In this document: positions 1 to 64,000 of the stretch, in pieces
Layout of the letters: every line of letters begins with the position of its first letter
Numbering within the stretch: position 1 is the stretch's first letter
Origin: Vulcanimicrobiota bacterium
Lineage (GTDB): Bacteria; Vulcanimicrobiota; Vulcanimicrobiia; Eremiobacterales; Eremiobacteraceae
Assembly (NCBI GenBank): GCA_963764965.1
Contig: CAVXUM010000006.1
Coordinates: forward strand, 27,131 to 91,130
DNA length: 64,000 nt
Direction: 5' to 3'
Program-made: the position numbers and the translations under genes
The notes under the pieces: model-generated
Seen by the model: the letters and a program-made list of their open reading frames with translations, nothing else
The model's database searches: none
What the model was told of the DNA's origin: nothing

Positions 1-182
1 ATTGGCGCAAGCACGTGGTGTTGGATCCGAAGTTCATCCGCCCGGCTGAGGTCGATCTCTTGGTCGGCGATGCCAGTAAAGCCAAGAGAATACTGGGCTG
101 GGCGCCGACGGTGACGTTTGCGCAGATGATCGAGGGCATGGTGGACGCCGACATCGAGCGGCACAAGCGCAGCGCAGACTGA
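1..182 (+). CDS. gmd: GDP-mannose 4,6-dehydratase, C-terminal fragment (gene starts upstream of window)
   Basis: Frame-3 translation ...[59 protein letters not shown] matches the conserved Gmd C-terminus. Stop TGA 180-182 overlaps the next ATG (ATGA). Confidence 0.7.
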
Positions 183-1141
183 TGCGGGTCACGGTGACCG
201 GAGCCGACGGCTTCGTCGGACAGTGGTTGCTTCGTCGATTGCTGGCCGACGGCGATGAGGTCACCGGGTTGGTCCGCGCGAGCACGCCGCAACTGACGAC
301 GCTAGAACCGGCACTGGCACAAAAGATCCGCTGGCGGCGTTGCGAGCTCGCCGACGTCGACGGCTTGCGCAACCAGTTGCGCGATGCGAAACCAGCGTCG
401 ATCTTCCACCTCGCCGCGCAGTCATCCGTGCCCGCAAGCTTGCAGGACCCGATTGGCACCTTCGAGACCAACATCATCGGCACCGCAAACGTGCTCGAGG
501 CCGCACGCGTTGCGGCGGCGGATGCGACGATCGTCGTCGTCGGATCAGCCGATGCGTACGGGTCGGTGAGGCCGGAGCTACTGCCCTTGCGAGAAGACGC
601 ACCGCTGCAGCCGCGCAACCCGTATGCGGCGTCCAAGGCCGCCGCCGAGATCATCGCGCTCCAGCACGCGCGGGCCGGTTGGAACCGCGTGGTCGTGACC
701 CGTTCGTTCAACCACACCGGTCCCGGGCAGAACACCGCCTTCGCCGTCGGCGCGTTCGCCAAACAAGTCGCCGACATCAAAGCCGGCCGCGCGGCGCCGC
801 GGCTTCGGGTCGGCGATCTCACGCCGCGCCGCGACATCAGCGATGTGCGCGACGTGGTCGACGCATACGCGTTACTGGCACAGCGCGGAAAGACGGGTCT
901 CGTCTATAACGTCTGTAGCGGTCGTGACGTGAGCATGCGCGACATCGTCGAAGCATTGCTGCGGCTTGGCGGCGTGCACGCGGAAATAGAAGAGGATCCT
1001 GCGCTGCTGCGCGCGGTCGACAACCCCGTGCTGCGCGGTGATCCTTCGCGCATCGCAGCCGATACCGGCTGGAAGACGCTGATCCCGCTAGAGACGACCC
1101 TTGCCGACGTGCTGGCGTACCACGCGCATGTCGCAGCCTGA
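182..1141 (+). CDS. rmd: NAD-dependent epimerase/dehydratase, probable GDP-4-keto-6-deoxy-D-mannose reductase (Rmd-like)
   Basis: 319-aa ORF with N-terminal Rossmann motif VTGADGFVGQWL and a short-chain dehydrogenase/epimerase fold. Start is translationally coupled to the gmd stop, the usual gmd-rmd arrangement. Confidence 0.75.
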   Translation: MRVTVTGADGFVGQWLLRRLLADGDEVTGLVRASTPQLTTLEPALAQKIRWRRCELADVDGLRNQLRDAKPASIFHLAAQSSVPASLQDPIGTFETNIIGTANVLEAARVAAADATIVVVGSADAYGSVRPELLPLREDAPLQPRNPYAASKAAAEIIALQHARAGWNRVVVTRSFNHTGPGQNTAFAVGAFAKQVADIKAGRAAPRLRVGDLTPRRDISDVRDVVDAYALLAQRGKTGLVYNVCSGRDVSMRDIVEALLRLGGVHAEIEEDPALLRAVDNPVLRGDPSRIAADTGWKTLIPLETTLADVLAYHAHVAA

Positions 1142-1736
1142 CCCCAACGCCGGTTGGCGGACCGCCGTTTTCAAGAATCGCGGTCTGCTGCTCGTGCCGG
1201 TGGCGCTCATGCTCGTCATCTTCGGTCATCCGACCATGCGCAGCGCCGTCATCGGCATAGCCGTCGCGTTGGCCGGCGAAGCGCTGCGCATGTGGGCGGT
1301 CGGCTACTCCGGGGTGACCACTCGCGCCGACGTCGTCACCGCGCCCGTGCTCGTCACCGCCGGACCGTACGGTTATATCCGCAATCCGCTCTACGCGGGA
1401 AATGCTATCATCGCCCTGGGGTTTTGGATCGCGTTCTGTGGCGGCGTGTCGCTGCCCGTGGCTGCGGCGATGCTCGCCGTCGCGGCCTTGCTCGTCATCG
1501 GCGTGTACGCGTCCATCATCCCGTTGGAGGAGGCGTATTTGGCGAGCGCATTCGGCGACCCGTATCGCGAGTACCTGACTCGGGTGCCGCGTCTGTGGCC
1601 GTCCGGTTCGCCGCTGCCGCCGGCGCAACGTCAGGGTGTCTGGCGCAGCGAGGTCATCGTGCGAGCGGAGGTCATCACGCTTGTCTTCTTCCTCATCATG
1701 GCTGCGGCGGTGTGGCTCAAACTGCGCGTTGGGTGA
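1128..1736 (+). CDS. Membrane methyltransferase of the isoprenylcysteine carboxyl methyltransferase / phospholipid methyltransferase family
   Basis: Multi-TM ORF with motif GPYGYIRNPLYAGNAIIALGFW, typical of the ICMT/PEMT family. ATG at 1128 overlaps the rmd stop; the ORF track starts it at an upstream TTG (1101). Confidence 0.6.
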   Translation: MSQPDPNAGWRTAVFKNRGLLLVPVALMLVIFGHPTMRSAVIGIAVALAGEALRMWAVGYSGVTTRADVVTAPVLVTAGPYGYIRNPLYAGNAIIALGFWIAFCGGVSLPVAAAMLAVAALLVIGVYASIIPLEEAYLASAFGDPYREYLTRVPRLWPSGSPLPPAQRQGVWRSEVIVRAEVITLVFFLIMAAAVWLKLRVG

Positions 1737-2037
1737 GCGCGGCGGAAAACGCCAGGTATGCCGCCTGCAGGGACAATAAGAGAGACCTAAGCTTCATTCC
1801 TGAGCAAACGCCCAAAAATCCCACCCGCGGGGACGAGACCATAAGGGTCGCCGAACACCCGTTGTCTTGATGGGTAAAGCGACCGGGTGCTATTCTTCTA
1901 AGGCGCTTAAGCGTCGAAGCACAGGCGGTCCGGTTCTGCGGAGATCCGGCGTGTGCCGCCGCCGGGATGACCGGCTCGCAGTCGACAAGCCGCGAGCGAG
2001 GCGTCAATCAGGGAATATCGACGCGAGAACAGCGCAA

Positions 2038-2067
2038 CGGGCCGCCAAACCAGGCGGCCTTTTTTTT
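2038..2067 (+). terminator. Rho-independent terminator (GGCCGCC-aaacca-GGCGGCC followed by T8)
   Basis: Perfect 7-bp GC stem with a 6-nt loop followed by TTTTTTTT. It sits 300 bp downstream of the methyltransferase stop and 38 bp upstream of hbd. Confidence 0.6.
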
Positions 2068-2104
2068 GGGGGACCGCTCGCGCGCGAGACGGAAGCGAAT
2101 TGAT

Positions 2105-2947
2105 ATGCGCGTCCTCGTCATCGGCGCAGGGCAAATGGGCAGTGGCATAGCTCAGGCCTGCGCGACGGCCGGCCATCACGTGCTCGTCAACGATGTCGAC
2201 CAACGCGCGGTCGATCGCGGTCGAGAATCCATATCGCGCAATCTGGCGCGTGCGGTCGAGAAGGGCCGCCTCGCTGACGCCACCGTGCGCGAGATCGAAT
2301 CCCGCATCGATGAACGCCTCGTACCCATCAACGGTGCAGACGTCGATATCGCCATCGAAGCGGCTAGCGAAAGCGAGCCCCTCAAGCGAGCGTTGTTCGC
2401 CGAGCTCGACGCAGGCTTACCCGTTCGCGCCATTTTGGCGAGCAACACCTCGTCGATCTCCATCACCATGCTGGGCGCCGCCACCAAACGTCCAGCCGAC
2501 GTCATCGGCATGCATTTCATGAACCCCGTGCCGGTTATGAAGCTCGTCGAGGTCATACGGGGCATCGCGACGTCGGACGAGACATTCGCAGCGGTCAAGC
2601 GTTTCGTCGAGGAGCTGAGCAAGACGCCGGTCGAGGTCAACGACTTTCCGGGATTCATCAGCAACCGGATCCTCATGCCGATGCTCAACGAGGCGATGTT
2701 CGCCTACATGGAGGGGGTGGCCAGCGTCGAGGCTATCGACACGGTGATGAAGCTGGGCATGAACCATCCGATGGGGCCGCTCGAGCTTGCGGACTTCATC
2801 GGGCTCGACACGTGCCTCGCCATCATGCGCGTGCTCCACGACGGCTTCGGCGATCCGAAATACAGGCCGTGCCCTTTGCTCGCGAAAATGGTCACAGCCG
2901 GCCAACTCGGCCGCAAGACCGGACGAGGGTTCTACCAGTACTCATGA
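2105..2947 (+). CDS. hbd: 3-hydroxybutyryl-CoA dehydrogenase (3-hydroxyacyl-CoA dehydrogenase family)
   Basis: [20 protein letters not shown]-binding N-terminus and a 3HCDH C-terminal domain ([18 protein letters not shown]). The ORF track begins at an upstream alternative start (1967). Confidence 0.85.
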
Positions 2948-4177
2948 ACTTCGAGATCACCAAAGACCAGAAGGCGGTCCGCGAGATGGTCGCAGCGTTC
3001 GCGCAAAAAGAGATCGCACCGAACGCTTCACAATGGGATCAAGCGCGCACGTTCCCGGTCGACCTCTTCTCCCGGCTCGGTGAGCTTGGCATCATGGGGA
3101 TGTCGGTCTCAGAGCGCTACGGTGGGGCTGCGCTCGACACCGTCAGCACGGTGCTCGCGATCGAGGAGATCTCAGCGAGCGGACGCCGGCGTGGGCGTCA
3201 CGGTCTCCGTCCACGCTGGGCTGACGACGCGTATCATCGAGTCCTTCGCAAGCGAGGTCGCCAAGCAGCAATACCTCCCCCAGATGTGCACGGGGCGTTG
3301 GCTGGGCGCGTTCGCGCTGACCGAACCAGAATCGGGCTCGGATGCCTCCAACTTGCGTACCCGAGCTCGAGCGCGCGGCGATGCGTACGTCCTGGACGGC
3401 ACAAAGCAATGGGTCACCAACGGCGGCTACGCCAAAGTGTTCATCGTCTTCGCACGCACCGGTGGGCCGGGCCCTAAGGGCATCTCGGCGTTCGTCGTCG
3501 ACCGCGACACGCCGGGCGTGAGCATCGGACGGCTGACGGACAAACTTGGCATCCATTCATCCAATACGGTGGATGTGAGCTTCGCCGACGCCGAGATCCC
3601 GTCGACGCACCTGCTCGGCGAAGAAGGCGCGGGCTACAAGATAGCGCTTGCTTCGCTTGGAACCGGCCGGCTCGGCATCGCGGCGCAAGCGGTCGGCATA
3701 CTGGCGGCGTGTCTGGACACCTCGGCGAGATACGCGCGCGACCGGCATCAATTCGGGCGCGCCATCGGCTCGTTTCAGGCCGTCTCGTTCAAGATCGCCG
3801 ACATGGCGGTCGATCTCGATGCGGCTCGCTTGCTGCTGTATCGGGCCGCCTGGATGCGCGATCAGGGCTTGTCCGAGATCGACGCTTCGTCGAAAGCGAA
3901 GCTGTTCGCGTCGACCGCCGCACGCAAGCATGCCGCAGAATGCGTGCAGATACTCGGGGGCTACGGCTACACGACCGAGTTCCCCGCGGAGCGCTACTAC
4001 CGCGACGCGAAGATCACCGAGATCTACGAAGGCACTTCAGAGGTGCAGCGCATCGTGATCGCGCGCGAGATCCTCGGCAGGCTGGAAGAGCGCGACACGT
4101 CCGGCCGGCCGCAGCGCGGCGGGTCGGGGCGCAATGGAGCGAGGATCTCACGCGAGCGCGCGCCGAGGCACGACTAA
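2944..4177 (+). CDS. Acyl-CoA dehydrogenase (butyryl-CoA dehydrogenase-like), interrupted by a 1-nt frameshift near 3190
   Basis: [27 protein letters not shown]-terminus continues in another frame as ...[11 protein letters not shown]...[19 protein letters not shown]. The ATG overlaps the hbd stop (ATGA). Confidence 0.8.
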
Positions 4178-4318
4178 TAGCATAGCCGGACAGGTGCGCG
4201 GCGTCGCACCCACAGGGAGATAGACTGGTCGCCCGACGTATGTAGCTGGTCGATCCAGGCAATGCACAGCGACCTCGGGCGAATCGCGCGCGACCGATCG
4301 ACCCAATGGAGACCGACG

Positions 4319-5470
4319 ATGCGCTTATTGGAGTACCAAGGCAAGGAGCTGTTCGCCAAGGCGGGCATCCCCGTGCCGCGCGGCCGCGTCGCCGCATCGG
4401 TCGATGAGACCGTGCAGATCATGCGCGAGCATCCGGTGCCGTCGGTCGTCAAGGCGCAAGTGCTCATCGGCGGCCGCGGCAAGGCAGGCGGCATCAAGTT
4501 CTGCACCAACGCCGACGACGTGAAAGAGCCGGCAGCCGCGATCCTCGGCATGACGATCAAAGGCGAGGTCGCGCACCGCGTGCTCATCGAAGAGCGCGTG
4601 GACATCGCTCGCGAGTTGTATCTCTCCATCACGGTGGATCGCGCGAGCAAACGGCCGATCGTCATCGCCTCGGCGATGGGCGGCATGGACATCGAGGAGG
4701 TCGCGGCGACCAACCCGGAGGCGATTGCGAAGTACTGCATCGATCCGGCCGATGGCTACTGGCCATTCATCGGGCGGCGCGTGGCAAAAGCGGCGATGAT
4801 GCCACCTGAGGTGACCGCCCAATTCGCGAGCGTGCTCGGCAAGCTCTATGCGCTCTTCTTCGACGTCGGCGCGATGTTGCTCGAGATCAACCCGCTGGCG
4901 ATCACGCGCGACGGCAAACTCGTCGCGTCGGACGCGAAGGTCGACATCGACGACAACGGTCTCATCCGCCACCCAGAACTCGAGGCGTGGCGCACCGATC
5001 TTCCCGACCATCCGCTCGAGCAGCGTGCGCGCAAGACCGGGCTGAACTACACGTACCTTAGCGGCAAGGGCGGCGAGAACGTCGGCGTCATCGGCAACGG
5101 CGCCGGGCTGGTCATGGGCACGATGGACGCGGTCCGAGCACGCCGGCGGCGAGGCGACCGATTTCTGCGACATCGGCGGCGGCGCGAAAGCAGACGTCGT
5201 GCGCAATGCCGTGGAGATCGTCACCGCCGATCCGCGGGTCAAAGCGCTGTTCATCAATATTTTCGGCGGCATCACGCGCGGCGACGAAGTCGCGCGCGGG
5301 TTGCTCGACGCGCTCGACGGCGGCGAACTGGAAGCGCGAGAAACTCGTCATCCGATTGACGGGCACGAACGAGCGCGAAGGCCGTGCGGTGCTCGAGGCC
5401 GGCGGCATCGCCGCGGTCGAGACCATGAACGAGGGCGCCGAAGCGCGCCGTCGCCATCGCCAAGGCGTAA
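4319..5470 (+). CDS. sucC: Succinyl-CoA synthetase beta subunit (ADP-forming), three 1-nt frameshifts near 5148, 5337 and 5448
   Basis: [23 protein letters not shown]-grasp N-terminus. The C-terminal CoA-ligase domain ([36 protein letters not shown]) is recovered by switching frames. The ORF track starts at 4262. Confidence 0.8.
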
Positions 5471-5480
5471 GGGAGCAGAC

Positions 5481-6373
5481 GTGTCGATCTATCTGGACCG
5501 CAACAGCATCGCCATCGTGCAGGGCATCACCGGCCGCGAAGGATTGGCGCATGCCAATCGCATGCGCGAATACGGCACGACGATCGTCGGCGGCGTCACG
5601 CCCGGCAAAGGCGGACAGACCGTCGAAGGCTTCGCGGTCTTCGACACGCGTGAGCGAAGCCAGAGAACAAGACCGGGGCAAACGTCAGCATCATCTTCGT
5701 GCCGCCGCCGTTCGCCGCTGATGCGGTGCTTGAAGCCGCAGACGCAGGCATCGGTTTGATCGTCTGCATCACCGAAGGCATTCCCGTGCACGATATGCTC
5801 AAAGCCGTTTCGGTGCTGCCGCCGGCACGCGCGCTCATCGGGCCCAACTGCCCCGGGCTCGTCTCGCCCGGCGCAGTCGCTGGTCGGCATCATGCCGGGG
5901 CACGTCTTCTCAGCCGGGCAACGTCGGCATGGTGTCGCGCAGCGGCACCGCTCACCTACGAGATCGTCGATCAGCTCACGCGAGCGGGTATCGGACAGAG
6001 CACGTGCGTCGGCATCGGCGGCGATCCGATCATCGGAACGGTGTTCACCGATTGCTTGCGCGCCTTCGAGAAGGACGATCAGACACGACGCGGTCGTGAT
6101 CGTCGGCGAGATCGGCGGCAGCGACGAAGAAGATGCTGCGGCGATGATCGCCCGGCGCGAGATTCACGAAGCCGGCGGTCGCGTTCATCGGCGGCCGTTC
6201 GGCTCCAGAAGGGCAAGCGCATGGGGCACGCGGGCGCGATCGTCAGCGGCAACAGCGGCACCGCCGCTGCAAAGGTTGAGGCGTTCACGAAGGTCGGCGT
6301 GCCAGTGGCCGACAGCCCGGCCCAGATCCCCGATCTGGTCCGTTCGATCCTGGCAGAACCCGCGCGCCGATAA
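5481..6373 (+). CDS. sucD: Succinyl-CoA synthetase alpha subunit, at least four frameshifts
   Basis: GTG start after [55 protein letters not shown] and [17 protein letters not shown] motifs are spread over three frames. Confidence 0.8.
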
Positions 6374-6573
6374 GCATCTGCCTAGACCGCTCGGTCCATA
6401 TGCTGGGCAAACTGTCCCGCAAAAGGGGCTGTCGAGCAGGTGTGCGTGGGGGCCGAGCGAACGTTAAAGTCACGTTAAGCGGTAAGGGCGACAAGCATTG
6501 CGACGAGTGGCTTGTGTCGTTCGTCGTCGTGCGCCACCCCGCTTGACTTGCTCAATCACTAAGGAGGAAACCC

Positions 6574-9500
6574 TTGATGCAAACTAAGGGCCTTCTCCGC
6601 ATCGCGTTCTTGGCACTGATGGTTTTGCTCGTCCAGGGAACATGGGTACTGGCTAGCACGACCGGAAGCATCGAGGGCAAGGTGACGGATCAAAACGGCA
6701 ACGGAATAATCGGTGCGAAGGTCACTGCATCCTCGCCGTGTCAGACGTTGAGCACGACGACGACGCGAATGGTTTCTACACCGTTCTCGACCTCTCCCCA
6801 GACACGTACTCGGTGACGGCGAGCAAAGATGGGTACGACACCTCGACCATCTACGGCGTGACGGTCACGCAGGACCAGTCGACCGCGGCCGACGTGAAGA
6901 TGCGGCAGACGGTCAGAACTATCGGTCACGTCACGACGACGGCAACGCCTCGCGTCGTGAGCAAGACGGTCACCGGCGACCTGTACGCTGTGAATGCGAA
7001 TGCGATCGCAAGCTCTCAGGGTTCAACCGGTGGCGCTGAGACGCTCTACAGCCAGAACGGCGTCGTCGGATCGCTGCCGGGCGTCACTCGTTACTGTGGG
7101 CTCAGGCCCAGGCTATGGCGGTCAGGGTCAGCTCAGCATCCGTGGCGGTGCACCTGACCAAGTCGGATACGAGCTCGACGGCATCCCGTTCAACCGCGGC
7201 TTCGACTTCTTCAACGGCACGACGTTCAACACGAACGGTTTCGCCAGCCTCGAGGTGTACACGGGCGGCGCGCCGGCGGATGCAGGCCGGGCGATGTCCG
7301 GTTACATCAATGAAGTCATCCAGCGCGGCAAGTACCCGGGTGGCGCTGATTTCACCGCCACGGTCGGGACCCGCTGTTCAACCACAGCTGCAGGCGGACG
7401 TCTATGGCGGTACGCCGGACAGCCAGTTCACCTACTACGTCTCGACGCTTGCGCAGAATAACTACGTCAACTTCGGCGATCGCAGCAATCTCGCGAACAC
7501 TTCGTTCACGGTTCCGGCAAACGACCCGGGTTGCGGCGAGTTCAACACGGGCCGCGGCTAACGGCACGACGGCTGCAGGTCTCCAGAACTGCGCAGGCGT
7601 GACGTACGATCAGCCGGTCTCGCAAGGCGCGTACGCGTCAACGCCGTTCGACGCGCAGCGCGATACCGCGACCAACCTCAACTGGGAGTTCGCCCACAAC
7701 GGGCTCAACGACGACCTGCAGGCTCTGTACGTCGTCGGCAGCGACCTGGATACCCCGTACGGCCTGTACGGCTCGCCAGGAGCAGATCCGGCCCAGGCCA
7801 CGACGAACTACAGCTGCGGCACGACGCTCAGCGACTGGTCAGACGCTGTGGCCGACCGGCGTGATCTATCAGGGTCAATCCGGTCAGCCCTACAATCCCG
7901 ACCTCATGATGCCGCTCACGTGGCCGTCATCGGGTGGGAGCTTCAACCAGGCGACAGGGATCAACAATCCGACGGGCGGTCCGATCCCCTCGAACTTCCA
8001 GGACAGCCAAAGCCAGCAGTACTCGATCGAGAAGGTTGGCGTACACGAGATCGATCAACCAGGCATCGTTCCTACGCCTCTCTGCGTACCAGATGTACTC
8101 TTCCTGGACTCTCGACCAACCGATCAACGGCTTCGTCGGGTTCTCGTTCTACCAGCTGCATGACGACGCGACCGGCGTCAACCTCGACTACGAGAACCAG
8201 ATCAACCAGCAGAACCTGGTGAAGATCGGCGGCGACTGGACACGCGACCTGACGCTGCGCTACAATTACGCTCCCCAGGTGAGCGGAGCGCCAACGTGCG
8301 TGCGTTGGAACCACGGGCTGCACGCCGGGAGCAACCGTGACGACGATCCCCGGACCGTTCAGCACCTGGTCATCGACGACGCCGCTCGATTGGGATGGCG
8401 TGATCAGCGACTCGTTCAAACCGAGCGACAAGCTGCTGTTCGACCTCGGTCTGCGTTGGGATCAGTTCGGATTCCAGCTCATGCCGATGAAGCTCAGCGG
8501 TCCAGACGGTTTGGCGTACCTCGGTGAGGAGACGCAAGGCCAGTGCTTCGACGGCTTCAACTACAGCCCGAGCGATCCGAAGGTCATCGCGGGGGACAGA
8601 ACTGCTTCCAGATCCTCAGCGCCTCCGCGAACCCCAAGGATCGACCGGGCGCTGGCAACGCTCATTGGCAGGATCCCCAGAGCTTTCGTCAGCTACACGA
8701 CGATCAGCCCGCGTTTCGGCGCCACGGTCAATCTCGATTCGAGAGACGTTCTGCGCTTCTCGGTCGGACGCTACGTGCAACCGCCGAACTCGGCATTCGA
8801 ACAGTATCGGCGAAATCCGGACTGGGGTCCGGGCACTTCGCTCGGATCTGCTGAACAGCTTCTATGATGGTCTGAACTTCGGCGTGGTTCACAACATCCT
8901 GCCGGAGGACAGCACCAACTACGACGCCTCGATCGAGCACGAGTTCAACGGCGGCTACTCGGTGAAGAGTGACGCCATTCTACAGGAACACGCGTAACCA
9001 GATCCTCAGCATCCCGTTCAATCCGCAGTCGCCGGCCTTCGTGACTGGAGACAACTTCGGTAATGCACACATCAGCGGCGATCGAGTTCCTCACGGTCAA
9101 AAACGTGCCGGGCGCGAGCGGGCTCGGTGGGACGCTGGCTGTGACCTATACGGAACTCGTTGATCAGGTTCAACGTCGGCCAATGGTGGTCGGACGACGT
9201 TCATCGACTGATGAACGGCACCAACCTGGCCGGCACCTGCCATGGGTGGTATCTGCGGCTACAACCAGGCTTACGGAACTAACTACGCACTGCTCGATCC
9301 CAACGGACACTAGCACCATCGTTCGTGATGTCGCCGACATCAACGGGTCCGTCCTATGACGTCGCCTGGGTCATCAACTTCACGCCCGAATTCAAGAGCA
9401 ACGGGTTTGATGTTTTGTGCCCTTCAGCTACTCGTCAGGCAACCCGTACGGCGACGCCCTGCAATTCCCCGATCCACACTGCGCACCAGGCGTTCCAGCA

Positions 9501-9914
9501 AATGCAAACACGGGATGCCTAGCGGTTCCTGCGGGCAAGACCTTCTACGGCGGCAATGGGCCGGATCCGTACACCGGCACGTTCGACTCGCCGGGGTCGC
9601 TCAAGGGCCCGTCGTGGTGGACTGTGAACCTCGCGATCTCACACGACATCGGCCACAGTCTCAAGGCGTCGATCTTGGGAACGAACCTCCTGAGCGGAGT
9701 TTCGAACCAAGGTTACGCGTGGGAGCAGCCGGCGTCACAGAAGAACATCTCGTACGGTGACAACGGGTTCTACAGCGCCGCGCCGCTGGGTGCGTTCAGC
9801 AACCCTGGACCGAACCCGGGGACTGCCTACTACGGCAATAACTACTATCCGTACTCGTCGGCTGGTATCTTACCGTATCAAGACTGGATCTTCCAAGTCT
9901 CGGCGAAGATCTAG
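6574..9914 (+). CDS. Large outer-membrane TonB-dependent-receptor-like protein with N-terminal carboxypeptidase-regulatory-like domain (~1100 aa), heavily frameshifted
   Basis: Strong RBS AAGGAGG before the start. Signal peptide, CarboxypepD_reg-like segment (GKVTDQNGNGIIGAKV...DANGFYTVLDLSPDTYSVTASKDGYD), plug-domain signature (QLSIRGG...YELDGIPFN), and a C-terminal beta-barrel with an aromatic-rich tail. At least six ORF-track fragments in the same orientation. Confidence 0.55.
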
Positions 9915-9937
9915 CGCGTAGCGACACAGACAAGCTG

Positions 9938-9972
9938 GAAGGCTGCTGGGAAACCAGCAGCCTTCTGCTTTT
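9938..9972 (+). terminator. Rho-independent terminator (GAAGGCTGCTGG-gaaa-CCAGCAGCCTTC, then TGCTTTT)
   Basis: 12-bp perfect stem immediately after the receptor stop codon. Confidence 0.6.
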
Positions 9973-10094
9973 AGCGCAGGCCACAGGGCAGGTCGAACAG
10001 GTGGCCCCGCGAACTAGACAGGCCAGTTCGATTTGTGGATGCGGCCGCCTGGTCTGGCTCGCAAAACCCCCGATGTGAGGAGAACCCGACTCTG

Positions 10095-11164
10095 ATGAAT
10101 CCCAGACTGGGAGTTTGCATTGCTGCGGCCTCGGCCGCCGCCATCATCGCCGCATTCACCGGCTGCAACTACGGCTCGACGAGCACCAGCCCCACACCGA
10201 CCCCGATCCCGACCTCAGGGCCGGACACCCTGTACGTCCAGGATGCAAGCTCGAAGACGGTCAGGGTCTATCTCCACGCGGCGGTCCTCAACGGCGTTGC
10301 GTTCGCATCGGCGACACTGCCCACAAGCGACCCGAGCAACCCGGACGTGATCTTCTCACCGACGTTCAACGTGCTATGGTATCCAAGCGCATATCCCAAT
10401 CAGACGATCGGCCCACCGGTCTCGACGCCGATCAAAATATGGAACGCTCCATCCACCAAGAACGGCGCGAACCCCGACGTCCAGGTGCCCTACTCCAATG
10501 GCCAAGGGACGGCCGCCTACGACGCGACCCACGATCTGCTGTACGTCGCCAACGTCAACGGCCCCAGGCTTCAGGTCTATAAGAACGCGCACATCATGAC
10601 CCCGGCATCTGTGCCGGCGGCGAACATCACCATCACCATCACCGATCCCGGTGTTTCGGGGACTCCGCGGGCGCAAGAGCTGCTGTACGATCCGGTCAGC
10701 GACCGGCTGTTCGTGAGCGACGAGGGAACGGTCGTTGCTTCTTCGACGCCTTCGGCGCGGCGGCCCAGGCGGCGGTCACCTCGAGCACCAACCCGACCAT
10801 CCCGGCTAGCCGCGAGATACTGGGCCTCAACTCGCCGGACGGCATGGCGTACAGCGCTGCCAACGACATCTTGTTCGTCGGCGAGCTCAGCCGCAAGCAG
10901 ATCAACGTCATCCATAACGCGAGCACGGCGAACGGGCCCAATGGGCACGGCCAGCTCATCACGAACTTCAGCACAGGACCGACCGGCATGGCGTTTGACG
11001 CAGTGCGCGACCTGCTGTTCGTCTACGACCCGCTCGTGATCTGGGTGATCCCCGCCCCTGAAGTTGCGAGCGGCAACGTGAACCTGGTCGTCAATCGCCG
11101 CCAGTTCTTCGATTCGGCCAGCGAGCTCGTCGGCTTCGGCCTCGCGGTGGACACGACGCACTAA
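10095..11164 (+). CDS. Lipoprotein with beta-propeller (NHL/YVTN-like) repeats, one frameshift near 10738
   Basis: Signal peptide with lipobox AAFTG-C and a Thr/Pro-rich linker. Repeated ...LLYVANVNG, ...LFVSDEG, ...ILFVGE, ...LLFVYDP blades. Confidence 0.5.
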
Positions 11165-11186
11165 AGGGCCGAGCGGTTCAGGCGTT

Positions 11187-12338
11187 CTAGGTCAGCCCGA
11201 GCAGACGGGCGATCACCATGCGCTGGACTTCGTTTGTGCCCTCGCCGATCTCATTGATCTTGCAGTCGCGCCAATAGCGCGATACCGCGTACTCGTCCAT
11301 GAATCCGTAGCCACCATGGATCTGCACCGCCGCGTTGGCGCAACGTCGCGAGACCTCTCCCGAAAAAAGCTTGGCGGTCGCCGCCGCCATGGCGAAATCG
11401 CGACCCTGATCCTTGAGCCAGGCGGCTTTGAGCACGGCTGTGCGCGCCAAGTCTATCTCCACCGCCATGTCGACGAGTTGGAACTGCACCGCTTGGAATT
11501 TGGCGATGGCCTGTCCGAATTGATGCCGCTCCTTGGCGTACTTCGCTGCCGCGTCATAACACGCTTGCGCCAACCCGACCGAGAGAGCGCCCACGCTGAT
11601 GCGACCGCCGTCGAGGATGTCGAGGAATTGCTTGAACCCGCGGCCGCGCTCGCCGAGAAGGTTCTCTTGCGGCACCCGCGCGTTGTCAAAGGAAAGCTCG
11701 CGCGTATCCGACGCTCGCCAACCCATCTTCTTATACGGCGGCGCTTGGCTGTAGCCAGGCGTCGCCTGCGGCACGATGATATTGCTGATCTCGGGCCGGC
11801 CGTTCTCGCCTGGACCGGTGACCGCGGTGATGGTGACGCCGCCGGTCATGGGGGTACCGGCGTTGGTGATGAAGCACTTCGAACCGTTGATCACCCAGGC
11901 GCTGTCGCGCACCTGGGCGCTGGTCTTGGTCGCGCCTGCGTCCGAACCGGCGCTGGGCTCGGTCAGGCCGAAGGCCCACAGCTGCTCGCCGCGCGCCAGC
12001 GGCGGAAGATATTTTTGCTTCTGGTCCTCGCTGCCGAAGAGCAAGAACGGTTGCGTGCCCAGCGACACGTGCGCTGCCATCGTGATGCCGACGGACGCAT
12101 CCGCGCGGCCGATCTCCATCACCGCGAGCGCGTACGAGACGGTGTCGGCACCGGCGCCCCCATACCGCTCCGGAAATGGCAGGCCGAGCAAGCCGAGCGC
12201 GCCCATCTTGCGCACGGTGTCCAATGGAAATTCAGCCTTGGCATCCCAGTCTTGCGCGTGCGGCGCGATCTCACCGTCGGCGAATTCACGGCACAGCTTC
12301 TGCACGTCCAACTGATCGGTCGTGAGATCAAAGTCCAT
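11187..12338 (-). CDS. Acyl-CoA dehydrogenase
   Basis: Intact 383-aa ORF carrying the acyl-CoA dehydrogenase family N-terminal, middle and C-terminal signatures, with the catalytic Glu near the C-terminus (YRDCKINEIGEGTNEVQRMVIAR). Confidence 0.85.
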   Translation of the reverse strand: MDFDLTTDQLDVQKLCREFADGEIAPHAQDWDAKAEFPLDTVRKMGALGLLGLPFPERYGGAGADTVSYALAVMEIGRADASVGITMAAHVSLGTQPFLLFGSEDQKQKYLPPLARGEQLWAFGLTEPSAGSDAGATKTSAQVRDSAWVINGSKCFITNAGTPMTGGVTITAVTGPGENGRPEISNIIVPQATPGYSQAPPYKKMGWRASDTRELSFDNARVPQENLLGERGRGFKQFLDILDGGRISVGALSVGLAQACYDAAAKYAKERHQFGQAIAKFQAVQFQLVDMAVEIDLARTAVLKAAWLKDQGRDFAMAAATAKLFSGEVSRRCANAAVQIHGGYGFMDEYAVSRYWRDCKINEIGEGTNEVQRMVIARLLGLT

Positions 12339-12459
12339 GCGGACCCCTTTGCCAAAACCGTGAGCTCTTCCCCACCCGATAGGGCCGTGCGGCTGGGCGG
12401 CGAATGAACCGGAACAGGATGGCCATTTTCAGCACTCCCGGCTTTGCGCTGGGCCGAGC

Positions 12460-13149
12460 ATGATCGTCTTCCAGGACGTCAGCCTCATCTACCCCAACGG
12501 CGTCCACGCGCTCACCGAAGTCAGCCTCAGCGTCGCCCGCGGCGAATTCCTGTTCTTGGTCGGCAGCTCCGGGCAAGGCAAGTCGAGCCTGCTCAAATGC
12601 GTCAACCGGGAAGAGCGGCCGACCGAAGGCGACGTCGTGGTGGACGGACAGAGCCTGGCCGAGGTGCGCCCGCGCCAGATCCCGTTCCTGCGCCGCAAGG
12701 TCGGCGTGGTCTTCCAAGACTTCAAGCTGCTCCATCAAAAGACGGTCTGGGAAAACGTTGCCTACGCCCTCCAGGTCACGGGCGCGAGCTCGCGCGACGT
12801 CCTGCGACGAGTGCCCCGAACCCTCGAACTCGTCGGCATCGCCCACAAGAGCAAGATGTTCCCGCACGAACTATCCGGCGGCGAGCAGCAGCGCACCGCC
12901 ATCGCCCGTTCGCTGGTCAACAATCCTTTGATCCTGCTGTGCGACGAGCCGACCGGCAACCTCGATCCAGAGACGTCGAGCGAGATCATGGCGCTGTTGG
13001 CGCGCATCAACGCCAAAGGCACCACCATGATCGTCGCCACGCATAATCAGGCGATCGTCGACCGGATGCGACGCCGAGTGGTCCGCCTCGTGAATGGTCG
13101 CATCGCGCGCGATGAGGAGCGCGGCCGTTACCATGTTGGATTGGGGTAG
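12460..13149 (+). CDS. ftsE: Cell division ATP-binding protein FtsE
   Basis: Walker A GSSGQGKSS, ABC signature LSGGEQQRTAIAR, Walker B LILLCDEPTGNLD. 229 aa, intact. Confidence 0.9.
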   Translation: MIVFQDVSLIYPNGVHALTEVSLSVARGEFLFLVGSSGQGKSSLLKCVNREERPTEGDVVVDGQSLAEVRPRQIPFLRRKVGVVFQDFKLLHQKTVWENVAYALQVTGASSRDVLRRVPRTLELVGIAHKSKMFPHELSGGEQQRTAIARSLVNNPLILLCDEPTGNLDPETSSEIMALLARINAKGTTMIVATHNQAIVDRMRRRVVRLVNGRIARDEERGRYHVGLG

Positions 13150-14020
13150 GGTCAGGTTCTTCTGGGCCGAGGTCGCTCAGAACTTCACGCGCAACATCAC
13201 CATGGCGCTCACCGCCATCGGGACCATCGCCATATCCATCGTGTTGCTGGGCGTCTTCCTGTTCTTGCGCACCTCGTTCGACATCGTCATGAAGAACATC
13301 GTCGGCCAAGTGGCCATCGCCGTCTATCTGCGCGACGACGCGAAGGGCCCGGCAGTCGAGGACTTGATGCGCCACGCCCAGACCGATCCGCGCGTCGACA
13401 GCGTGCGCTACGTGAGCAAGAAGCAGGCCATGATGAACCTGCGCCAGCGGCTGCGGGGCCAGTTCAACCTCAACGTGCTCAACAGCAACCCGCTGCCGAA
13501 CACCATCGTCGTGCACACGAAGCTGCCGCAAGACGTGCCGGCGGTGGCCGCCAGTCTTGAGACCAAACCTGGCGTCGCGGTGGTCAACTTCGGCAGCAGC
13601 GTCACCGAGAAACTGCTGCGCGCCGAAACGCTCTTCAGCGCGATCGGGGCGGGCATCATCGGTTTGCTTATCTTAGCGACGTCGCTCATCATGTACAACA
13701 CCATCAGGCTCACCGTCTTCGCACGCCAGCGCGAGATCCGCATCATGCAGCTGGTCGGCGCGACGGGCTGGGCGGTCCGCTGGCCGTTCATCTTCGAGGG
13801 CATCCTCTCGGGTCTACTAGGGGCGTCACTGGGCTTGCTGCTGCTTCAGACCGGCTACCGTTCGCTTGTGCAAAAGCTCGTGGTGAGCGTGCCGTTCATC
13901 CCGTTCAGCCTCGCGAGCATCCCGCTGCATCATCTGGCGTTCGAGCTGCTCGTCGCCGGCATGCTCGTCGGCATGTTGTCGAGCCTGCTCTCCGTCAGCC
14001 GGTATCTGCAGACCGCATGA
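13133..14020 (+). CDS. ftsX: Cell division permease FtsX
   Basis: Four-TM FtsX topology with a large periplasmic loop. Overlaps ftsE by 17 nt. The ORF track starts at 13094. Confidence 0.85.
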   Translation: MLDWGRVRFFWAEVAQNFTRNITMALTAIGTIAISIVLLGVFLFLRTSFDIVMKNIVGQVAIAVYLRDDAKGPAVEDLMRHAQTDPRVDSVRYVSKKQAMMNLRQRLRGQFNLNVLNSNPLPNTIVVHTKLPQDVPAVAASLETKPGVAVVNFGSSVTEKLLRAETLFSAIGAGIIGLLILATSLIMYNTIRLTVFARQREIRIMQLVGATGWAVRWPFIFEGILSGLLGASLGLLLLQTGYRSLVQKLVVSVPFIPFSLASIPLHHLAFELLVAGMLVGMLSSLLSVSRYLQTA

Positions 14021-15291
14021 CCCTGCGGCGCTACCTCATCGTCGCATCCCTGCTGGCGGCATTGACGATCATCGCTCCGGTATCGATGCCGGGCTTGCGT
14101 CCGGCTGACGTCGCTTCGGCGGCGACGCCCGTGCCGCTCGGCGAGAGGATCCGCCAGAAGAAGGCGGTCATCGAAGCGACCCACCGCAAACTCGAGCAAA
14201 GCCGCCGCCAATTGCATGAGGCCCGCTTCAAAGAGCAGACGATCGCGCAGCAGCTCGACGCCGTGCAGAGCAGCATCGCACGCGTCCGCGTCGATCTGAG
14301 CGACCTGGCGGGCTCGATCCGTCAGACAGAATTACGCCTTGGCATACGGCGCGGCCAACTCGCGGCGGCACAGGCGAGCCTGGCGCGCCATCGCGACGCT
14401 CTCAACCGCCGTCTGGTGGACGTCTACGAGTACGGCAGCGCCTCGTACCTCGACGTGCTGCTCAGCGCGACGTCGTTCGTGGATTTCATCGAGCGCTGGG
14501 ACTTCGTGCGCTATATCTTGCGCTCGGACGCGCAGCTGATCGCCGCGGTCAACCGCGAGCAGACCCAGTATCAGAAGATCGTCTACGACCTCGAGACCAC
14601 GCAGGCCGCGCTCGCGCGGCAGCAAGATGAAGAGCTGACCCGCAAGGGGCAACTAGGCGTGCTGGCCGACGAACGCCGTCATCTACTCGCGGTCGCGGCG
14701 AGCCAACGCCACGTCATCGCGCAGCAGGTCGACACCCTCGAGAATCTGAGCGCCGCTGAGGAAGCGCGGCTGCAAGAGCTCATCCGCGAGCGCCAGCGTC
14801 AAGAGGAGCTGGCGGCCATGAACGCGCGCATGGCGGCGGCGCAGGCGCGACGCGCAGCGGCCATCGCGGCCGGCCTGCCCCCGCCGGTCGAGCGACCGCA
14901 AGGTGGGCCGGTCAGCTTCGCATGGCCCGTCCATGGGCCCATCACCTCGCCTTTCGGCATGCGGGTGGATCCTGTCACGGGACGCTATCAGCTGCATTCC
15001 GGAATCGATATCGGGGCGCGCTACGGTGTGCCGATCCAGGCCTCGGCCGATGGGATAGTATTGTACGCCGGCTGGTACGGGGGGTACGGCAACGCCATCA
15101 TTCTAGACCACGCTTCGGGACTCTCGACGCTGTACGCGCATTGTTCTGCGATGTACGTGACCGAGCATCAGTGGATCCAGCGCGGACAGGTGATCGGCGC
15201 CGTCGGGGCCACCGGTTGGGCTACTGGACCGCACCTCCATTTCGAGATACGGGTCAACGGCGTGCCCGTCGATCCTCTGTCGCGGCTCTAG
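14017..15291 (+). CDS. Coiled-coil M23 family metallopeptidase (EnvC/PcsB-like FtsEX-associated murein hydrolase activator)
   Basis: Signal peptide and a long coiled-coil. C-terminal M23 domain with HxxxD and HxH motifs (YQLHSGIDIGARYG, GPHLHFEIRVNG). Start overlaps the ftsX stop (ATGA). Confidence 0.85.
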   Translation: MTLRRYLIVASLLAALTIIAPVSMPGLRPADVASAATPVPLGERIRQKKAVIEATHRKLEQSRRQLHEARFKEQTIAQQLDAVQSSIARVRVDLSDLAGSIRQTELRLGIRRGQLAAAQASLARHRDALNRRLVDVYEYGSASYLDVLLSATSFVDFIERWDFVRYILRSDAQLIAAVNREQTQYQKIVYDLETTQAALARQQDEELTRKGQLGVLADERRHLLAVAASQRHVIAQQVDTLENLSAAEEARLQELIRERQRQEELAAMNARMAAAQARRAAAIAAGLPPPVERPQGGPVSFAWPVHGPITSPFGMRVDPVTGRYQLHSGIDIGARYGVPIQASADGIVLYAGWYGGYGNAIILDHASGLSTLYAHCSAMYVTEHQWIQRGQVIGAVGATGWATGPHLHFEIRVNGVPVDPLSRL

Positions 15292-15355
15292 GATTTTTAC
15301 ACGTTTTCCCAGGGGTTGCAGCGGGTGGCTGCGGGCATAAGGCCCCCGACGGCGA

Positions 15356-16922
15356 ATGAAACTCCTCACCCCAAACGTTGTATTAGGAAGCGTGTCCCGC
15401 GGTAGCGGACTTGAAAGGAAACGAACAGCTCTAGTGTCCTCCTCGCGTCGCACCATCATCGTCTTGATCCTCGTGATCGCCGGACTGCTCGCGTTTTTGG
15501 CGGTGCAGCACCGCACGCATCTCGCGGTGCGCATGCGCGAACACCATCCCGTGCTGGCCTGGGACATGGGCAACGTCGCGGGAGATGCCGCGGACGGATC
15601 CAGCGGCGATCAGCAGCGGAATCTCGACATGCTCGACATGTCGCTGGACAAGATCCGCAATGTCTACTACAAGCCGGTCGACGAATCGCTGCTGCTGCAA
15701 GGCGAGCGCAATGGCCTGATCGAGTATCTCAAATACAAGCACATCGCGGCGACGCTGGCGCTCCCGCCGGTCAGCGCGGGCGCATCACCGGCGCGGGTCG
15801 ACGAGGACGCCAATCAGCTGCTTGACGGCGCGCTTGAGAAATATAGCCAAAAGGCCGGCGCTGACAACCTCACGTATGCCGCCATCGAGGGCGCGCTGAG
15901 CACGCTGCACGATCCGTACACCGTCTTTTTGAGCCCGCGCGACAAGACGTCGCTCACTGAATTCATCCAGGGCGGGGATTTCGGCGGCATCGGCGTGTAC
16001 ATCGGCAAAGACCCCAAGACGCACGAGATCAACGTCATCCAACCCATCGACGGCACGCCGGCGGCGCGCGCCGGCCTCAAACGAGGCGACATCATCATCT
16101 CGGTCAACGGCAAACAGACCAAGGGTTTGGATCTCGATCTCGTCATGAACCTGATCCGCGGCAAGGCGGGCTCGACTGTCACCTTGGTGATCCGTCGCAG
16201 CCACAGCGACCTGCGCGACTTCTCGATCGAGCGCGAGGTCATCACGGTGCCTTCGATGACGTCGCACATGATCGACGGCGATATCGGTTATATCCAGCTG
16301 TACGATTTCGGCGAGCGCTCGGCGCAAGAGGTCACGGACGCGCTCGACCAGCTGCTCAAACAGGGCGCGCAAGCCTTCATCTTAGACCTGCGCGACAACG
16401 GCGGCGGATTGCTCGACGCGGCGGTGGACATCTCCTCGAAGTTCATCGCGGACGGACCGATCGTCTCGCGTCATCGACCGTGATGGCCACGTCGAAACCG
16501 ACGACGCCAACCAAGACGCGATCCCGCCGCATCCGCTCGTCGTGCTGGTCAACCAATACTCGGCCAGCGCATCGGAGATCACCGCCGGCGCGATCCAAGA
16601 CTCCAAGATCGGGGTGCTGCTCGGCACCAAGACGTTCGGCAAGGGCGTGGTGCAGACGATATATGACTTGCCCGGAGGCAGCGCCATCAAAGTCACGACC
16701 CAACGGTATGTGACGCCAAACGGACGTGATATCAACAAAAAGGGCATCGAGCCCAACATAGTAGTGCCGATGGACTATAGAGACGTCGGCTTGTCCGGCA
16801 AGGACGTACAGCTCCAGGCCGCGCTGCCGTTATCTGAAACGCCAGATCGCGCTGACGCAGCACAACGTATAGCAGTCCGGGTGGCCATCAGGCGCCCAAC
16901 CCAAGAGAAAGGTTTCTCATGA
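15356..16922 (+). CDS. ctpA: C-terminal processing peptidase (S41, CtpA family), one frameshift near 16470
   Basis: PDZ (GIGVYIGKD...INVIQPIDGTPAARAGLKRGDIIISVNG) plus S41 catalytic region (LDLRDNGGG; ...VLVNQYSASASEITAGA in a second frame). Confidence 0.8.
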
Positions 16923-18358
16923 CTTCGTCCCTGCAACGGGTGGTGGCCAAGGTTCTCGGTGTCGCATTCGGCTTGAGCCTCACGGTCGGTCTCCACGCGG
17001 CCGCTTCGGCGTCCGCGAGCGACGACGTCGGCCGCTCCATGCTCGATTACTCGTTCGAACGAGCCTCAGCCGAGTTCTACAAGAAGACGACCGACCAAGT
17101 GCTGCTCGACGGTGCGGTGAGCGGGATGCGGACCGTCGTCAAGGGACACGGCGGCGATCCCAACAAGGTGCCGACCTTGCACGCCGCGGGCAGCGACAGC
17201 GCCGACATCGCCGCGCTCAACCACGAGCTCTTCGTGGTCGAGCACGATTACGGCCAAACGGTAGGCGGCCGCAACATCGCCTACGCGGCCATCGACGGCA
17301 TGATGCAGGCGTTGCACGACCGTTGGACGGTCTTCATGACGCCGAAGGAATACCGCAGCCTCAATGAAGGGCTCGACGGCGGCAACTTTGCCGGTGTCGG
17401 AATCGTCATCGATGTGGACGCGACCACCAAATCGCTCCTCGTCGTCCAGACCATCGACAGCGGGCCGGCGGAGAAGGCCGGACTGCAAGCCGGCGACGTC
17501 ATCCTCACGGTCGACGACAAGCCCACGCAGGGTCTGACGACCGAACAAGACAGCTCTCTCATCCGCGGCAAGGCAGGCACCACGGTGCAGCTCACCGTGC
17601 AGCGCGCCGGCGTGCCCAAGCCCATCGTCATGACCATCACGCGCGAGACGATCCACGCGCCCAGCGTCCGCGAGCGGGTGCTCGACGGCGACATCGGCTA
17701 CGTGCAGGTGTTGGTCTTCGGGCTCACCACCGGCCAAGAACTCGCCACTGCGATGCAAAAGCTCGACAAGCAGGGCGTGAAAGGCATCGTGCTCGACCTG
17801 CGCAACAACGGCGGCGGCTATCTCAACGCTGCGATCGACGTCTCGTCGCTCTTCGTGCCGGAAGGTCCGATCGTCTCGATCGACAGCCGCACAAAGCCGC
17901 TGACGACGTTCGACGCCGAGAACACCGCGGTCGCGCCGCGTCCGCTGGCGGTGCTCGTCAACGGTTTCACCGCGAGCGCCTCTGAGATCACGTCGGGCGC
18001 CATCCAGGACTCGGGCGCAGGCATCCTCATCGGCAGCCGGACCTTCGGCAAAGGCGTCGTGCAGACGATCTATCCGTTGCCCGACGGCAGCGCTATCAAG
18101 ATCACGACCGCACGATATCTGACGCCGAACGGACGAGACATCAACTCGGTCGGCATCGCGCCTGATATCGCCGTGGCCGACGTCAAACCGCCGGACTTCG
18201 GCAAGCCGGCGACCGACGAGCAACTGCAGCGCGCCCTGACCTACGTGCAGGACAAGATCGCCGCGGGCGACGCGCCGGCAGCTGCAAAGCCGACGAGCAT
18301 GCAGGTCACGCAGCCAGGCAACACCGCGGCCCAAACGCAGGGAACCAGCCCGCAGTAG
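16919..18358 (+). CDS. ctpA: C-terminal processing peptidase (S41, CtpA family), intact tandem paralogue
   Basis: 479 aa. PDZ plus S41 motifs (LDLRNNGGG, VLVNGFTASASEITSGA, TFGKGVVQT). Start overlaps the upstream ctpA stop (ATGA). Confidence 0.85.
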   Translation: MTSSLQRVVAKVLGVAFGLSLTVGLHAAASASASDDVGRSMLDYSFERASAEFYKKTTDQVLLDGAVSGMRTVVKGHGGDPNKVPTLHAAGSDSADIAALNHELFVVEHDYGQTVGGRNIAYAAIDGMMQALHDRWTVFMTPKEYRSLNEGLDGGNFAGVGIVIDVDATTKSLLVVQTIDSGPAEKAGLQAGDVILTVDDKPTQGLTTEQDSSLIRGKAGTTVQLTVQRAGVPKPIVMTITRETIHAPSVRERVLDGDIGYVQVLVFGLTTGQELATAMQKLDKQGVKGIVLDLRNNGGGYLNAAIDVSSLFVPEGPIVSIDSRTKPLTTFDAENTAVAPRPLAVLVNGFTASASEITSGAIQDSGAGILIGSRTFGKGVVQTIYPLPDGSAIKITTARYLTPNGRDINSVGIAPDIAVADVKPPDFGKPATDEQLQRALTYVQDKIAAGDAPAAAKPTSMQVTQPGNTAAQTQGTSPQ

Positions 18359-18372
18359 ATAACCGCGGCCGC

Positions 18373-20334
18373 ATGGCGGTCGACTCCGGCCACGCCCCGT
18401 TCGCGTGGGAACCAACGGCGCAGACCATCGAGGGCGCCAACATCACGCAGTTCATGCGTGCGGTTGGCGCCGCTTCATTGGAGGATCTGTGGGCGCTCAC
18501 GCGCCGCGACATCGCCGGCTTGTACGAGCGCCTCATCCCCCATCTCGGCCTTGCGTGGCTTGCGCCCTATCGCCAGCTGCTCGACACCTCGCGCGGCATC
18601 CCGTTCGCGCGCTGGTTCGTCGGCGGCATGTATAACGCGTCGTACAACTGCATCGACCGTCATGTCTCGCAGGGTCGCGCGCAGCAACCAGCGCATCATC
18701 TGGGAGTCCGAAAGTGGCGCCACACGCGGCGCTGAGCTACGAAGAGCTGCTCGGTGAGGTGTCAGCGCTGTGCGCCAGCGCTGCGGGGCCTCGGGGTTGG
18801 CAAAGGGGATACGGTCGGCATCTTCATGCCGCTCGTGCCGGAGACGGCCATCGCGCTTCTGGCGATCGGCCGCATCGGCGCTATCGCCGTGCCCGCGTTC
18901 TCCGGCTACGGCGCCCAGGCGCTTGCCACGCGGCTGGAGGACGCGCAAGACGCAAGCTCTTGCTGACCGTTGACGGCACGATGCGCCGCGGCAAGTACGT
19001 CGATATGAAAAGCGTCGCCGACGCGGCGTGCGCGCTTGTCCCCACCGTCGAGCACCGGCTGGTCCTGCGCCAGCACGGCGACGCTGCGCCTGGGACGATG
19101 CGCAAGACGTTGACTGGCGCGCGGCGACCGCGGGCCAACCTCGCTTCGTGGCGTCGGAGCTCACCGATCCGAACGATCCGTATCTGTTGCTCTACACTTC
19201 GGGCTCGACCGGCAAGCCGAAAGGCGTCGTGCACGGCCACGCCGGCTTTCCCGTGAAGGTGCAGATCGATCAATATCTGTGCTTCGACGTGAAACCGGCC
19301 GATCGCATGCTCTGGTTCACCGACATCGGATGGATGATGGGCCCGTTCTTGGTGCTCGGCGCGCTCGGCCTCGGCGCTACGGTCGTGCTCTATTCGACGG
19401 CACGCCCGACTATCCGCCGCCGGACCGGCTCTGGGAGGTCTGCGCGCGTCACAAGGTGACGCATCTCGGCATCGCGCCGACGGCGATCCGCTCGCTGATG
19501 ATGCACGGCGACGCCATGCCGCGCAGGCACGATCTGTCCTCGCTGCGCATCCTCGGCTCCAGCGGCGAAGCATGGAACCCGCAACCATACAAGTGGTTTG
19601 CTCGCGCCGTCGGCGGCGGGACGCTGCCGATCATCAATTATTCGGGCGGCACGGAGATCAGCGGCGGCATCCTCGGCTGCTTCCCCATCCGCCCGCTCGT
19701 GCCGTGCGCGTTTCACGGGCCCGTGCCCGGCATGGACGCCGACATCGTCGACGAGCAAGGGCACTCCGTGCGCGGACAGGTCGGCGAGCTGGTCATGCGT
19801 CAGCCGTGGCCCGGCATGACGCTCGGATTTTGGCATGACGACGAGCGCTATCTGCAGACATACTGGTCGCGCCTCCCGAGCGTGTGGGTGCACGGCGATT
19901 GGGCAGCGTCTCCGACGACGGCTTTTGGTTCATCCACGGGCGTTCCGACGACACGATCAACGTGGCCGGCAAGCGCGTCGGCCCCGCGGAGTACGAGAGC
20001 GCGCTCGTCGGACACGGCGCCGTCCGCGAGGCTGCGGCGATCGCGGTGCCGGATGAGATCAAAGGCGACTCCGTCGTGTGCCTGGCGGTGCTGCGGCCGG
20101 GTTATGAGCCAAGCGAGGACTTGCGGGCGACGCTCGGCAAAGCGTGGTCGCAAGCCTGGGGAAAGCGCTCGCGCCGAAGGCCGATAAAGTTCGTCCACGA
20201 CCTGCCGCACACGCGCAACGCGCAAGCTCATGCGCCGCGTCGCTCGCGCGCGCTATCTCAAGCTGGATGACCTCGGCGATCTCACCGCGCTCGAGAATCC
20301 GGCATCGCTGGACGCTATAGACGCGGCACGCTAA
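18373..20334 (+). CDS. AMP-forming acyl-CoA synthetase of the acetyl/propionyl-CoA synthetase family, at least six frameshifts
   Basis: N-terminal [21 protein letters not shown]-binding [22 protein letters not shown], and a C-terminal ...KIMRRVARAAYLKLDD-like tail, spread over five or more ORF fragments on one strand. Confidence 0.7.
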
Positions 20335-20409
20335 GCCGCGATGGACTAATCCGACAGGGTTCAGAGCGGCTGGACTCGCTTCCCAGCGGCGTGATACAAT
20401 TCATGTGCC

Positions 20410-20961
20410 ATGGTCGAGATCACGTTGGCCGAAACCGAGCCCGCGACGGAGTGGGTCAATGGGCGCGCGCTGCGAAAAGTGAGCCCACAACGAAAACACG
20501 CGTTGGCCCAGGGCGTTCTAATCAGCGCGCTCTATGAGTGGGCTGTGCGTGAAGGGTCAGGTCGCGTCGGCACCGAGTGGGAGTTCCGCATCGCTCCCCC
20601 GGGAGAGATACGGCGGCCGCTTGTGCCCGATGTGGCGTATCTGTCGTACGACCGAGTGCCCTATGAGTCTGCCGCGGAGGCGGACATCCCTCGCGTCGCG
20701 CCCGACGTCGTCCTCGAAATCTTGTCGCCGGGCGACCGAACCACTGACGTAGAAGAGAAGGTGCGCGTCTATCTCGCTGCAGGTTCAGTGGTGGTCTTTT
20801 TGGTGGACACTACGGCGCAGACCGTGACCGCGCGGACCAAGAGCGGTCAGCGGATCTTCTCGGCGGACGAGAACCTTACCGACAGCGCGCTGCCGGGATT
20901 CTCAATGCCGGTCCGCCGTCTCTTCACAGAACCCATCCCTAAGCCGCGACGCGGGCGATGA
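20410..20961 (+). CDS. Uma2-family (DUF820) PD-(D/E)XK putative endonuclease
   Basis: 183 aa with the characteristic ...DVAYLSYDR...PDVVLEILSPGD...VRVYL... Uma2 motifs. A TGnTACAAT extended -10 lies just upstream. Confidence 0.7.
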   Translation: MVEITLAETEPATEWVNGRALRKVSPQRKHALAQGVLISALYEWAVREGSGRVGTEWEFRIAPPGEIRRPLVPDVAYLSYDRVPYESAAEADIPRVAPDVVLEILSPGDRTTDVEEKVRVYLAAGSVVVFLVDTTAQTVTARTKSGQRIFSADENLTDSALPGFSMPVRRLFTEPIPKPRRGR

Positions 20962-20984
20962 GACGATCAGGCTGACAACCTTTA

Positions 20985-23274
20985 TCAGGCTCTTGCCGGG
21001 ATCCGCTCGCGCATGCGCTTGGCTGCATCGACCATGTTGCGCAGCGCCGGCAGCACCTCTTCCCAGCGTCGCGTCTTCAAGCCGCAATCGGGATTGACCC
21101 ATAACTGCTCGGGCGACAAGAACCCGGCTGCCTTTTCGAGCAGCGAGTGCATCTCATCCGTGCTGGGGATGCGCGGCGAGTGGATGTCATAGACGCCGGG
21201 TCCGATCTCGTTGGGATAGCGGAACCTCTTGAACGCATCGAGCAGCTCCATGCCGCTGCGCGACGATTCGATGGTGATGACGTCTGCATCCAGTAGCGCG
21301 AGCGACCTCGAAGATGTCGTTGAACTCCGAGTAGCACATGTGGGTATGGATCTGCGTGCCATCGTCACACGGCCGATGACGCGATGCGGAACGCTCGCGC
21401 GGCCCAATCGATATACGCATCCCAATCTTTGCGCTTGAGCGGCAGACCCTCGCGAAAGGCAGGTTCGTCGATCTGGATGATCCGGATGCCGGCGCGCTCC
21501 AGGTCGGCGACCTCGTCGCGGATGCGCCAGCGCGATCTGCGTGGCAGTGACCGAGCGCGGCTGGTCGTCGCGCACGAATGACCACTGCAGGATGGTCACG
21601 GGTCCCGTGAGCATGCCCTTCATCGGGCGCTTGGTCAGCGACTGCGCATACCTGATCCAGGCACGGTCATCGGACGCGGACGCGAGACATCGCCGAAGAT
21701 GATGGGCGGCTTGACGTACCGGGAGCCGTAGCTCTGCACCCAGCCGTTTTGCGTGAAGGCGAATCCGCGAGAGCTGCTCGCCGAAATACTCGACCATGTC
21801 GTTGCGCTCGGCTTCGCCGTGCACCAGCACATCGATCCCAAGCTTCTCCTGCTCGCGGATCGCGTGCTCGATCTCGGCCTTCATGGCTTTTTCGTAGTGG
21901 GTGCGGGCAGCTCGCCTTTCTTGAACTTGGCACGGGCCTCACGGATCGCCTGGTCTGCGGGAAGCTGCCGATCGTGGTCGTGGGAAAGAGCCGGCAGCTT
22001 CAGGTCCGCCTGTTGCTTGCGCTGCCTCACCGGAAAGGCGCTTGCTCGCGCGGCGTCAGTCTCGACAAGCCCACTGACTCGCCTCTCGACCGCCGGATCG
22101 TGGATGCGTTTTGATTGCTCGCGGCTGCGCCGCACGGTGTCGGAGAGCTGCAGCTCGTCGACGATCGCCTCGCGACCATCATGTTCCAACCCGCGGCCGA
22201 GCACCGCGAGCTCGTGGAGTTTTTGGCCGAGAACGCGAGCCAGGAACGCAGCTCGACGTCGAGCTTGGTCTCCAAAGCCAGGTCGACCGGCGCGTGGATG
22301 AGGCTGCACGAGGGAGCGACCCAGACGTTATCGGTCTTGGCACGCACGCGGTCCAGCAGCCCCAACGCGCGCCGAAGGTCGGTGCGCCAGACATTGCGGC
22401 CGTCGACGACGCCGCATGACAGCACCTTGCCGGCCGCCAGGCCGGCGACAAATGCGTCGAGCTGTTCGGGAGCGCGCACGAGATCAAGATGGATGCCGCT
22501 GACCGGCAGCGCTTGCAGCATCGCGGCATGCTCCTGCACCGACTCGAAATAGGTCGCGAGCAAGATGTCGACGCCGCATTGCGCGAGCGTTTGATAGGTT
22601 TGTGGGAAGGCGGCTAGCCACGCCTTAGGCAGTCCGGCTGCGAGCGCCGGCTCGTCGAGCTGCACCCAGCCGACTCCCACAGCCTTGAGTTGACGAAGCA
22701 CTTCTTGATACACGGGCAAGAGCTGTGCCACTAGGTCAAGCCGGTCGGATCCATGCGCGTGCGCACCGCGCTCCTTGCCGAGCCAGAGATAAGTGAGCGG
22801 TCCGACCAGCACGGGTTTGGGCGTGAAACCCTCATGCAACGCTTCGCGGGCCTCGTCGACGATGCGGGTGCCGCGCAGCGCAAACCGGGTGCCTTTCTCG
22901 AACTCCGGCACGATGTAGTGGTAGTTCGTGTCGAACCACTTGGTCATCTCCATCGCCGGCGCCGCCGCAGAGCCGCGCGCCATCGCGAAATAGGTCCGCA
23001 GGTCGACCGCATCGCCGGAAAAGCCGAAGCGGCTGGGCACGGCGCCCAGCATGGCGCTCATATCGAGCATCTGATCGTAGTACGAGAAATCGCCGACAGC
23101 CACGTAATCCAGGCCCGCATCCCGTTGGATCTGCCAGTGGCGGCTACGCAGTTCGCGCGCGGCATCTTCGAGCTCGGCCTCGCCAGTCTCACCCTTCCAA
23201 TACGACTCCAGCGCACGCTTGAGCTCGCGCTTAGCGCCGATGCGCGGAAAACCTAAGGTATGAACGACAGCCAC
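20985..23274 (-). CDS. metE: Cobalamin-independent methionine synthase (5-methyltetrahydropteroyltriglutamate-homocysteine methyltransferase), at least four frameshifts
   Basis: [27 protein letters not shown]-terminus. C-terminal catalytic half ([26 protein letters not shown]) lies in other frames of the same strand. Confidence 0.85.
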
Positions 23275-23314
23275 GTTGTGAGTCCCTTTTAAAAGAAGAG
23301 AGAAACGGTCTCGC

Positions 23315-24469
23315 TTACTTGCCGAGCAGCTTGCGCGCGATGACGATGCGCTGGATCTGCTGCGTGCCCTCGTAGATCTGGGTGATCTTTGCGTCGCGCA
23401 TCATGCGCTCCACCGGATACTCCGTCATGTATCCGTAGCCGCCCAGCAGCTGCACCGCATCGGTGGTCACCTTCATCGCGACGTCACCGCACTTGAGCTT
23501 GCAGAGCGCTCCCCAGTAGGTGACGTCATCCGCGCCCAGGTCGCATTTGTGCGCCGCCTCGTAGAGCAACAGGCGCGCCGCTTGCGTCTCGACGTCCATG
23601 TCGGCGATCATCCATTGCAGGCCTTGCTGCTTGGCCAAAGGCTTGCCGAAGGCGACGCGTTCTTGAAGGTATCTGGCTGCGAAGTCGAGCGCCCCTTGCG
23701 CGATCCCCAGCGCCTGCGCAGCGACGCCCGGGCGCGACTTGTCGAGAGTCGCCATGGCGATCTTGAACCCCTGGCCCTCGGCTCCTAGCAGACGGTCGGC
23801 GGGGATGCGGCAATTGTCGAGGATGACCTCGTTGGTCGGCGACCCACGGATGCCCATCTTGTGCTCGACCTTGCCGAGCTTGAAACCAGGATCGTCCTTG
23901 TGGCAGATGAAGGCCGAGACGCCTTTCGGGCCTGCTGAAGCATCGGTCATGGCAAAGACGATGCAGACGTCGGCGACGGCGACATTGGTGATGAAGACCT
24001 TGGTGCCGTTCAAGACGTACCGATCGCCGTCACGGACCGCGGTCGTGCGCATGTTGGCCGCGTCCGAGCCCGATGTCGGCTCGGTCAGCGCATAGGACGT
24101 CATCCACTCGCCAGTCGCGAACTTGGGCAGATACCGTTTCTTCTGTTCGTCGCTGCCTGCGATCATGATGGGCAGCGCGCCGAGCTCTTGCACGGCGATG
24201 ATGAGCGCGCTGGTGGCGCACGCTTTGGAGACCTCTTCGACGACCTTGACGTAGGTCAGGAAGCTGCCGAGGCCGCCATATTCCTCAGGGAAGGGGATGC
24301 CCAACAAATCGTTCTTCGCGAAGAGCTCGCGAACATCGTCGGGATATTCGCCGGTCGCGTCGATGGCCGCAGCTCGTGGCGCGACCTTCTCTTGCACGAG
24401 CTTGCGCACCGTGTCGAGGACCATCTTTTCAGCTTCGATCGCTTCAACGCTGCGCTCGGGTGCCAACAT
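23315..24469 (-). CDS. Acyl-CoA dehydrogenase
   Basis: Intact 384-aa acyl-CoA dehydrogenase (YEGTQQIQRIVIARKLL). Confidence 0.85.
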   Translation of the reverse strand: MLAPERSVEAIEAEKMVLDTVRKLVQEKVAPRAAAIDATGEYPDDVRELFAKNDLLGIPFPEEYGGLGSFLTYVKVVEEVSKACATSALIIAVQELGALPIMIAGSDEQKKRYLPKFATGEWMTSYALTEPTSGSDAANMRTTAVRDGDRYVLNGTKVFITNVAVADVCIVFAMTDASAGPKGVSAFICHKDDPGFKLGKVEHKMGIRGSPTNEVILDNCRIPADRLLGAEGQGFKIAMATLDKSRPGVAAQALGIAQGALDFAARYLQERVAFGKPLAKQQGLQWMIADMDVETQAARLLLYEAAHKCDLGADDVTYWGALCKLKCGDVAMKVTTDAVQLLGGYGYMTEYPVERMMRDAKITQIYEGTQQIQRIVIARKLLGK

Positions 24470-24550
24470 AGCCGATCTATCCTCGAGTAACCTTGGATGT
24501 GCCTGAGAATTCCCTTGATTCGTCCCACTGGCGGAAGCGCCCTTGCCAGG

Positions 24551-24853
24551 CTACATCTGGTGTTGCAGGATCTTGATCTCTTCGATCAGCCTCAACACGA
24601 CGTCGACCCCGGCCAGATTGATGCCGCAGATATCGGTGAGCCGGCGGATGGTGGACAGCCGCTCGACGTCGCCGTCGGAGTAAAAGCGCACGTCGTCGAC
24701 CAGGCGTGGGGACAACAGGCCGGCGCGCTCGTAGCGCATCAGCGTCTCCGGCGTGACGTCGAAGCGTGCGACGATCGCGTTGATGGCGTAGAAGCCCTCG
24801 AGCAACTCGGCGTCCTTCATCGCTTCCCGTCGAGTTCGGCGAGCTGTCGCCAC
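24551..24853 (-). CDS. hspR: MerR-family heat-shock repressor HspR
   Basis: MerR HTH (YAINAIVARFDVTPETLMRYERAGLLSP) as the last gene of the dnaK-grpE-dnaJ operon. The likely true start is the internal Met at about 24821, overlapping the dnaJ stop. Confidence 0.7.
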   Translation of the reverse strand: MATARRTRREAMKDAELLEGFYAINAIVARFDVTPETLMRYERAGLLSPRLVDDVRFYSDGDVERLSTIRRLTDICGINLAGVDVVLRLIEEIKILQHQM

Positions 24854-25831
24854 AGCTCGCGCTCCTGCTCGCTGAGCTGTGTCGGCAGCTGCGCGACGAG
24901 CGTCACGTAGAGATCGCCGTTGCCGCTGCCACGCAGCTTCGGCATGCCCTTGCCGGCGACGCGTAGCTTACGGCCGTTTTGCGAGTGGGCAGGCACTTTG
25001 AGCTCGATGTGGCCGGTCACGGTGGGCACGGTCACCTCACCGCCGAGCACGAGCGTGTAGACGCTCGCCGGCTGCTCCACGTAGAGATCGTCGCCCTTGC
25101 GCGTGAAGGTCGGATCCGAGGTGATGTGCACCACGAGATACAGATCGCCTTTGGCGCCGCCGCCGAGACCGGGCTCGCCTTGACCCGGCGAGACGGATGC
25201 GCTGGCCATCGCGCACGCCCGCCGGTATCGTCACCTCGAGCGACTTGGTCGTGGCGATCGCGCCGTTGCCGTGACACTCGCGGCAGAGCTTGCCGTGGTC
25301 GTTGCCTGTGCCGTGACACTGCGGGCACGGTACGTGCGTCTGCAAGTTGAGCGTGCGCTTGCCGCCCGCGTAGGCGTCGCGCAGCGACAGCTCGATCGTG
25401 CTTTCGATGTCCGAGCCGCGCGAGGCTCGCCGCCCGCGGCCGGTCTGCGCCGTCGCGCCTCTTCCGATATTGCCGAAGAAGGTCTGAAAGAATTCGGAGA
25501 AGCCGCCATCGCCCAGGTCACCGAAGTCGAACTGCGCACCGCCGCTCGGGGTCGTCTGGTACTGATAGCCGCGCGTGTCTTGAAAATCTCGAGCGCGCTG
25601 CTGCCAGTCGCTGCCCAACGTGTCGTAGGTCTTGCGCTTCTCCGGGTCGCTCAAGACCTCGTAAGCCTCGGAGATCTCCTTGAACTTCTCCTCGGCTTCT
25701 TTCTTCTTGGTCGGGTTGACGTCGGGATGCCACTGGCGGGCAAGCTTGCGATACGCCGCCTTGATCTCTTTAGCGGCCGCGCTCTTGGTCACGCCGAGCG
25801 TCTTGTAGTAGTCCTTATACGAAACGGGCAT
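24817..25831 (-). CDS. dnaJ: Chaperone DnaJ, one frameshift near 25200
   Basis: J-domain (KDYYKTLGV...HPD), Gly/Phe region, CxxCxGxG zinc finger (CPQCHGTG...CRECHGNG). The C-terminal domain is in a second frame (24817..25209). Confidence 0.85.
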
Positions 25832-25841
25832 GCGCTGCCCG

Positions 25842-26360
25842 CTATTCGGATGGCTTCGAGACGATGACCTGCGCAGGCCGCAGGAGGTCCTCGCCGATCA
25901 TATAGCCTCGGCGCGCTTCATCCAAGACGGTGTTGGCCGGTTTGTCCGGCGCGACGCGCGTGCCGACCGCCTCCGATACCTTGGGGTCGAATATCTTCCC
26001 GGTGAGCTCGACCGGCTTCACGCCTTCCGCCTCGAGCAAGCTCGCGAACTGCTTGATGGTCGCGAGCAGGCCGTCGACGAGCTGTTCTGCCGATGTGCCC
26101 TGCCGGCGATACGCGGCGGCGCGCTCGAGATTGTCGAGCACGCCCAAGACCCGATTGAGCAAAGCGCGCCGGCCGGCATCCGATTGCTCGCGGATGAACC
26201 GGTCGGTGCGCTTCTTGTAGTTGTCGAGATCGGCGAGCGCGCGCAGGTACAGGTCGCGCTGTTCTTGCGCCTGCGCTCGGGCGCGCTCAAGCTCGGACCG
26301 CAGTGCCTCCGCATCGGCCGGCGCCGGCCCGTTGGCCGGCGTCTGGTCGACCCCAGGCAC
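25842..26360 (-). CDS. grpE: Nucleotide exchange factor GrpE
   Basis: 172 aa with the GrpE coiled-coil and C-terminal beta domain (DPKVSEAVG...[15 protein letters not shown]). Confidence 0.8.
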
Positions 26361-26405
26361 CGGCAGAGCTTGAGAGCGAGTCGAAGTCGTCGCCGCCGGC
26401 CACCG

Positions 26406-28278
26406 TTATGTCTCTTTGTATTCCGCGTCGATGACGTCGCCGTCCGGCGCAGCGCTGCCCGGGCTGGCACCGGCGCCGCTGGCCGCATCCGGCTGCTCGG
26501 CAGCTGCACCGTTACCGCCGGCGCCATCGCCGCCGGCTGCGCTCGGCCTTTTGATAGACGCTCTGCGCGATCTTGTACGACGCCTCTTGCAGCCGATCCG
26601 ATGCGCGCTTGAGCTCGTCGGTGGCGCCGCTCTTGAGGAGCGAACGCACGTTGTCCAGCGATTTCTCGACCTCCGCCTTCTCGGCCGGATCGATCTTGTC
26701 GCCCATGTCCTTGAGCGTCTTCTCGACGGAGTACACGAGGCTCTGCGCTTGGTTGCGGACCTCGGCCTCCTCGCGTTTGCGCTTGTCCTCCTCGGAGTGC
26801 GACTGCCGCATCCTTGACCATGCGGTCGACTTCATCTTTGGAAAGATTGCTCGACGCGGTGATGGTGATGCGCTGTTCCTTGCCTGTGCCCAGGTCCTTG
26901 GCGTTGACGTGGGTGATGCCGTTGGCATCGATGTCGAAGGTCACTTCGACCTGCGGCACGCCCCGCGGTGCAGGCGGGATGCCTTCCAGCCTAAAGCGGC
27001 CTAGCGTCTTGTTGTCCGGCGCCATCTCGCGCTCGCCTTGCAGCACGTGGATATCGACCGAGGTCTGCCCGTCGTCTGCGGTGGTGAAGGTCTGCGACTT
27101 GCGCGTCGGGATGGTGGTGTTGCGCTCGATGAGCTTGGTCATCACGCCGCCGAGGGTCTCGAGCCCGAGCGACAGCGGGGTGACGTCGAGCAAGACGACG
27201 TCCTTGACTTCGCCCGCGAGCACGCCCGCTTGGATGGCCGCGCCGACCGCGACCACTTCGTCCGGATTGACGCTCTGGTTCGGGTCCTTCTTGGTCGAGC
27301 GATTTGACGAGCTCTTGGATGACCGGCATGCGCGTGGCGCCGCCGACGAGCACGACTTCTTTGATGTCGTCGATGCTCAGCTTGGCGTCGCGGATGGCGT
27401 TCTCGAACGGCTTGCGGCAGCGATCGGTCAGATCGGCGGTGAGCTGCTCGAACTTGGCTCGCGTCAAGGTGTAGTCGAGATGCTTGGGACCGTTCTGATC
27501 GGCGGTGACGAACGGCAGGTTGATCGACGTCTGCACCATGGAGGAGAGCTCGATCTTGGCCTTTTCCGCGGCCTCCGTCAGGCGCTGCAACGCCTGGCGG
27601 TCGCCGGAGAGATCGATGCCCTGGTCCTTCTTGAACTCCGCCACCAACCAGTCGACGATGCGCTTGTCGTAGTCGTCGCCGCCCAAGCGCGTGTCGCCGT
27701 TGGTCGACTTGACCTCGAAGACCCCGTCGCCGACCTCGAGGACGGACACGTCGAACGTTCCGCCGCCGAGATCCCAGACCAGGATCGTCTCGTTGCCTTT
27801 CTTTTCCAAACCGTACGCCAGCGCCGCTGCAGTCGGTTCGTTGATGATGCGCAGCACGTCGAGGCCGGCGATGCGGCCCGCGTCTTTGGTCGCCTGCCGT
27901 TGCGCGTCGTTGAAATACGCCGGCACGGTGATCACTGCTCTGCGTGACCTTCTCGCCGAGGTACGTGCTAGCGTCGGCGACAAGTTTTTGCAGGATCATC
28001 GCCGAGATCTCTTGCGGCGAATAGCTCTTGCCGTCGATCGTCACCTTATGGTCGGTGCCCATCTCGCGTTTGATCGATGAGATGGTGCGATCGGGGTTGG
28101 TGATCGCCTGCCGCTTCGCGAGCTGACCGACGAGCCGCTCGCCGCTCTTGGTGAAGGCGACGACGGATGGGGTGAGCCGGCTCCCCTCTGCGTTGGTGAT
28201 GACCGTGGGCGTCGAACCTTCCATATAGGCGACGACCGAGTTGGTCGTTCCCAGGTCTATGCCGACGACTTTTGCCAT
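26406..28278 (-). CDS. dnaK: Chaperone DnaK (Hsp70), at least four frameshifts
   Basis: [58 protein letters not shown]. Substrate-binding domain and the [10 protein letters not shown] tail are recovered across four frames. Confidence 0.85.
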
Positions 28279-28295
28279 GATGATTGCTCCTTGCG

Positions 28296-28330
28296 ACCAG
28301 GCTGGTAAGACGGTCGTCTCCCAGCCTGGT
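28296..28330 (-). promoter_or_regulatory. Nested inverted repeat in the dnaK 5' leader (ACCAGGCTGG-N15-CCAGCCTGGT, whose loop is itself the palindrome AGACG-N-CGTCT)
   Basis: Perfect 10-bp arms about 18 nt upstream of the dnaK start and RBS. Candidate operator or RNA structure. Confidence 0.35.
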
Positions 28331-28399
28331 GATGTTTCGTGTTCGTGTTAGCCGTACCCGGTGGTCCCGGCCCTCATGCCTGCTAGCCCTGCGACCTGC

Positions 28400-29614
28400 C
28401 TAGCCTTGCGGCGGCACGTCGGGACGGTCGCCCAAGGTGACGTCGAAGGGCTGCAGGCTGCCGTCGCGCCAGATCAGCACGGTGATCTTGTCGCCCACTT
28501 TGAGCTTCGCGATTGCGGATCGGATCTGATCGGGGTCCGTGACCTTCTTATGGTTGAGCTCGAGGATGATATCGCGGCCTTGCAAGCCGGCCTTCTCGGC
28601 GGGGCTCTGCGGCTGCACAGCGACGACCACGACTCCACCCGTACCGGAATAGCCCAGATAGTTGGCCAGTTGCTTGTCCAGCGCGCGCATCTGCACCCCG
28701 ATGTAGGCGTGAGCGACGTGGATGCCGTGCCCGGTCGTCTCTATCTCCGCGAGAACCGGCTCAGCGGCGTTGATGGGGATGGAGAAGCCGATGGCCTGTG
28801 CCTGCGGTGCGACCACAGCGTTGATCCCGACGACCGTACCGCTCGTCGTGATGAGCGGTCCGCCCGAATTGCCCGGGTTGATCGGCGTGGTGATTTGGAT
28901 CATGTCATCGTAATGGAAGGTCGGGAAGCCCTCACCACCGCCCGCGTCGATGCCGGTGCGATGGAGCGCGGAGACGATCCCTAAGCTGACGGAGTTCTGA
29001 AACGACTCCGGCTCGCCGATCGCTAGCACGAACTGACCTTGCTGGAGCGAGCTCGAGTTGCCCAACGGCAAGGCCGGCGGCAACTTGGAGCCGTGGATCT
29101 TGAGTATGGCAAGATCGGTGCTATTGTCGGCCCCGACGACTTGCGCGTCCACCTCACGGCCGGTCCACAAAAGCACTTGCACGTGGTCGGCGTGGTAGAT
29201 GACGTGGGCATTGGTGGCGACGTAGGCTGTGTCACCGTCGCGTTTGATGACGAAGCCCGAGCCCGACGCCTTTGCGGTGAACGGCTGATTCTGCGGCGGC
29301 CCCTGGTCGCCGAAGAACTGACGGAAGAACGGATCGTTCTGGAAGGGGTTGTAGTAGCTTTGGACGCCGTGCACCGTGGATTTGATCAGCACCACGGATG
29401 GCTCGGTCTGTTTGACCACATTGATGATGCGCTGTTCGAGGTCGCCGTCGCCGGAGCGCGGCAACGGCGCAGCGGAAGCCACGTTGAAGGTCGCGGCGGC
29501 CTCGCTGCTGTGCGCAAGCTTCGGGGCGACGAAGGTGACGACGAATGCACCGATGAGCCCGCCGAGCAGTCCGATCAGCAGGAAGCTCAACGAGGTACGG
29601 GTTTGGGAGGTCAT
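28400..29614 (-). CDS. htrA: HtrA/DegP-family periplasmic serine protease with PDZ domain
   Basis: Intact 404 aa. Catalytic triad context (TNAHVI...DLAILK...GNSGGPL) plus a C-terminal PDZ. Confidence 0.85.
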   Translation of the reverse strand: MTSQTRTSLSFLLIGLLGGLIGAFVVTFVAPKLAHSSEAAATFNVASAAPLPRSGDGDLEQRIINVVKQTEPSVVLIKSTVHGVQSYYNPFQNDPFFRQFFGDQGPPQNQPFTAKASGSGFVIKRDGDTAYVATNAHVIYHADHVQVLLWTGREVDAQVVGADNSTDLAILKIHGSKLPPALPLGNSSSLQQGQFVLAIGEPESFQNSVSLGIVSALHRTGIDAGGGEGFPTFHYDDMIQITTPINPGNSGGPLITTSGTVVGINAVVAPQAQAIGFSIPINAAEPVLAEIETTGHGIHVAHAYIGVQMRALDKQLANYLGYSGTGGVVVVAVQPQSPAEKAGLQGRDIILELNHKKVTDPDQIRSAIAKLKVGDKITVLIWRDGSLQPFDVTLGDRPDVPPQG

Positions 29615-29856
29615 CGCGTTTTTTCTCTCCTGTTCGAAAATGGGCCGGGAAACGATTGGCGCGCAGGCCTGCGCACGGGCGGCGGTAAGGACCGGCGCCT
29701 AGAAAATGGTACTGTTATGGCTTGGAATTGTTGCCTCAAGGCCTGGTAGGCCTTGGTGTCCCGATGCGCGGGCGCAGCCGGCGCCAGGAGTCAATTAGCA
29801 CTATAGCATCGAGACTGCTAACGCGTCAAGGCAGTCGACGGCTACATTTCGGCGGT

Positions 29857-30583
29857 TTAGCTGACGGCTGCTATCACGCCCTGCAGAAGGCTATACGCGA
29901 CCGCGGCGACGGTAGCCGCAGAGCGCGGCATGCCGAGCAATCGCTCAAGCGCCACCGCCACGATGACGTAGTACCAGATGTACAACGGGTTGTAGGCTGA
30001 CAGAAATGCAGCCACCACGCGATCGTGCTGGAAAAGCATCCCCAGGCTGGGCAATCGCGCCAGGTCGAGCGACGAGTTTAGGGACGAAGGATCGTGCAGC
30101 GAGACGAGCAGCGCGTTGACGACCAACGCAATGCCAAGCACGGCGTACGAGTTGAGCGCGGCGACCCACGCCGGCGGCGAATCGAGCCTTGCCACCGCCG
30201 ATCGCGGCGCTGATGAAGAAGAAGATGGCGATGAACAGCCACACGAGCCACGGGCCGACGAGCGCGCCTATCATAAGGAAGAGACCGATCGATCGTGAGG
30301 TCTGGGAGACGGCCACACGCTCGCGAAGCTGATCGCCGGGCGGGAGCGCAGCGATGCGGTGCGCTTCGCTGACCGCCAGGACGTGCAGTTGCGCAGGCTG
30401 CGCGATCAGCGCGGCAAGCAGCGTCAGCAACATTCCGAAGAGCGCGGCCCAACCCCACGTCGGAAAGCGCTGAAGCTGCGAGAAGGCAGCTCGTGGTCGC
30501 CATGGTACGGCGAGGTACGCGATGAGGCCGTTCAAGCGTCGCGCCGCCGCAACGCGCGAGCGGTCCTCGCCGCCGTCAGTCAT
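29857..30583 (-). CDS. Integral membrane protein (Yip1-domain-like), one frameshift near 30190
   Basis: Two overlapping minus-strand ORFs giving a ~240-aa protein with five predicted TM helices. Confidence 0.35.
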
Positions 30584-30592
30584 CCCTTGGGG

Positions 30593-31284
30593 TCACTTCG
30601 TCAGCTTGATCAAGACGTTCTGGCTCGGCACCGAGACCTCGTGCACGACGAAGGTCGTGGGGTTATACCATTCATCGAAGTTGACCGATGCGGCGATGCC
30701 GATGCTCACGTCGTTCGCAGGCACGCCGGTGGGAGGTGAACCCTGGTTCTTGTCGACACGCGAGGTCTGCTGCAACACCCGGCTGGGCAGGATCTGCGAG
30801 AATTGCGCGACGTTGGCGGCCTCGATCTGCGCGGGCAGGAACAAAAAGCCGGTCATGAGCGAGAGCTCGAGCACGAAGCCGACGTGCACGCCGGACGGCA
30901 ACGCGATCGTCGAGACGCCGTCGATGCCGTCAAACCGGACCGTCGCGCCGCCGCGGCCGAAACTGACGTGCGCGGTCAGCGACCCGCTCCCTTGCGGATA
31001 GGGGTAGGTCGCCGTATAGCCCTTAGGCGCAAGGGTTTGAGCGTCCAGCGTCTCGTCCGCGACGAAATTGGAGCCGTTCACCGTCTCGTTTTCGTGCACG
31101 GTGATGCCGGCATCCGTGCGTTTCACCGTGACCGTGCTCGTGCCGATCGGGGCCGAATTCTGCGCGATCGAGTAGGTGTAGGTGCCGTCCGGCGGTGCCG
31201 CCGCGTTTGTAGGCGCCTGAGTCGCCGCGGCGCCCGAGGCTGCCTGCAACACTGTTGCGATGACGAGAGCTACTGAGAGCATCA
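30593..31284 (-). CDS. Secreted hypothetical protein, translationally coupled to the upstream SPFH gene
   Basis: RBS GGAGG, then ATGATG overlapping the SPFH stop (ATGA). Signal peptide MMLSVALVIATVLQAASGAAA and a beta-rich sequence. The ORF-track 545-aa ORF is a frameshift fusion with the SPFH gene. Confidence 0.45.
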
Positions 31285-32309
31285 TGCCCCTCCAATGGAT
31301 GTCGACGACGGGCCCGCCGGCGGGGCGCCGCCAGTGTCTTGGCCGACCGCGCCGGCTGGGGCCGTCAGCCCTGGCAGCGGAGCGACCGCGCCTTGAGCCG
31401 TCCCCATCGACGCGAGCCCCGTGATCACGCCGAGCCCCATCGTCTCGACCGCCGTGCTCGGCACGACGATCATCGCGCCCGTTCTCCTTGAGCCCCTCGT
31501 AGAGCATGTTCATGGCGCGTAGGTGGAGCGCGACCGGATTGTTCTGGTAGCCTTTCGCCGCTTCGAGGAAGGACTCCGCGATTTGACGCTCGGCATCTCC
31601 GAGGATGACGCGTGCTTGACGTTCGCGTTCTGCCTGCGCCTGTCGAGACATGGCATCCTGCAAGTTCTCAGGGATCTTGATGTCGCGGATCTCAACCGAC
31701 TGGACGGTGATGCCCCATGGGGTCGTCCGCCCGTCGATCGCCTGTTGCAGATTGGCGTCGATCGCTTGGCGGTTGGAGAGGAGGTCGGCCAAGATAGGTG
31801 GTGCCGATGATGTCGCGCAGCGCGGTCTGCGCGGCCCAGCCGATCGCGTCGCGATACGAGGCGACTTCAAGCGCCGCCTTCTTCGCATCCCAGACGACCC
31901 AGAAGAGCACCGCGTCGACGTCGACCGGCACGGTGTCTTTGGTGAGCGTCTGCTCTGCGACGAACGTGCTCGTCTGGACGCGCTGATCGATCCAGGCGGC
32001 GACGCTGTCGATCGCCGGGATGATGAAGAAGATCCCGGGTCCCGCAAGGCGCTGGAATCGGCCGAGTCGCAGCACGATCGCCTTCTCCCACGCCTTGGCG
32101 ATCTGGATCGAGGTGAGCGAGAGCAGCGCCAAGACGATGCCCGCGAGGACGTAGCCGAACGATTCGGTCTGCGACAGCATCGCGACGCCGCCGGAGAAGA
32201 ACACGAACGCGAGCAGCCACGAGATGGCATTGCCGAAGTGGACCGATGGCGTGCCGGCCACTACCGCACCAGTGGGCGCCGTGCTCGGTGGGTTGGTTAC
32301 CATTGGCAT
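31281..32309 (-). CDS. SPFH/band-7 (stomatin-like) membrane protein, at least two frameshifts
   Basis: N-terminal TM plus SPFH core (AWEKAIVLRLGRF...TKDTVPVDVDAVLFW...ALRDIIG; IRDIKIPENLQDAMSRQAQAERERQARVI in a second frame). Confidence 0.7.
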
Positions 32310-32311
32310 GA

Positions 32312-32699
32312 CTAGTGTTTCCCTCCGTTGTCAGCCTTATCGAAACGTTTGATCGCGTTGACGAGTTCATCCGCCGTGAAACCGAACGCCTCGCACTCGG
32401 CGCGCGCGCGTTTAGCGATGTCCATCGAGACGGTCGCGGCGCCGCGACGTGCCGGGCGCGGCCAGCGGCGGGGCGATGAACGTGCCGCGTCCGCGCGTGC
32501 TCTTGAGAACGCCATCGCGCTCGAGCTCGGCATAGGCGCGGTTCACGGTGTTGGGATTGATGGACAGGTCGATGGCCACTTCGCGCACGGTGGGCAACTG
32601 GTCGCCCGGCCGGAGATCGCCGCGTGATATCGCGTGCAAGATCTGCTCCCGTAATTGCAGGTAGACTGGGATGCCGCTGGATTCATTGAGATGGAACAC
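32312..32699 (-). CDS. Small GntR-family (YtrA-like) transcriptional regulator, one frameshift
   Basis: Winged-helix HTH LPTVREVAIDLSINPNTVNRAYAELERDGVL. GTG start. The C-terminus continues in the frame of ORF 32312..32533. Confidence 0.65.
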
Positions 32700-32720
32700 T
32701 CGCTACCCGTCTATTGTCCT

Positions 32721-32772
32721 ATTGTCTTAATGATTTGAGACAAGTATACGACGCGCGAGACCGGCTGTCAAG
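32721..32772 (-). promoter_or_regulatory. Consensus sigma-70 promoter (TTGACA-N17-TATACT) with an overlapping palindromic operator TTGTCT-N10-AGACAA, upstream of the GntR gene
   Basis: On the minus strand: -35 TTGACA (32767-32772), 17-bp spacer, -10 TATACT (32744-32749). Palindrome 32723-32744, plus a tandem GACAATAG x2. Confidence 0.55.
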
Positions 32773-32865
32773 GGCGGGGCATCACCCAGATGGCAGGGGC
32801 CGACCCAATCTCCGGACCGCGAGGCGCCCATTGCCGGCGACTGGCCGCCGTGGGATAGGCGACGC

Positions 32866-33447
32866 ATGACGTTCTTGATCGCTCCCGCTTCGGTCGCCAT
32901 GATCGCGCTAGGTCATCGCGGACCTGTCCAGCCGCGGCACCACCATCATCCCGTGCACGCGACGGCGCACACGCCGCGTCGCGCACGGCCGTCGGCCGGC
33001 ATCCGCGCCGCTTCGCAAAGCCGAATGGCTCGCCTCGAGCGGCTTGCACTGCTCGTGCGCCGCGAAGCTCTGCTGCGCGATTTCCTTATCAAGGCGCGAA
33101 CGGAGACGTCCGACCTTCACGGACAACCGGTTGTACAAGCTGGATCCAGGCATCGAGATCGATGAGACGACGAGTCGCGACGGATTTCATCGGCAGTCCG
33201 ATCATCCGGGCGCGCGTGCGCAACCGGACCGCAAGCCGGCAAGCGTTATTGCTCGAAGCGGAGATCCGGTCTTCGACCGGCATGCGCAGCCGCGCCGGTG
33301 CTGGCGCTGACGCTCGAACCGGGCGAAACTCGCACCGTCGAGCTGCTGTGCCCAGCAACGAATCGCTCCCGCTTCATTGATATGGAGCACTTCGACGCTG
33401 TAGAACGGCAGGCCAATCGGGCGGCTCGCCTAATTGACACCATGCAT
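32866..33447 (+). CDS. Possible frameshift-shredded hypothetical gene (secreted, His-rich) between the GntR promoter and rnj
   Basis: Three plus-strand ORF fragments that read sensibly when joined ([16 protein letters not shown]... / ...[49 protein letters not shown]). No recognisable family. Confidence 0.25.
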
Positions 33448-33452
33448 GCTGC

Positions 33453-35176
33453 ATGAGTTTTTTCCGACATCGCACGATGAGACGTCCCGCGAACCGCTCA
33501 AAGACCCCACCGGCCAGTTACCTCCGAGTCATCCCGCTAGGCGGCTGCGGCGAGATCGGCCGCAACACGACCGTCTACGAGACGCGCGACGACATCATCG
33601 TCGTCGACGCCGGCGTGCAGTTCCCGGAAGAAGAGATGCTGGGCGTCGACCTCGTCATCAACGACATCATCGTATCTGCTCGAGCACCGAGATAAGGTGC
33701 GGGGTCTCGTGCTCACGCATGCGCACGAGGACCATATCGGCGGCGTGCCGTTCTTCTTGGCACAGCTCAACGTGCCGGTCTACGGCACCGACGTCACGCT
33801 GGCGCTCCTGCGCGGCAAGCTGCGCGAGCACAAGCTGCTCGGCGTGCCGACCTGCGCGTCGTCGACCCTGGCGAAACGGTGAGCATCGGCTCGTGCGACG
33901 TCGCACTTCATCACCGTGACGCACAGCGTCTCCGGCTCGTGCTCGCTCGCCTTGCGCACGCCGCTCGGCACTGTCATCCACACCGGCGATTTCAAGTTCG
34001 ATCAGACGCCGATCGACAACCGGCCGACCGACATGGCGGCGCTGGCCGCGCATGGCCGCGACGGCGTCTTGCTGCTTGGCCTCGGACTCGACCAACGCCG
34101 AGCTGCCCGGTCACACGCTCTCGGAGCGCGTCGTCGGCGAGACGTTCAACGACATCTTCGCCCAGTGCAGACGGCCGCATCATCATCACGATGTTCGCCT
34201 CCAACGTGCCGCGTCTGCAGCAGACCGTCGACGCCGCCAACCGTCACGGCCGCAAGGTCTGCTTTGTCGGCCGCAGCATGCAAAACGTCAGCTCGATCGC
34301 GCTCGAGCACGGCTATCTCGAGATCCCGCCGGGCGTCCAGATCCGGGATCACGAGATTGAGCAATTATCCGGATGAGAAGCTCGTCATCTGCACGACGGG
34401 CAGCCAGGGCGAGCCGATGTCGGCGCTCGTGCGCATGGCGGCCAACGACTACAAGCGCGTCAAACTCAAACGCGGCGATACGGTGATCATCTCGGCGACG
34501 CCGATCCCCGGCAACGAGCGCAGCATCGGCCGGACCATCAACAACCTCTTCAAGCTGGGCGTCAACGTCATCTACGGTCAGCAGCGCCTGGCGCACGTCT
34601 CGGGGCACGGCCGCCAAGAAGAGCTGCTGCTCATGCTCAACCTCACGCAGCCGAAGTACTTCCTGCCGGTGCATGGCGAGTACCGCATGCTCGTCCAGCA
34701 CGCGCGCCTCGCGCGAGCGGATCGGGATCGCATCCGGCCAACATCTTCGTCGCCGAGAACGGCGACGCGCTGGAGATCACCGGACTCCGGCGCTCGCTTT
34801 GGCGGCCGCATCTCCGGCGCACCGGTGTACGTGGACGGGCTGGGCGTCGGCGACGTCGGCAACGTGGTGTTGCGCGATCGCCGTCATCTTTCAGGCGACG
34901 GCATGATCATCGTGACGGTGACGGTGGACAGCGAGGACGGCAAGGTGCTTGCCGGACCGGACATCATCTCGCGCGGGTTCACCTACGGCGGCGATGGCGA
35001 CGGGCTTGTTGGACGAGGTGCGCCGCGAGGCGACCGCCATCATGGAGAGCGGTGCGCGCAAGAGCCTGACCGAGTGGTCGGCGATCCGCGAACACGTCCA
35101 CAAGGGTCTGTCGAAATTCATCTACGACCGGACCAAACGGCGGCCGATGATCGTCCCCGTGGTCATGGAAGTCTAA
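33453..35176 (+). CDS. rnj: Ribonuclease J (metallo-beta-lactamase / beta-CASP), at least six frameshifts
   Basis: [45 protein letters not shown] and a C-terminal domain, spread over five or more fragments. Confidence 0.8.
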
Positions 35177-35182
35177 TAGCGC

Positions 35183-36083
35183 GTGGCCCAGGCGTCGGTC
35201 GCGCTTGAAGCGCGCGAGCTTGAGACGCCCTACACGACGGTGTGGACCGACACGTGGCGTCGCTTCCGCCGCAGCCCTCCGCGCTCATCGGCCTCGCCAT
35301 CATCTTCATCTTGGCCGTGTGCGCGATGTTCGCACCGCAGATCTCCGGTCACACCGATCCCCTGGCGCAGAACCTCACCGAGCCGACCGCTCGCGCCATC
35401 CTGGCACCACCTCGCCGGCACCGACAAGCTCGGCCGTGACATCTTCACCCGGCTGCTCTTCGGTGCGCGGCTTTCGGTGGAGATCGGGTTCGTCTCGGTC
35501 GGCATCGCGCTGACCCTCGGCACGGTCGTCGGGCTCATCTCAGGCTACTGGGGCGGCAAACTGGATTCGATGCTTGATGGGCTTGATGGACGTGATGCTC
35601 GCGTTTCCGACCATCATCTTGGCCATCGCCATCTCGGCCATCCTCGATCAGCGGGTCAGCGACGTCGTCAAGCTGTTCTTCGCCATCGGCATCGTCGCGA
35701 TTCCCGTATACGCGCGCATCGCGCGGTCGTCCGTCCTCGCGGTCAAGGAGACCGAGTTCGTCGAGGCCGCGCGCGCCGTGGGCAATAGTTCGTTCAAACT
35801 GTTGTTCAAACACGTGCTGCCCAACATCTCGGCGCCGCTCATCGTGCAGGCGACGCTGGGCATCGGCACCGCTGAGCTCGACTCGGCCGGACTTTCGTAT
35901 TTGGGTCTGGGCATCCAGCCGCCGACGCCGGAGTGGGGATCGATGCTCAACGACGCGCGCGACTACTGGCTCAACGCGCCCTGGGCGCTGCTCTTCCCGG
36001 GGCTTGCGATCTCCGCGACGGTCTTGGGATTCAACCTGCTCGGCGACGGCCTGCGCGACGCGCTCGACCCGAAGTCGAAATAG
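35183..36083 (+). CDS. ABC transporter permease of the oligopeptide/dipeptide (OppC/DppC) type, about three frameshifts
   Basis: N-terminal TM, then the EAA-loop region (LAFPTIILAIAISAILDQRVSD...YARIARSSVLAVKETEFVEAARAVG). No cognate ATPase or binding-protein gene adjacent. Confidence 0.65.
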
Positions 36084-36124
36084 GCAAATCCCGCCCGCTC
36101 ATCGAACGCCTGTGCGTACTATAT

Positions 36125-38435
36125 ATGAAGCAGAGCAAGGCCGCGCGTTCTCGGCGCGTTGATCCGCTGCCCGGTTTGACGCTCAACCTCGAAGTGTTGG
36201 GTGTCGGCCTGCTCGCGCTCGCGCTGCTGCTCGCGCTCGCTTTGGCATTGCCGTCGGGTCGCACCGGTTCGCTCGGGCCATTCGCCGCTGAGGTGTTGCG
36301 CGGCGGATTCGGCGGCGCGGCTTGGCTTGCGGTCGCGCTGCTCGCCTGCGTGGCGGTCATCGTCTTCCTCGAGCTGCACGCGCTGCGCAAGCTGGCCATC
36401 CTGTCGGCGTGCGCGGCCGGTGAGTTCTTGGTTCTCGACGGCTGGCTCGGACTGGGCGGCGATGGCGGACTCGTCGGCAACGCGATCGGGCATGCGTTCG
36501 CGTTCCTGTTCGGCATGCCGGGAGCCGCCATCGTCTTCGCCTTCGGCGCGATCGCGTTCGTCGTCGTGCCTACCGGGCTATCGTTGAAATCGCTCATCGC
36601 AGCGCTCACGCGCGGCGCGCGCGCAGTGTGGGGTGCGGCTGCCGGCGCGCTCGCTCCGCTGCGCGCACGCCTCGAACGGCGACTCGAACTCGAACGCAGC
36701 CAGCCGGTGAAGCCGCTGGTGGTTGCGCGTCCGGAGCACGAGTCTATCGCGGATGTGCAGCACGCCGCGCCGGACCCGCTCGCGTATTCCGCCGCGGCGG
36801 TCGTCGCACAATCGCAGGCGGCAACGCTGATCGCTCCCAACCTCGAGCCGGTCGTCGAAGCGCCGGCGGCCGTCGTCATCCCGTCGCCGGCCGTGGTGAG
36901 CCCCACGCCCGATCCGGTGGTCATCACGCCGGAGCTCGAGCGCATCGATAATCGCCGCGAGCCAAAGCGAGTCGCAGCGGCGCAATCCGCGGCAGAGCGC
37001 AAAGCGATTGCCGCCGGCGGCTACCGGCTTCCGGATTACGCGCTCTTCAATCCGCCCGGAAAAGCGCGTCCACGACGAGGCGAGCGCCGCGATGCTGCTC
37101 GAGGAGACGCTGGCGTCGTTCGGCGTGGCCGGCAAGGTGACGCACATCGAGCGCGGCCCAAGCGTCACCCGCTACGAGATCACGCCCGGCCGCGGCGTCA
37201 AGGTGAGCGCCATCAAGTCGCTCGCCGACAACGTCCAGCTGGCGCTCGCGGCGCAGAGCATCCGCATCGAGGCGCCCATACCCGGCAAAGCTGCGGTCGG
37301 CATCGAGGTGCCCAACAGCGCCGTCTCAACGGTGAGCGTGCGCGAGATCCTCGACTACTTGCCGCGCGGCGAGGGCAAGCTGTTCTTCGCGCTGGGCAAG
37401 GACATCACGGGCCGGCCTATCGTCGGCGATCTCACGCGCATGCCGCATCTGCTCGTGGCGGGCGCCACCGGCGCCGGCAAGAGCGTCTGCCTCAACGTCA
37501 TCCTGACGTCGCTGCTGGCGACCTGCACGCCGGATCAAGTGCAGCTCATGCTCATCGATCCCAAGCGGGTCGAGCTGACGTCCTACAACGGCATACCGCA
37601 TCTCATCCGCGAGTGCATCACCGATCCCAAACTGGCCGCCGGCGGTCTGTTCGAGCTGACGCGCGAGATGGACGCACGCTACGAGCTGTTCGCGCGCGCC
37701 GGCGTGCGCAAGATCGAGGAATACAACCAGGGCCGCACGGATGACCGGCTGCCGTACATCGTCGTCGTCATCGACGAGCTCGCCGACTTGATGCTCGTCG
37801 CGCCCACGCGCGTGGAGACGAGCATCTGCCGCATCGCGCAGCTGGCGCGCGCGACCGGCATCCACCTCGTCGTGGCCACGCAGCGCCCTTCGGTCGATGT
37901 CATCACCGGTCTGATCAAGGCCAACATCCCGTCGCGCATCGCGTTTGCGGTCTCCTCGCAGGTCGACTCGCGGACCATCATCGACATGGCCGGCGCCGAG
38001 CGGCTGCTGGGCCGCGGCGACATGCTGTACTTGCCCATCGACGCGCCCAAACCGGTACGCGTGCAGGGCGCGCTCGTCACCGGCGACGAGCTGGAGCGGC
38101 TGTGCGAGTTCTGGCGGACGCAGGAAGACCCGGCCAACCGCATCGACATCGAGCTGAGCGAGGTCGAAGAAGACGGTCGCGGTCCGGCCGACGAGCTGGC
38201 CTTCGAAGCCGCGAACATCATCATCGAACGGCAGATGGCCTCGGTCGCGCTGCTGCAGGCCGAACTCAAGGTCGGGCACCCGCGCGCGGTCAGGCTCATG
38301 AAGATCCTCGAGGAGTTCCGCGTGGTCGGACCGGCCGAGGGCACGAAGCCGCGCAAGATACTCGTCGGCTCAGGCGACATCGACAAGTTGGCGGACATGC
38401 TCGCGCCGCGTCGCGACGAGCAAACGCTGCTGTAG
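36125..38435 (+). CDS. ftsK: DNA translocase FtsK/SpoIIIE, one frameshift near 37040
   Basis: N-terminal TM segments and a Pro/Ala linker. Motor domain with Walker A GATGAGKS, Walker B VVVIDELADLM, and a gamma winged-helix domain at the C-terminus. Confidence 0.85.
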
Positions 38436-38493
38436 GGTCTGTCGAAGCGCGCACAAGGCCGGCTTGTGGGGCCCGCCGAACCCGCCGCATATC

Positions 38494-39587
38494 ATGGCAC
38501 AAGGTAGCTCGCGGCTAGACGCAGTCGCGCACAAACTGCAGTCGGGCGAGCCGTTGACCCATGCTGACGGGGTTTTTCTCTTTCGCGAGGCGCCCTTCCA
38601 CGAGTTGGGCAAGCTCGCGCATTCCGTCCGGACCGCCAAAAACGGCGTCAGAGCGTACTACGTCGTCAAGCGCTATCTCAACACCACGAATATCTGCTAC
38701 GCAGGCTGCAAGTTCTGCTCGTTCGCCGCGGCGCGAAAAAGAAGATCGCGCTTATCGCATGTCGCTCGAGACGATCCTCGACAAGGCCTGCGCCGAGCCC
38801 AACGACTACGACGAACTGCATATCGTCGGCGGACACGATCCCAAGCAGACCAGCCTCGAGTTTTGGATCCCTGCCATCGCCCAACTCCACGCGCGCATCC
38901 CGCACGTCCAACTGGCGCTGTTCACCGCGGCCGAGATCGATTACATGTGCAAGCGGGCGCGCTGCTCGTACGAGGACGGATTGCGCCGGCTGCGCGACGC
39001 CGGTCTCACCTCGCTCAACGGGGGCGGCGCCGAGATCCTCGTCAAACGCGTCCGCGACATCATCTGCCCGCACAAGGCGAACGTCCAGGAGTGGCTCGAC
39101 GTGCACCGCGTGGCGCACGGGCTCGGGATCAAGACCAACTGCACCATGCTGTACGGTCATGTGGAGACCATCGAAGAGCGCGTCGAGCATCTCATGCTGT
39201 TGCGCGACCTGCAGGCGCAGACCGGCGGCTTCAAGTGCTTCGTGCCGCTGGCGTTTCACCCCGACGGCAACGATCTCGAGGATATGCGGCTGGACCGGCG
39301 GCATCGACGATCTGCGCACGATCGCGGTCTCGCGCCTCATGCTCGACAACATCGACCACATCAAGGCGTACTGGATCTCGTACGGCATCAAGATGGCCCA
39401 ACTGGGGCTGAATTTCGGGGCCGACGACATCGACGGCACCGTCCACAACGAACAGCAGATCTACCGCGACGCCGGCAGCACGACCGATCAAAGCACGTCG
39501 ATCGTCGAGCTCAAGCGGGCGATCGCCGAGGCGGGCTTCGAACCGACGCGGCGAAATCTGCTCTATCGCGTGCTCGAACCGGCGTAG
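38494..39587 (+). CDS. Radical-SAM enzyme of the futalosine pathway (MqnC/MqnE family), two frameshifts
   Basis: NICYAGCKFCSFAA radical-SAM cluster motif. MqnC/MqnE-type C-terminal motifs (FKCFVPLAFHPDGNDLE, MLDNIDHIKAYWI). Confidence 0.7.
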
Positions 39588-39593
39588 GCGCTC

Positions 39594-40440
39594 GTGTCGC
39601 CATTGCCGCAGTGCGGCCGCATCGCCTACACCAACGACCTGCCGGTCTATGCCGGCATCGACCATGACGTGGTGCAGTTCCCCGGCACGATGCTCGCTGA
39701 CGTCCCGGCCGCTCTCAACGAAGCGCTCATCGCCGGCCGTTTAGACGTCAGCCCCATTTCGTCAGCGTTCTATGCCGAACACGCGGACTCGCTCACGCTG
39801 CTGCCCGGCGTGTGCATCGGCGCGCGCGCCAGGGTGCTCAGCATCTGCTGCATATCGGCGCGGCCACCCTCAGCTTTGTCCGGGGTGCCCATCGCGGTGA
39901 CCCGTGAATCGGTCACCGGCAAAGCGTTGCTGCGCGTCATCTGCCGCACGCACTACGGTTTCGACCCGGTCATGCGCGCAAGCGATGATCCGTTCGGCCA
40001 GCATCTGGCCGACGGCTCTCCGTGCCTTCTGATCGGCGACAAGGCCATCGACGCGGCCGAACAGGCTCCCCCGGACAGCGTCCACGATCTCGGCGAGCTA
40101 TGGAACGCGGCTCACGGGGTCCGGCATGGTGTACGCCGTCTGGGCCGCGCGCAACGAGTACGTGCGCAGCCACCTCGCGGAGGTCCGCGCTGTTGCTCGC
40201 GCGCTGAGCATGTCGCTTGAGTGGGGCCTCGACAACTTGGACCTGGTCATCAAAAGCGCCGAGGCGCTGCATCCGCGCGCCGCTGGTTTCTACACCGAAT
40301 ACTATCGAGCGCTGGAGTTCGGCTTCGACGATGCAGCGCGCACGGCGCTGGACACCTTCATCGCGCGCGCGCACGCCGCCGGCGTGCTCGAGCACGCCCC
40401 CGATCTGCGCTTTCTGGACGAGGTGCCGCAACATGTCTGA
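39594..40440 (+). CDS. mqnA: Chorismate dehydratase MqnA-like (MqnA/MqnD periplasmic-binding-like fold), one frameshift near 40125
   Basis: GRIAYTNDLPVYAGI... N-terminus typical of MqnA. Located between two MqnC/E-type radical-SAM genes. Confidence 0.6.
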
Positions 40441-41518
40441 GGTCGCAGCGCTGCTGCGCAAAGCCGCCGAGGGCGGGCGCCTCAGCCACGAAGAGGGGTT
40501 GACGCTGTATCGCCAGGCATCGCTGCACGACGTGGGCGCGGCGGCGCACGAGCGCCGCACTCGGCTGCACCCCGGCCCAGAGGTCAGCTACGTCATCGAC
40601 ACGACGATCAACTACACCAACATCTGCGACGTGCATTGCACCTTTTGCGCGTTCTTCCGGCCGCAGGGTCACGCAGAAGGCTACACCATGACGCACGAGC
40701 AGGTGCTGGCGCGAGTGCGCTGGGCAGCAGATCAGGGTGCGACCCAGATCATGGTCCAGGGCGGCGTCAATCCCGATCTGCCGATCGACTATTACGTCGA
40801 GCTGTTCAAGCAGATCGGCGCCGCCTTCCCGGGCGTCGACATCCACTCGCTCTCGACGAGCGAGATCTGCGGCATCGCCAAGCGCGAGCAGATGAGCGTC
40901 AAGGACGTGCTGCTCACGCTGCGCGCCGCCGGTCTGAAATCGCTGCCCGGGGCGGGCGCGGAGATCCTGGTCGAGCGCGTGCGCAAGCGCATCTCCGCCC
41001 GCAAGATCGACGACGACCGCTGGCTGGAAGTCATGCGCGTGGCCCAGGGCCTGGGGATGCCGACGACCGCGACGATGATGTTCGGATCGGTCGAGACCGA
41101 TGCCGAGCGGATCACCCATCTCGACGTGCTGCGCGAGCTGCAAGACGAGACGCACGGTTTCAGCGCTTTTATCCCGTGGTATTACGTGCCGCACAAGACG
41201 CCGCTCAAAGGTCGTGAGGCGTCGGGGATGGAGTACCTGCGGGTCATCGCCATCAGCCGCCTCTACCTGGACAATTTCGCCCACATCCAAGCCTCGTGGC
41301 TCACCCCAGGTCTCAAGCTCGGTCAACTGGCGTTGCTCTACGGCGCCGACGACATGGGCGGCACGATCCTCGAGGAGCGCGTGGTCACGCTCGCCGGCAG
41401 CACGAATCAGGCGAGCCGGGCGGATCTCGAGAAGGCCATACGGCAGGCGGGCTATATCCCGGCGGTGCGCGACACCTACTTCAAGCGCAGGGACTATCCG
41501 CTGGCGACGAGCGCGTAG
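40433..41518 (+). CDS. Radical-SAM enzyme of the futalosine pathway (MqnC/MqnE family), intact
   Basis: NICDVHCTFCAF radical-SAM motif. 361 aa. ATG overlaps the mqnA stop. Confidence 0.75.
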   Translation: MSEVAALLRKAAEGGRLSHEEGLTLYRQASLHDVGAAAHERRTRLHPGPEVSYVIDTTINYTNICDVHCTFCAFFRPQGHAEGYTMTHEQVLARVRWAADQGATQIMVQGGVNPDLPIDYYVELFKQIGAAFPGVDIHSLSTSEICGIAKREQMSVKDVLLTLRAAGLKSLPGAGAEILVERVRKRISARKIDDDRWLEVMRVAQGLGMPTTATMMFGSVETDAERITHLDVLRELQDETHGFSAFIPWYYVPHKTPLKGREASGMEYLRVIAISRLYLDNFAHIQASWLTPGLKLGQLALLYGADDMGGTILEERVVTLAGSTNQASRADLEKAIRQAGYIPAVRDTYFKRRDYPLATSA

Positions 41519-41521
41519 CGC

Positions 41522-42115
41522 TTAGCGCGAGACGAGCCGGAAGAACTCCAACAGACTGTCGAGCGGCGGCGGCAAAGGCGACCCCTGGATCACCGCGGTG
41601 AAGAAACCATCTCGCACCGCGTCGGGCGCGAATTGCGCCAAGCGCCGGGTGAAGCCGCGCAGGTTCAGCTCGGTGGAGTAAGTCGCCGTGTCGCCCAGCG
41701 CCTTGCGGAAGTTGAACGAACTCGCGTTGAGATACCACAGCTCGGGCAGCCGGTCGATGCGCAGCGCGATCGCGTAGCTGAGCTCCTCGCTGGTCACCTC
41801 CGTGCCGCCACGCTGGCTGGGGTCGAGCGTGGTGTGCGGAAGTCTGCCCGTCGCCAGCAAGGCGGTCGGACTGAGGGCGACGCCTTGCGCTTTGGCCGGC
41901 ACACGGGTCACCGACACGTGGCGGATGCGCGCACCGTACAGCGCGCGCAACTCATCGGCGACGACGACCCGTTCGTCCCCGCCGTCGGCGAGCTGCACTC
42001 GAATGCGTCGCTCGGGCAGCTCGAAGACGAGCGTGCCTATACGCGCATTCGGCGGCATCGAGACGCCGAAGTCCTCACCCGCTTTAGCTGCGTCAGGCAC
42101 GTTGTGTTCGTCCAT
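41522..42115 (-). CDS. Hypothetical protein
   Basis: ~197-aa ORF beginning MDEHNVPDAAKAG.... No recognisable family. Confidence 0.35.
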   Translation of the reverse strand: MDEHNVPDAAKAGEDFGVSMPPNARIGTLVFELPERRIRVQLADGGDERVVVADELRALYGARIRHVSVTRVPAKAQGVALSPTALLATGRLPHTTLDPSQRGGTEVTSEELSYAIALRIDRLPELWYLNASSFNFRKALGDTATYSTELNLRGFTRRLAQFAPDAVRDGFFTAVIQGSPLPPPLDSLLEFFRLVSR

Positions 42116-42116
42116 A

Positions 42117-42806
42117 TCACCGTCTCCGGGGCCAATTATCCGAGGTGAAATTATCCACGTGCACGTCGGGATACTGTCCGTTGACACGAGCCTTCGTGAA
42201 CGTATCGATCAACTCCATCCCGGCGTTGTTGGCGTAGGTCACTTGCGCGACGTTGAAGGGCGCCAACGCGTCGTTGGCGTTGGTCGCCGTTAGTTCGATC
42301 ATCATGTGATCGGTCTCGTCGTAGATGTCCTTGGTACGGGTATCGCTTGATTTCTCGATGGCGTCATAGGTCTCTTGGTGGCCGCCGCGCTTGCGCGGAT
42401 TCGCGGCTAGCGCGGCGTACAGCTGGTCTTCCGACATTCCCAGTTTGATGCCGAACGGGCCGCGGAACTGCGGGTCGCTATTGATCGAGACCGCCACCAC
42501 CGTGCCGTTCTTGAGCAGCACCTGCCCGAACGGATAGGTCATCACCTCGGCTGCGAGGATGCCGGGCAGTTCGAACGGCGCGTCTTGTTGAGGCTTGCCT
42601 AAGATCGCGATGACGCGAGTGCGCGAGATGCCGGGCACGGCGCCCGTCTTATAGCCGCTCACCGGCGCTGCGGCATGTCCGCATGCGCCAAGGCCCAGCA
42701 TCAGTACGAGCAGCGCCGCGAGCGCGCGCGATCGATGACCGTTGCCCAATCCGTTCCCTATCTGCCGGTCGTGGTCCACGTTTACCGGTCTGTACCCACT
42801 GCGCAC
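42117..42806 (-). CDS. Hypothetical lipoprotein
   Basis: Signal peptide with lipobox LGA-C, then a hydrophilic 200-aa domain. Confidence 0.4.
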   Translation of the reverse strand: MRSGYRPVNVDHDRQIGNGLGNGHRSRALAALLVLMLGLGACGHAAAPVSGYKTGAVPGISRTRVIAILGKPQQDAPFELPGILAAEVMTYPFGQVLLKNGTVVAVSINSDPQFRGPFGIKLGMSEDQLYAALAANPRKRGGHQETYDAIEKSSDTRTKDIYDETDHMMIELTATNANDALAPFNVAQVTYANNAGMELIDTFTKARVNGQYPDVHVDNFTSDNWPRRR

Positions 42807-43900
42807 GACTCAAACGCGAAGGTGTAGACCCCGAGACCATATTCGACCGGCCGCAGCTGTAGATCGTGATGTCCGAAATGGCGGTTCATGATCAGCTCGT
42901 ACGCGCGCGGAGCGTCGACGACGACATACGAGCGGCCCGTCTCATCGAAGCGGATGTCGGCTCCTGCGTCCTGATGTTCGACGGGCTTTCCATCTTGATC
43001 TACATAGACAGTAATCGGCTTTTCGCCCTCCGGTTTCAAGACCGAAACCACCTGGATCGCATGATAACGAAGGACCAGATGGTCAGAGGCGCCGAGGTCG
43101 ACCCTGGCATGGACCATGGCCTGCTCCGCGTTGAACCAGGGACCCTGCAGGTACACCAGGCCGTCGGCGTGATTCCGACCCGAGTCCGTATAGTCGACGA
43201 CCTGGTTGCGATGGTAGCCTTGGCGGTTGCCCAAAGCCGCATCCGAGCCTCGCCACAAACCCACGTACACCTCCGGCGTTTGCGGATAGCAGACCGCTCC
43301 GGGCTTGTCGTAGTTGTCGACGGGCAACAGCTCCATCGGCGTGGGAAGCTTCGCATCGGGATGATTCTTTTGGACGAGCGCTTGGATCGCTCTTTCGGTC
43401 GCGGGATAGTCGCCTTCGCCGACATGGTCGAGCACGACTCGTCCTTCGCCGTCAATGAGGAAGTCGTGCGGCCAGAACTGGTTCTGGTAACGCTGCCAGA
43501 TGACGCTGTTGGAATCGAGCACGATGGGCCAACCGACCCCCAAGTGCTGTGCCGCCGCCGCGACGTTGGCGCTCTCGCCCGAAAAGGCGAATTCAGGCGT
43601 GTGCACGCCGACGATCACGAATCCGTATTGCTTGTAACGCTCGTACCACGCCTTCTCATAGGGCAAGGCCTTGAGGCAGTTGACGCAGGTATATTCCCAA
43701 AAATCAACGAGCACGATCTTGCCGCGCAGCGACTGCGGCGTGAGCGGCTGTGAATTGAGCCAGCCGGTGTTCCCGTCGAATGACTGGATGGTGCGTATCG
43801 CGCTGTCCGCGGCGGCCGGGCGCAACGCCAAGGACAGCACGCAAGCGATGACCGCGCCAACGCAAGCGCAGAGCGCGATGCGCGCGACCAGCACCTTCAT
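42782..43900 (-). CDS. Secreted thioredoxin-fold protein (TlpA/ResA-like redoxin) with C-terminal extension
   Basis: Start MKVLVARIALCACVGAV, then WEYTCVNC (CxxC) in a thioredoxin fold. The ATG overlaps the mnmA stop (ATGA). The ORF-track ORF extends upstream into mnmA in another frame. Confidence 0.65.
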   Translation of the reverse strand: MKVLVARIALCACVGAVIACVLSLALRPAAADSAIRTIQSFDGNTGWLNSQPLTPQSLRGKIVLVDFWEYTCVNCLKALPYEKAWYERYKQYGFVIVGVHTPEFAFSGESANVAAAAQHLGVGWPIVLDSNSVIWQRYQNQFWPHDFLIDGEGRVVLDHVGEGDYPATERAIQALVQKNHPDAKLPTPMELLPVDNYDKPGAVCYPQTPEVYVGLWRGSDAALGNRQGYHRNQVVDYTDSGRNHADGLVYLQGPWFNAEQAMVHARVDLGASDHLVLRYHAIQVVSVLKPEGEKPITVYVDQDGKPVEHQDAGADIRFDETGRSYVVVDAPRAYELIMNRHFGHHDLQLRPVEYGLGVYTFAFESCAVGTDR

Positions 43901-45093
43901 TGCTCGATGATACCAGAGGCGAGCACTTCGTGGTCGTCCGCATCGTACAGGACGAGCAATTGCCCAGGCGTCAGCATGGCGGCGGGCTCGTCGAAATCGA
44001 CGAGCAGCGCTCCGGCTCCGTCGAGGCGGGCGCGGGCTGCTATGCCGGCGCTGCGATAACGGCAGACGGCCAGGCCGCGCGCGAAACCGCCGGCAAAACG
44101 CGCTGGTTGCAGGATGTTCGCCGCGCTGCACGCGACCTCGCGTCGCGCCAATGCTTCGCGCCGTCCGATGACGACCGTGTTCGTGGCGCGATCGGTTTTC
44201 AGCACGTACCACGGACCATCGCCCAGATCGGCCGGCAGTCCCTTGCGTTGTCCGACGGTATAGCCGAGCAGACCATCATGCCGTCCGACCTCACGGCCAT
44301 CAACCGTCAACACAGGACCGCTCGCGGCGCTTTCGGGGAAGCGCTCCACGATGAACGCGCGGTAGTCGCCGTCGACGAAGCACAAATCCACCGAATCGGG
44401 TTTCTCGGCGACGCCGAGGGCGAGCTCGCGTGCCGCCGCGCGCGTCTGCGTCTTGGTGTGCTCCCCAAGCGGCAGGACGATGGATGCGAGCTGATCGCGC
44501 CGCAGGCCGGCGAGCATGTAGGATTGATCCTTCGAGCGGTCGACCGCGCGCAACAGATGCGGGCCTTGTTCGTCGACATGCACGCGGGCGTAGTGACCAG
44601 TGATGAGCGTCACAGCGCCGAGCGCTCGCGCGAACTCCAAGAGCGCGCCGAATTTCACCAGGTTGTTGCACGCGATGCATGGATTGGGCGTACGACCAGC
44701 CAGATATTCGCCGCAGAAGTAGTCGACGACGGCGCGGCTGAACGCCGCTTCGAAATTGACGATATAATGAGGTATACCGGCCACCGCGGCGGCGCTTTTG
44801 GCGTCCTCATACGCGGTCGGTCCGCAGCATTGACGCACTTTCTCGCTCAACGCCCCGGAGCCGGGACTCCAAAGCCGCATGGTGACGCCTACCGCATCCC
44901 AACCGTCGCCGACCGCTATGGCGGTGGCCACAGCGCTATCGACGCCGCCGCTCATAGCGGCGAGGCATAGGCCGGCGCGCGGCCGCGGCGCCAGGCGGGC
45001 CGGAGTCTGGGGCGGTTTGTCGGTCATCACAGACTGCATCATCTTCGACTGGGGCGAACGGTCCAGCAAAGGACAAACCCAGAGCCTTTCCAA
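43897..45093 (-). CDS. mnmA: tRNA-specific 2-thiouridylase MnmA
   Basis: PP-loop SGGVDSAV, catalytic-Cys region NPCIACN, and a C-terminal domain. Intact. Confidence 0.85.
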   Translation of the reverse strand: MERLWVCPLLDRSPQSKMMQSVMTDKPPQTPARLAPRPRAGLCLAAMSGGVDSAVATAIAVGDGWDAVGVTMRLWSPGSGALSEKVRQCCGPTAYEDAKSAAAVAGIPHYIVNFEAAFSRAVVDYFCGEYLAGRTPNPCIACNNLVKFGALLEFARALGAVTLITGHYARVHVDEQGPHLLRAVDRSKDQSYMLAGLRRDQLASIVLPLGEHTKTQTRAAARELALGVAEKPDSVDLCFVDGDYRAFIVERFPESAASGPVLTVDGREVGRHDGLLGYTVGQRKGLPADLGDGPWYVLKTDRATNTVVIGRREALARREVACSAANILQPARFAGGFARGLAVCRYRSAGIAARARLDGAGALLVDFDEPAAMLTPGQLLVLYDADDHEVLASGIIEQ

Positions 45094-45225
45094 TTCTTTC
45101 CAACGGCACTGCGCTCATCTAATCCCCATGCACTCCGATCGGCCGCCGTCGTCCATCACCGGACCCGGGCGCGCTTTCATCTCGACGATCGAGAGCACGC
45201 AGACCACACCGCGAATGGGACCGTC

Positions 45226-46027
45226 ATGGGTTATATAGGCGAACAGCTTTCAACGGCACGTCGTGCGTTGGGCATCAGCACCGCTGACGCCGCTGCCGCT
45301 TTGCGCATCCGAGCGATGTTCGTCGAGGCACTCGAGCGCGAAGATTGGGCGACGATCGGCGAGTTCGTCTACGTGCGTGGCTTCTTGAAGAACTATGCGA
45401 AGCTGCTCGCGCTGGATGCCGCGCCGCTCGCGGAACAGCTGGCGCTTGAGTACCGCCCGACTGAGGCGCCCCTTCCCCGGCCCAGCGCCGAAGCGTTCGC
45501 GAATTCCGGGCTGTCAAATCAGCGCGACCAATCCGCCAGCAGTCCTCGTTTCGTCCCGTGGGTGCTCGGATCGCTCACCGCCGTCGCCGCCGCGCTCGTG
45601 ATCATGGTGGCGATCAGCCTGTTCGGTCTCTTCTCGCACGCCGACACGAGCGCGACCCAACCGGTCACGCCGTCGCAGAACACGCCGGCGTCGATTCCCG
45701 GCGCCATCAGGTTCGAACGTGTTCGAAACCGGCGCCGACGCACAAGCGCAAAACGGCGGCGTCAACCTACGGCTCCAACTCACGCAGCCGAGTTGGCTTT
45801 CCGTGACGGTCGACGGCAAGCGCGTCGTCTATGAGACGCTGCCGGCCGGCACCGTGCGCGACTTCCACGGCGCGCGGGAGATCACACTGCGGGCGGGCAA
45901 TGCTGGCGGCGTGGTCGCAAACATCGACGGCAAAGATCTGGGCGCGCTCGGGCAGGCCGGACAAGTCGAGGATCGCCGCTTCGCGGCGACCAAACAGGCC
46001 GACCAGCTCAAAGCGCTGCATGAGTGA
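45226..46027 (+). CDS. rodZ: RodZ-like cytoskeleton protein (XRE HTH, TM segment, C-terminal DUF4115), one frameshift near 45710
   Basis: HTH at the N-terminus, a single TM (VPWVLGSLTAVAAALVIMVAISLF), and the C-terminal domain in a second frame. Confidence 0.6.
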
Positions 46028-46508
46028 GTTCTCCTTCGACGTCGTCTCGCGCATCGATCGCCAAAGCCTCGCCGACGCCGTCAATCAGGCGCAGCGCGAG
46101 ATCTCCACGCGCTTCGACCTGAAGAATTCCCGGTCGTCGATAGAGCTTGCGGAGCTGACCATCACCATCGTCGCCGACGACGACATGAAGCTGCGCAACG
46201 TCAACGACATCCTCCAGAGCAAGTGCGTGAAACGAGGGGTTTCGCTCAAGGCCTTGCAGTACGCCAAGGCGGAACCCGCCTCCGGCGGGACGCTGCGACA
46301 AACCGTGACTTGCGCGCAGGGCATAGGCAAAGAGCAGGCCAAGAAAATCACCGAGGCGATCAAGGACGCCAAGCTCAAGGTCGGTGCGCAGATCCAGGAC
46401 GAGCAGATCCGGGTCTCGAGCAAATCGAAAGACGAGCTGCAAAAAGCGATGGCGCTGGTCAAGGGGATGCCGCTCGATTTCCCGGTGCAGTTCGTCAACT
46501 ACCGTTAG
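46020..46508 (+). CDS. yajQ: YajQ-family nucleotide-binding protein (UPF0234)
   Basis: MSEFSFDVVSRIDRQSLADAVNQAQREISTRFD... is the typical YajQ N-terminus. 162 aa. Confidence 0.8.
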   Translation: MSEFSFDVVSRIDRQSLADAVNQAQREISTRFDLKNSRSSIELAELTITIVADDDMKLRNVNDILQSKCVKRGVSLKALQYAKAEPASGGTLRQTVTCAQGIGKEQAKKITEAIKDAKLKVGAQIQDEQIRVSSKSKDELQKAMALVKGMPLDFPVQFVNYR

Positions 46509-46523
46509 AGAACAGGTTCAATC

Positions 46524-47804
46524 TTGGCTGATCTCGACAATTTGGGTCCGGCCGCGGACGCGGTCGGCGCACAGCTGGGCTCGGGCCAACCGCCGCCGCC
46601 AACGCGGCGCTTCCCGCGACGCTTCATCGCCATCTTTCTCGTCCTGCTCCTCTTGCTGGCGGGTGCGTTCGGTTACGTCAGATACAAGGGCGGCGTCAGC
46701 GGCGCACTCGCGCCGTTCATGCCCGCGCCCGATCTGGTGCAGATCTTCGGCAAGCCCAACCTGCGCGTGCTCGTCATGGGCCTGGATGAGAACTGGACGG
46801 ACAAAGACGAGTCGTACACCGCGACGTCGCGGACCGATACGCTCATCGCGGTCAACGTCGATCTCGCGGACAAACAGATCAGCGTGCTGTCCATCCCGCG
46901 CGATCTCTGGGTGTATATCCCCAAATCCGGCTACGGCAAGATCAACGAAGCCTACTCTGACGGCGGTCCGCAACGCACCGAAACCACGGTGGAGAAGAAT
47001 CTGGGCACGCCGCCATTCGACTATTATGTCGTCTTGCGCCTCGACGCGACCAAGAACGTCATCGACGCGCTCGGCGGCATCGACGTCGACGTCGAAAAAG
47101 ACATGGACTACGACGACAGCTGGGGTCACCTGCACATCCACCTCAAAAAGGGGCCGCATCACCTGAACGGTGAGCAGACGGTCGGGTATATCCGCTTCCG
47201 CCACGATCCCGAGGGCGACTTCGGGCGCATGCGGCGTCAGCGCCAAGTCGTGCAGATCCTGGCCAAGCGCATGCGCGATCCCAGCGTCGCGCTGCATCTG
47301 CCGGCATTGCTGGCCGTCATCAGAGACAACGTGCGCACCAACATGCCGTTCGGCAAGCTCTACGACCTGGCGCTTGGGATGCGCGGCGTCTCGCCGCAAT
47401 CCGTGCACAGCGCGCTGCTGCCCGTGGATATCGGCTGGACCAATGGCGAGTCCGTGCTCTTCGCGCAAGCCGACGCCCACAAGATCGTCCACACCTATCT
47501 GGTGGCCGGCTTCGGCGCGAGATTCGATCCATCCAATGTGCACGTGCGGGTCGAGAACGGCTCGGGCACGCCGGGAGCCGCATCGGCGCTGGCCGACTTC
47601 TTGCGCCAGCGTGGCTTTGATGTGGTAGAGACCGGCAACGCCAAGACCTTCAACAATCCCAAGACGACCATCGAGACTGCGGATCAGCACATGGCCGGCG
47701 AAGTCGCCAAGCAGCTGCCGGTCAAGGATCCGAAGATCGACGTTGGGCCGGTCGACGGCGTCGACATCGTCATCGTCATCGGCCGCGATTACCGCATCCA
47801 ATAA
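46524..47804 (+). CDS. LytR-CpsA-Psr (LCP) family cell-envelope polymer transferase with C-terminal LytR_C domain
   Basis: N-terminal TM, LCP core (TDTLIAVNVD...SIPRDLWV...GYGKINEAY), C-terminal LytR_C. Intact, 426 aa. Confidence 0.8.
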   Translation: MADLDNLGPAADAVGAQLGSGQPPPPTRRFPRRFIAIFLVLLLLLAGAFGYVRYKGGVSGALAPFMPAPDLVQIFGKPNLRVLVMGLDENWTDKDESYTATSRTDTLIAVNVDLADKQISVLSIPRDLWVYIPKSGYGKINEAYSDGGPQRTETTVEKNLGTPPFDYYVVLRLDATKNVIDALGGIDVDVEKDMDYDDSWGHLHIHLKKGPHHLNGEQTVGYIRFRHDPEGDFGRMRRQRQVVQILAKRMRDPSVALHLPALLAVIRDNVRTNMPFGKLYDLALGMRGVSPQSVHSALLPVDIGWTNGESVLFAQADAHKIVHTYLVAGFGARFDPSNVHVRVENGSGTPGAASALADFLRQRGFDVVETGNAKTFNNPKTTIETADQHMAGEVAKQLPVKDPKIDVGPVDGVDIVIVIGRDYRIQ

Positions 47805-47807
47805 CCG

Positions 47808-48647
47808 GTGAGTCCGCTAGCGTTGCGGCGCCTGCGCATGTGGGCCCTCGTCGTCGCCATCCTCATCCTCGTCGTGCTGCTGCGACGCTGGATCCACCAC
47901 GCGCAGCTGGAATCACAGCCTGTGCTCGTGCCGGCCAGCGTACCCGCGGCCGATGTGGTGTCGCCGCCGGCGCAGGCTATCGTGCGCCGCATGGCGCTCG
48001 ACCTGCGCGACACGCTTGCGCCTCCGAGCCGCGCGCGCCTGGCGGTGCTCACCTTTGACGACGGGCCCTATCCCGTCACCACACCCGTGCTGCTGGCGCA
48101 GCTCCGTGCGCTCCACGTGCCGGCGACATTCTTCGTCATCGGCCGCGATGTGCGCGAGCAGCCGGCCATAACCTTGCGGGCGTTGGCGGCTGGGATCGAG
48201 GTCGGCAACCACACCCAAACGCATCCTGAGATGGACGCGCTGCCGCCCGCCGCGCAGGAGCGCGAGATCGCGGATGGCGCGAAGACGATCGCCGCACTCA
48301 CCGCACAGCGACCGGCGTTCTTCCGGCCGCCGCACGGGAACTTCGATGCCGCCACGATCGACGCCGCGCGCTCTCAGGGCGAGACCATCGCGCTATGGGA
48401 TGTCGATCCGGGCGACTGGCGCACGCTGACCTCGGATCAGATCGCTGCGCTCGTCCTGGAACGCGGGCGTTCACCCGCGGTCATCCTGCTGCACAACGGC
48501 AAGACCGCCACGGTGGATGCCTTACCACGCATCGTGAACGCCTATCGCAGGGCCGGCTTCGAATTCGTCACTTTGGCGGAACTGCGAAGACGGTTGCCGA
48601 TCGATGCGATCAACGATCCCATCCGCGTCGCGCTCAACGGATCGTAA
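47808..48647 (+). CDS. Polysaccharide deacetylase (NodB homology domain)
   Basis: VLTFDDGP, HTQTHPEM, ...LLHNGK... NodB motifs. Confidence 0.8.
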   Translation: MSPLALRRLRMWALVVAILILVVLLRRWIHHAQLESQPVLVPASVPAADVVSPPAQAIVRRMALDLRDTLAPPSRARLAVLTFDDGPYPVTTPVLLAQLRALHVPATFFVIGRDVREQPAITLRALAAGIEVGNHTQTHPEMDALPPAAQEREIADGAKTIAALTAQRPAFFRPPHGNFDAATIDAARSQGETIALWDVDPGDWRTLTSDQIAALVLERGRSPAVILLHNGKTATVDALPRIVNAYRRAGFEFVTLAELRRRLPIDAINDPIRVALNGS

Positions 48648-48657
48648 GAGGAGCGTC

Positions 48658-48915
48658 ATGACACCCTCGAAGCGGCAGATCATCAAGACGAAACCTCAAC
48701 GCCCGTATATCATCGCGCGCATCATCGCTCTGGTGCTCGTGGTGGTCGCGCTCATCCTGGGAGTGCTGTTCTTCATGCATCCGCACGGCCTGCACGCGCT
48801 CGGCGTCTGCGCGGAGCGGACCTGCTCGAGCGTGCTGCAGGAGGCACTTCTCGGCGGACGAACTGCGCCAATCCTGACATCCCTGGAGCGTCACGCTCAT
48901 GAAGTTCTACATTAA
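48658..48915 (+). CDS. Small membrane protein (hypothetical)
   Basis: Strong RBS AAGAGGAG, then ATG. Basic N-terminus and one TM (IIARIIALVLVVVALILGVLFF). The stop overlaps the hpf start. Confidence 0.45.
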   Translation: MTPSKRQIIKTKPQRPYIIARIIALVLVVVALILGVLFFMHPHGLHALGVCAERTCSSVLQEALLGGRTAPILTSLERHAHEVLH

Positions 48916-49459
48916 GGGCCGCAATCTCAAGGTGACGCCTGCCTTGCGGGCCTATGCGCAAGAGAAGATCGGCCACCTCGCCCACTACCTCGACCAGATC
49001 CTCGATGCGCACATCACCTTGCGCACCGAACGGCAGCAGCAGATCGTCGACGTCGTCCTGACGCTGAAGCACTTCCTCATCAAGGCAGAGGAACGCTCGC
49101 CCGACATGTACGCCTCCATCGACCTCGTGCGCGACCGGCTCGAGCAACAGATCCGCAAGTACAAGACCAAGCACTGGGACCACCACGTCAAGGCCAATGG
49201 TAAGGGCGGATCGGTTCCGCGCCGCAAGACGACGTCTAAGACGAAGGTCGCCGAGGAGGCCGACGAGTCAGATAAAGAGCTGCGCATCGTGCGCTCGAAA
49301 AAGATCGATATAAAGAAGATGGATCCGCAGGACGCCGCCCATCAGATGGAGCTGCTCGGCCACGACTTTTTCCTCTTCGTGAACGACCAGACCGGGGCGG
49401 TCAACGTTCTCTATAAGAGACGCGGAGGTCAGCTCGGTCTTATCGAAACCATCTCGTAG
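48899..49459 (+). CDS. hpf: Ribosome hibernation promoting factor (long HPF)
   Basis: [27 protein letters not shown]... and a C-terminal dimerisation domain. Confidence 0.85.
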
Positions 49460-49506
49460 GCCGCAAACGACGGCCCGAAACACCGCCGCTAGAGAGAGTT
49501 CACACG

Positions 49507-52179
<2,673 letters not shown>

Positions 52180-52186
52180 AAAAAAA

Positions 52187-52209
52187 GACTTGTGCCCGGG
52201 CATTGTGGG
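52187..52209 (+). repeat. Terminal inverted repeat, left copy
   Basis: GACTTGTGCCCGGGCATTGTGGG, preceded by A9. Confidence 0.6.
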
Positions 52210-52663
52210 ACAGCGAGCCCCGAGCCGAGATTCTGAAGCGCGGTTCAAACGTCCGGTATGCGCCTGACGGCCATTCGCAAGCGCGCCGAGGCTACGCGCG
52301 AATGCCTTTTGGGCGGGGATATGCGAACGCTTGATTATCGTTCGCGATCACTCGCTTTGCGCACGAACGTCCGGTATCTATTACATCGCCCGCAATTTGT
52401 GAAATTGGCGACTGAGCAAAGAGCTTAGCGACTATTTGCTTGCTACGTGTAAATCTTTTTGCCACAAAGCGTCACCCGAACGTCAGTGCGAGTCGCCAGC
52501 ACGTACGACCCAATGGAAGTTTTGTGTCGCCCCGTAACGGGCATGGTGGACTTGAATCGGCTGGAACAGGAGCCTTTTCGTCAACCTTGTTCCGGTCAAT
52601 CGGCTCAAATAGACTAGAACCCACCTGGTTTCGCCATTGGCACTTTTCGGAAGGAGTAGAGTT

Positions 52664-54431
52664 ATGCGCGAATTTACAGGGCGGCCATTAGTCGCAGTGC
52701 TAGCTGTTGTTCTTCTCTCCCTAGCGCCCGCGAGCGCCCTTGCGCGCGGCGGCGCGTTCTTGTGGCATGTCGAAAAGCTCCAGAACGGTGCTGCCGTAGG
52801 GATCGCGAAGGGCCGCGTTGTTTCCATGCACGTGGTTCATCCCAAATCTCTTGCAAGGCAGACTCCCAGCGTCAGCCGAGGCGAAATCGGCAACATTCCG
52901 TTTAGGCCTCGCTTGAATACCCAAACCTATGCGGCTTTGAAAGCCGCCGCATCTCACAACCTCCATGCTCCGAGGATGCTTAACACCTACTCGCTGCTGT
53001 CATCTGCGGCCGCGGCGGGGGGGGCCTCCCATTCAACTCGTAACGGGCCTAACCGACGGCCGCCATGTTTGCGGGTACTTCGGCACCGGCTGTCAACCGC
53101 CGGACATGGCAGTCGCGGCGTCCTCGAACTGGCTTGTGCAGGCTACCAACACAGCGGTAGCGGTCTACGATAACAATGGCGTCATGGTACTCGGGTTTCC
53201 AATCGACTTCCCCACGTTCTTTGGCGTCCCTAGCCCTGGACTATGCACATTCAATCCGAGTGGTATCCCGTTCACTTCCGACCCACGGGCTTTCTACGAT
53301 CCCAATGATAAGCGATTCTTCATCGCGATGGAGGCTTTCAATGGAGTCGCCGACGCGTGCCCGTTCTCGTCTACCGCGTACATTGCCGTAAGTCAAACGA
53401 GCGACCCGACCGGTGCGTGGAATATTTACAGCGTGGATTCCGCCCTGGCTAGCGCCACTGACTTCGACGACTATACGGAACTTGGCTTTGACAGCCAGGC
53501 CGTTTATATTGGTGGCAATCAGTTTCCGTGTTGCGCAGCTGGGTTCGGCGGCGCTTGGACGATCATACTTGATAAGCATGGCATGGAGAATGGGACCGCC
53601 ATCGCTGCGCCAAATGTCATCGGCCCATATCTCTCTTCGTCCAGTCCAACGTGCCCGGGCGGCGGCTGCTTACTCGATACGGTCAACCCGACAACGTCGG
53701 TGGCCAACCTCGCTCAGCAACCGGGAGCGACAATATTGACGTCTGCTGACCAATCGAGCCCAACCTTTGCCTGCGGTTTTGGCGTCACGTGTAATAACAT
53801 CGATGTGTGGGGAATATCGAATCCGCTTGGCGCAACTCCGGTGGTTTCGATGCAGACAGTGACGTTGCCGACGTCCTTCGTGCTGCCTCCCAACGGCGAT
53901 GAGCCCGGGCGTCCAGGATCGATTGAAACGATCGACAATCGCATCTCGGGAACGCCCACGTATACTCCGAAGGGCGGGGGTCGCGTGTCTTTTGCTCTCG
54001 AGACCGGCGTTGCGTTCGGCACAGCGACGTTTCCGGGCTTCATATGGGGCATGATCGCGATTAAGGAGGCCGGTGGTAAGCTTACCAGCGCGACCCTAGC
54101 CGAGAGTGGCGTCGTTGCCGCTGCCAACATGACCAACTCGTTCGCGGTCACGCAGCAGACCCCGCAAGGAGCTCTCTTCGTTGCGAGCGACGTGATGAGC
54201 CTATCAACGTATCCCGGCTGGGTGTATCGCCTCCAGCGTGGGGGTGTTCCGGCCGGGAAGCTCGGAGCGCCCACGCTCGTCCAAAGGGGTCTTGATATCT
54301 TCGGTGGATCGCGTTGGGGTGACTACGAGGCAGCCTCCTACGACGGGTTCTCATCGAACAACGTGTGGCTCGCGTCCCAGTATGGAAACACCAACTACGA
54401 CTGGGGCACATCTATGGCCAAAGTACACTAG
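52664..54431 (+). CDS. Secreted hypothetical protein (~590 aa), one frameshift near 53000
   Basis: RBS AGGAGT and signal peptide MREFTGRPLVAVLAVVLLSLAPASALA. Cys-containing, Gly/Ser/Thr-rich, beta-rich sequence (…RWGDYEAASYDGFSSNNVWLASQYG…). No confident family assignment. Confidence 0.5.
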
Positions 54432-54455
54432 CTATACAGCGACGACAACGAATGC

Positions 54456-54488
54456 GGGGCTACCGTGAGGTGGCCCCGTTTTTTTTTT
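54456..54488 (+). terminator. Rho-independent terminator (GGGGCTACC-gtga-GGTGGCCCC followed by T10)
   Basis: 9-bp stem with one mismatch, then a T10 run 25 nt after the stop codon. Confidence 0.65.
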
Positions 54489-54629
54489 GAGCGCGAGCCG
54501 GCCAATCAATTCAACGCCATGCACTAACGTGGGTACTCCAAGTGGCCGGAGCCCCAAGTTCATGCCACGTCTCGGTTGTTAAATTCGCGCTTTTCGACGC
54601 TCTTCGCTCTCCTGATCGGGTGTGCTATA

Positions 54630-54740
54630 TAGAATTTGCGAAACTCTGGCGTACGTTGTAGGTGCGCGTGCCCTGCAGCCCGGGCACGGGCACCTGCAAC
54701 ACTCCCCAGACTTGCGCAAATTTCTATATCGCACTCCAAC
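54630..54740. repeat. ~110-bp imperfect palindrome (GCTATATAGAATTTGCGAAACTCTGG ... CCAGACTTGCGCAAATTTCTATATCGC with an internal GTTGTAGGTG...CACCTGCAAC)
   Basis: The two arms are near reverse complements of each other. Lies between the two cargo ORFs, next to the transposase remnant. Confidence 0.4.
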
Positions 54741-54890
54741 CCCTGGGTGAACGCCGTGCTCGCGAGATGCCTGGGCTACGCTACTGCCGGCGTCAATCTC
54801 TCGCAATACCTGAAGCTTGAATTCCTTATCAAAGGACCGGTTGTGGGGGGGTTGGCATGGGTTGCTCCTTTCTTGGAGAAACCCTGACTT
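54720..54890 (-). pseudogene. Remnant of an IS3-family transposase OrfA (HTH_Tnp_1) N-terminus
   Basis: Minus-strand translation ...RSFDKEFKLQVLREIDAGSSVAQASREHGVHPGV... follows the IS3/IS911 OrfA pattern (xEFKxxxVxxxxxGxSVAxxARExGIHPNTL). It is truncated and runs into the palindrome. Confidence 0.35.
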
Positions 54891-54957
54891 AACTCGTTGT
54901 TGCAACCCCGTGCGCATTACAACCGTTCGCACTAATCTAAGAATGCGGTGAAACAAC

Positions 54958-56799
54958 ATGGCACCCCTAGTTCAATTTCTCGCTGGACTCATCGCATGTT
55001 GTTTGACGTTTTCGCTAGCAAGCGCCAAAGCCGGATTGCCGGGAATTCCCGGCGTTCCCGTTCCTCCGATCCCTAACGTGCCGAAACTCCCGACCCTTCC
55101 GTTCCCCGATGTCTCGCAGCTCCTCTCCGGTCAAGACGCCGTCAGCACGAGTCTCGCTAACGCTGTAACGGGCATCCCGTTTTTGAACGATTATCAGCCG
55201 TTCATCGTTGCTCCCCTTGAAGCTGGCTCGCGAGGTGCCGGTGGCGGTTTCGACGTACCCGCTGGTTCGTATGTGTTCGAGGCGAGAAGTTATTGCTTGC
55301 ATGCCGGCAAGTATTTTGCTGTAGGAGGCAGCGGGTATCTTTACGCGCCGCTGAAGGGATCGAAGGCGCAGATCATTCGGACTATCCTAGAGCGATCTGC
55401 AGTTCATCTTGAGGTTCCTCAGCACGACGTTCAGCTGCTCATCTGGGCGATTCTTGCTCGAGTGAGAACAAGCGACTTATCGCCACAACTGCAGGCTGAC
55501 GCCGCAAAGCTTTTGCTGCCGTCTCAAATCTTGTTGCTCAACAGTTCGGCGATCGGCGTTGTGCCAGAAGGTCAATTCGGCACTTTGTTAGCGAAGATAC
55601 CCGATTCGCTTCAACCGGTGGTGCAAACCGAGAACTCAATGCGTGGATTACTTGCCTCAAACGCAACATATGAAGCAATGGAGCGAGTCGCCGTTCCGCA
55701 ATCGCCGCAACACAGGACGACTCTCTCGCCGGTTCGATGGTCGTTCGCGCCACAAGGGTATTTTGTCTGGTACATCCCCCACGGGTTTTCATGGACGACA
55801 ACCTTTGTGGACGTACCAGGCGCCGTTCTCATGACTCAAGACTCGCTGGGCCGTGTTACGCTCTTGAAAGATCGACAAGGAGACAGCGTGATCATTTCCT
55901 ACGTTGACTCCAGCTCCGGAGCACGCGTCGCAGGGGATTCTCAGGTCGAGTTCTATCGAATCCGCTCATTGCGGTTCGCGTGGCAGCAGACAAAAGGCGG
56001 TAAAACAAGCTTACAAAGTCAAACGTGGCCGGCAAACGAGTGGGTCTTGGTCGGAGTACCTAACGGAAAGGGTCGGGTCTCGTCACGCGTGGGTTCGACA
56101 AGCGGGCAAGAATTATACAATAGCGCAGGTTCGCTCCGCGATCAATTTCTCAATCTGCTGCGGACCGTTCATGGCGATTCTCAAACACTCCCGTCTTTGG
56201 TCGCGCTGGGCGAGCTGCGGGGAGCAATGCAGTCAATATCAAGCGGTCAACAGGTTCGCTCAGCGGCTATCCATCGGGAACTGAGTTTTCCGTTCGCTGC
56301 GTGGGAGTCAGCGTTCGCCCGTTCGGTGGGAGGCCGCACCGCCGCACTCGTTGATGCGGGCATTGATCCTCCTATTAATCTGTCGGATGGGGTCGGGCAG
56401 CCGCAAGATCCTGGGGCTCAGCGGCTCGCACAGTCGCCTGTCTGTCAAGAACTTCCTCCGGGACCGGGTAATAATGCGCAACAAATAATTTCAAAAGGTC
56501 TGTCCGACGGCGGATACCCCCATGCGGGTTCAAATCCGCAGTTCATCAGCTACCAAGAAATCGGAAACACGGTGTATTGGCACATTGATCTAAATAGTTC
56601 ATTCGACCCGATATCTCCCTGCACGCCGGGAACTCCGCCCTATAGTTTTTACGGCGGAGTCCACCGCGACGGAGACAATTTCGGTGCGTCGTCCGGTCTC
56701 ATGCACAATGGGCAAACGATTGGTAAAGGCACGGGGTCGGCGCCCGAAAAATGCGCCTCATGCGCGATTGGAGAATCCTTGAGACCGATTCACTATTAG
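54958..56799 (+). CDS. Secreted hypothetical protein (613 aa, intact)
   Basis: Signal peptide MAPLVQFLAGLIACCLTFSLASA, a Pro-rich N-terminal segment (GLPGIPGVPVPPIPNVPKLPTLPFP), and a Cys pair near the C-terminus (EKCASCAIGE). No recognisable family. Confidence 0.55.
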   Translation: MAPLVQFLAGLIACCLTFSLASAKAGLPGIPGVPVPPIPNVPKLPTLPFPDVSQLLSGQDAVSTSLANAVTGIPFLNDYQPFIVAPLEAGSRGAGGGFDVPAGSYVFEARSYCLHAGKYFAVGGSGYLYAPLKGSKAQIIRTILERSAVHLEVPQHDVQLLIWAILARVRTSDLSPQLQADAAKLLLPSQILLLNSSAIGVVPEGQFGTLLAKIPDSLQPVVQTENSMRGLLASNATYEAMERVAVPQSPQHRTTLSPVRWSFAPQGYFVWYIPHGFSWTTTFVDVPGAVLMTQDSLGRVTLLKDRQGDSVIISYVDSSSGARVAGDSQVEFYRIRSLRFAWQQTKGGKTSLQSQTWPANEWVLVGVPNGKGRVSSRVGSTSGQELYNSAGSLRDQFLNLLRTVHGDSQTLPSLVALGELRGAMQSISSGQQVRSAAIHRELSFPFAAWESAFARSVGGRTAALVDAGIDPPINLSDGVGQPQDPGAQRLAQSPVCQELPPGPGNNAQQIISKGLSDGGYPHAGSNPQFISYQEIGNTVYWHIDLNSSFDPISPCTPGTPPYSFYGGVHRDGDNFGASSGLMHNGQTIGKGTGSAPEKCASCAIGESLRPIHY

Positions 56800-57167
56800 C
56801 AAATCCGGTTAAGAAGCGAAAAATGGATTAGTCATACAATGATGAGCCGAATATTTTTTGCGATAATTGACCGAGCACCGGACGTTTGCGCGCGTTTGCA
56901 ACCGTTTTGCAGATGAGTCGATAGCAATGGATTCAGTGCCGCCAAAGCCCGCAAAAAAAGGCCCTGGTTCCACGCTCGAATACCAGACTTTTCTGTGCTT
57001 CCAGCAATCTCGCCACGGAACATCGATTGTTTGCGTATTGCTCAGGCCCTGAGCGTCGGGTCATTTATCCAGTCTACCGGATGTTGGGGATCGACGCACC
57101 GGACGTTTGCGAATGGCGTTCAAGCGCAGACCAGATGTTTACGAGCGACGCGCTTCAGGATCGCTGT

Positions 57168-57190
57168 CCCAGAATGGCCGGGCACAAGTC
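57168..57190 (-). repeat. Terminal inverted repeat, right copy
   Basis: The reverse complement GACTTGTGCCCGGCCATTCTGGG matches IR-L at 21/23 positions; followed by T5. Confidence 0.6.
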
Positions 57191-57494
57191 TTTTTGAGTA
57201 GCCGCCTGAAACACATCAAGTCCACCGCACGTCCCGAAGTAGAGAACCGAAGCCGTAGACCAATACAATCGATCCTGTTCAATCCCGCTGGTTCGACACC
57301 CAATTGCATTGATTATTGGATGAATTCATAGGCTTGAACCCGGTCGTTTTTGCGGGCTTTTGCGGCCAATCCGTCGTTAATCTAATGTCCACCGAACTCA
57401 CTCAGTTTCAAGTTAGTGACCATCGCAGATCTTCCAACATTTCCGCTCCCGGATGTATCTTATACGATAGATGCTCTCGGGGAGCGAAGTCTTA

Positions 57495-58034
57495 ATGTCG
57501 GGGAATGAAGAGAAACTCGATCGGATAGCGGCAGCCGCGATGGCGGGCGAAGCGCCCGCGTTGAGTTCGCTAATGGCTCGCAGTTGGGACTTAGCTTTTC
57601 GCTTGGCTGCACGGATGCTTGGCGATCGTCAAGCCGCGCAGGATGTGGCCCAGACCGCGTGCGAGCGCGTCTTACGATCCCTCCGGTTCTTGAGATCCGC
57701 GAAAGCGTATAGCCCCTGGTTTTATTCCATCGTTACGCGGATCGCACTCCGCGAGCGTATGACGCTCGCACGACGGGCTAGTATCGAGCCTTGCGATCGT
57801 CCCGCTATCGTAGATCCAACGGATTCCGTTGCTATTAACGAGGCGATAGATCGCCTTAAATCCGAGCTAAAAGACGTCGTCGTGCTCTTTTACGGGTGCG
57901 ATCTCAGCACTGATGTTATCGCTCGCAGTTTAAACGTGCCCAACGGAACGGTCCGTTATCGGCTGCATGAAGCGCGCAAACAGCTCCGAGAAATGCTCGA
58001 GAGCACCATTGACCAGGAAAGCGTAGGATTGTAA
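57495..58034 (+). CDS. ECF (sigma-70 family, group 4) RNA polymerase sigma factor
   Basis: Region 2 (DVAQTACERVLRSLRF...PWFYSIVTRIALRE) and a region 4 HTH (LKDVVVLFYGCDLSTDVIARSLNVPNGTVRYRLHEARKQL). RBS GGGGAG. The ORF track starts at 57471. Confidence 0.75.
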   Translation: MSGNEEKLDRIAAAAMAGEAPALSSLMARSWDLAFRLAARMLGDRQAAQDVAQTACERVLRSLRFLRSAKAYSPWFYSIVTRIALRERMTLARRASIEPCDRPAIVDPTDSVAINEAIDRLKSELKDVVVLFYGCDLSTDVIARSLNVPNGTVRYRLHEARKQLREMLESTIDQESVGL

Positions 58035-58037
58035 GCA

Positions 58038-58701
58038 ATGAACGAATTTGATCAACGCATTCGTGATGCGGTGCGCGGCTCGCTTGCCGCTTATGAGGTG
58101 CCATCGCATCCGCAATTCGTACCCGAGTCTACATCAATTCACCACGGTCAAAGTAAAAGATGGGTTGTGGCGGTCGCCGCAACAGTTTGTCTAGCCTTCG
58201 TAGCGGCTGCGTCAACAGGACACATCGCTGTCGCACAACTCGAAAACACCGTTACGCAAATACTTCGATTCTTCGAAATCGATGCGCGCGGCCGGCAGTA
58301 TCCGCTAGAGACACAATCCTTGAGCTTGACCGAAGCATTGCAGACGCAAGCCTTTCATGTCATAGCACCGGCAGGGACTTCCGGACGGCACAGCGTTGCG
58401 GTCGATTCAAAGACTAGGCTCTGGCAATGCAACGACGCTGATATTTGCCTTCGATCGCGACGGGAGGCAGTTCTCGATCGTTGAGACGCCTTCAAGTTCG
58501 CAAACCATGCCAACTATTGGTTACTCGCTCGCGCCGTCCTTTCCTCACCCAAACGATCGTAGACCGCAGCCTCATGGCCACTATTTCAAGGTTCAAGCAG
58601 TCGAATGGGTAGCAGGATCCGCGCACGTGGCCCTGTTTGCCGCAACTGCATTGACGTCAGATGAGGTTATAGGCATCGAACGCGCGATGAGTCATCTGTG
58701 A
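58038..58701 (+). CDS. Putative membrane-anchored anti-sigma factor, one frameshift near 58420
   Basis: Immediately downstream of the ECF sigma gene. Short cytoplasmic N-terminus, a single TM (WVVAVAATVCLAFVAAAS), and a periplasmic C-domain continuing in a second frame. Confidence 0.4.
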
Positions 58702-59054
58702 AGATGCGAGCGTATGGTCGGCCGAGCCCTAGGTTATGGCACATTTCGACGCCCGGTCGAGGAGCCAATAACAATTGTCGCATTGGTTCCTGGTCTCACC
58801 AAGAATTCACCCTTTCCAGCCGCCGAGTTCCAACCGTGACTGTAGGAGATCGATAGGATGATTAGGGTGGCCATTAAGAATACGAACCAGTTCCGTCCAA
58901 CCGCACGCGCGAATAGGCCTAACGACGACAGCTCGGTTTCAGGCTCCACAGCTTTTCGATGCTGGCAGGCGGAAATGCGCCCTGACGTCCGGTTCTAGTG
59001 ACAATAACTTACCTCAATTCCAAACGTCCGGTGACTTCGTAAACGTTCGGCGAC

Positions 59055-60029
59055 CTATCGGGTGTTGTCGATCTCGCTTCGGCCGATCATGTAGCAAAAG
59101 CCGATAGATACCGAGCGAGGATACGACCGCGTTGTGGACGCCACACCGCCCTCGGGTTCGGTGTAATCGCTGGCCAGCGTTTGTCCGCCGTATTGCGCCG
59201 TCAGCAGCCATTGACGAGCGAGCGTTTGCGCGAAGTTCAACGTGATAGGCGTCGTGTTCGGTGAGAAGTTGTGCTGGACGAACAAGCCGATCAGCGTTCC
59301 ACCGCGCGAGCGCCACGTCGGGATGATCTGCGGCGTGAAGCTCCAGCCTCGCTGGACCCCAGACGCTGTCGTGCTTACCACTGCGTTGATGAACGGTAGG
59401 GTGACGGCGATGCCATATGGACTTCCAGGCCGGACTGGCATGCTTGCGAGCGGCATCAGCGTATAGGAAGGGCCGGCTGCTGTGAGCGATTGTGAGCCGG
59501 TCTGCGCCTGATACGACGCGGAGAAGCTAGCCAACGCGAGTGAGCGATTGTTGTAGTAAACTTCCTGTTTGTAGCCAAATGCCATGTCCGTCGCGCCAGC
59601 GACCGTGACGTCTTGTATGGTGGTGCTCTGCTCAAAGGTAGGTAAGGTAACCGATACTTGCGATCGCCTCGTGACCCCGATGACGACGAGACCGTTTGGA
59701 TAATAGAACGACCGGCCGGATCCAGTCGTCGTCTCGATTTGACCATTGAAGGTCACCTGCGAATACGAGGTTGTGTTCGTTGCTCCGTAGTTGGCTTGAA
59801 GCATAGCCTGACCCAATACGAACACACATGGTCCGCCGGCGAGGTATTTCTTGACGAGCTCGAGCGATCCGCCGCAGGGGTCGAAATACCCCGACGGCCA
59901 CACCGCAGGGCTTGGCGTAGGTGAAGGTGTTGGATTAACGGTGTCTGCGACCGCCGCGCACGGCGCGAGCAAAGCCAGGGCGACGCCCGCAATCAGCGCA
60001 CCGGATCTCATCAAGGGACGCGATCCCAC
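59055..60029 (-). CDS. Secreted beta-rich hypothetical protein (possible outer-membrane protein)
   Basis: Signal peptide ...ALALLAPCAAVA-DT and a Pro/Thr linker. 324 aa, intact. Alternating hydrophobic beta-strand pattern. Confidence 0.4.
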   Translation of the reverse strand: MGSRPLMRSGALIAGVALALLAPCAAVADTVNPTPSPTPSPAVWPSGYFDPCGGSLELVKKYLAGGPCVFVLGQAMLQANYGATNTTSYSQVTFNGQIETTTGSGRSFYYPNGLVVIGVTRRSQVSVTLPTFEQSTTIQDVTVAGATDMAFGYKQEVYYNNRSLALASFSASYQAQTGSQSLTAAGPSYTLMPLASMPVRPGSPYGIAVTLPFINAVVSTTASGVQRGWSFTPQIIPTWRSRGGTLIGLFVQHNFSPNTTPITLNFAQTLARQWLLTAQYGGQTLASDYTEPEGGVASTTRSYPRSVSIGFCYMIGRSEIDNTR

Positions 60030-61423
60030 CCGACATCGCGCCCAAGTTCGCGCGCAGCGCGATACGCTGCACGCCCGATGACGCCGGCATACGTGGGAAA
60101 CGAAAGCGGAATCCGAGCGATCACTTCTACCGTCATCTTCGCGGTCATCGCGACTGCGACCAACTGCACGATGTCCACTGCGCGCTCGCCGACGATGTGA
60201 CAGCCTAGGATTTGTCCGGTCTGCCGGTCGACGACGAGCTTACAAAAGCCGACGGTGCGGCCGTCGATAATCGTGCGCGTCGTCGAATCAAATGGTATTT
60301 TCACGATGAGGGCATCGTGCGCCTCACGGGCTTTCGCCTCCGTGAGACCGACCTGCGCATACTCGGGATCAGTAAAGCTGCCGATCGGTGCCGCCTCGTT
60401 TCCGGCGCTCATGGTCGGGCCGCGTACGGCATTGCTCCCCGCGACGTAACCTTCTTGAATGGCCTGCGGTACCAACATCGCTCTGCCATTGACGTCGCCC
60501 GCGGCGAAGATGTTCGGAACGTTGGTGCGCAGATATTCGTCCACGTGCACGCAGCCTCGCGCTTCTGTCGTGACGCCCGCAGCCGCGAGATCTAGTCCGG
60601 CCGCATCAACGACCCATCCGACCGCGACAACTGTAAGCGCAGCCTCGGCGGATTCGCGGGTGCCTTCCTTTACATACGTCATGCGTACGCCACGCGCGCT
60701 TTTCTCAAATCGTTCGATTTGGCCAAAGCTTTCGCGTATCTCGATGCCTGACTCACGGAATGCGGCCGTGACGGCCGCCGAAACATCTTCATCTTCTGTC
60801 GGGATGATTCGCGCGGCTGCTTGGAAGAGCTGTATGCGCGATCCAAGCGCGTTGAAGATTGAAGCGACTTGCGCGCCTGTCGCGCCCGCGCCGATGACTA
60901 GCATTGATTCAGGAACGGATTTGAGCGCAAGCGCATCACCAGGGGTGGCAGTCAGCTCAAACCCCGGAAGGTCGAGCTTTCGACTCACGCCTCCCGTGCA
61001 AATGATGATCTTTCCGGCTTGAAGCTTCGTTCCATCTGCCGCTAAGACAGTCTGCGAATCGAGAAATCGAACGGTGCCGGCTCGTTCGTACAACGTCACA
61101 CCCAGACGGTCGACGTCGTCGCGCCACGCCGAGTGCGTGCGTACCTCGGCGATGATGCGATTCACGCGTTCGAGCAACTGCGCGTAGTCAAGTTTCGGCA
61201 CACCGACGGCGATGCCGTATTCAGGCAGTTGACGCGCCTCACGCATGAGGCGCGCCGCATGAGCGAGCGTCCTCACAGGGACGGGCCCATCGTTAGCGGC
61301 CATGCCGCCAAATCCGCCCGACGTGATGAGCGCGGTTCTCGCGCCGAGATCACCGGCTCGCATCGCCGCGTTCACGCCTGCAGGGCCTGCGCCGATGACA
61401 ACAACGTCGAACACCGTTGTCAC
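60011..61423 (-). CDS. FAD/NAD(P)-binding pyridine nucleotide-disulfide oxidoreductase family protein (Lpd/MerA-like fold) lacking the redox-active CXXXXC motif
   Basis: Intact 470 aa. FAD motif VVVIGAGPAG, NAD motif LVIGAGATGAQ, and a C-terminal dimerisation domain. The position of the disulfide motif reads GGFGGMAANDGPVPVRTL, with no Cys. Confidence 0.7.
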   Translation of the reverse strand: MTTVFDVVVIGAGPAGVNAAMRAGDLGARTALITSGGFGGMAANDGPVPVRTLAHAARLMREARQLPEYGIAVGVPKLDYAQLLERVNRIIAEVRTHSAWRDDVDRLGVTLYERAGTVRFLDSQTVLAADGTKLQAGKIIICTGGVSRKLDLPGFELTATPGDALALKSVPESMLVIGAGATGAQVASIFNALGSRIQLFQAAARIIPTEDEDVSAAVTAAFRESGIEIRESFGQIERFEKSARGVRMTYVKEGTRESAEAALTVVAVGWVVDAAGLDLAAAGVTTEARGCVHVDEYLRTNVPNIFAAGDVNGRAMLVPQAIQEGYVAGSNAVRGPTMSAGNEAAPIGSFTDPEYAQVGLTEAKAREAHDALIVKIPFDSTTRTIIDGRTVGFCKLVVDRQTGQILGCHIVGERAVDIVQLVAVAMTAKMTVEVIARIPLSFPTYAGVIGRAAYRAARELGRDVGWDRVP

Positions 61424-61425
61424 GC

Positions 61426-62748
61426 CTACGATGTGAGAGCAGCCAGCCAGCGCAGCGCAGAAAGGCTCGGCATGAAGCAGTATTCGCCGCCCCGCGTTGT
61501 GACGAAGCGAGGTAAGCCCTGCATGCGCCGGCGGACGGGCCTGCGTGGAATCGTGAAGACGCCTCCGCCCTCGTTCACGCCGCTGATCGGGTCTTGCTCG
61601 TCCGAGACGCCGAAGAACACGCTATCGTTGATCCACTGCGACTGGACAAACTCGAATTGGCGCTTCAAGTGCGAACCGATGAAGGCGAACATGATGCCGC
61701 GGTCGGCGCCATCGTCCTCAAGCACGCCGTCGGGCAACGGCGGGCCATATGCAGTGCCTCGTCTCAGCATGCGGTGGAGCCGCACGAAGCCGGCGATGTT
61801 CGCGTCGCGCGGATTTGAGCGACGCATGTGCGAGCAAGGCGGAGTCTTGAACCCGATGTCGTCGTCGGCGAACGAGAAGTTGTTATTGCGCGACGGATCC
61901 GCACCAAGTTGCGGATCGTCATGCTCCGGCGCGAGCGCTAGCGGAGCGCCGCTGCGCCAGCGCCCCATCATTTTCGCGGCCAGTAGCTCTTCTTGCGCGT
62001 CGTGTTCTGAGTTGGTGCGCAGGTATTGGCGGAACGCCGCCACGCGCTCGTGCAGCTTGCGAAAGACCGCGTAGGTGCCGTTGCGTCCTAGCACGTCGGG
62101 CTGCGGCATCGGTGGAAACCCGCCCATTTCGTCGCGATAGCCGAGAATGAACTCGCCTGCCTTTAGCGGCGTCTCACGCGGATTGGAACCCGGGATGCCC
62201 GTGCCCTCGATCGCGGGATGACTGATGCCGTCGCGATAGCCGAAGTGCTCCTTTTCGGTCGGGAGGGCGTAGCAGTCCTGACGCCACAGCGCCGTGATCC
62301 CAGGAAACGTCTGGTGTGCCTCGCGCACGCGCGTGAGCTCTTGCTCGAGTTGTTCTTTCTTCGGAGCGATCGCGGTGAAGATGACGTGGCAGTCCGGTGT
62401 ACCGAGCGGTTTTTCCCAATGCTGCGGCGCGCTCTCCCCAGTGTCGCCCAGCACGTGCGCACGCGCAGCCATGCCGTGCACGAATTCAGGCGGAAAGCTC
62501 TCGAGGGAAGCCTGTGGTACTCCCAGCGCCTCGAGTCCTGCATACGTCAGCGACACGCTCGCCCACACATCGCCGCGCGGGCTATGCGGATGAGCGACCG
62601 ACGCGACCGCGGTGCCGGCGCGCCGCATCAACTCGCGTCCGGCCGCCTTGTCATCAATGCGTATGATGATGTAGGTAGCGGCAAAGGGAGTTGGCCGCGA
62701 CCGGACGGCGCCGCTTTGGATGTCGTCGAGCTGGAGCGGCTCGCTCAC
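61426..62748 (-). CDS. Dyp-type (dye-decolourising) peroxidase
   Basis: Intact 440 aa. DyP signature region (FGYRDGISHP, IGSHLKRQFEFVQSQW). Confidence 0.75.
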   Translation of the reverse strand: MSEPLQLDDIQSGAVRSRPTPFAATYIIIRIDDKAAGRELMRRAGTAVASVAHPHSPRGDVWASVSLTYAGLEALGVPQASLESFPPEFVHGMAARAHVLGDTGESAPQHWEKPLGTPDCHVIFTAIAPKKEQLEQELTRVREAHQTFPGITALWRQDCYALPTEKEHFGYRDGISHPAIEGTGIPGSNPRETPLKAGEFILGYRDEMGGFPPMPQPDVLGRNGTYAVFRKLHERVAAFRQYLRTNSEHDAQEELLAAKMMGRWRSGAPLALAPEHDDPQLGADPSRNNNFSFADDDIGFKTPPCSHMRRSNPRDANIAGFVRLHRMLRRGTAYGPPLPDGVLEDDGADRGIMFAFIGSHLKRQFEFVQSQWINDSVFFGVSDEQDPISGVNEGGGVFTIPRRPVRRRMQGLPRFVTTRGGEYCFMPSLSALRWLAALTS

Positions 62749-63767
62749 TTGGCGGCGATGTTCTTCCAGAAGCGCTCGAGGCTCTCGTCGCCGCCGAAAA
62801 GTGTGGTGAAGATGGTCGAGTCGGCCAGCATGATGTCTCCCGCCCGGTCACCGCTCGGCGGCATCCACAAGAACATGTTGAACTCTTTGTCACCCGCTTG
62901 CGTGAATGGATGCGGCCTTGAGAGGTCGACTGGTTGCTTCGCGAGCAAGTGGATCGATTTCGTGTCGTCGGTCGTGAGCGCATAATGGGGCAGATGCGGG
63001 TGGAAGTTGAACGTGGCGACCCCCTCGAGAAACCCGCGCCGATCGAGGTCCCGAAATGTGGTGAGCGGCGCAATTTGGTTCTTCGTGCCCTCAACGGTCG
63101 CCGGTCGAAGGCCCCAGCGGTTCTCGACCGGCACTCCCAGCGCTTTCATCAACGATCTCGTGTAGCGGCCGAAACGTTGCTGCCTTGGAACGAGCGCGTC
63201 GCGGTGATGACGGTATTCCATCTGACGCTGCTGCATGTCGCTGGAGCTACCGACGTCGTGATGCGGGCTCAAGACGAGCGTCGTCCCTTCGCGCTTTAGC
63301 CAATTGCGAATGGCCTCGATCTCCTCGGGCGACGCTGCTTGTTCGGTTACCAGATGGTCGAGTCCGAACACCATGAGCGTGTCGGTATCGGCCAAGATAC
63401 GCTCATCGATCGGCAATTTCTGCCCGGCTTGATCGATGCGCTGGTAGTCGATGACCGGCTGCCCGGTAGCCTCGCCGACAACTTGCTGGAACCGGACGAT
63501 TGAAAGATGGAACAGCTCGAGCGTTCCAGCTATGCCCTGCAGGAACATCTGCTCCGAATACTCCGGCGTCTCGTACGAGGGCCAGGCGACTCGGCGCACT
63601 TCCGTCATTGTCGAAAAGCGATTGTCAAGCTCGGTGACATCGCGATTCGATTCCCAGGGATAGCTCCAGGTCCAGTAGACGCTGAAGCGCCGTTGACCTA
63701 TCTTATACGGACGCGGCACGTTGAGTTGATTGTACGTGCGCGGCGACCAGATCGCACCGTTCGGCAT
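62745..63767 (-). CDS. Hypothetical protein, first gene of the DyP operon
   Basis: Intact 340-aa ORF whose stop overlaps the DyP start. No confident family assignment. Confidence 0.4.
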   Translation of the reverse strand: MPNGAIWSPRTYNQLNVPRPYKIGQRRFSVYWTWSYPWESNRDVTELDNRFSTMTEVRRVAWPSYETPEYSEQMFLQGIAGTLELFHLSIVRFQQVVGEATGQPVIDYQRIDQAGQKLPIDERILADTDTLMVFGLDHLVTEQAASPEEIEAIRNWLKREGTTLVLSPHHDVGSSSDMQQRQMEYRHHRDALVPRQQRFGRYTRSLMKALGVPVENRWGLRPATVEGTKNQIAPLTTFRDLDRRGFLEGVATFNFHPHLPHYALTTDDTKSIHLLAKQPVDLSRPHPFTQAGDKEFNMFLWMPPSGDRAGDIMLADSTIFTTLFGGDESLERFWKNIAAK

Positions 63768-63774
63768 GCTGCGC

Positions 63775-63960
63775 CTATTGCATCTGGTCGAGCATCTCGG
63801 AAAGCGCCTGCTTCACTCTCAGCGCTTTCTTAATCTCATCGGCGGTGACGTACGGAACCTCTGCGTACTCCAAGAAGCTTGGATGGTGATGTTCGCGCAC
63901 CCACTTCACGAATGCTTGTGGATTCGTCTTCCAATCCTCCGGGAAGCCCTCGAGATTCAT
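63775..63960 (-). CDS. Small hypothetical ORF at the window edge
   Basis: 61-aa ORF (MNLEGFPEDWKTNPQAFVKWVREHHHPSFLEYAEV...). The start lies 40 nt from the window end; the true N-terminus may be outside the window. Confidence 0.25.
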   Translation of the reverse strand: MNLEGFPEDWKTNPQAFVKWVREHHHPSFLEYAEVPYVTADEIKKALRVKQALSEMLDQMQ

Positions 63961-64000
63961 GAACGAGGTTGTTATTCCGGACTGACTGAAGAGCGCGACC

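Follow-up and report, generated by a model that had tools for sequence, protein, structure and literature searches.

A cargo-only insertion behind secA as a probable non-autonomous casposon derivative

The window, a stretch of 64 kb of DNA, contains a 5.0-kb element at 52182-57195 directly behind secA, which is probably a non-autonomous casposon derivative ('mini-casposon') integrated by a casposase supplied in trans. Casposons are Cas1-driven transposons that are thought to be the origin of CRISPR. Both casposon ends are kept, each consisting of a conserved core of about 30 bp of the terminal inverted repeat (TIR) followed inwards by AAACGTCCGGT repeats. The interior holds passenger genes only (two secreted proteins) and an IS3 scar, without the casposase gene (cas1) and the family-B DNA polymerase (PolB) of the autonomous members. 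No recombinase, integrase or transposase gene is encoded by the element and no casposase gene was found within the 64-kb window; most likely, the element depends on a Cas1 integrase encoded elsewhere. An earlier note on this DNA had described a cargo segment without integrase or transposase that was either mobilised in trans or decayed, which is supported by the present analysis. Its statement that the segment fits no nameable family had to be given up, as the same ends and the same target belong to Cas1- and PolB-encoding casposons.

Target gene and boundaries of the insertion

The target gene is secA (49507-52179, + strand), whose last codons, ...KKCHGVAA*, hold the insertion point. The insertion at 52166-57211 is bounded by TIRs and by a direct repeat of the secA tail, and the earlier claim of an inserted segment of the mobile-element type with TIRs and a target-site duplication (TSD) exactly at the secA end was thus confirmed. 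The 12-mer GAGTAGCCGCCT is found at 52166-52177 and 57196-57207 with 12 of 12 matching positions; in the shuffled window, a mean of 0.32 matches with at most one mismatch was obtained. A 23-mer at 52187-52209 recurs as its reverse complement at 57168-57190 with two mismatches (0 matches in shuffles). Within the window, both repeats are confined to the secA insertion.

The inverted repeat of 23 bp reported before was therefore found again, but its true length is about 100 bp with one indel. It comprises 52182-52283 on the + strand, with the core AAAAAGACTTGTGCCCGGGCATTGTGGGACAG at 52182-52213, and 57104-57195 on the - strand, where the core at 57164-57195 is the reverse complement of AAAAAGACTTGTGCCCGGCCATTCTGGGACAG. 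For the direct repeat, 15-16 bp is the more convincing length; it reads GAGTAGCCGCCT[A/G]AAA, with the left copy GAGTAGCCGCCTAAAA at 52166-52181 (+) and the right copy GAGTAGCCGCCTGAAA at 57196-57211 (+) agreeing in 15 of 16 positions. This length was derived from a comparison with the loci L004, L087/L106, L101, L108 and L099 (L numbers denote the compared loci) and replaces the 12-bp duplication proposed initially, as five loci with clean junctions show a duplication of 15-16 bp from a fixed anchor. In all loci with a readable junction, its first base is the second base of the Gly codon in the conserved SecA end ...KKCHG, right after CACG. The duplication matches the secA tail of its own genome in 15 of 16 positions in the window, L004 and L101, in 16 of 16 in L087/L106 and in 15 of 15 in L108. 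As the genomes have different secA tails, each insertion is an independent event.

The secA stop codon TAA (52177-52179) is followed by A9, whereas T5 lies ahead of the right repeat, as described earlier; with a duplication of 15-16 bp, the A9 results from four bases of the duplication and the A5 with which the TIR begins. On this reading, the stop codon lies inside the duplication, as TAA in the left and TGA in the right copy, and is not donated by the element, as had been assumed. A tblastn search with the SecA of L004 gave three pieces, which together span 49507-52176 and are separated by two frame changes (~50091-50094 and 50713-50729). The assembly has indel errors, so that neither homopolymer lengths nor the frameshift in the first cargo gene can be relied upon. 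Pfam domains were assigned on the exact 457-aa secA product P0001.

Directly upstream of the duplication, the coding sequence of the SEC-C zinc motif, ...GGTAAGAAGTACAAGAAGTGTCACG (52140-52165, +), may act as a leader-like recognition segment by analogy with casposase targets (PMC9939771). Subterminal (C/G)AAACGTCCGGT copies facing inwards are present at both ends and are putative protein-binding sites. By motif match, they are located at 52247-52257 and 52365-52375 (+) on the left and within 56877-57140 (-) on the right, where the copies at 56877 and 57098 are exact and those at 56982, 57076 and 57130 have two mismatches each.

The G + C content is about 0.52-0.61 inside the insertion vs. 0.60-0.67 in secA. 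The AT-richer interior noted before is thus real, but the low G + C content runs past the right repeat to ~59.8 kb. The right flank has neither synteny with relatives nor prfB, and no true empty site of the same species was found.

Cargo genes and interior

The first cargo gene (52664-54431, +) encodes a secreted protein (~589 aa; signal peptide MREFTGRPLVAVLAVVLLSLAPASALA), for which Pfam and NCBIfam profile searches gave no match. One frame change between 52965 and 53173 is probably an assembly error. The gene is followed by an intrinsic-terminator-like hairpin with an 11-bp stem and T10 (54454-54489, +). The second cargo gene (54958-56799, +) encodes a 613-aa secreted protein without assigned function, whose family comprises 68 hypothetical proteins, none of them with Pfam domains; its AlphaFold2 model has a pLDDT of 77. 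Between the two genes lies an IS3-type orfA remnant (54579-54959, -) with an HTH_Tnp_1 domain at ~54738-54842 (PF01527, E = 5.6e-7), which is overlapped by a palindrome of ~120 bp at 54619-54737. Together they are a secondary IS scar within the element. Two secreted proteins, a strong terminator and an IS3 remnant with a palindrome had all been described in the earlier note and could be verified, with a signal peptide in each of the two genes. The cargo confers no function on the element itself.

Elements with the same ends in relatives

In Eremiobacterota relatives, the same TIR occurs at the same secA position on elements encoding a Cas1-solo integrase and a family-B DNA polymerase, which identifies these elements as casposons. 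In L110, a TIR identical to that of the window in 28 of 30 positions lies directly behind the secA stop codon; the sequence runs from the secA tail ...TGCCACG through GGCTGGCAACAGTCT into the TIR AAAAAAGACTTATGCCCGGGCATTATGGGAC, followed by AAACGTCCGGT copies, and Cas1 is encoded 4 kb inside the element (PF01867, E = 2e-28). L099 combines a window-type TIR with a Cas1 (E = 9e-32, C-terminal HTH) and a PolB-like protein. Its Cas1 matches solved Cas1 structures with aligned catalytic E/H/D positions, including chain 6opm, which we take to be the casposase of Methanosarcina mazei; it scores above the generic NCBIfam cas1 cut-off and passes no CRISPR-subtype model. In the closest casposons (L099, L107), motif C of the PolB-like protein reads MTDG instead of the canonical DTD, and the protein has a sub-threshold Pfam match only. 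A complete casposon of 14.4 kb, bounded by perfect TIRs of 44 bp, is present in L108; it encodes Cas1 as well as a PolB in which Exo I, motif A and YCDTDS are found. Its 15-bp TSD GCGCCGCAGCCTAGT lies directly behind the secA stop codon, and another TIR is found past the distal TSD. AAACGTCCGGT is placed equally far from the terminus in many cassettes, as well as in the casposon ends of L099, L103 and L110.

A pattern search for the TIR revealed 23 metagenome loci, and nearly all matches are located at secA ends or element junctions, not scattered in the manner of REP-like repeats. The interior of the window element is not shared by the relatives. At least 20 other elements with the same ends carry differing cargo, such as secreted proteins and restriction or other defence genes. 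Complete elements without cas1 are, besides that of the window, those of L004 (4.8 kb) and L101 (1.0 kb). Tandem elements parted by a single copy of the duplication are present in L099, L103, L100, L088 and L108. In near-identical strains with the same secA 3' sequence, a secreted-protein cassette is found in L084 and a methylase/SNF2 cassette in L085, and in L099 a casposon is inserted ahead of an L084-type cassette. The insertions at the secA end are turned over among near-identical strains.

Origin of the element and the secA end as an insertion site

Casposases integrate any TIR-flanked DNA, produce TSDs of 14-15 bp, require an upstream leader-like motif and yield tandem arrays with one common TSD (PMC9939771, PMC4779613, PMC4046053). 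The median TSD of casposons is 15 nt, and in archaea the 3' ends of genes are known casposon targets (PMC4046053). For the window element, a casposase provided by a full casposon at another site in the cell or within the population would bind the TIRs and, as the fixed anchor suggests, read the highly conserved SEC-C coding sequence at the secA 3' end as a leader-like signal. The 3' ends of the element would then be joined to target strands 15-16 bp apart, right after ...CACG, as seen at the junctions. Gap repair would produce the observed duplication of the final 15-16 bp of secA, by which secA stays intact. A newcomer would enter the secA-proximal copy and push older elements downstream, which would give rise to arrays with single duplication copies between elements, as present in the five tandem loci.

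The main rival, which is considered unlikely, is decay in place: a complete casposon would have been inserted, and its core genes, cas1 and polB among them, would later have been deleted or replaced internally, e.g., via IS3, leaving a dead relic. The IS3 remnant and palindrome in the middle of the element indicate that the interior was rearranged, so that such a loss after insertion is possible for the window copy, and IS3 copies are found on both sides of a homologue of the 613-aa gene elsewhere. The two TIRs have 2 mismatches in the 23 core positions, with the indel further in, and archaea are known to contain inactivated casposons as well as solo TIRs (PMC4779613). However, at least three complete cas1-less elements (window, L004, L101) of 1.0-5.0 kb have unrelated cargo, many further ends lead into non-casposon genes, and repeated, independent and clean gutting is less economical than trans-mobilisation. 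Moreover, the duplication is still identical in 15 of 16 positions, although the right copy is not under selection.

An element of a tyrosine or serine site-specific recombinase, with the secA tail as attB/attP core, the inverted repeats as core-type and AAACGTCCGGT as arm-type sites, is very improbable. Such elements typically enter the 3' end of a conserved gene and restore its end, and on inspection the direct repeat, inverted sites and subterminal motifs resemble attL/attR. No integrase is present in any complete element (window, L004, L101, L108), though, and these ends are linked to no recombinase-type enzyme other than Cas1. Length and start of the repeat are constant while its sequence varies between genomes, which is the signature of staggered cuts and not of a shared core.

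There is equally little to be said for the left repeat being a native conserved sequence behind secA, e.g., a regulatory site, within a local rearrangement or assembly artefact. An A-run and GCCCGGGCATTnTGGGA follow the secA stop codon in several relatives with no second copy in the available sequence (L001, L003), and the assembly carries the indel errors described above. Against this, in five loci the motif recurs inverted at the far end of elements, accompanied by a secA-tail copy; it also stands back to back at tandem junctions and is missing behind secA in L002 (prfB after 96 bp) and in more distant Eremiobacterota. An artefact is further contradicted by a short independent contig of run ERR12037367, in which the 613-aa gene is followed by the sigma-factor gene with the 696 bp spacing of the window, judged from gene coordinates. 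That a classical DDE insertion sequence gave rise to a mobile insertion cassette or MITE-like element here, as the transposon reading of the earlier note implies, is extremely unlikely. A 12-bp duplication would suit IS4 or IS231 (10-12 bp; ISfinder family descriptions), and Bacillus is known to have elements with IS ends that carry cargo only, but the duplication is 15-16 bp long, insertion is strictly site-specific and 0 of ~25 ends are linked to a DDE transposase. The IS3 orfA is the sole trace of a transposase; it lies in the interior and is not related to the ends.

The non-autonomous casposon derivative thus preferred is closest to bacterial casposon family 3 by host and to family 1 by target type. 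Like the self-synthesizing casposons, which encode Cas1 and PolB, it has TIRs, a TSD of ~15 bp and site-specific entry at the 3' end of a conserved translation- or secretion-related gene that is left intact. Tandem arrays with one common TSD and IS elements parasitising the interior are shared as well, and relatives of the window ends encode a Cas1-solo with C-terminal HTH and PolB. It differs in lacking cas1 and polB, in its host phylum (Eremiobacterota), in its target secA and in the several subterminal 11-bp repeats; published bacterial casposons are reported from intergenic regions only (PMC4779613). Artificial mini-casposons, in which casposon TIRs enclose a resistance gene, were studied in vitro and in E. 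coli (Hickman and Dyda, 2015; Beguin et al., 2016); as reviewed in PMC9939771, any TIR-flanked DNA is integrated by a separate casposase at a specific target, often in tandem and with a TSD of ~15 bp. These are laboratory constructs of an archaeal system, whereas the cas1-less elements described here are natural and diverse with host-relevant cargo. In the tandem casposons and solo TIRs of Methanosarcina (PMC4779613), the site is likewise reused, neighbours are parted by the shared TSD only and decayed copies stand beside intact ones, but the neighbours are full or degraded casposons, while the array members here are mostly unrelated cargo cassettes.

The Tn7-like homing suggested before holds as an analogy only: as at attTn7 behind glmS, elements home to the end of a conserved essential gene without disruption and islands build up in tandem. 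IS231 mobile insertion cassettes similarly carry passenger genes between transposon ends and are mobilised in trans. Both differ in the enzyme (DDE/TnsABC vs. Cas1), in the duplication (5 or 10-12 bp vs. 15-16 bp) and in their unrelated ends. In CRISPR arrays, too, a Cas1-family integrase works beside a leader, a short repeat is duplicated per insertion and new units enter leader-proximally, forming repeat-insert-repeat arrays. The inserts behind secA are kilobase gene cassettes with TIRs instead of ~30 bp spacers, and the secA elements show no evidence of guide transcription and no Cas2 or effector genes.

In the searchable literature, neither a bacterial casposon clade targeting a protein-coding gene nor natural cas1-less cargo casposons could be found. 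Since the cargo of the sister elements consists of defence or secreted-protein genes, the secA end can be regarded as a gene-cassette hotspot served by casposases.

Ends, interior and assembly of the window element

The cargo-only insertion behind secA (52182-57195) is bounded by the repeats that an earlier note had listed, namely the 12-mer GAGTAGCCGCCT at both 52166-52177 and 57196-57207 and the 23-mer GACTTGTGCCCGGGCATTGTGGG at 52187-52209, whose reverse complement recurs at 57168-57190 with two mismatches. The secA stop codon TAA (52177-52179), the following A9 on the left and the T5 before the right repeat were likewise recovered. Neither repeat is accounted for by chance: shuffled sequences contained no match to the 23-mer, even at three mismatches, and on average 0.32 matches to the 12-mer with one mismatch tolerated. 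The inverted repeat is longer than the 23 bp first assigned to it and reaches about 100 bp with one indel (52182-52283 versus 57104-57195), with two differences in the core 23-mer. The window element has terminal inverted repeats (TIRs), a casposon-type feature with lengths of 25 to 602 nt in the literature (PMC4046053). The left end carries two inward-pointing copies of (C/G)AAACGTCCGGT and the right end five; within the initial 52 kb of the window, exact copies are absent. Three further subterminal motifs of the inward type (TGACGTCCGGT, AAACGTCCGGT, and AAACGTTCGGC) are found at 58983-59051, outside the element and with no TIR core adjoining.

Two of the previous claims, a target-site duplication of 12 bp and a stop codon donated by the element, were corrected by comparing five loci, which revealed a fixed start of the duplication after CACG, a length of 15-16 bp and a stop codon inside it. 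In the window, the duplication is read as GAGTAGCCGCCT[A/G]AAA at 52166-52181 and 57196-57211 (15/16 identical). As the SecA tail of the window is one codon shorter than the tails of its relatives, the duplication passes the stop codon and only 12 bases seemed to be repeated. The A9 then consists of four duplication bases and the A5 of the TIR, which matches the T5 at the right. A length of 15-16 bp was obtained for the window and for the four other loci readable on both sides, within the range of about 14-16 bp taken for such a duplication.

The interior of the element was largely found as described before. No recombinase is encoded in it according to Pfam, and it contains two genes with signal peptides, at 52664-54431 (one frame change) and 54958-56799 (613 aa), a strong terminator-like hairpin at 54454-54489, and an HTH_Tnp_1 (IS3 orfA) remnant with a palindrome. 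The palindrome of about 120 bp (54619-54737) lies beside the orfA remnant (54738-54842), just 5′ of the 613-aa gene. In the related locus L112 (5012-8664), a homologue of this gene has an IS3 copy directly 3′ and a second, inverted IS3 copy further downstream, which suggests that the 613-aa gene moves with IS3 elements too. The 613-aa gene also occurs on an independent short contig from run ERR12037367, where the sigma-factor gene lies 696 bp after it, the same spacing as in the window, as taken from gene coordinates. No RNA family was detected with Rfam in 51.5-60.5 kb. The lower G + C content reported for the element is real, but it is not confined to the element and continues beyond the right repeat to about 59.8 kb. 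The region 57212-59800, where G + C is still low, contains an ECF sigma factor gene (57471-58034) and unknown ORFs and may represent the remains of older cassettes.

The window secA gene (49507-52179), the C-terminal half of whose product has its nearest relatives in Candidatus Eremiobacterota/Eremiobacteraceae MAGs, contains two frame changes, at 50091-50094 and 50713-50729, within well-conserved sequence with 85-92% identity on both sides to the SecA of the related locus L004. The database copy is split as well, as the exact product P0001 comprises only the last 457 aa. Frame changes in conserved sequence indicate indel errors in the assembly, and for this reason homopolymer lengths and the frameshift in the first cargo gene should not be over-read.

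Insertions behind secA in related loci

Synteny upstream of the window element is unbroken through the end of secA in five related loci and then stops. The usual gene after secA in relatives is prfB, at a very variable distance of 96 bp (L002), about 1 kb (L021), about 2.2-2.4 kb (L001, L006, and L007) or 6.8 kb (L004). No prfB follows secA in the window (52180-64000), although this neighbourhood is conserved in related Eremiobacterota, and the right flank of the window shows no similarity to any relative compared; it may reflect a rearrangement at the hotspot or a much longer array.

Locus L004, whose SecA product is 83% identical to that of the window, has the same architecture behind secA. 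The stop codon is directly followed by an A-run and a TIR-like sequence, copies of AAACGTCCGGT lie deeper inside, and a degenerate inverted end 4.8 kb downstream is followed by GCGTGGGAGCGACGTA, which matches 15 of 16 positions of the own secA tail GCGTGGGAGCGGCGTA. Since the tails differ and each is duplicated in place, the two insertions are independent events at one site.

Metagenomes were scanned for the TIR core with the pattern AAAAAGAN{7,8}CCGGNCATTNTGGGA, resulting in 23 loci spread over more than ten samples; L086 among them looks like a chance match. Ten motif-oriented matches are located directly after a secA stop codon, and most of the remaining ones are far ends, with the reverse complement of the own secA tail as outer flank, or junctions of two ends. 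At the junctions in L099 and L103, a single secA-tail copy separates two opposed ends. One 2.69-Mb contig contains both L087 and L106, which mark the opposite ends of an 18.2-kb element flanked by GTCTCGCCACTGTATA with 16/16 identity, and L101 holds a clean element of 1.04 kb whose duplication matches at 15/16. Without exception, the duplication of 15-16 bp starts at base two of the Gly codon in ...KKCHG, and at all loci it directly follows ...TG(C/T)CACG of the conserved SEC-C coding sequence, as is to be expected of a sequence-specific target. We infer that this conserved segment upstream of the duplication is recognised by the integrating enzyme.

A REP-like or regulatory dispersed family, the former raised in the earlier note, is dismissed for the repeats, as the window contains two copies only and nearly all metagenome matches lie at secA ends or element junctions. 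The left repeat was also considered as native sequence downstream of secA, given that L001 and L003 at first showed the motif without a partner; this reading was dropped when secA-tail copies turned up at distal ends, together with back-to-back junctions. The sequence AAAAACAYGACCGACCGGGTTGTTCC, considered as a native attB half and rejected as such, occurs in both orientations, as left end (L106, L088) and as right end (L100, L001), and is a second TIR variant. This variant, AAAAACA(T/C)GACCGACCGGGTTGTTCC, was observed in L106 (~4708-4733), L088, L089, L100, and L001 (~1833-1852), where it forms left ends that follow a distal duplication as well as right ends; a decayed mini-element of ~370 bp immediately downstream of secA in L001 terminates in it.

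Two further arrangements were observed. A degenerate secA-tail copy (…GKKYKICHGPAAV, ending in a stop codon) abuts a TIR in L084 (560-690) and L095 (10580-10660), and the L084 copy runs opposite to the real secA, from which it follows that TIR-mediated inversion or duplication also occurs at the secA locus. In L105 (50-150), the gene whose stop codon adjoins a TIR is not secA (product …GGTIYKVTYQ); the flank …GGTCACGTACCAGTAGA bears a loose likeness to the secA target (TCACG … TAG, then A-run), and the locus may be a secondary target site.

The cargo is almost wholly different from element to element, as a comparison of interiors revealed. Examples of the defence type are a type I restriction-modification system, HsdS/M/R, in L106 (5298-10570), a CAP12/Pycsar-type TIR protein with a nucleotidyltransferase and a Ser/Thr kinase fragment in L087 (1-2894), and a methylase, an SNF2 helicase and a NOV_C protein in L085 (364-6376). 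A secreted protein of about 464-465 aa is common to L084, L004, and L095. It was considered as a new transposase, with L084 resembling a one-gene IS-like unit, and was rejected due to its signal peptide and lack of nuclease features and due to the far end of L084, which abuts an inverted pseudo-secA tail and no clean duplication.

Casposons with the same ends and target

No Cas1 is encoded in the window element (Pfam) or anywhere in the 64-kb window (tblastn), and the element lacks a family-B DNA polymerase. Cas1 is encoded in five related loci, L099, L110, L108, L107, and L109. The L099 element encodes, from its TIR, a 546-aa Cas1 (PF01867, E = 9e-32, C-terminal HTH) and a PolB-like protein. 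Solved Cas1 structures, among them chain 6opm, the Methanosarcina mazei casposase, can be aligned to it, and the catalytic Glu, His, and Asp/Glu positions are conserved. The L099 Cas1 scores above the generic NCBIfam cas1 cut-off and below every CRISPR-subtype model. In total, 192 homologues of about 520-570 aa were found at E ≤ 1e-10, many of them attributed to Eremiobacterota.

Locus L108 contains a complete 14.4-kb element with perfect 44-bp TIRs that encodes Cas1 and PolB, the latter with Exo I (FVIDTET), motif A (DAVSMYPT), and motif C (YCDTDS). It lies directly after the secA stop codon with the 15-bp duplication GCGCCGCAGCCTAGT on both flanks, and the distal copy is followed by the TIR of an older neighbour. 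The Cas1 of L110 is 82% identical to that of L099, and its junction reads ...AAGAAATGCCACG/GGCTGGCAACAGTCT/AAAAAAGACTTATGCCCGGGCATTATGGGAC. The window TIR is identical at 28 of 30 positions to the L110 TIR and at 25 of 32 to the L099 TIR. Furthermore, the subterminal AAACGTCCGGT repeats are common to the window element and its cas1-bearing relatives, and in L110 they extend about 330 bp inwards. L099, L107, and L110 have a module of polB-like, ORF146, ORF330 (HTH protein), and cas1 in common. The neighbourhood of these Cas1 genes showed neither cas2 nor effector genes nor CRISPR arrays.

The PolB proteins of L108, L107, and L109 were missed by Pfam and identified by motif inspection. In the casposons nearest to the window element, the PolB-like protein (L099 8559-10484, L107 5920-7986) has Exo I (YDGE), motif A (DIRSAYPS), and motif B (KLALNSLYG), MTDG or ATDG in place of motif C (DTD), and a match to PF03175 of only E = 7e-5; judged from these motifs, it may be a divergent or inactive polymerase. 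A 379-aa casposon protein, encoded at L099 1933-3072 (-) and L103 247-1383 (+), carries an N-terminal SEC-C zinc motif (RGRNDPCWCGSRLKYKKCH), the same motif as that encoded at the secA target site.

The Cas1-bearing elements L099, L108, and L110 are casposons. The window element has their ends, target and duplication without their genes, and the previous statement that it fits no nameable family no longer holds.

Mobilisation or decay, array growth and significance

The window element probably belongs to this casposon-end family and acts through a casposase. Within this assignment, movement in trans is considered more probable than decay in place. The window copy could be a gutted casposon, and the IS3 scar is indeed an internal change in it; against this stand several complete, unrelated cas1-less elements of 1.0-5.0 kb, the different occupants of L084 and L085 behind identical secA ends, and the well-preserved duplication in the window. 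These three observations favour the mobilisation of cas1-less units, and the complete elements and the turnover among near-identical strains lend indirect support to a casposase supplied in trans. Other element classes fit less well. An IS4/IS231-type element or mobile insertion cassette would be expected to give a 10-13-bp duplication, whereas 15-16 bp were found, and a DDE transposase was linked to none of about 25 ends. An integrative element of the tyrosine- or serine-recombinase type is disfavoured, as the complete elements contain no integrase and the repeat is fixed in length and genome-specific in sequence, unlike an att core. The likeness to Tn7 drawn in the earlier note does not extend to membership: no TnsA/B/C(D) genes were found, and Tn7-like elements have TGT...ACA ends and a 5-bp duplication, whereas here an A-run followed by GA and 15-16 bp are found.

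Casposases integrate any TIR-bearing DNA, produce duplications of 14-15 bp, require a leader-like segment upstream of the duplicated sequence and give tandem insertions with one common duplication (PMC9939771, PMC4779613, PMC4046053). At secA, the conserved SEC-C coding sequence would serve as the leader. The first strand transfer would take place after CACG, with the second 15-16 bp further downstream, and the secA tail would then be duplicated by repair, leaving secA intact. The junctions and the fixed anchor of the duplication are directly observed; the SEC-C segment is presumably what the enzyme recognises, with the AAACGTCCGGT repeats as putative binding sites. Polar growth of an array was shown in one case. 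In L084, a secreted-protein cassette directly follows secA, and in L099 the far end of the casposon is followed by one 15-mer and then by an identical stretch of at least the first 150 bp of the L084 cassette.

Casposons, which are rare and for the most part archaeal, are central to the hypothesis of a transposon origin of CRISPR adaptation. Their TIRs and duplications, the targeting of gene 3′ ends (aEF-2, tRNA), tandem arrays and solo TIRs are already known. Published bacterial casposons are described as intergenic (PMC4779613). In the searchable, incomplete literature, neither a bacterial casposon clade targeting a protein-coding gene nor secA as a casposon target was found, nor, in sources represented mostly by titles and abstracts, a natural cas1-less cargo casposon.

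The 192 homologues of the L099 Cas1 suggest a large bacterial casposase clade, and the data suggest a new casposon target, the secA 3′ end at a fixed nucleotide. They also suggest natural cas1-less elements that use casposon ends for cargo, including restriction-modification and defence genes in the sisters, and CRISPR-like arrays in which elements are divided by one duplicated repeat, with the newest beside secA. A broader proposal, for and against which we see about even chances, is that the Eremiobacterota casposases are the integrase of a natural gene-cassette system, in which cas1-less, TIR-bounded cassettes carrying defence systems or secreted proteins are successively captured at the leader-like SEC-C coding end of secA, and the 15-16-bp repeat is duplicated per capture, resulting in leader-proximal repeat-insert arrays. 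If true, such a system would amount to a present-day counterpart of the intermediate that has been proposed between casposons and CRISPR arrays; its cassettes would be the first non-autonomous casposons known from nature, and the clade would be the first among bacterial casposons to target a protein gene. For annotation, the variable region behind secA is explained, and the SecA C-terminal tail has to be regarded as part of a recombination site. The locus offers a natural system in which the reading of a leader and the measuring of a repeat by a Cas1-family integrase can be tested, and it would point to casposases as what possibly drives a genomic hotspot in this uncultured phylum.

Follow-up and report, generated by a model that had tools for sequence, protein, structure and literature searches.

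Arm-type sites are known from lambda (P1/P2 and P'1-P'3) and from L5, and the common core of lambda measures 15 bp. Casposons, which rely on a Cas1-type integrase, carry terminal inverted repeats and make a long target duplication, which in Methanosarcina mazei is 14 bp long with an AT-rich 3' part (PMC4779613). They target the 3'-distal part of conserved genes (aEF-2, tRNA) and are found as tandem arrays and solitary ends at one target (PMC4779613). Unusually long direct repeats of 15-17 bp have also been described in the ISTde1 subgroup of the IS1202 family (bioRxiv 10.1101/2022.12.17.520857).

The 11-mer AAACGTCCGGT recurs near one end of a 64-kb stretch of DNA (the window, meaning the whole stretch analysed). 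It is predicted to be bound by a protein in the subterminal parts of small, non-autonomous mobile islands whose target, in a single clade of Eremiobacterota (uncultured soil bacteria), is the stop codon of secA; to this tentative explanation we give slightly less than an even chance.

The secA island of the window

The 5.0-kb segment at 52180-57195 is a genuine insertion that begins directly 3' of the secA stop codon. Its borders consist of the following features.

52166..52179, plus strand: direct repeat 1, the last 14 bases of secA including the TAA stop, GAGTAGCCGCCTAA (repeat search)
52180..52283, plus strand: left terminal inverted repeat, modular (repeat search, alignment of ends)
52182-52199: left tip, an A-run plus AAAAAGACTTGTGCCCGG
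52196-52216: left block A, CCGGGCATTGTGGGACAGCGA
52229-52242: left block B, GATTCTGAAGCGCG
57104..57195, minus strand: right terminal inverted repeat (repeat search, alignment of ends), with block B at 57149-57162, block A at 57161-57181 and the tip at 57178-57195
57196..57209, plus strand: direct repeat 2, GAGTAGCCGCCTGA (repeat search)

The 14-bp direct repeat, which abuts both island tips, differs between its two copies by a single base (TAA versus TGA) and was recovered by the repeat search as family D16 (52166-52181 / 57196-57211, 94%). Direct repeat 1 is a target-site duplication or an att core. The terminal inverted repeats are confined to the island's two ends and are imperfect over ~100 bp (52182-52283 versus 57195-57104, 73% over 106 bp), with 94% identity in the outer 35 bp. 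Inward of block B, the left repeat continues into the first motif copy and a shared stretch, CCATTCGCAA. GC content drops at the island from ~0.63 to ~0.55 and remains low to about 60 kb.

The genes within and beside the island are listed below.

52665..54431, plus strand: cargo gene 1, secreted hypothetical protein (ORF list; profile searches)
54579..54959, minus strand: ORF with an IS3-type OrfA remnant, helix-turn-helix only (PF01527 HTH_Tnp_1, residues 40-74 only)
54958..56799, plus strand: cargo gene 2, 613-aa secreted hypothetical protein from a family of hypothetical proteins (ORF list)
57471-58034, plus strand: ECF sigma factor (ORF list; profile search)
58038-58701, plus strand: putative anti-sigma gene, frame broken once (ORF list; profile search)

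Cargo gene 1 matched no Pfam family and no PADLOC family. A single break, probably a sequencing indel, interrupts its reading frame (ORFs 52637-53173 and 52965-54431), and the gene is followed by a terminator-like hairpin at 54454-54479. The minus-strand ORF overlaps a 120-bp near-palindrome (54619-54737); as its PF01527 match is limited to the residues given above, it was rejected as a working transposase and regarded as island debris. An independent short-read contig has the genes in identical order and at identical spacing as far as the sigma gene. The sigma and anti-sigma genes (57471..58701) lie outside the inverted-repeat-bounded island, between two motif groups that both point away from them.

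Motif copies in the window

Four exact matches to the 11-mer occur in the window against 0.01 expected (100 shuffles), and the recurrent motif noticed in a sequence-only reading is thus real, including its degenerate copies at 57076, 58983 and 59041. When degenerate copies are included there are 10 motif sites, every one within 52.2-59.1 kb, and the five occurrences of the 9-mer AACGTCCGG are likewise limited to this interval.

52247..52257, plus strand: motif copy L1, exact AAACGTCCGGT (exact-match search)
52365..52375, plus strand: motif copy L2, GAACGTCCGGT, 1 mismatch (mismatch search; aligns with the right-end copy at 56982)
56877..57140, minus strand: right-end motif array, five copies pointing inward (exact and mismatch searches, alignment of ends); exact AAACGTCCGGT at 56877-56887 and 57098-57108, degenerate copies at 57130 (AAACATCTGGT), 57076 (CAACATCCGGT) and 56982 (AAAAGTCTGGT)
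58983..59051, plus strand: third motif group; exact AAACGTCCGGT at 59022-59032, TGACGTCCGGT at 58983 and AAACGTTCGGC at 59041

The sites listed in the sequence-only reading exist, with one of them displaced by a base (56876-56886 for 56877-56887) and the one at 52365-52375 carrying a mismatch; copies 57130 and 56982, which align with the two left-end copies, had been missed. The orientations were correctly given as plus at the left end, minus at the right end and plus at 59 kb. Direct repeats said to lie 9-19 bp apart roughly agree with measured gaps of 8-28 bp (19, 22, 32 and 39 bp from start to start of neighbouring copies). The claimed absence from 52 kb of housekeeping sequence was borne out, with zero copies at <=1 mismatch in bases 1-52000, and the window scan found such copies outside 52.2-59.1 kb only at 62305 and 63491.

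The 59-kb group points right, to where the minus-strand gene 59055-60029 has its 3' end. Neither a partner group nor a nearby tip, block A or secA-tail copy was found, and we take the group to be one end of another cargo unit, now solitary or decayed.

The sequence-only reading had offered binding by the neighbouring ECF sigma factor (57471-58034) as an alternative. The sigma and anti-sigma genes adjoin the island, and the AAC and CGTC of the motif resemble ECF -35 and -10 words. A role as a promoter element of this kind is now largely refuted and extremely improbable. ECF promoters typically separate their -35 and -10 elements by 16-17 bp. In the motif, AAC and CGTC overlap inside a single 11-mer, leaving no paired -35/-10 element, and the AAC-to-CGT spacer between neighbouring copies would be 18-22 nt. 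The region upstream of the sigma operon (57210-57470) holds no co-oriented copy, only a degenerate one in the wrong orientation (57339-). The majority of motif groups sit 3' of the nearest genes or converge with them and aim into gene 3' ends, and the motif is present in relatives (L001, L106, L107 and L108) that have no ECF sigma gene in or near their islands.

Islands at secA in related genomes

The same secA site is occupied by different islands in related Eremiobacterota genomes. Inverted tips together with a nearby second copy of the genome's own secA tail were found in four relatives, the copy being direct in three and inverted in one. The islands of L001, L089 and L102 (4.8, 1.84 and 0.37 kb) have inverted tips and are flanked by a direct copy of their own lineage-specific secA tail; the copy in L108 is perfect, 17 bp long and inverted. 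Direct-repeat length appears to vary across genomes, from about 12 to 17-21 bp. Tip and block A adjoin the secA stop in L001, L089, L102, L103 and L105-L108, and in L104 and L114 the site is unoccupied with tip, block A and motif all absent.

Homology between the window and L001 (80%, equal to that of the flanking core genes) spans the tip, block A and block B, and the alignment ends at the first motif copy (window 52249 = L001 11453). The left end of the island looks vertically inherited. Cargo at 96% identity, differing in order and genomic context, is present in L001 and L088/L085, and cargo proteins are unrelated from island to island.

The variable DNA downstream of secA in the clade (29.7 kb) contains 16 exact motif copies and 28 at <=1 mismatch, as against 0 and 4 in 218 kb of other clade DNA; the sequence behind this confinement to islands amounts to about 250 kb. 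The window, L001, L106, L107 and L108 contain the motif, with the first copy always 59-70 bp from the secA stop; in the closer relatives L102, L103, L105 and L089 it has decayed or is missing. Such a patchy distribution is typical of mobile DNA. The motif is not required for the tip and repeat structure as such, since the L089 and L102 islands have tips and direct repeats without it.

Motif copies share one direction inside a group, and the two groups on either side of a cargo segment are inverted relative to each other. These groups face inward around cargo irrespective of gene orientation. Three further related genomes show this arrangement around other cargo segments. Sites are spread out at one side and tightly packed at the other.

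Window: 52247+ and 52365+, facing 56877- to 57130-
L001, first segment: 11452+, 11577+ and 11622+, facing 12514-, 12670- and 12691-
L001, second segment: 13585+ and 13608+, facing 14449- and 14469-
L108: five plus copies, three genes, then five minus copies, four of which are about 20 bp apart

No tip, secA-tail copy or short target duplication was found at the interior motif groups of L001 and L108, and we infer only from their symmetry that they are element ends.

Among 35 sites compared, from genomes whose SecA C-termini are down to 68% identical, information is limited to the 11-mer, which implies selection by a conserved binding protein. Such conservation would also suit the operator of a conventional transcription regulator for accessory secreted-protein genes, the inverted layout being a by-product of duplicated ends, and a compact 11-bp site is appropriate for a helix-turn-helix regulator. 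Several groups are indeed upstream of and co-oriented with cargo genes (including L001 13585/13608 and window 52247/52365), and two copies precede a start codon by 37 nt (L001 12514-) and 41 nt (L108 1358-). However, groups that lie 3' of the nearest genes or converge with them are at least as numerous (window 56877-57140 and 58983-59051; L001 11452-11622 and 14449/14469; L108 1576-2317), and each bracketed segment has one group per side whichever way its genes run. The unrelated cargo of different islands, the lack of exact copies in the 218 kb of other DNA and the homologues of the 613-aa cargo protein at five other loci, where no flanking motif was found, also argue against an operator, as does the finding that no regulator gene co-occurs with the motif. 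We consider this reading distinctly unlikely.

Still less probable is that the copies are inert leftovers of one ancestral repeat-bearing end that was duplicated by rearrangement, with nothing binding them today. Many copies are degenerate, the motif has decayed in L102, L103, L105 and L089, and no enzyme was found, all of which would fit. Against this, the 11-mer is exact in many copies with randomised flanks at a SecA C-terminal identity of only 68-88%, and neutral leftovers would have decayed together with their flanks.

Possible mode of movement

Because inward-facing motif groups recur at the ends of secA-stop islands, the motif looks like a candidate docking site of a DNA-moving enzyme, not a promoter. 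In the proposed mechanism, a hypothetical recombinase encoded elsewhere in the genome would bind several motif copies per end and pair the ends. It would cut the secA tail with a stagger of about 14 bp and insert the element, thereby restoring the frame and stop codon of secA. Insertion that recurred at one target, then decay and recombination between inverted ends, could give rise to arrays, to the interior motif groups of relatives and to the solitary 59-kb group. About 9 islands (roughly 45 kb) yielded no gene for a transposase, an integrase or Cas1.

Alternatively, the same islands may be integrative elements served by a tyrosine integrase from elsewhere in the genome, with the secA-tail repeat as common att core. 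The motif copies would then be arm-type sites to which the N-terminal domain of the integrase or an excisionase binds to build the recombination complex. The classic mark of integrase att sites is a 12-17-bp direct repeat at a conserved gene's 3' end that restores reading frame and stop, and the differing repeat length is easier to reconcile with an att identity block than with a fixed stagger. The compact ~11-bp sites have no extended conservation and occur in pairs as far as about 320 bp from the core, with one orientation inside each arm and the opposite one in the other arm. Inverted tip-repeat-tip junctions in L089, L102, L088 and L108 resemble attP-like joints between tandem elements. 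The repeat ends in TAA on the secA side and in TGA or TAG on the distal side in three of four genomes, as would fit if the element supplies a new stop. However, the distal repeat matches each genome's own fast-diverging secA tail, which target duplication explains directly and an element-borne core does not. Near-perfect terminal inverted repeats of 18-35 bp are foreign to lambda-type att sites, and no integrase gene lies within or beside any island. We regard integrase-driven movement as rather unlikely and lean toward a duplication-generating transposase (casposase-like or long-stagger DDE).

Comparison with known systems

The subterminal repeats had been likened to those of Tn7 and Mu, and what stands is the arrangement that characterises multi-site transposon ends or recombinase arms. 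Like Tn7-/Mu-like ends (TnsB/MuA sites), the islands have several site copies per end, direct within an end and inverted between ends, spread out at one end and close-packed ~20 bp apart at the other, and they pile up at one fixed position where a conserved housekeeping gene ends. Unlike them, the tips start with an A-run and not with 5'-TGT...ACA-3', the flanking repeat is 12-17 bp versus 5 bp, 11 bp are conserved per site versus about 22, the insertion site overlaps the stop codon versus a position about 25 bp downstream of it, and there are no tnsABCD or MuA/MuB genes. Membership in Tn7 or Mu is not supported, as TGT ends, a 5-bp duplication and tns genes are all absent. The ISTde1 subgroup is also unlike the islands, having 5'-TGT ends, a size of about 1.5 kb and its own DDE transposase.

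Unlike casposons, the islands have no Cas1 or PolB gene and comprise 0.4-5 kb of cargo only, and to our knowledge repeated subterminal motifs are not a described casposon feature. The inverted ends, long target repeat and location at the 3' end of a conserved gene are casposon-like, a resemblance that may serve only as a lead. From lambda-type elements the islands differ by their long near-perfect terminal inverted repeats, by a distal repeat that tracks the host secA tail and by having no tyrosine recombinase gene nearby. They share with lambda-type elements a direct-repeat core of ~15 bp at a gene 3' end, restoration of that gene end, multiple ~10-11-bp sites in both arms and tandem accretion at one att site, and some lambda-type elements likewise lack an integrase of their own.

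Motif copies and island structure in the window

The 11-bp motif AAACGTCCGGT occurs in four exact copies in the 64-kb window (0.01 in dinucleotide-preserving shuffles), and a window scan located further copies at one or two mismatches. The 9-mer AACGTCCGG is found five times, every one within 52.2-59.1 kb. The sequence-only reading had placed the motif to within one base and on the correct strands, and its visual impression that the 52 kb of housekeeping DNA is free of the motif was borne out, as the first 52 kb hold zero copies at ≤1 mismatch. The features referred to below are as follows.

49507-52179, secA, ending with the typical C-terminal zinc-finger motif
52166, GAGTAGCCGCCTAA, last 14 bases of secA, first copy of the direct repeat flanking the island
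52180-57195, island, the 5.0-kb segment that comes next after secA
52182-52283 and 57195-57104, imperfect terminal inverted repeats of the island
52247, plus strand, exact motif copy
52365, plus strand, motif copy with one or two mismatches
52637-54431, cargo gene 1
54619-54737, near-palindrome
56877 and 57098, minus strand, exact motif copies
56982, 57076 and 57130, minus strand, motif copies with one or two mismatches
57196, GAGTAGCCGCCTGA, second copy of the direct repeat
58038-58701, anti-sigma gene
58983 and 59041, plus strand, motif copies with one or two mismatches (59-kb group)
59022, plus strand, exact motif copy (59-kb group)

The terminal inverted repeats are 73% identical over 106 bp, with 94% identity in the outer 35 bp, and have no other occurrence within the window. 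From outside to inside, each end consists of an A-run and the tip AAAAAGACTTGTGCCCGG, block A CCGGSCATTSTGGGACAGCGA, block B ATYCTGAAGCGCG, and the first motif copy. GC content falls from about 0.63 to about 0.55 between 52.2 kb and about 60 kb. The island contains two genes for secreted proteins of no known family, a fragment of IS3 OrfA, and a 120-bp palindrome. No transposase or integrase was found in it by a Pfam scan of all sizeable ORFs, the sole match being the helix-turn-helix fragment of IS3 OrfA. Genes for an ECF sigma factor and an anti-sigma factor are not part of the island; they occupy the stretch that separates the right-end motif array from the 59-kb group. An independent short-read contig reproduces the gene order and spacing over the right junction, and the island structure is therefore not an assembly artefact. 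For the 59-kb group and the interior motif groups, neither termini nor target duplications could be demonstrated.

Other repeats were seen in the window. The near-palindrome of about 120 bp has 41-nt arms that are 80% complementary, nested inside 19-nt arms; it adjoins the IS3 OrfA remnant between the two cargo genes and could represent either a hairpin or a miniature inverted-repeat element. A 20-nt inverted repeat, GCCGCCAAAGCCCGCAAAAA at 56938-56957 and TTTTTGCGGGCTTTTGCGGC at 57347-57366 (95% complementary), has one arm within the island and the other outside, past the second direct repeat. A degenerate motif copy lies near each arm (56982 and 57339, both minus strand), and the pair is possibly left over from the end of an older element. 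The housekeeping part holds a direct pair (16357-16736 and 17767-18145, 72% over 385 bp) and an inverted pair (3940-4079 and 23320-23460, 79% over 142 bp), which are unrelated to the island and probably reflect paralogous genes.

The essential gene secA is split across three overlapping reading frames, and there is one frame break in cargo gene 1 and another in the anti-sigma gene. A split secA is also seen in the closest relatives, which are long-read (MFD) metagenome-assembled genomes (L103, L106), so the breaks were taken as homopolymer indel errors rather than pseudogenes.

The secA site in related genomes

The host was assigned to Eremiobacterota, and the regions downstream of secA were compared among relatives whose SecA C-termini are 68-88% identical. 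Two sites are unoccupied: in L104, secA is followed by 90 bp and then prfB, and in L114 a convergent gene lies immediately 3' of secA. Tip, block A, and motif are all absent at both. The site is occupied in L001, L089, L102, L103, L105, L106, L107, and L108, where tip and block A abut the TAA stop codon. The L001 sequence belongs to assembly GCA_019235715.1 and that of L108 to the MFD05705 genome. In L001 (island of 4.8 kb), L089 (1.84 kb), and L102 (0.37 kb), the far end could be followed to an inverted tip and then a direct second copy of the genome's own secA tail, a sequence that diverges strongly among these three genomes. By sequence, the islands bear all the marks of site-specific insertion.

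The apparent length of the flanking repeat varies: 14 bp in the window, 17 bp in L001, 17-21 bp in L089, and 12-14 bp in L102. Its decay parallels that of the tips, with one mismatch in the window, where the tips are 94% identical, and up to four in L102, where the tips are poor. A serious rival explanation is that the secA-tail repeat represents the att core of a tyrosine integrase and the motif copies its arm-type sites, which would account for the seemingly variable repeat length, for the compact 11-bp sites, and for the difference in stop codon (TAA versus TGA/TAG). This reading is opposed by the long terminal inverted repeats, atypical of such systems, and by the distal repeat, which matches each host's own secA tail. 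Since that repeat copies a rapidly evolving sequence of its own host and its decay tracks tip decay, we lean toward an enzyme of the duplication-generating type.

Joints made of an inverted tip, the repeat, and a tip are present in L089, L102, and L088, which suggests tandem insertions at one target. In L108, the interval 1485-1547 has two outward-facing tips and, inverted between them, 17 bp that match the secA tail perfectly; this palindromic tip-repeat-tip module is not a product of simple insertion and points to later inversion or template switching.

Individual loci differ in size and context. The 370-bp mini-island of L102 (1482-1852) has inverted CCGACCGGG tips and a 12-14-bp secA-tail repeat on both sides; its sole ORF encodes a small cysteine-rich secreted peptide, and a second relic resembling tip plus block A follows the distal repeat. 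L001 and L088/L085 have common cargo segments that are about 96% identical and differ in order, and those of L088/L085 lie away from secA. There, L001-type cargo sits between two inverted block A copies (L088 980-1078 and 5179-5300, also L085) with no secA in the context; RibD_C is found on one side, and the opposite side has DUF3800, Nramp, and a sigma-70-type factor. This cargo is enclosed by two copies of a 50-bp direct repeat, and each copy includes a T-run, some 16 nt similar to a secA tail, and an A-run with tip.

In L104, L102, L001, and L106, prfB comes next after secA, with or without an intervening short island. The 6.8 kb on the right-hand side of the window island (57210-64000) contain no prfB, and low GC persists there to about 60 kb; either the variable region exceeds the island bounded by the inverted repeats or the locus has been rearranged.

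Conservation and arrangement of the motif

Subterminal repeats similar to those of the window, sought in related elements as the sequence-only reading had proposed, were present as motif groups in the islands of L001/L088, L106, L107, and L108, with exact or near-exact copies; in L102, L103, L105, and L089, the motif is decayed or absent. The distance from the secA stop codon to the first motif copy is 59-70 bp in five genomes. Neighboring copies are usually 19-23 bp apart, and four of the five right-hand copies in L108 keep a spacing of about 20 bp. The 29.7 kb of variable DNA downstream of secA holds 16 exact copies and 28 at ≤1 mismatch, compared with none and four, respectively, in 218 kb of other DNA from the clade. 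The patchy occurrence of the motif among close relatives favors mobile DNA over a core regulon.

Homology between the window and L001 (80%, the level of neighboring core genes) spans tip, block A, and block B and ends at the first motif copy. Among 35 motif sites, information is limited to the 11-mer, apart from a weak preference for G after it. Were the copies inert leftovers, an exact 11-mer would not persist amid randomized flanks, and this explanation fares worse; conservation of the 11-mer across deep divergence argues instead for a living binding protein.

One candidate for such a protein, raised by the sequence-only reading, was the neighboring ECF sigma factor. ECF promoters are two-part, with a -35 (AAC) and a -10 (CGT) element about 16-17 bp apart, and lie upstream of and co-oriented with their targets, including the sigma operon. 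The motif did not conform to this: it is a single compact 11-mer, is wrongly oriented at most loci, has no co-oriented copy upstream of 57471, and occurs in genomes without an adjacent sigma gene, so that the promoter reading is contradicted.

Binding by another transcription factor would explain the motif groups found upstream of genes. As many groups lie downstream of genes or convergent with them, however, and an operator leaves these and the symmetry of the groups unexplained: copies are direct within a group, and groups point inward around cargo segments regardless of gene orientation. Cargo proteins are unrelated from island to island, and the motif is absent at loci carrying homologues of the window's 613-aa cargo protein, so the operator reading also fares worse.

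Inward-facing arrays of one compact site are the building plan of multi-site transposon ends, such as those of Tn7 and Mu, and of integrase arms, as in lambda and L5. As the cargo here is bracketed in the same manner, we read the motif, from anatomy and comparison, as the likely binding site of a recombinase whose gene would lie elsewhere in the genome. This putative enzyme would bind the motif arrays at the island ends.

Searches and rejected candidates

The core of the inverted repeat had no exact match among 185,579 species genomes, and BLAST of both island ends against plasmids and phages gave no match. A metagenome scan with block A returned 10 loci, half of which were discarded as chance matches inside coding sequences of unrelated organisms. 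Block A and motif matches in L004 likewise fell inside coding sequence and were attributed to chance. Viral contigs scanned for motif pairs yielded nothing but unrelated phage sequence of lower GC; one IMG/VR phage contig (L092, GC 0.34) has a tight cluster of motif-like CGGACGTT-type repeats at 3000-3090, taken as coincidental.

Cargo proteins matched neither defense-system models nor any Pfam family. Between 51.5 and 60.5 kb, Rfam gave no RNA family and a single sub-threshold match, and scans for sigma-70 promoters and terminators remained at background level. Several motif copies have a loosely conserved TG(N)GAT about 10 nt to their outside; 5-bp target duplications and TG...CA termini were sought beside the outermost copies, and no duplication was found.

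The tips were also considered as split halves of a secA terminator hairpin, which was rejected because the secA-tail repeat sits beyond the distal tip and no hairpin of this sort exists at the unoccupied sites of L104 and L114. Architecture was the ground for rejecting integron attC sites, Xer/dif modules, shufflons, IS200/IS605-type ends, and retroelement insertion.

Implications for Eremiobacterota

Eremiobacterota are abundant in soil but have hardly any cultured members, and to our knowledge their mobile DNA is essentially undescribed. A literature search turned up neither elements of this kind nor any account of secA as an insertion site. We regard as possible, though somewhat doubtful, an undescribed family of site-specific, cargo-carrying, non-autonomous Eremiobacterota islands that insert in the secA stop codon, duplicate about 14 bp of its tail as casposons do, and are driven by a putative clade-conserved recombinase, encoded elsewhere, which recognizes end arrays of AAACGTCCGGT.

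If so, the secA-prfB gap would be a dedicated landing pad for swapping small sets of secreted-protein genes, and the 11-bp motif would offer a direct way to reach the enzyme, through DNA-affinity capture or through co-occurrence among genomes. Given the long target duplication at a gene end, casposon-like or long-stagger integration chemistry would then be known from a further phylum, and from miniature cargo elements as well. Should the motif prove to be an operator instead, the system would be an ordinary regulon.

Comparison with known element families

The Tn7/Mu-style arrangement suggested by the sequence-only reading holds for the architecture and fails for family membership. As in Tn7-like elements, each end carries multiple copies of one site, direct within an end and inverted between ends, and insertion is site-specific by the 3' end of a conserved gene, here the secA stop codon in the window and eight relatives. 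The conserved unit is 11 bp rather than about 22 bp, the tips differ from 5'-TGT...ACA-3', and the flanking repeat is 14 bp (12-17 bp elsewhere) rather than a 5-bp duplication; no 5-bp repeat was found beside the TG-containing inner ends. Pfam scans of the window and related islands gave no tnsA, tnsB, or tnsC (plus tnsD or tniQ), only the IS3 OrfA fragment.

Casposons target the 3' end of a conserved gene, have inverted ends, and generate a 14-bp duplication; both tandem arrays and solitary ends are described for them (PMC4779613). The islands resemble them in their inverted repeats and perhaps in a long flanking repeat at the secA 3' end, whose apparent length varies and for which an att-core origin is possible. 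Neither a Cas1-type integrase nor the family B DNA polymerase that usually accompanies it was found in any island scanned. The ISTde1 subgroup of the IS1202 family generates direct repeats of 15-17 bp (bioRxiv 10.1101/2022.12.17.520857), and repeat length alone is compatible with it, whereas its 5'-TGT ends and its own DDE transposase have no counterpart here. As the islands have neither the enzyme nor the end sequence of either family, these likenesses are resemblances rather than memberships.

Lambda-type systems have a tyrosine integrase gene by the att site, and none lies in any island or within 10 kb. The layout itself, with a core at both junctions and arm-type sites in both arms, is compatible; the host-specific distal repeat and the long inverted ends are unlike this type.

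Pfam scans and precomputed Pfam lists of the related islands also contained no recombinase genes. The islands correspond to non-autonomous mobile elements, either MITE-like or integrase-less integrative, and judged from sequence the best label would be non-autonomous, site-specific mobile islands with multi-site ends, of a kind undescribed in the phylum: they combine defined ends and a target repeat with the lack of a recombinase gene, and have related copies at equivalent sites in other genomes.
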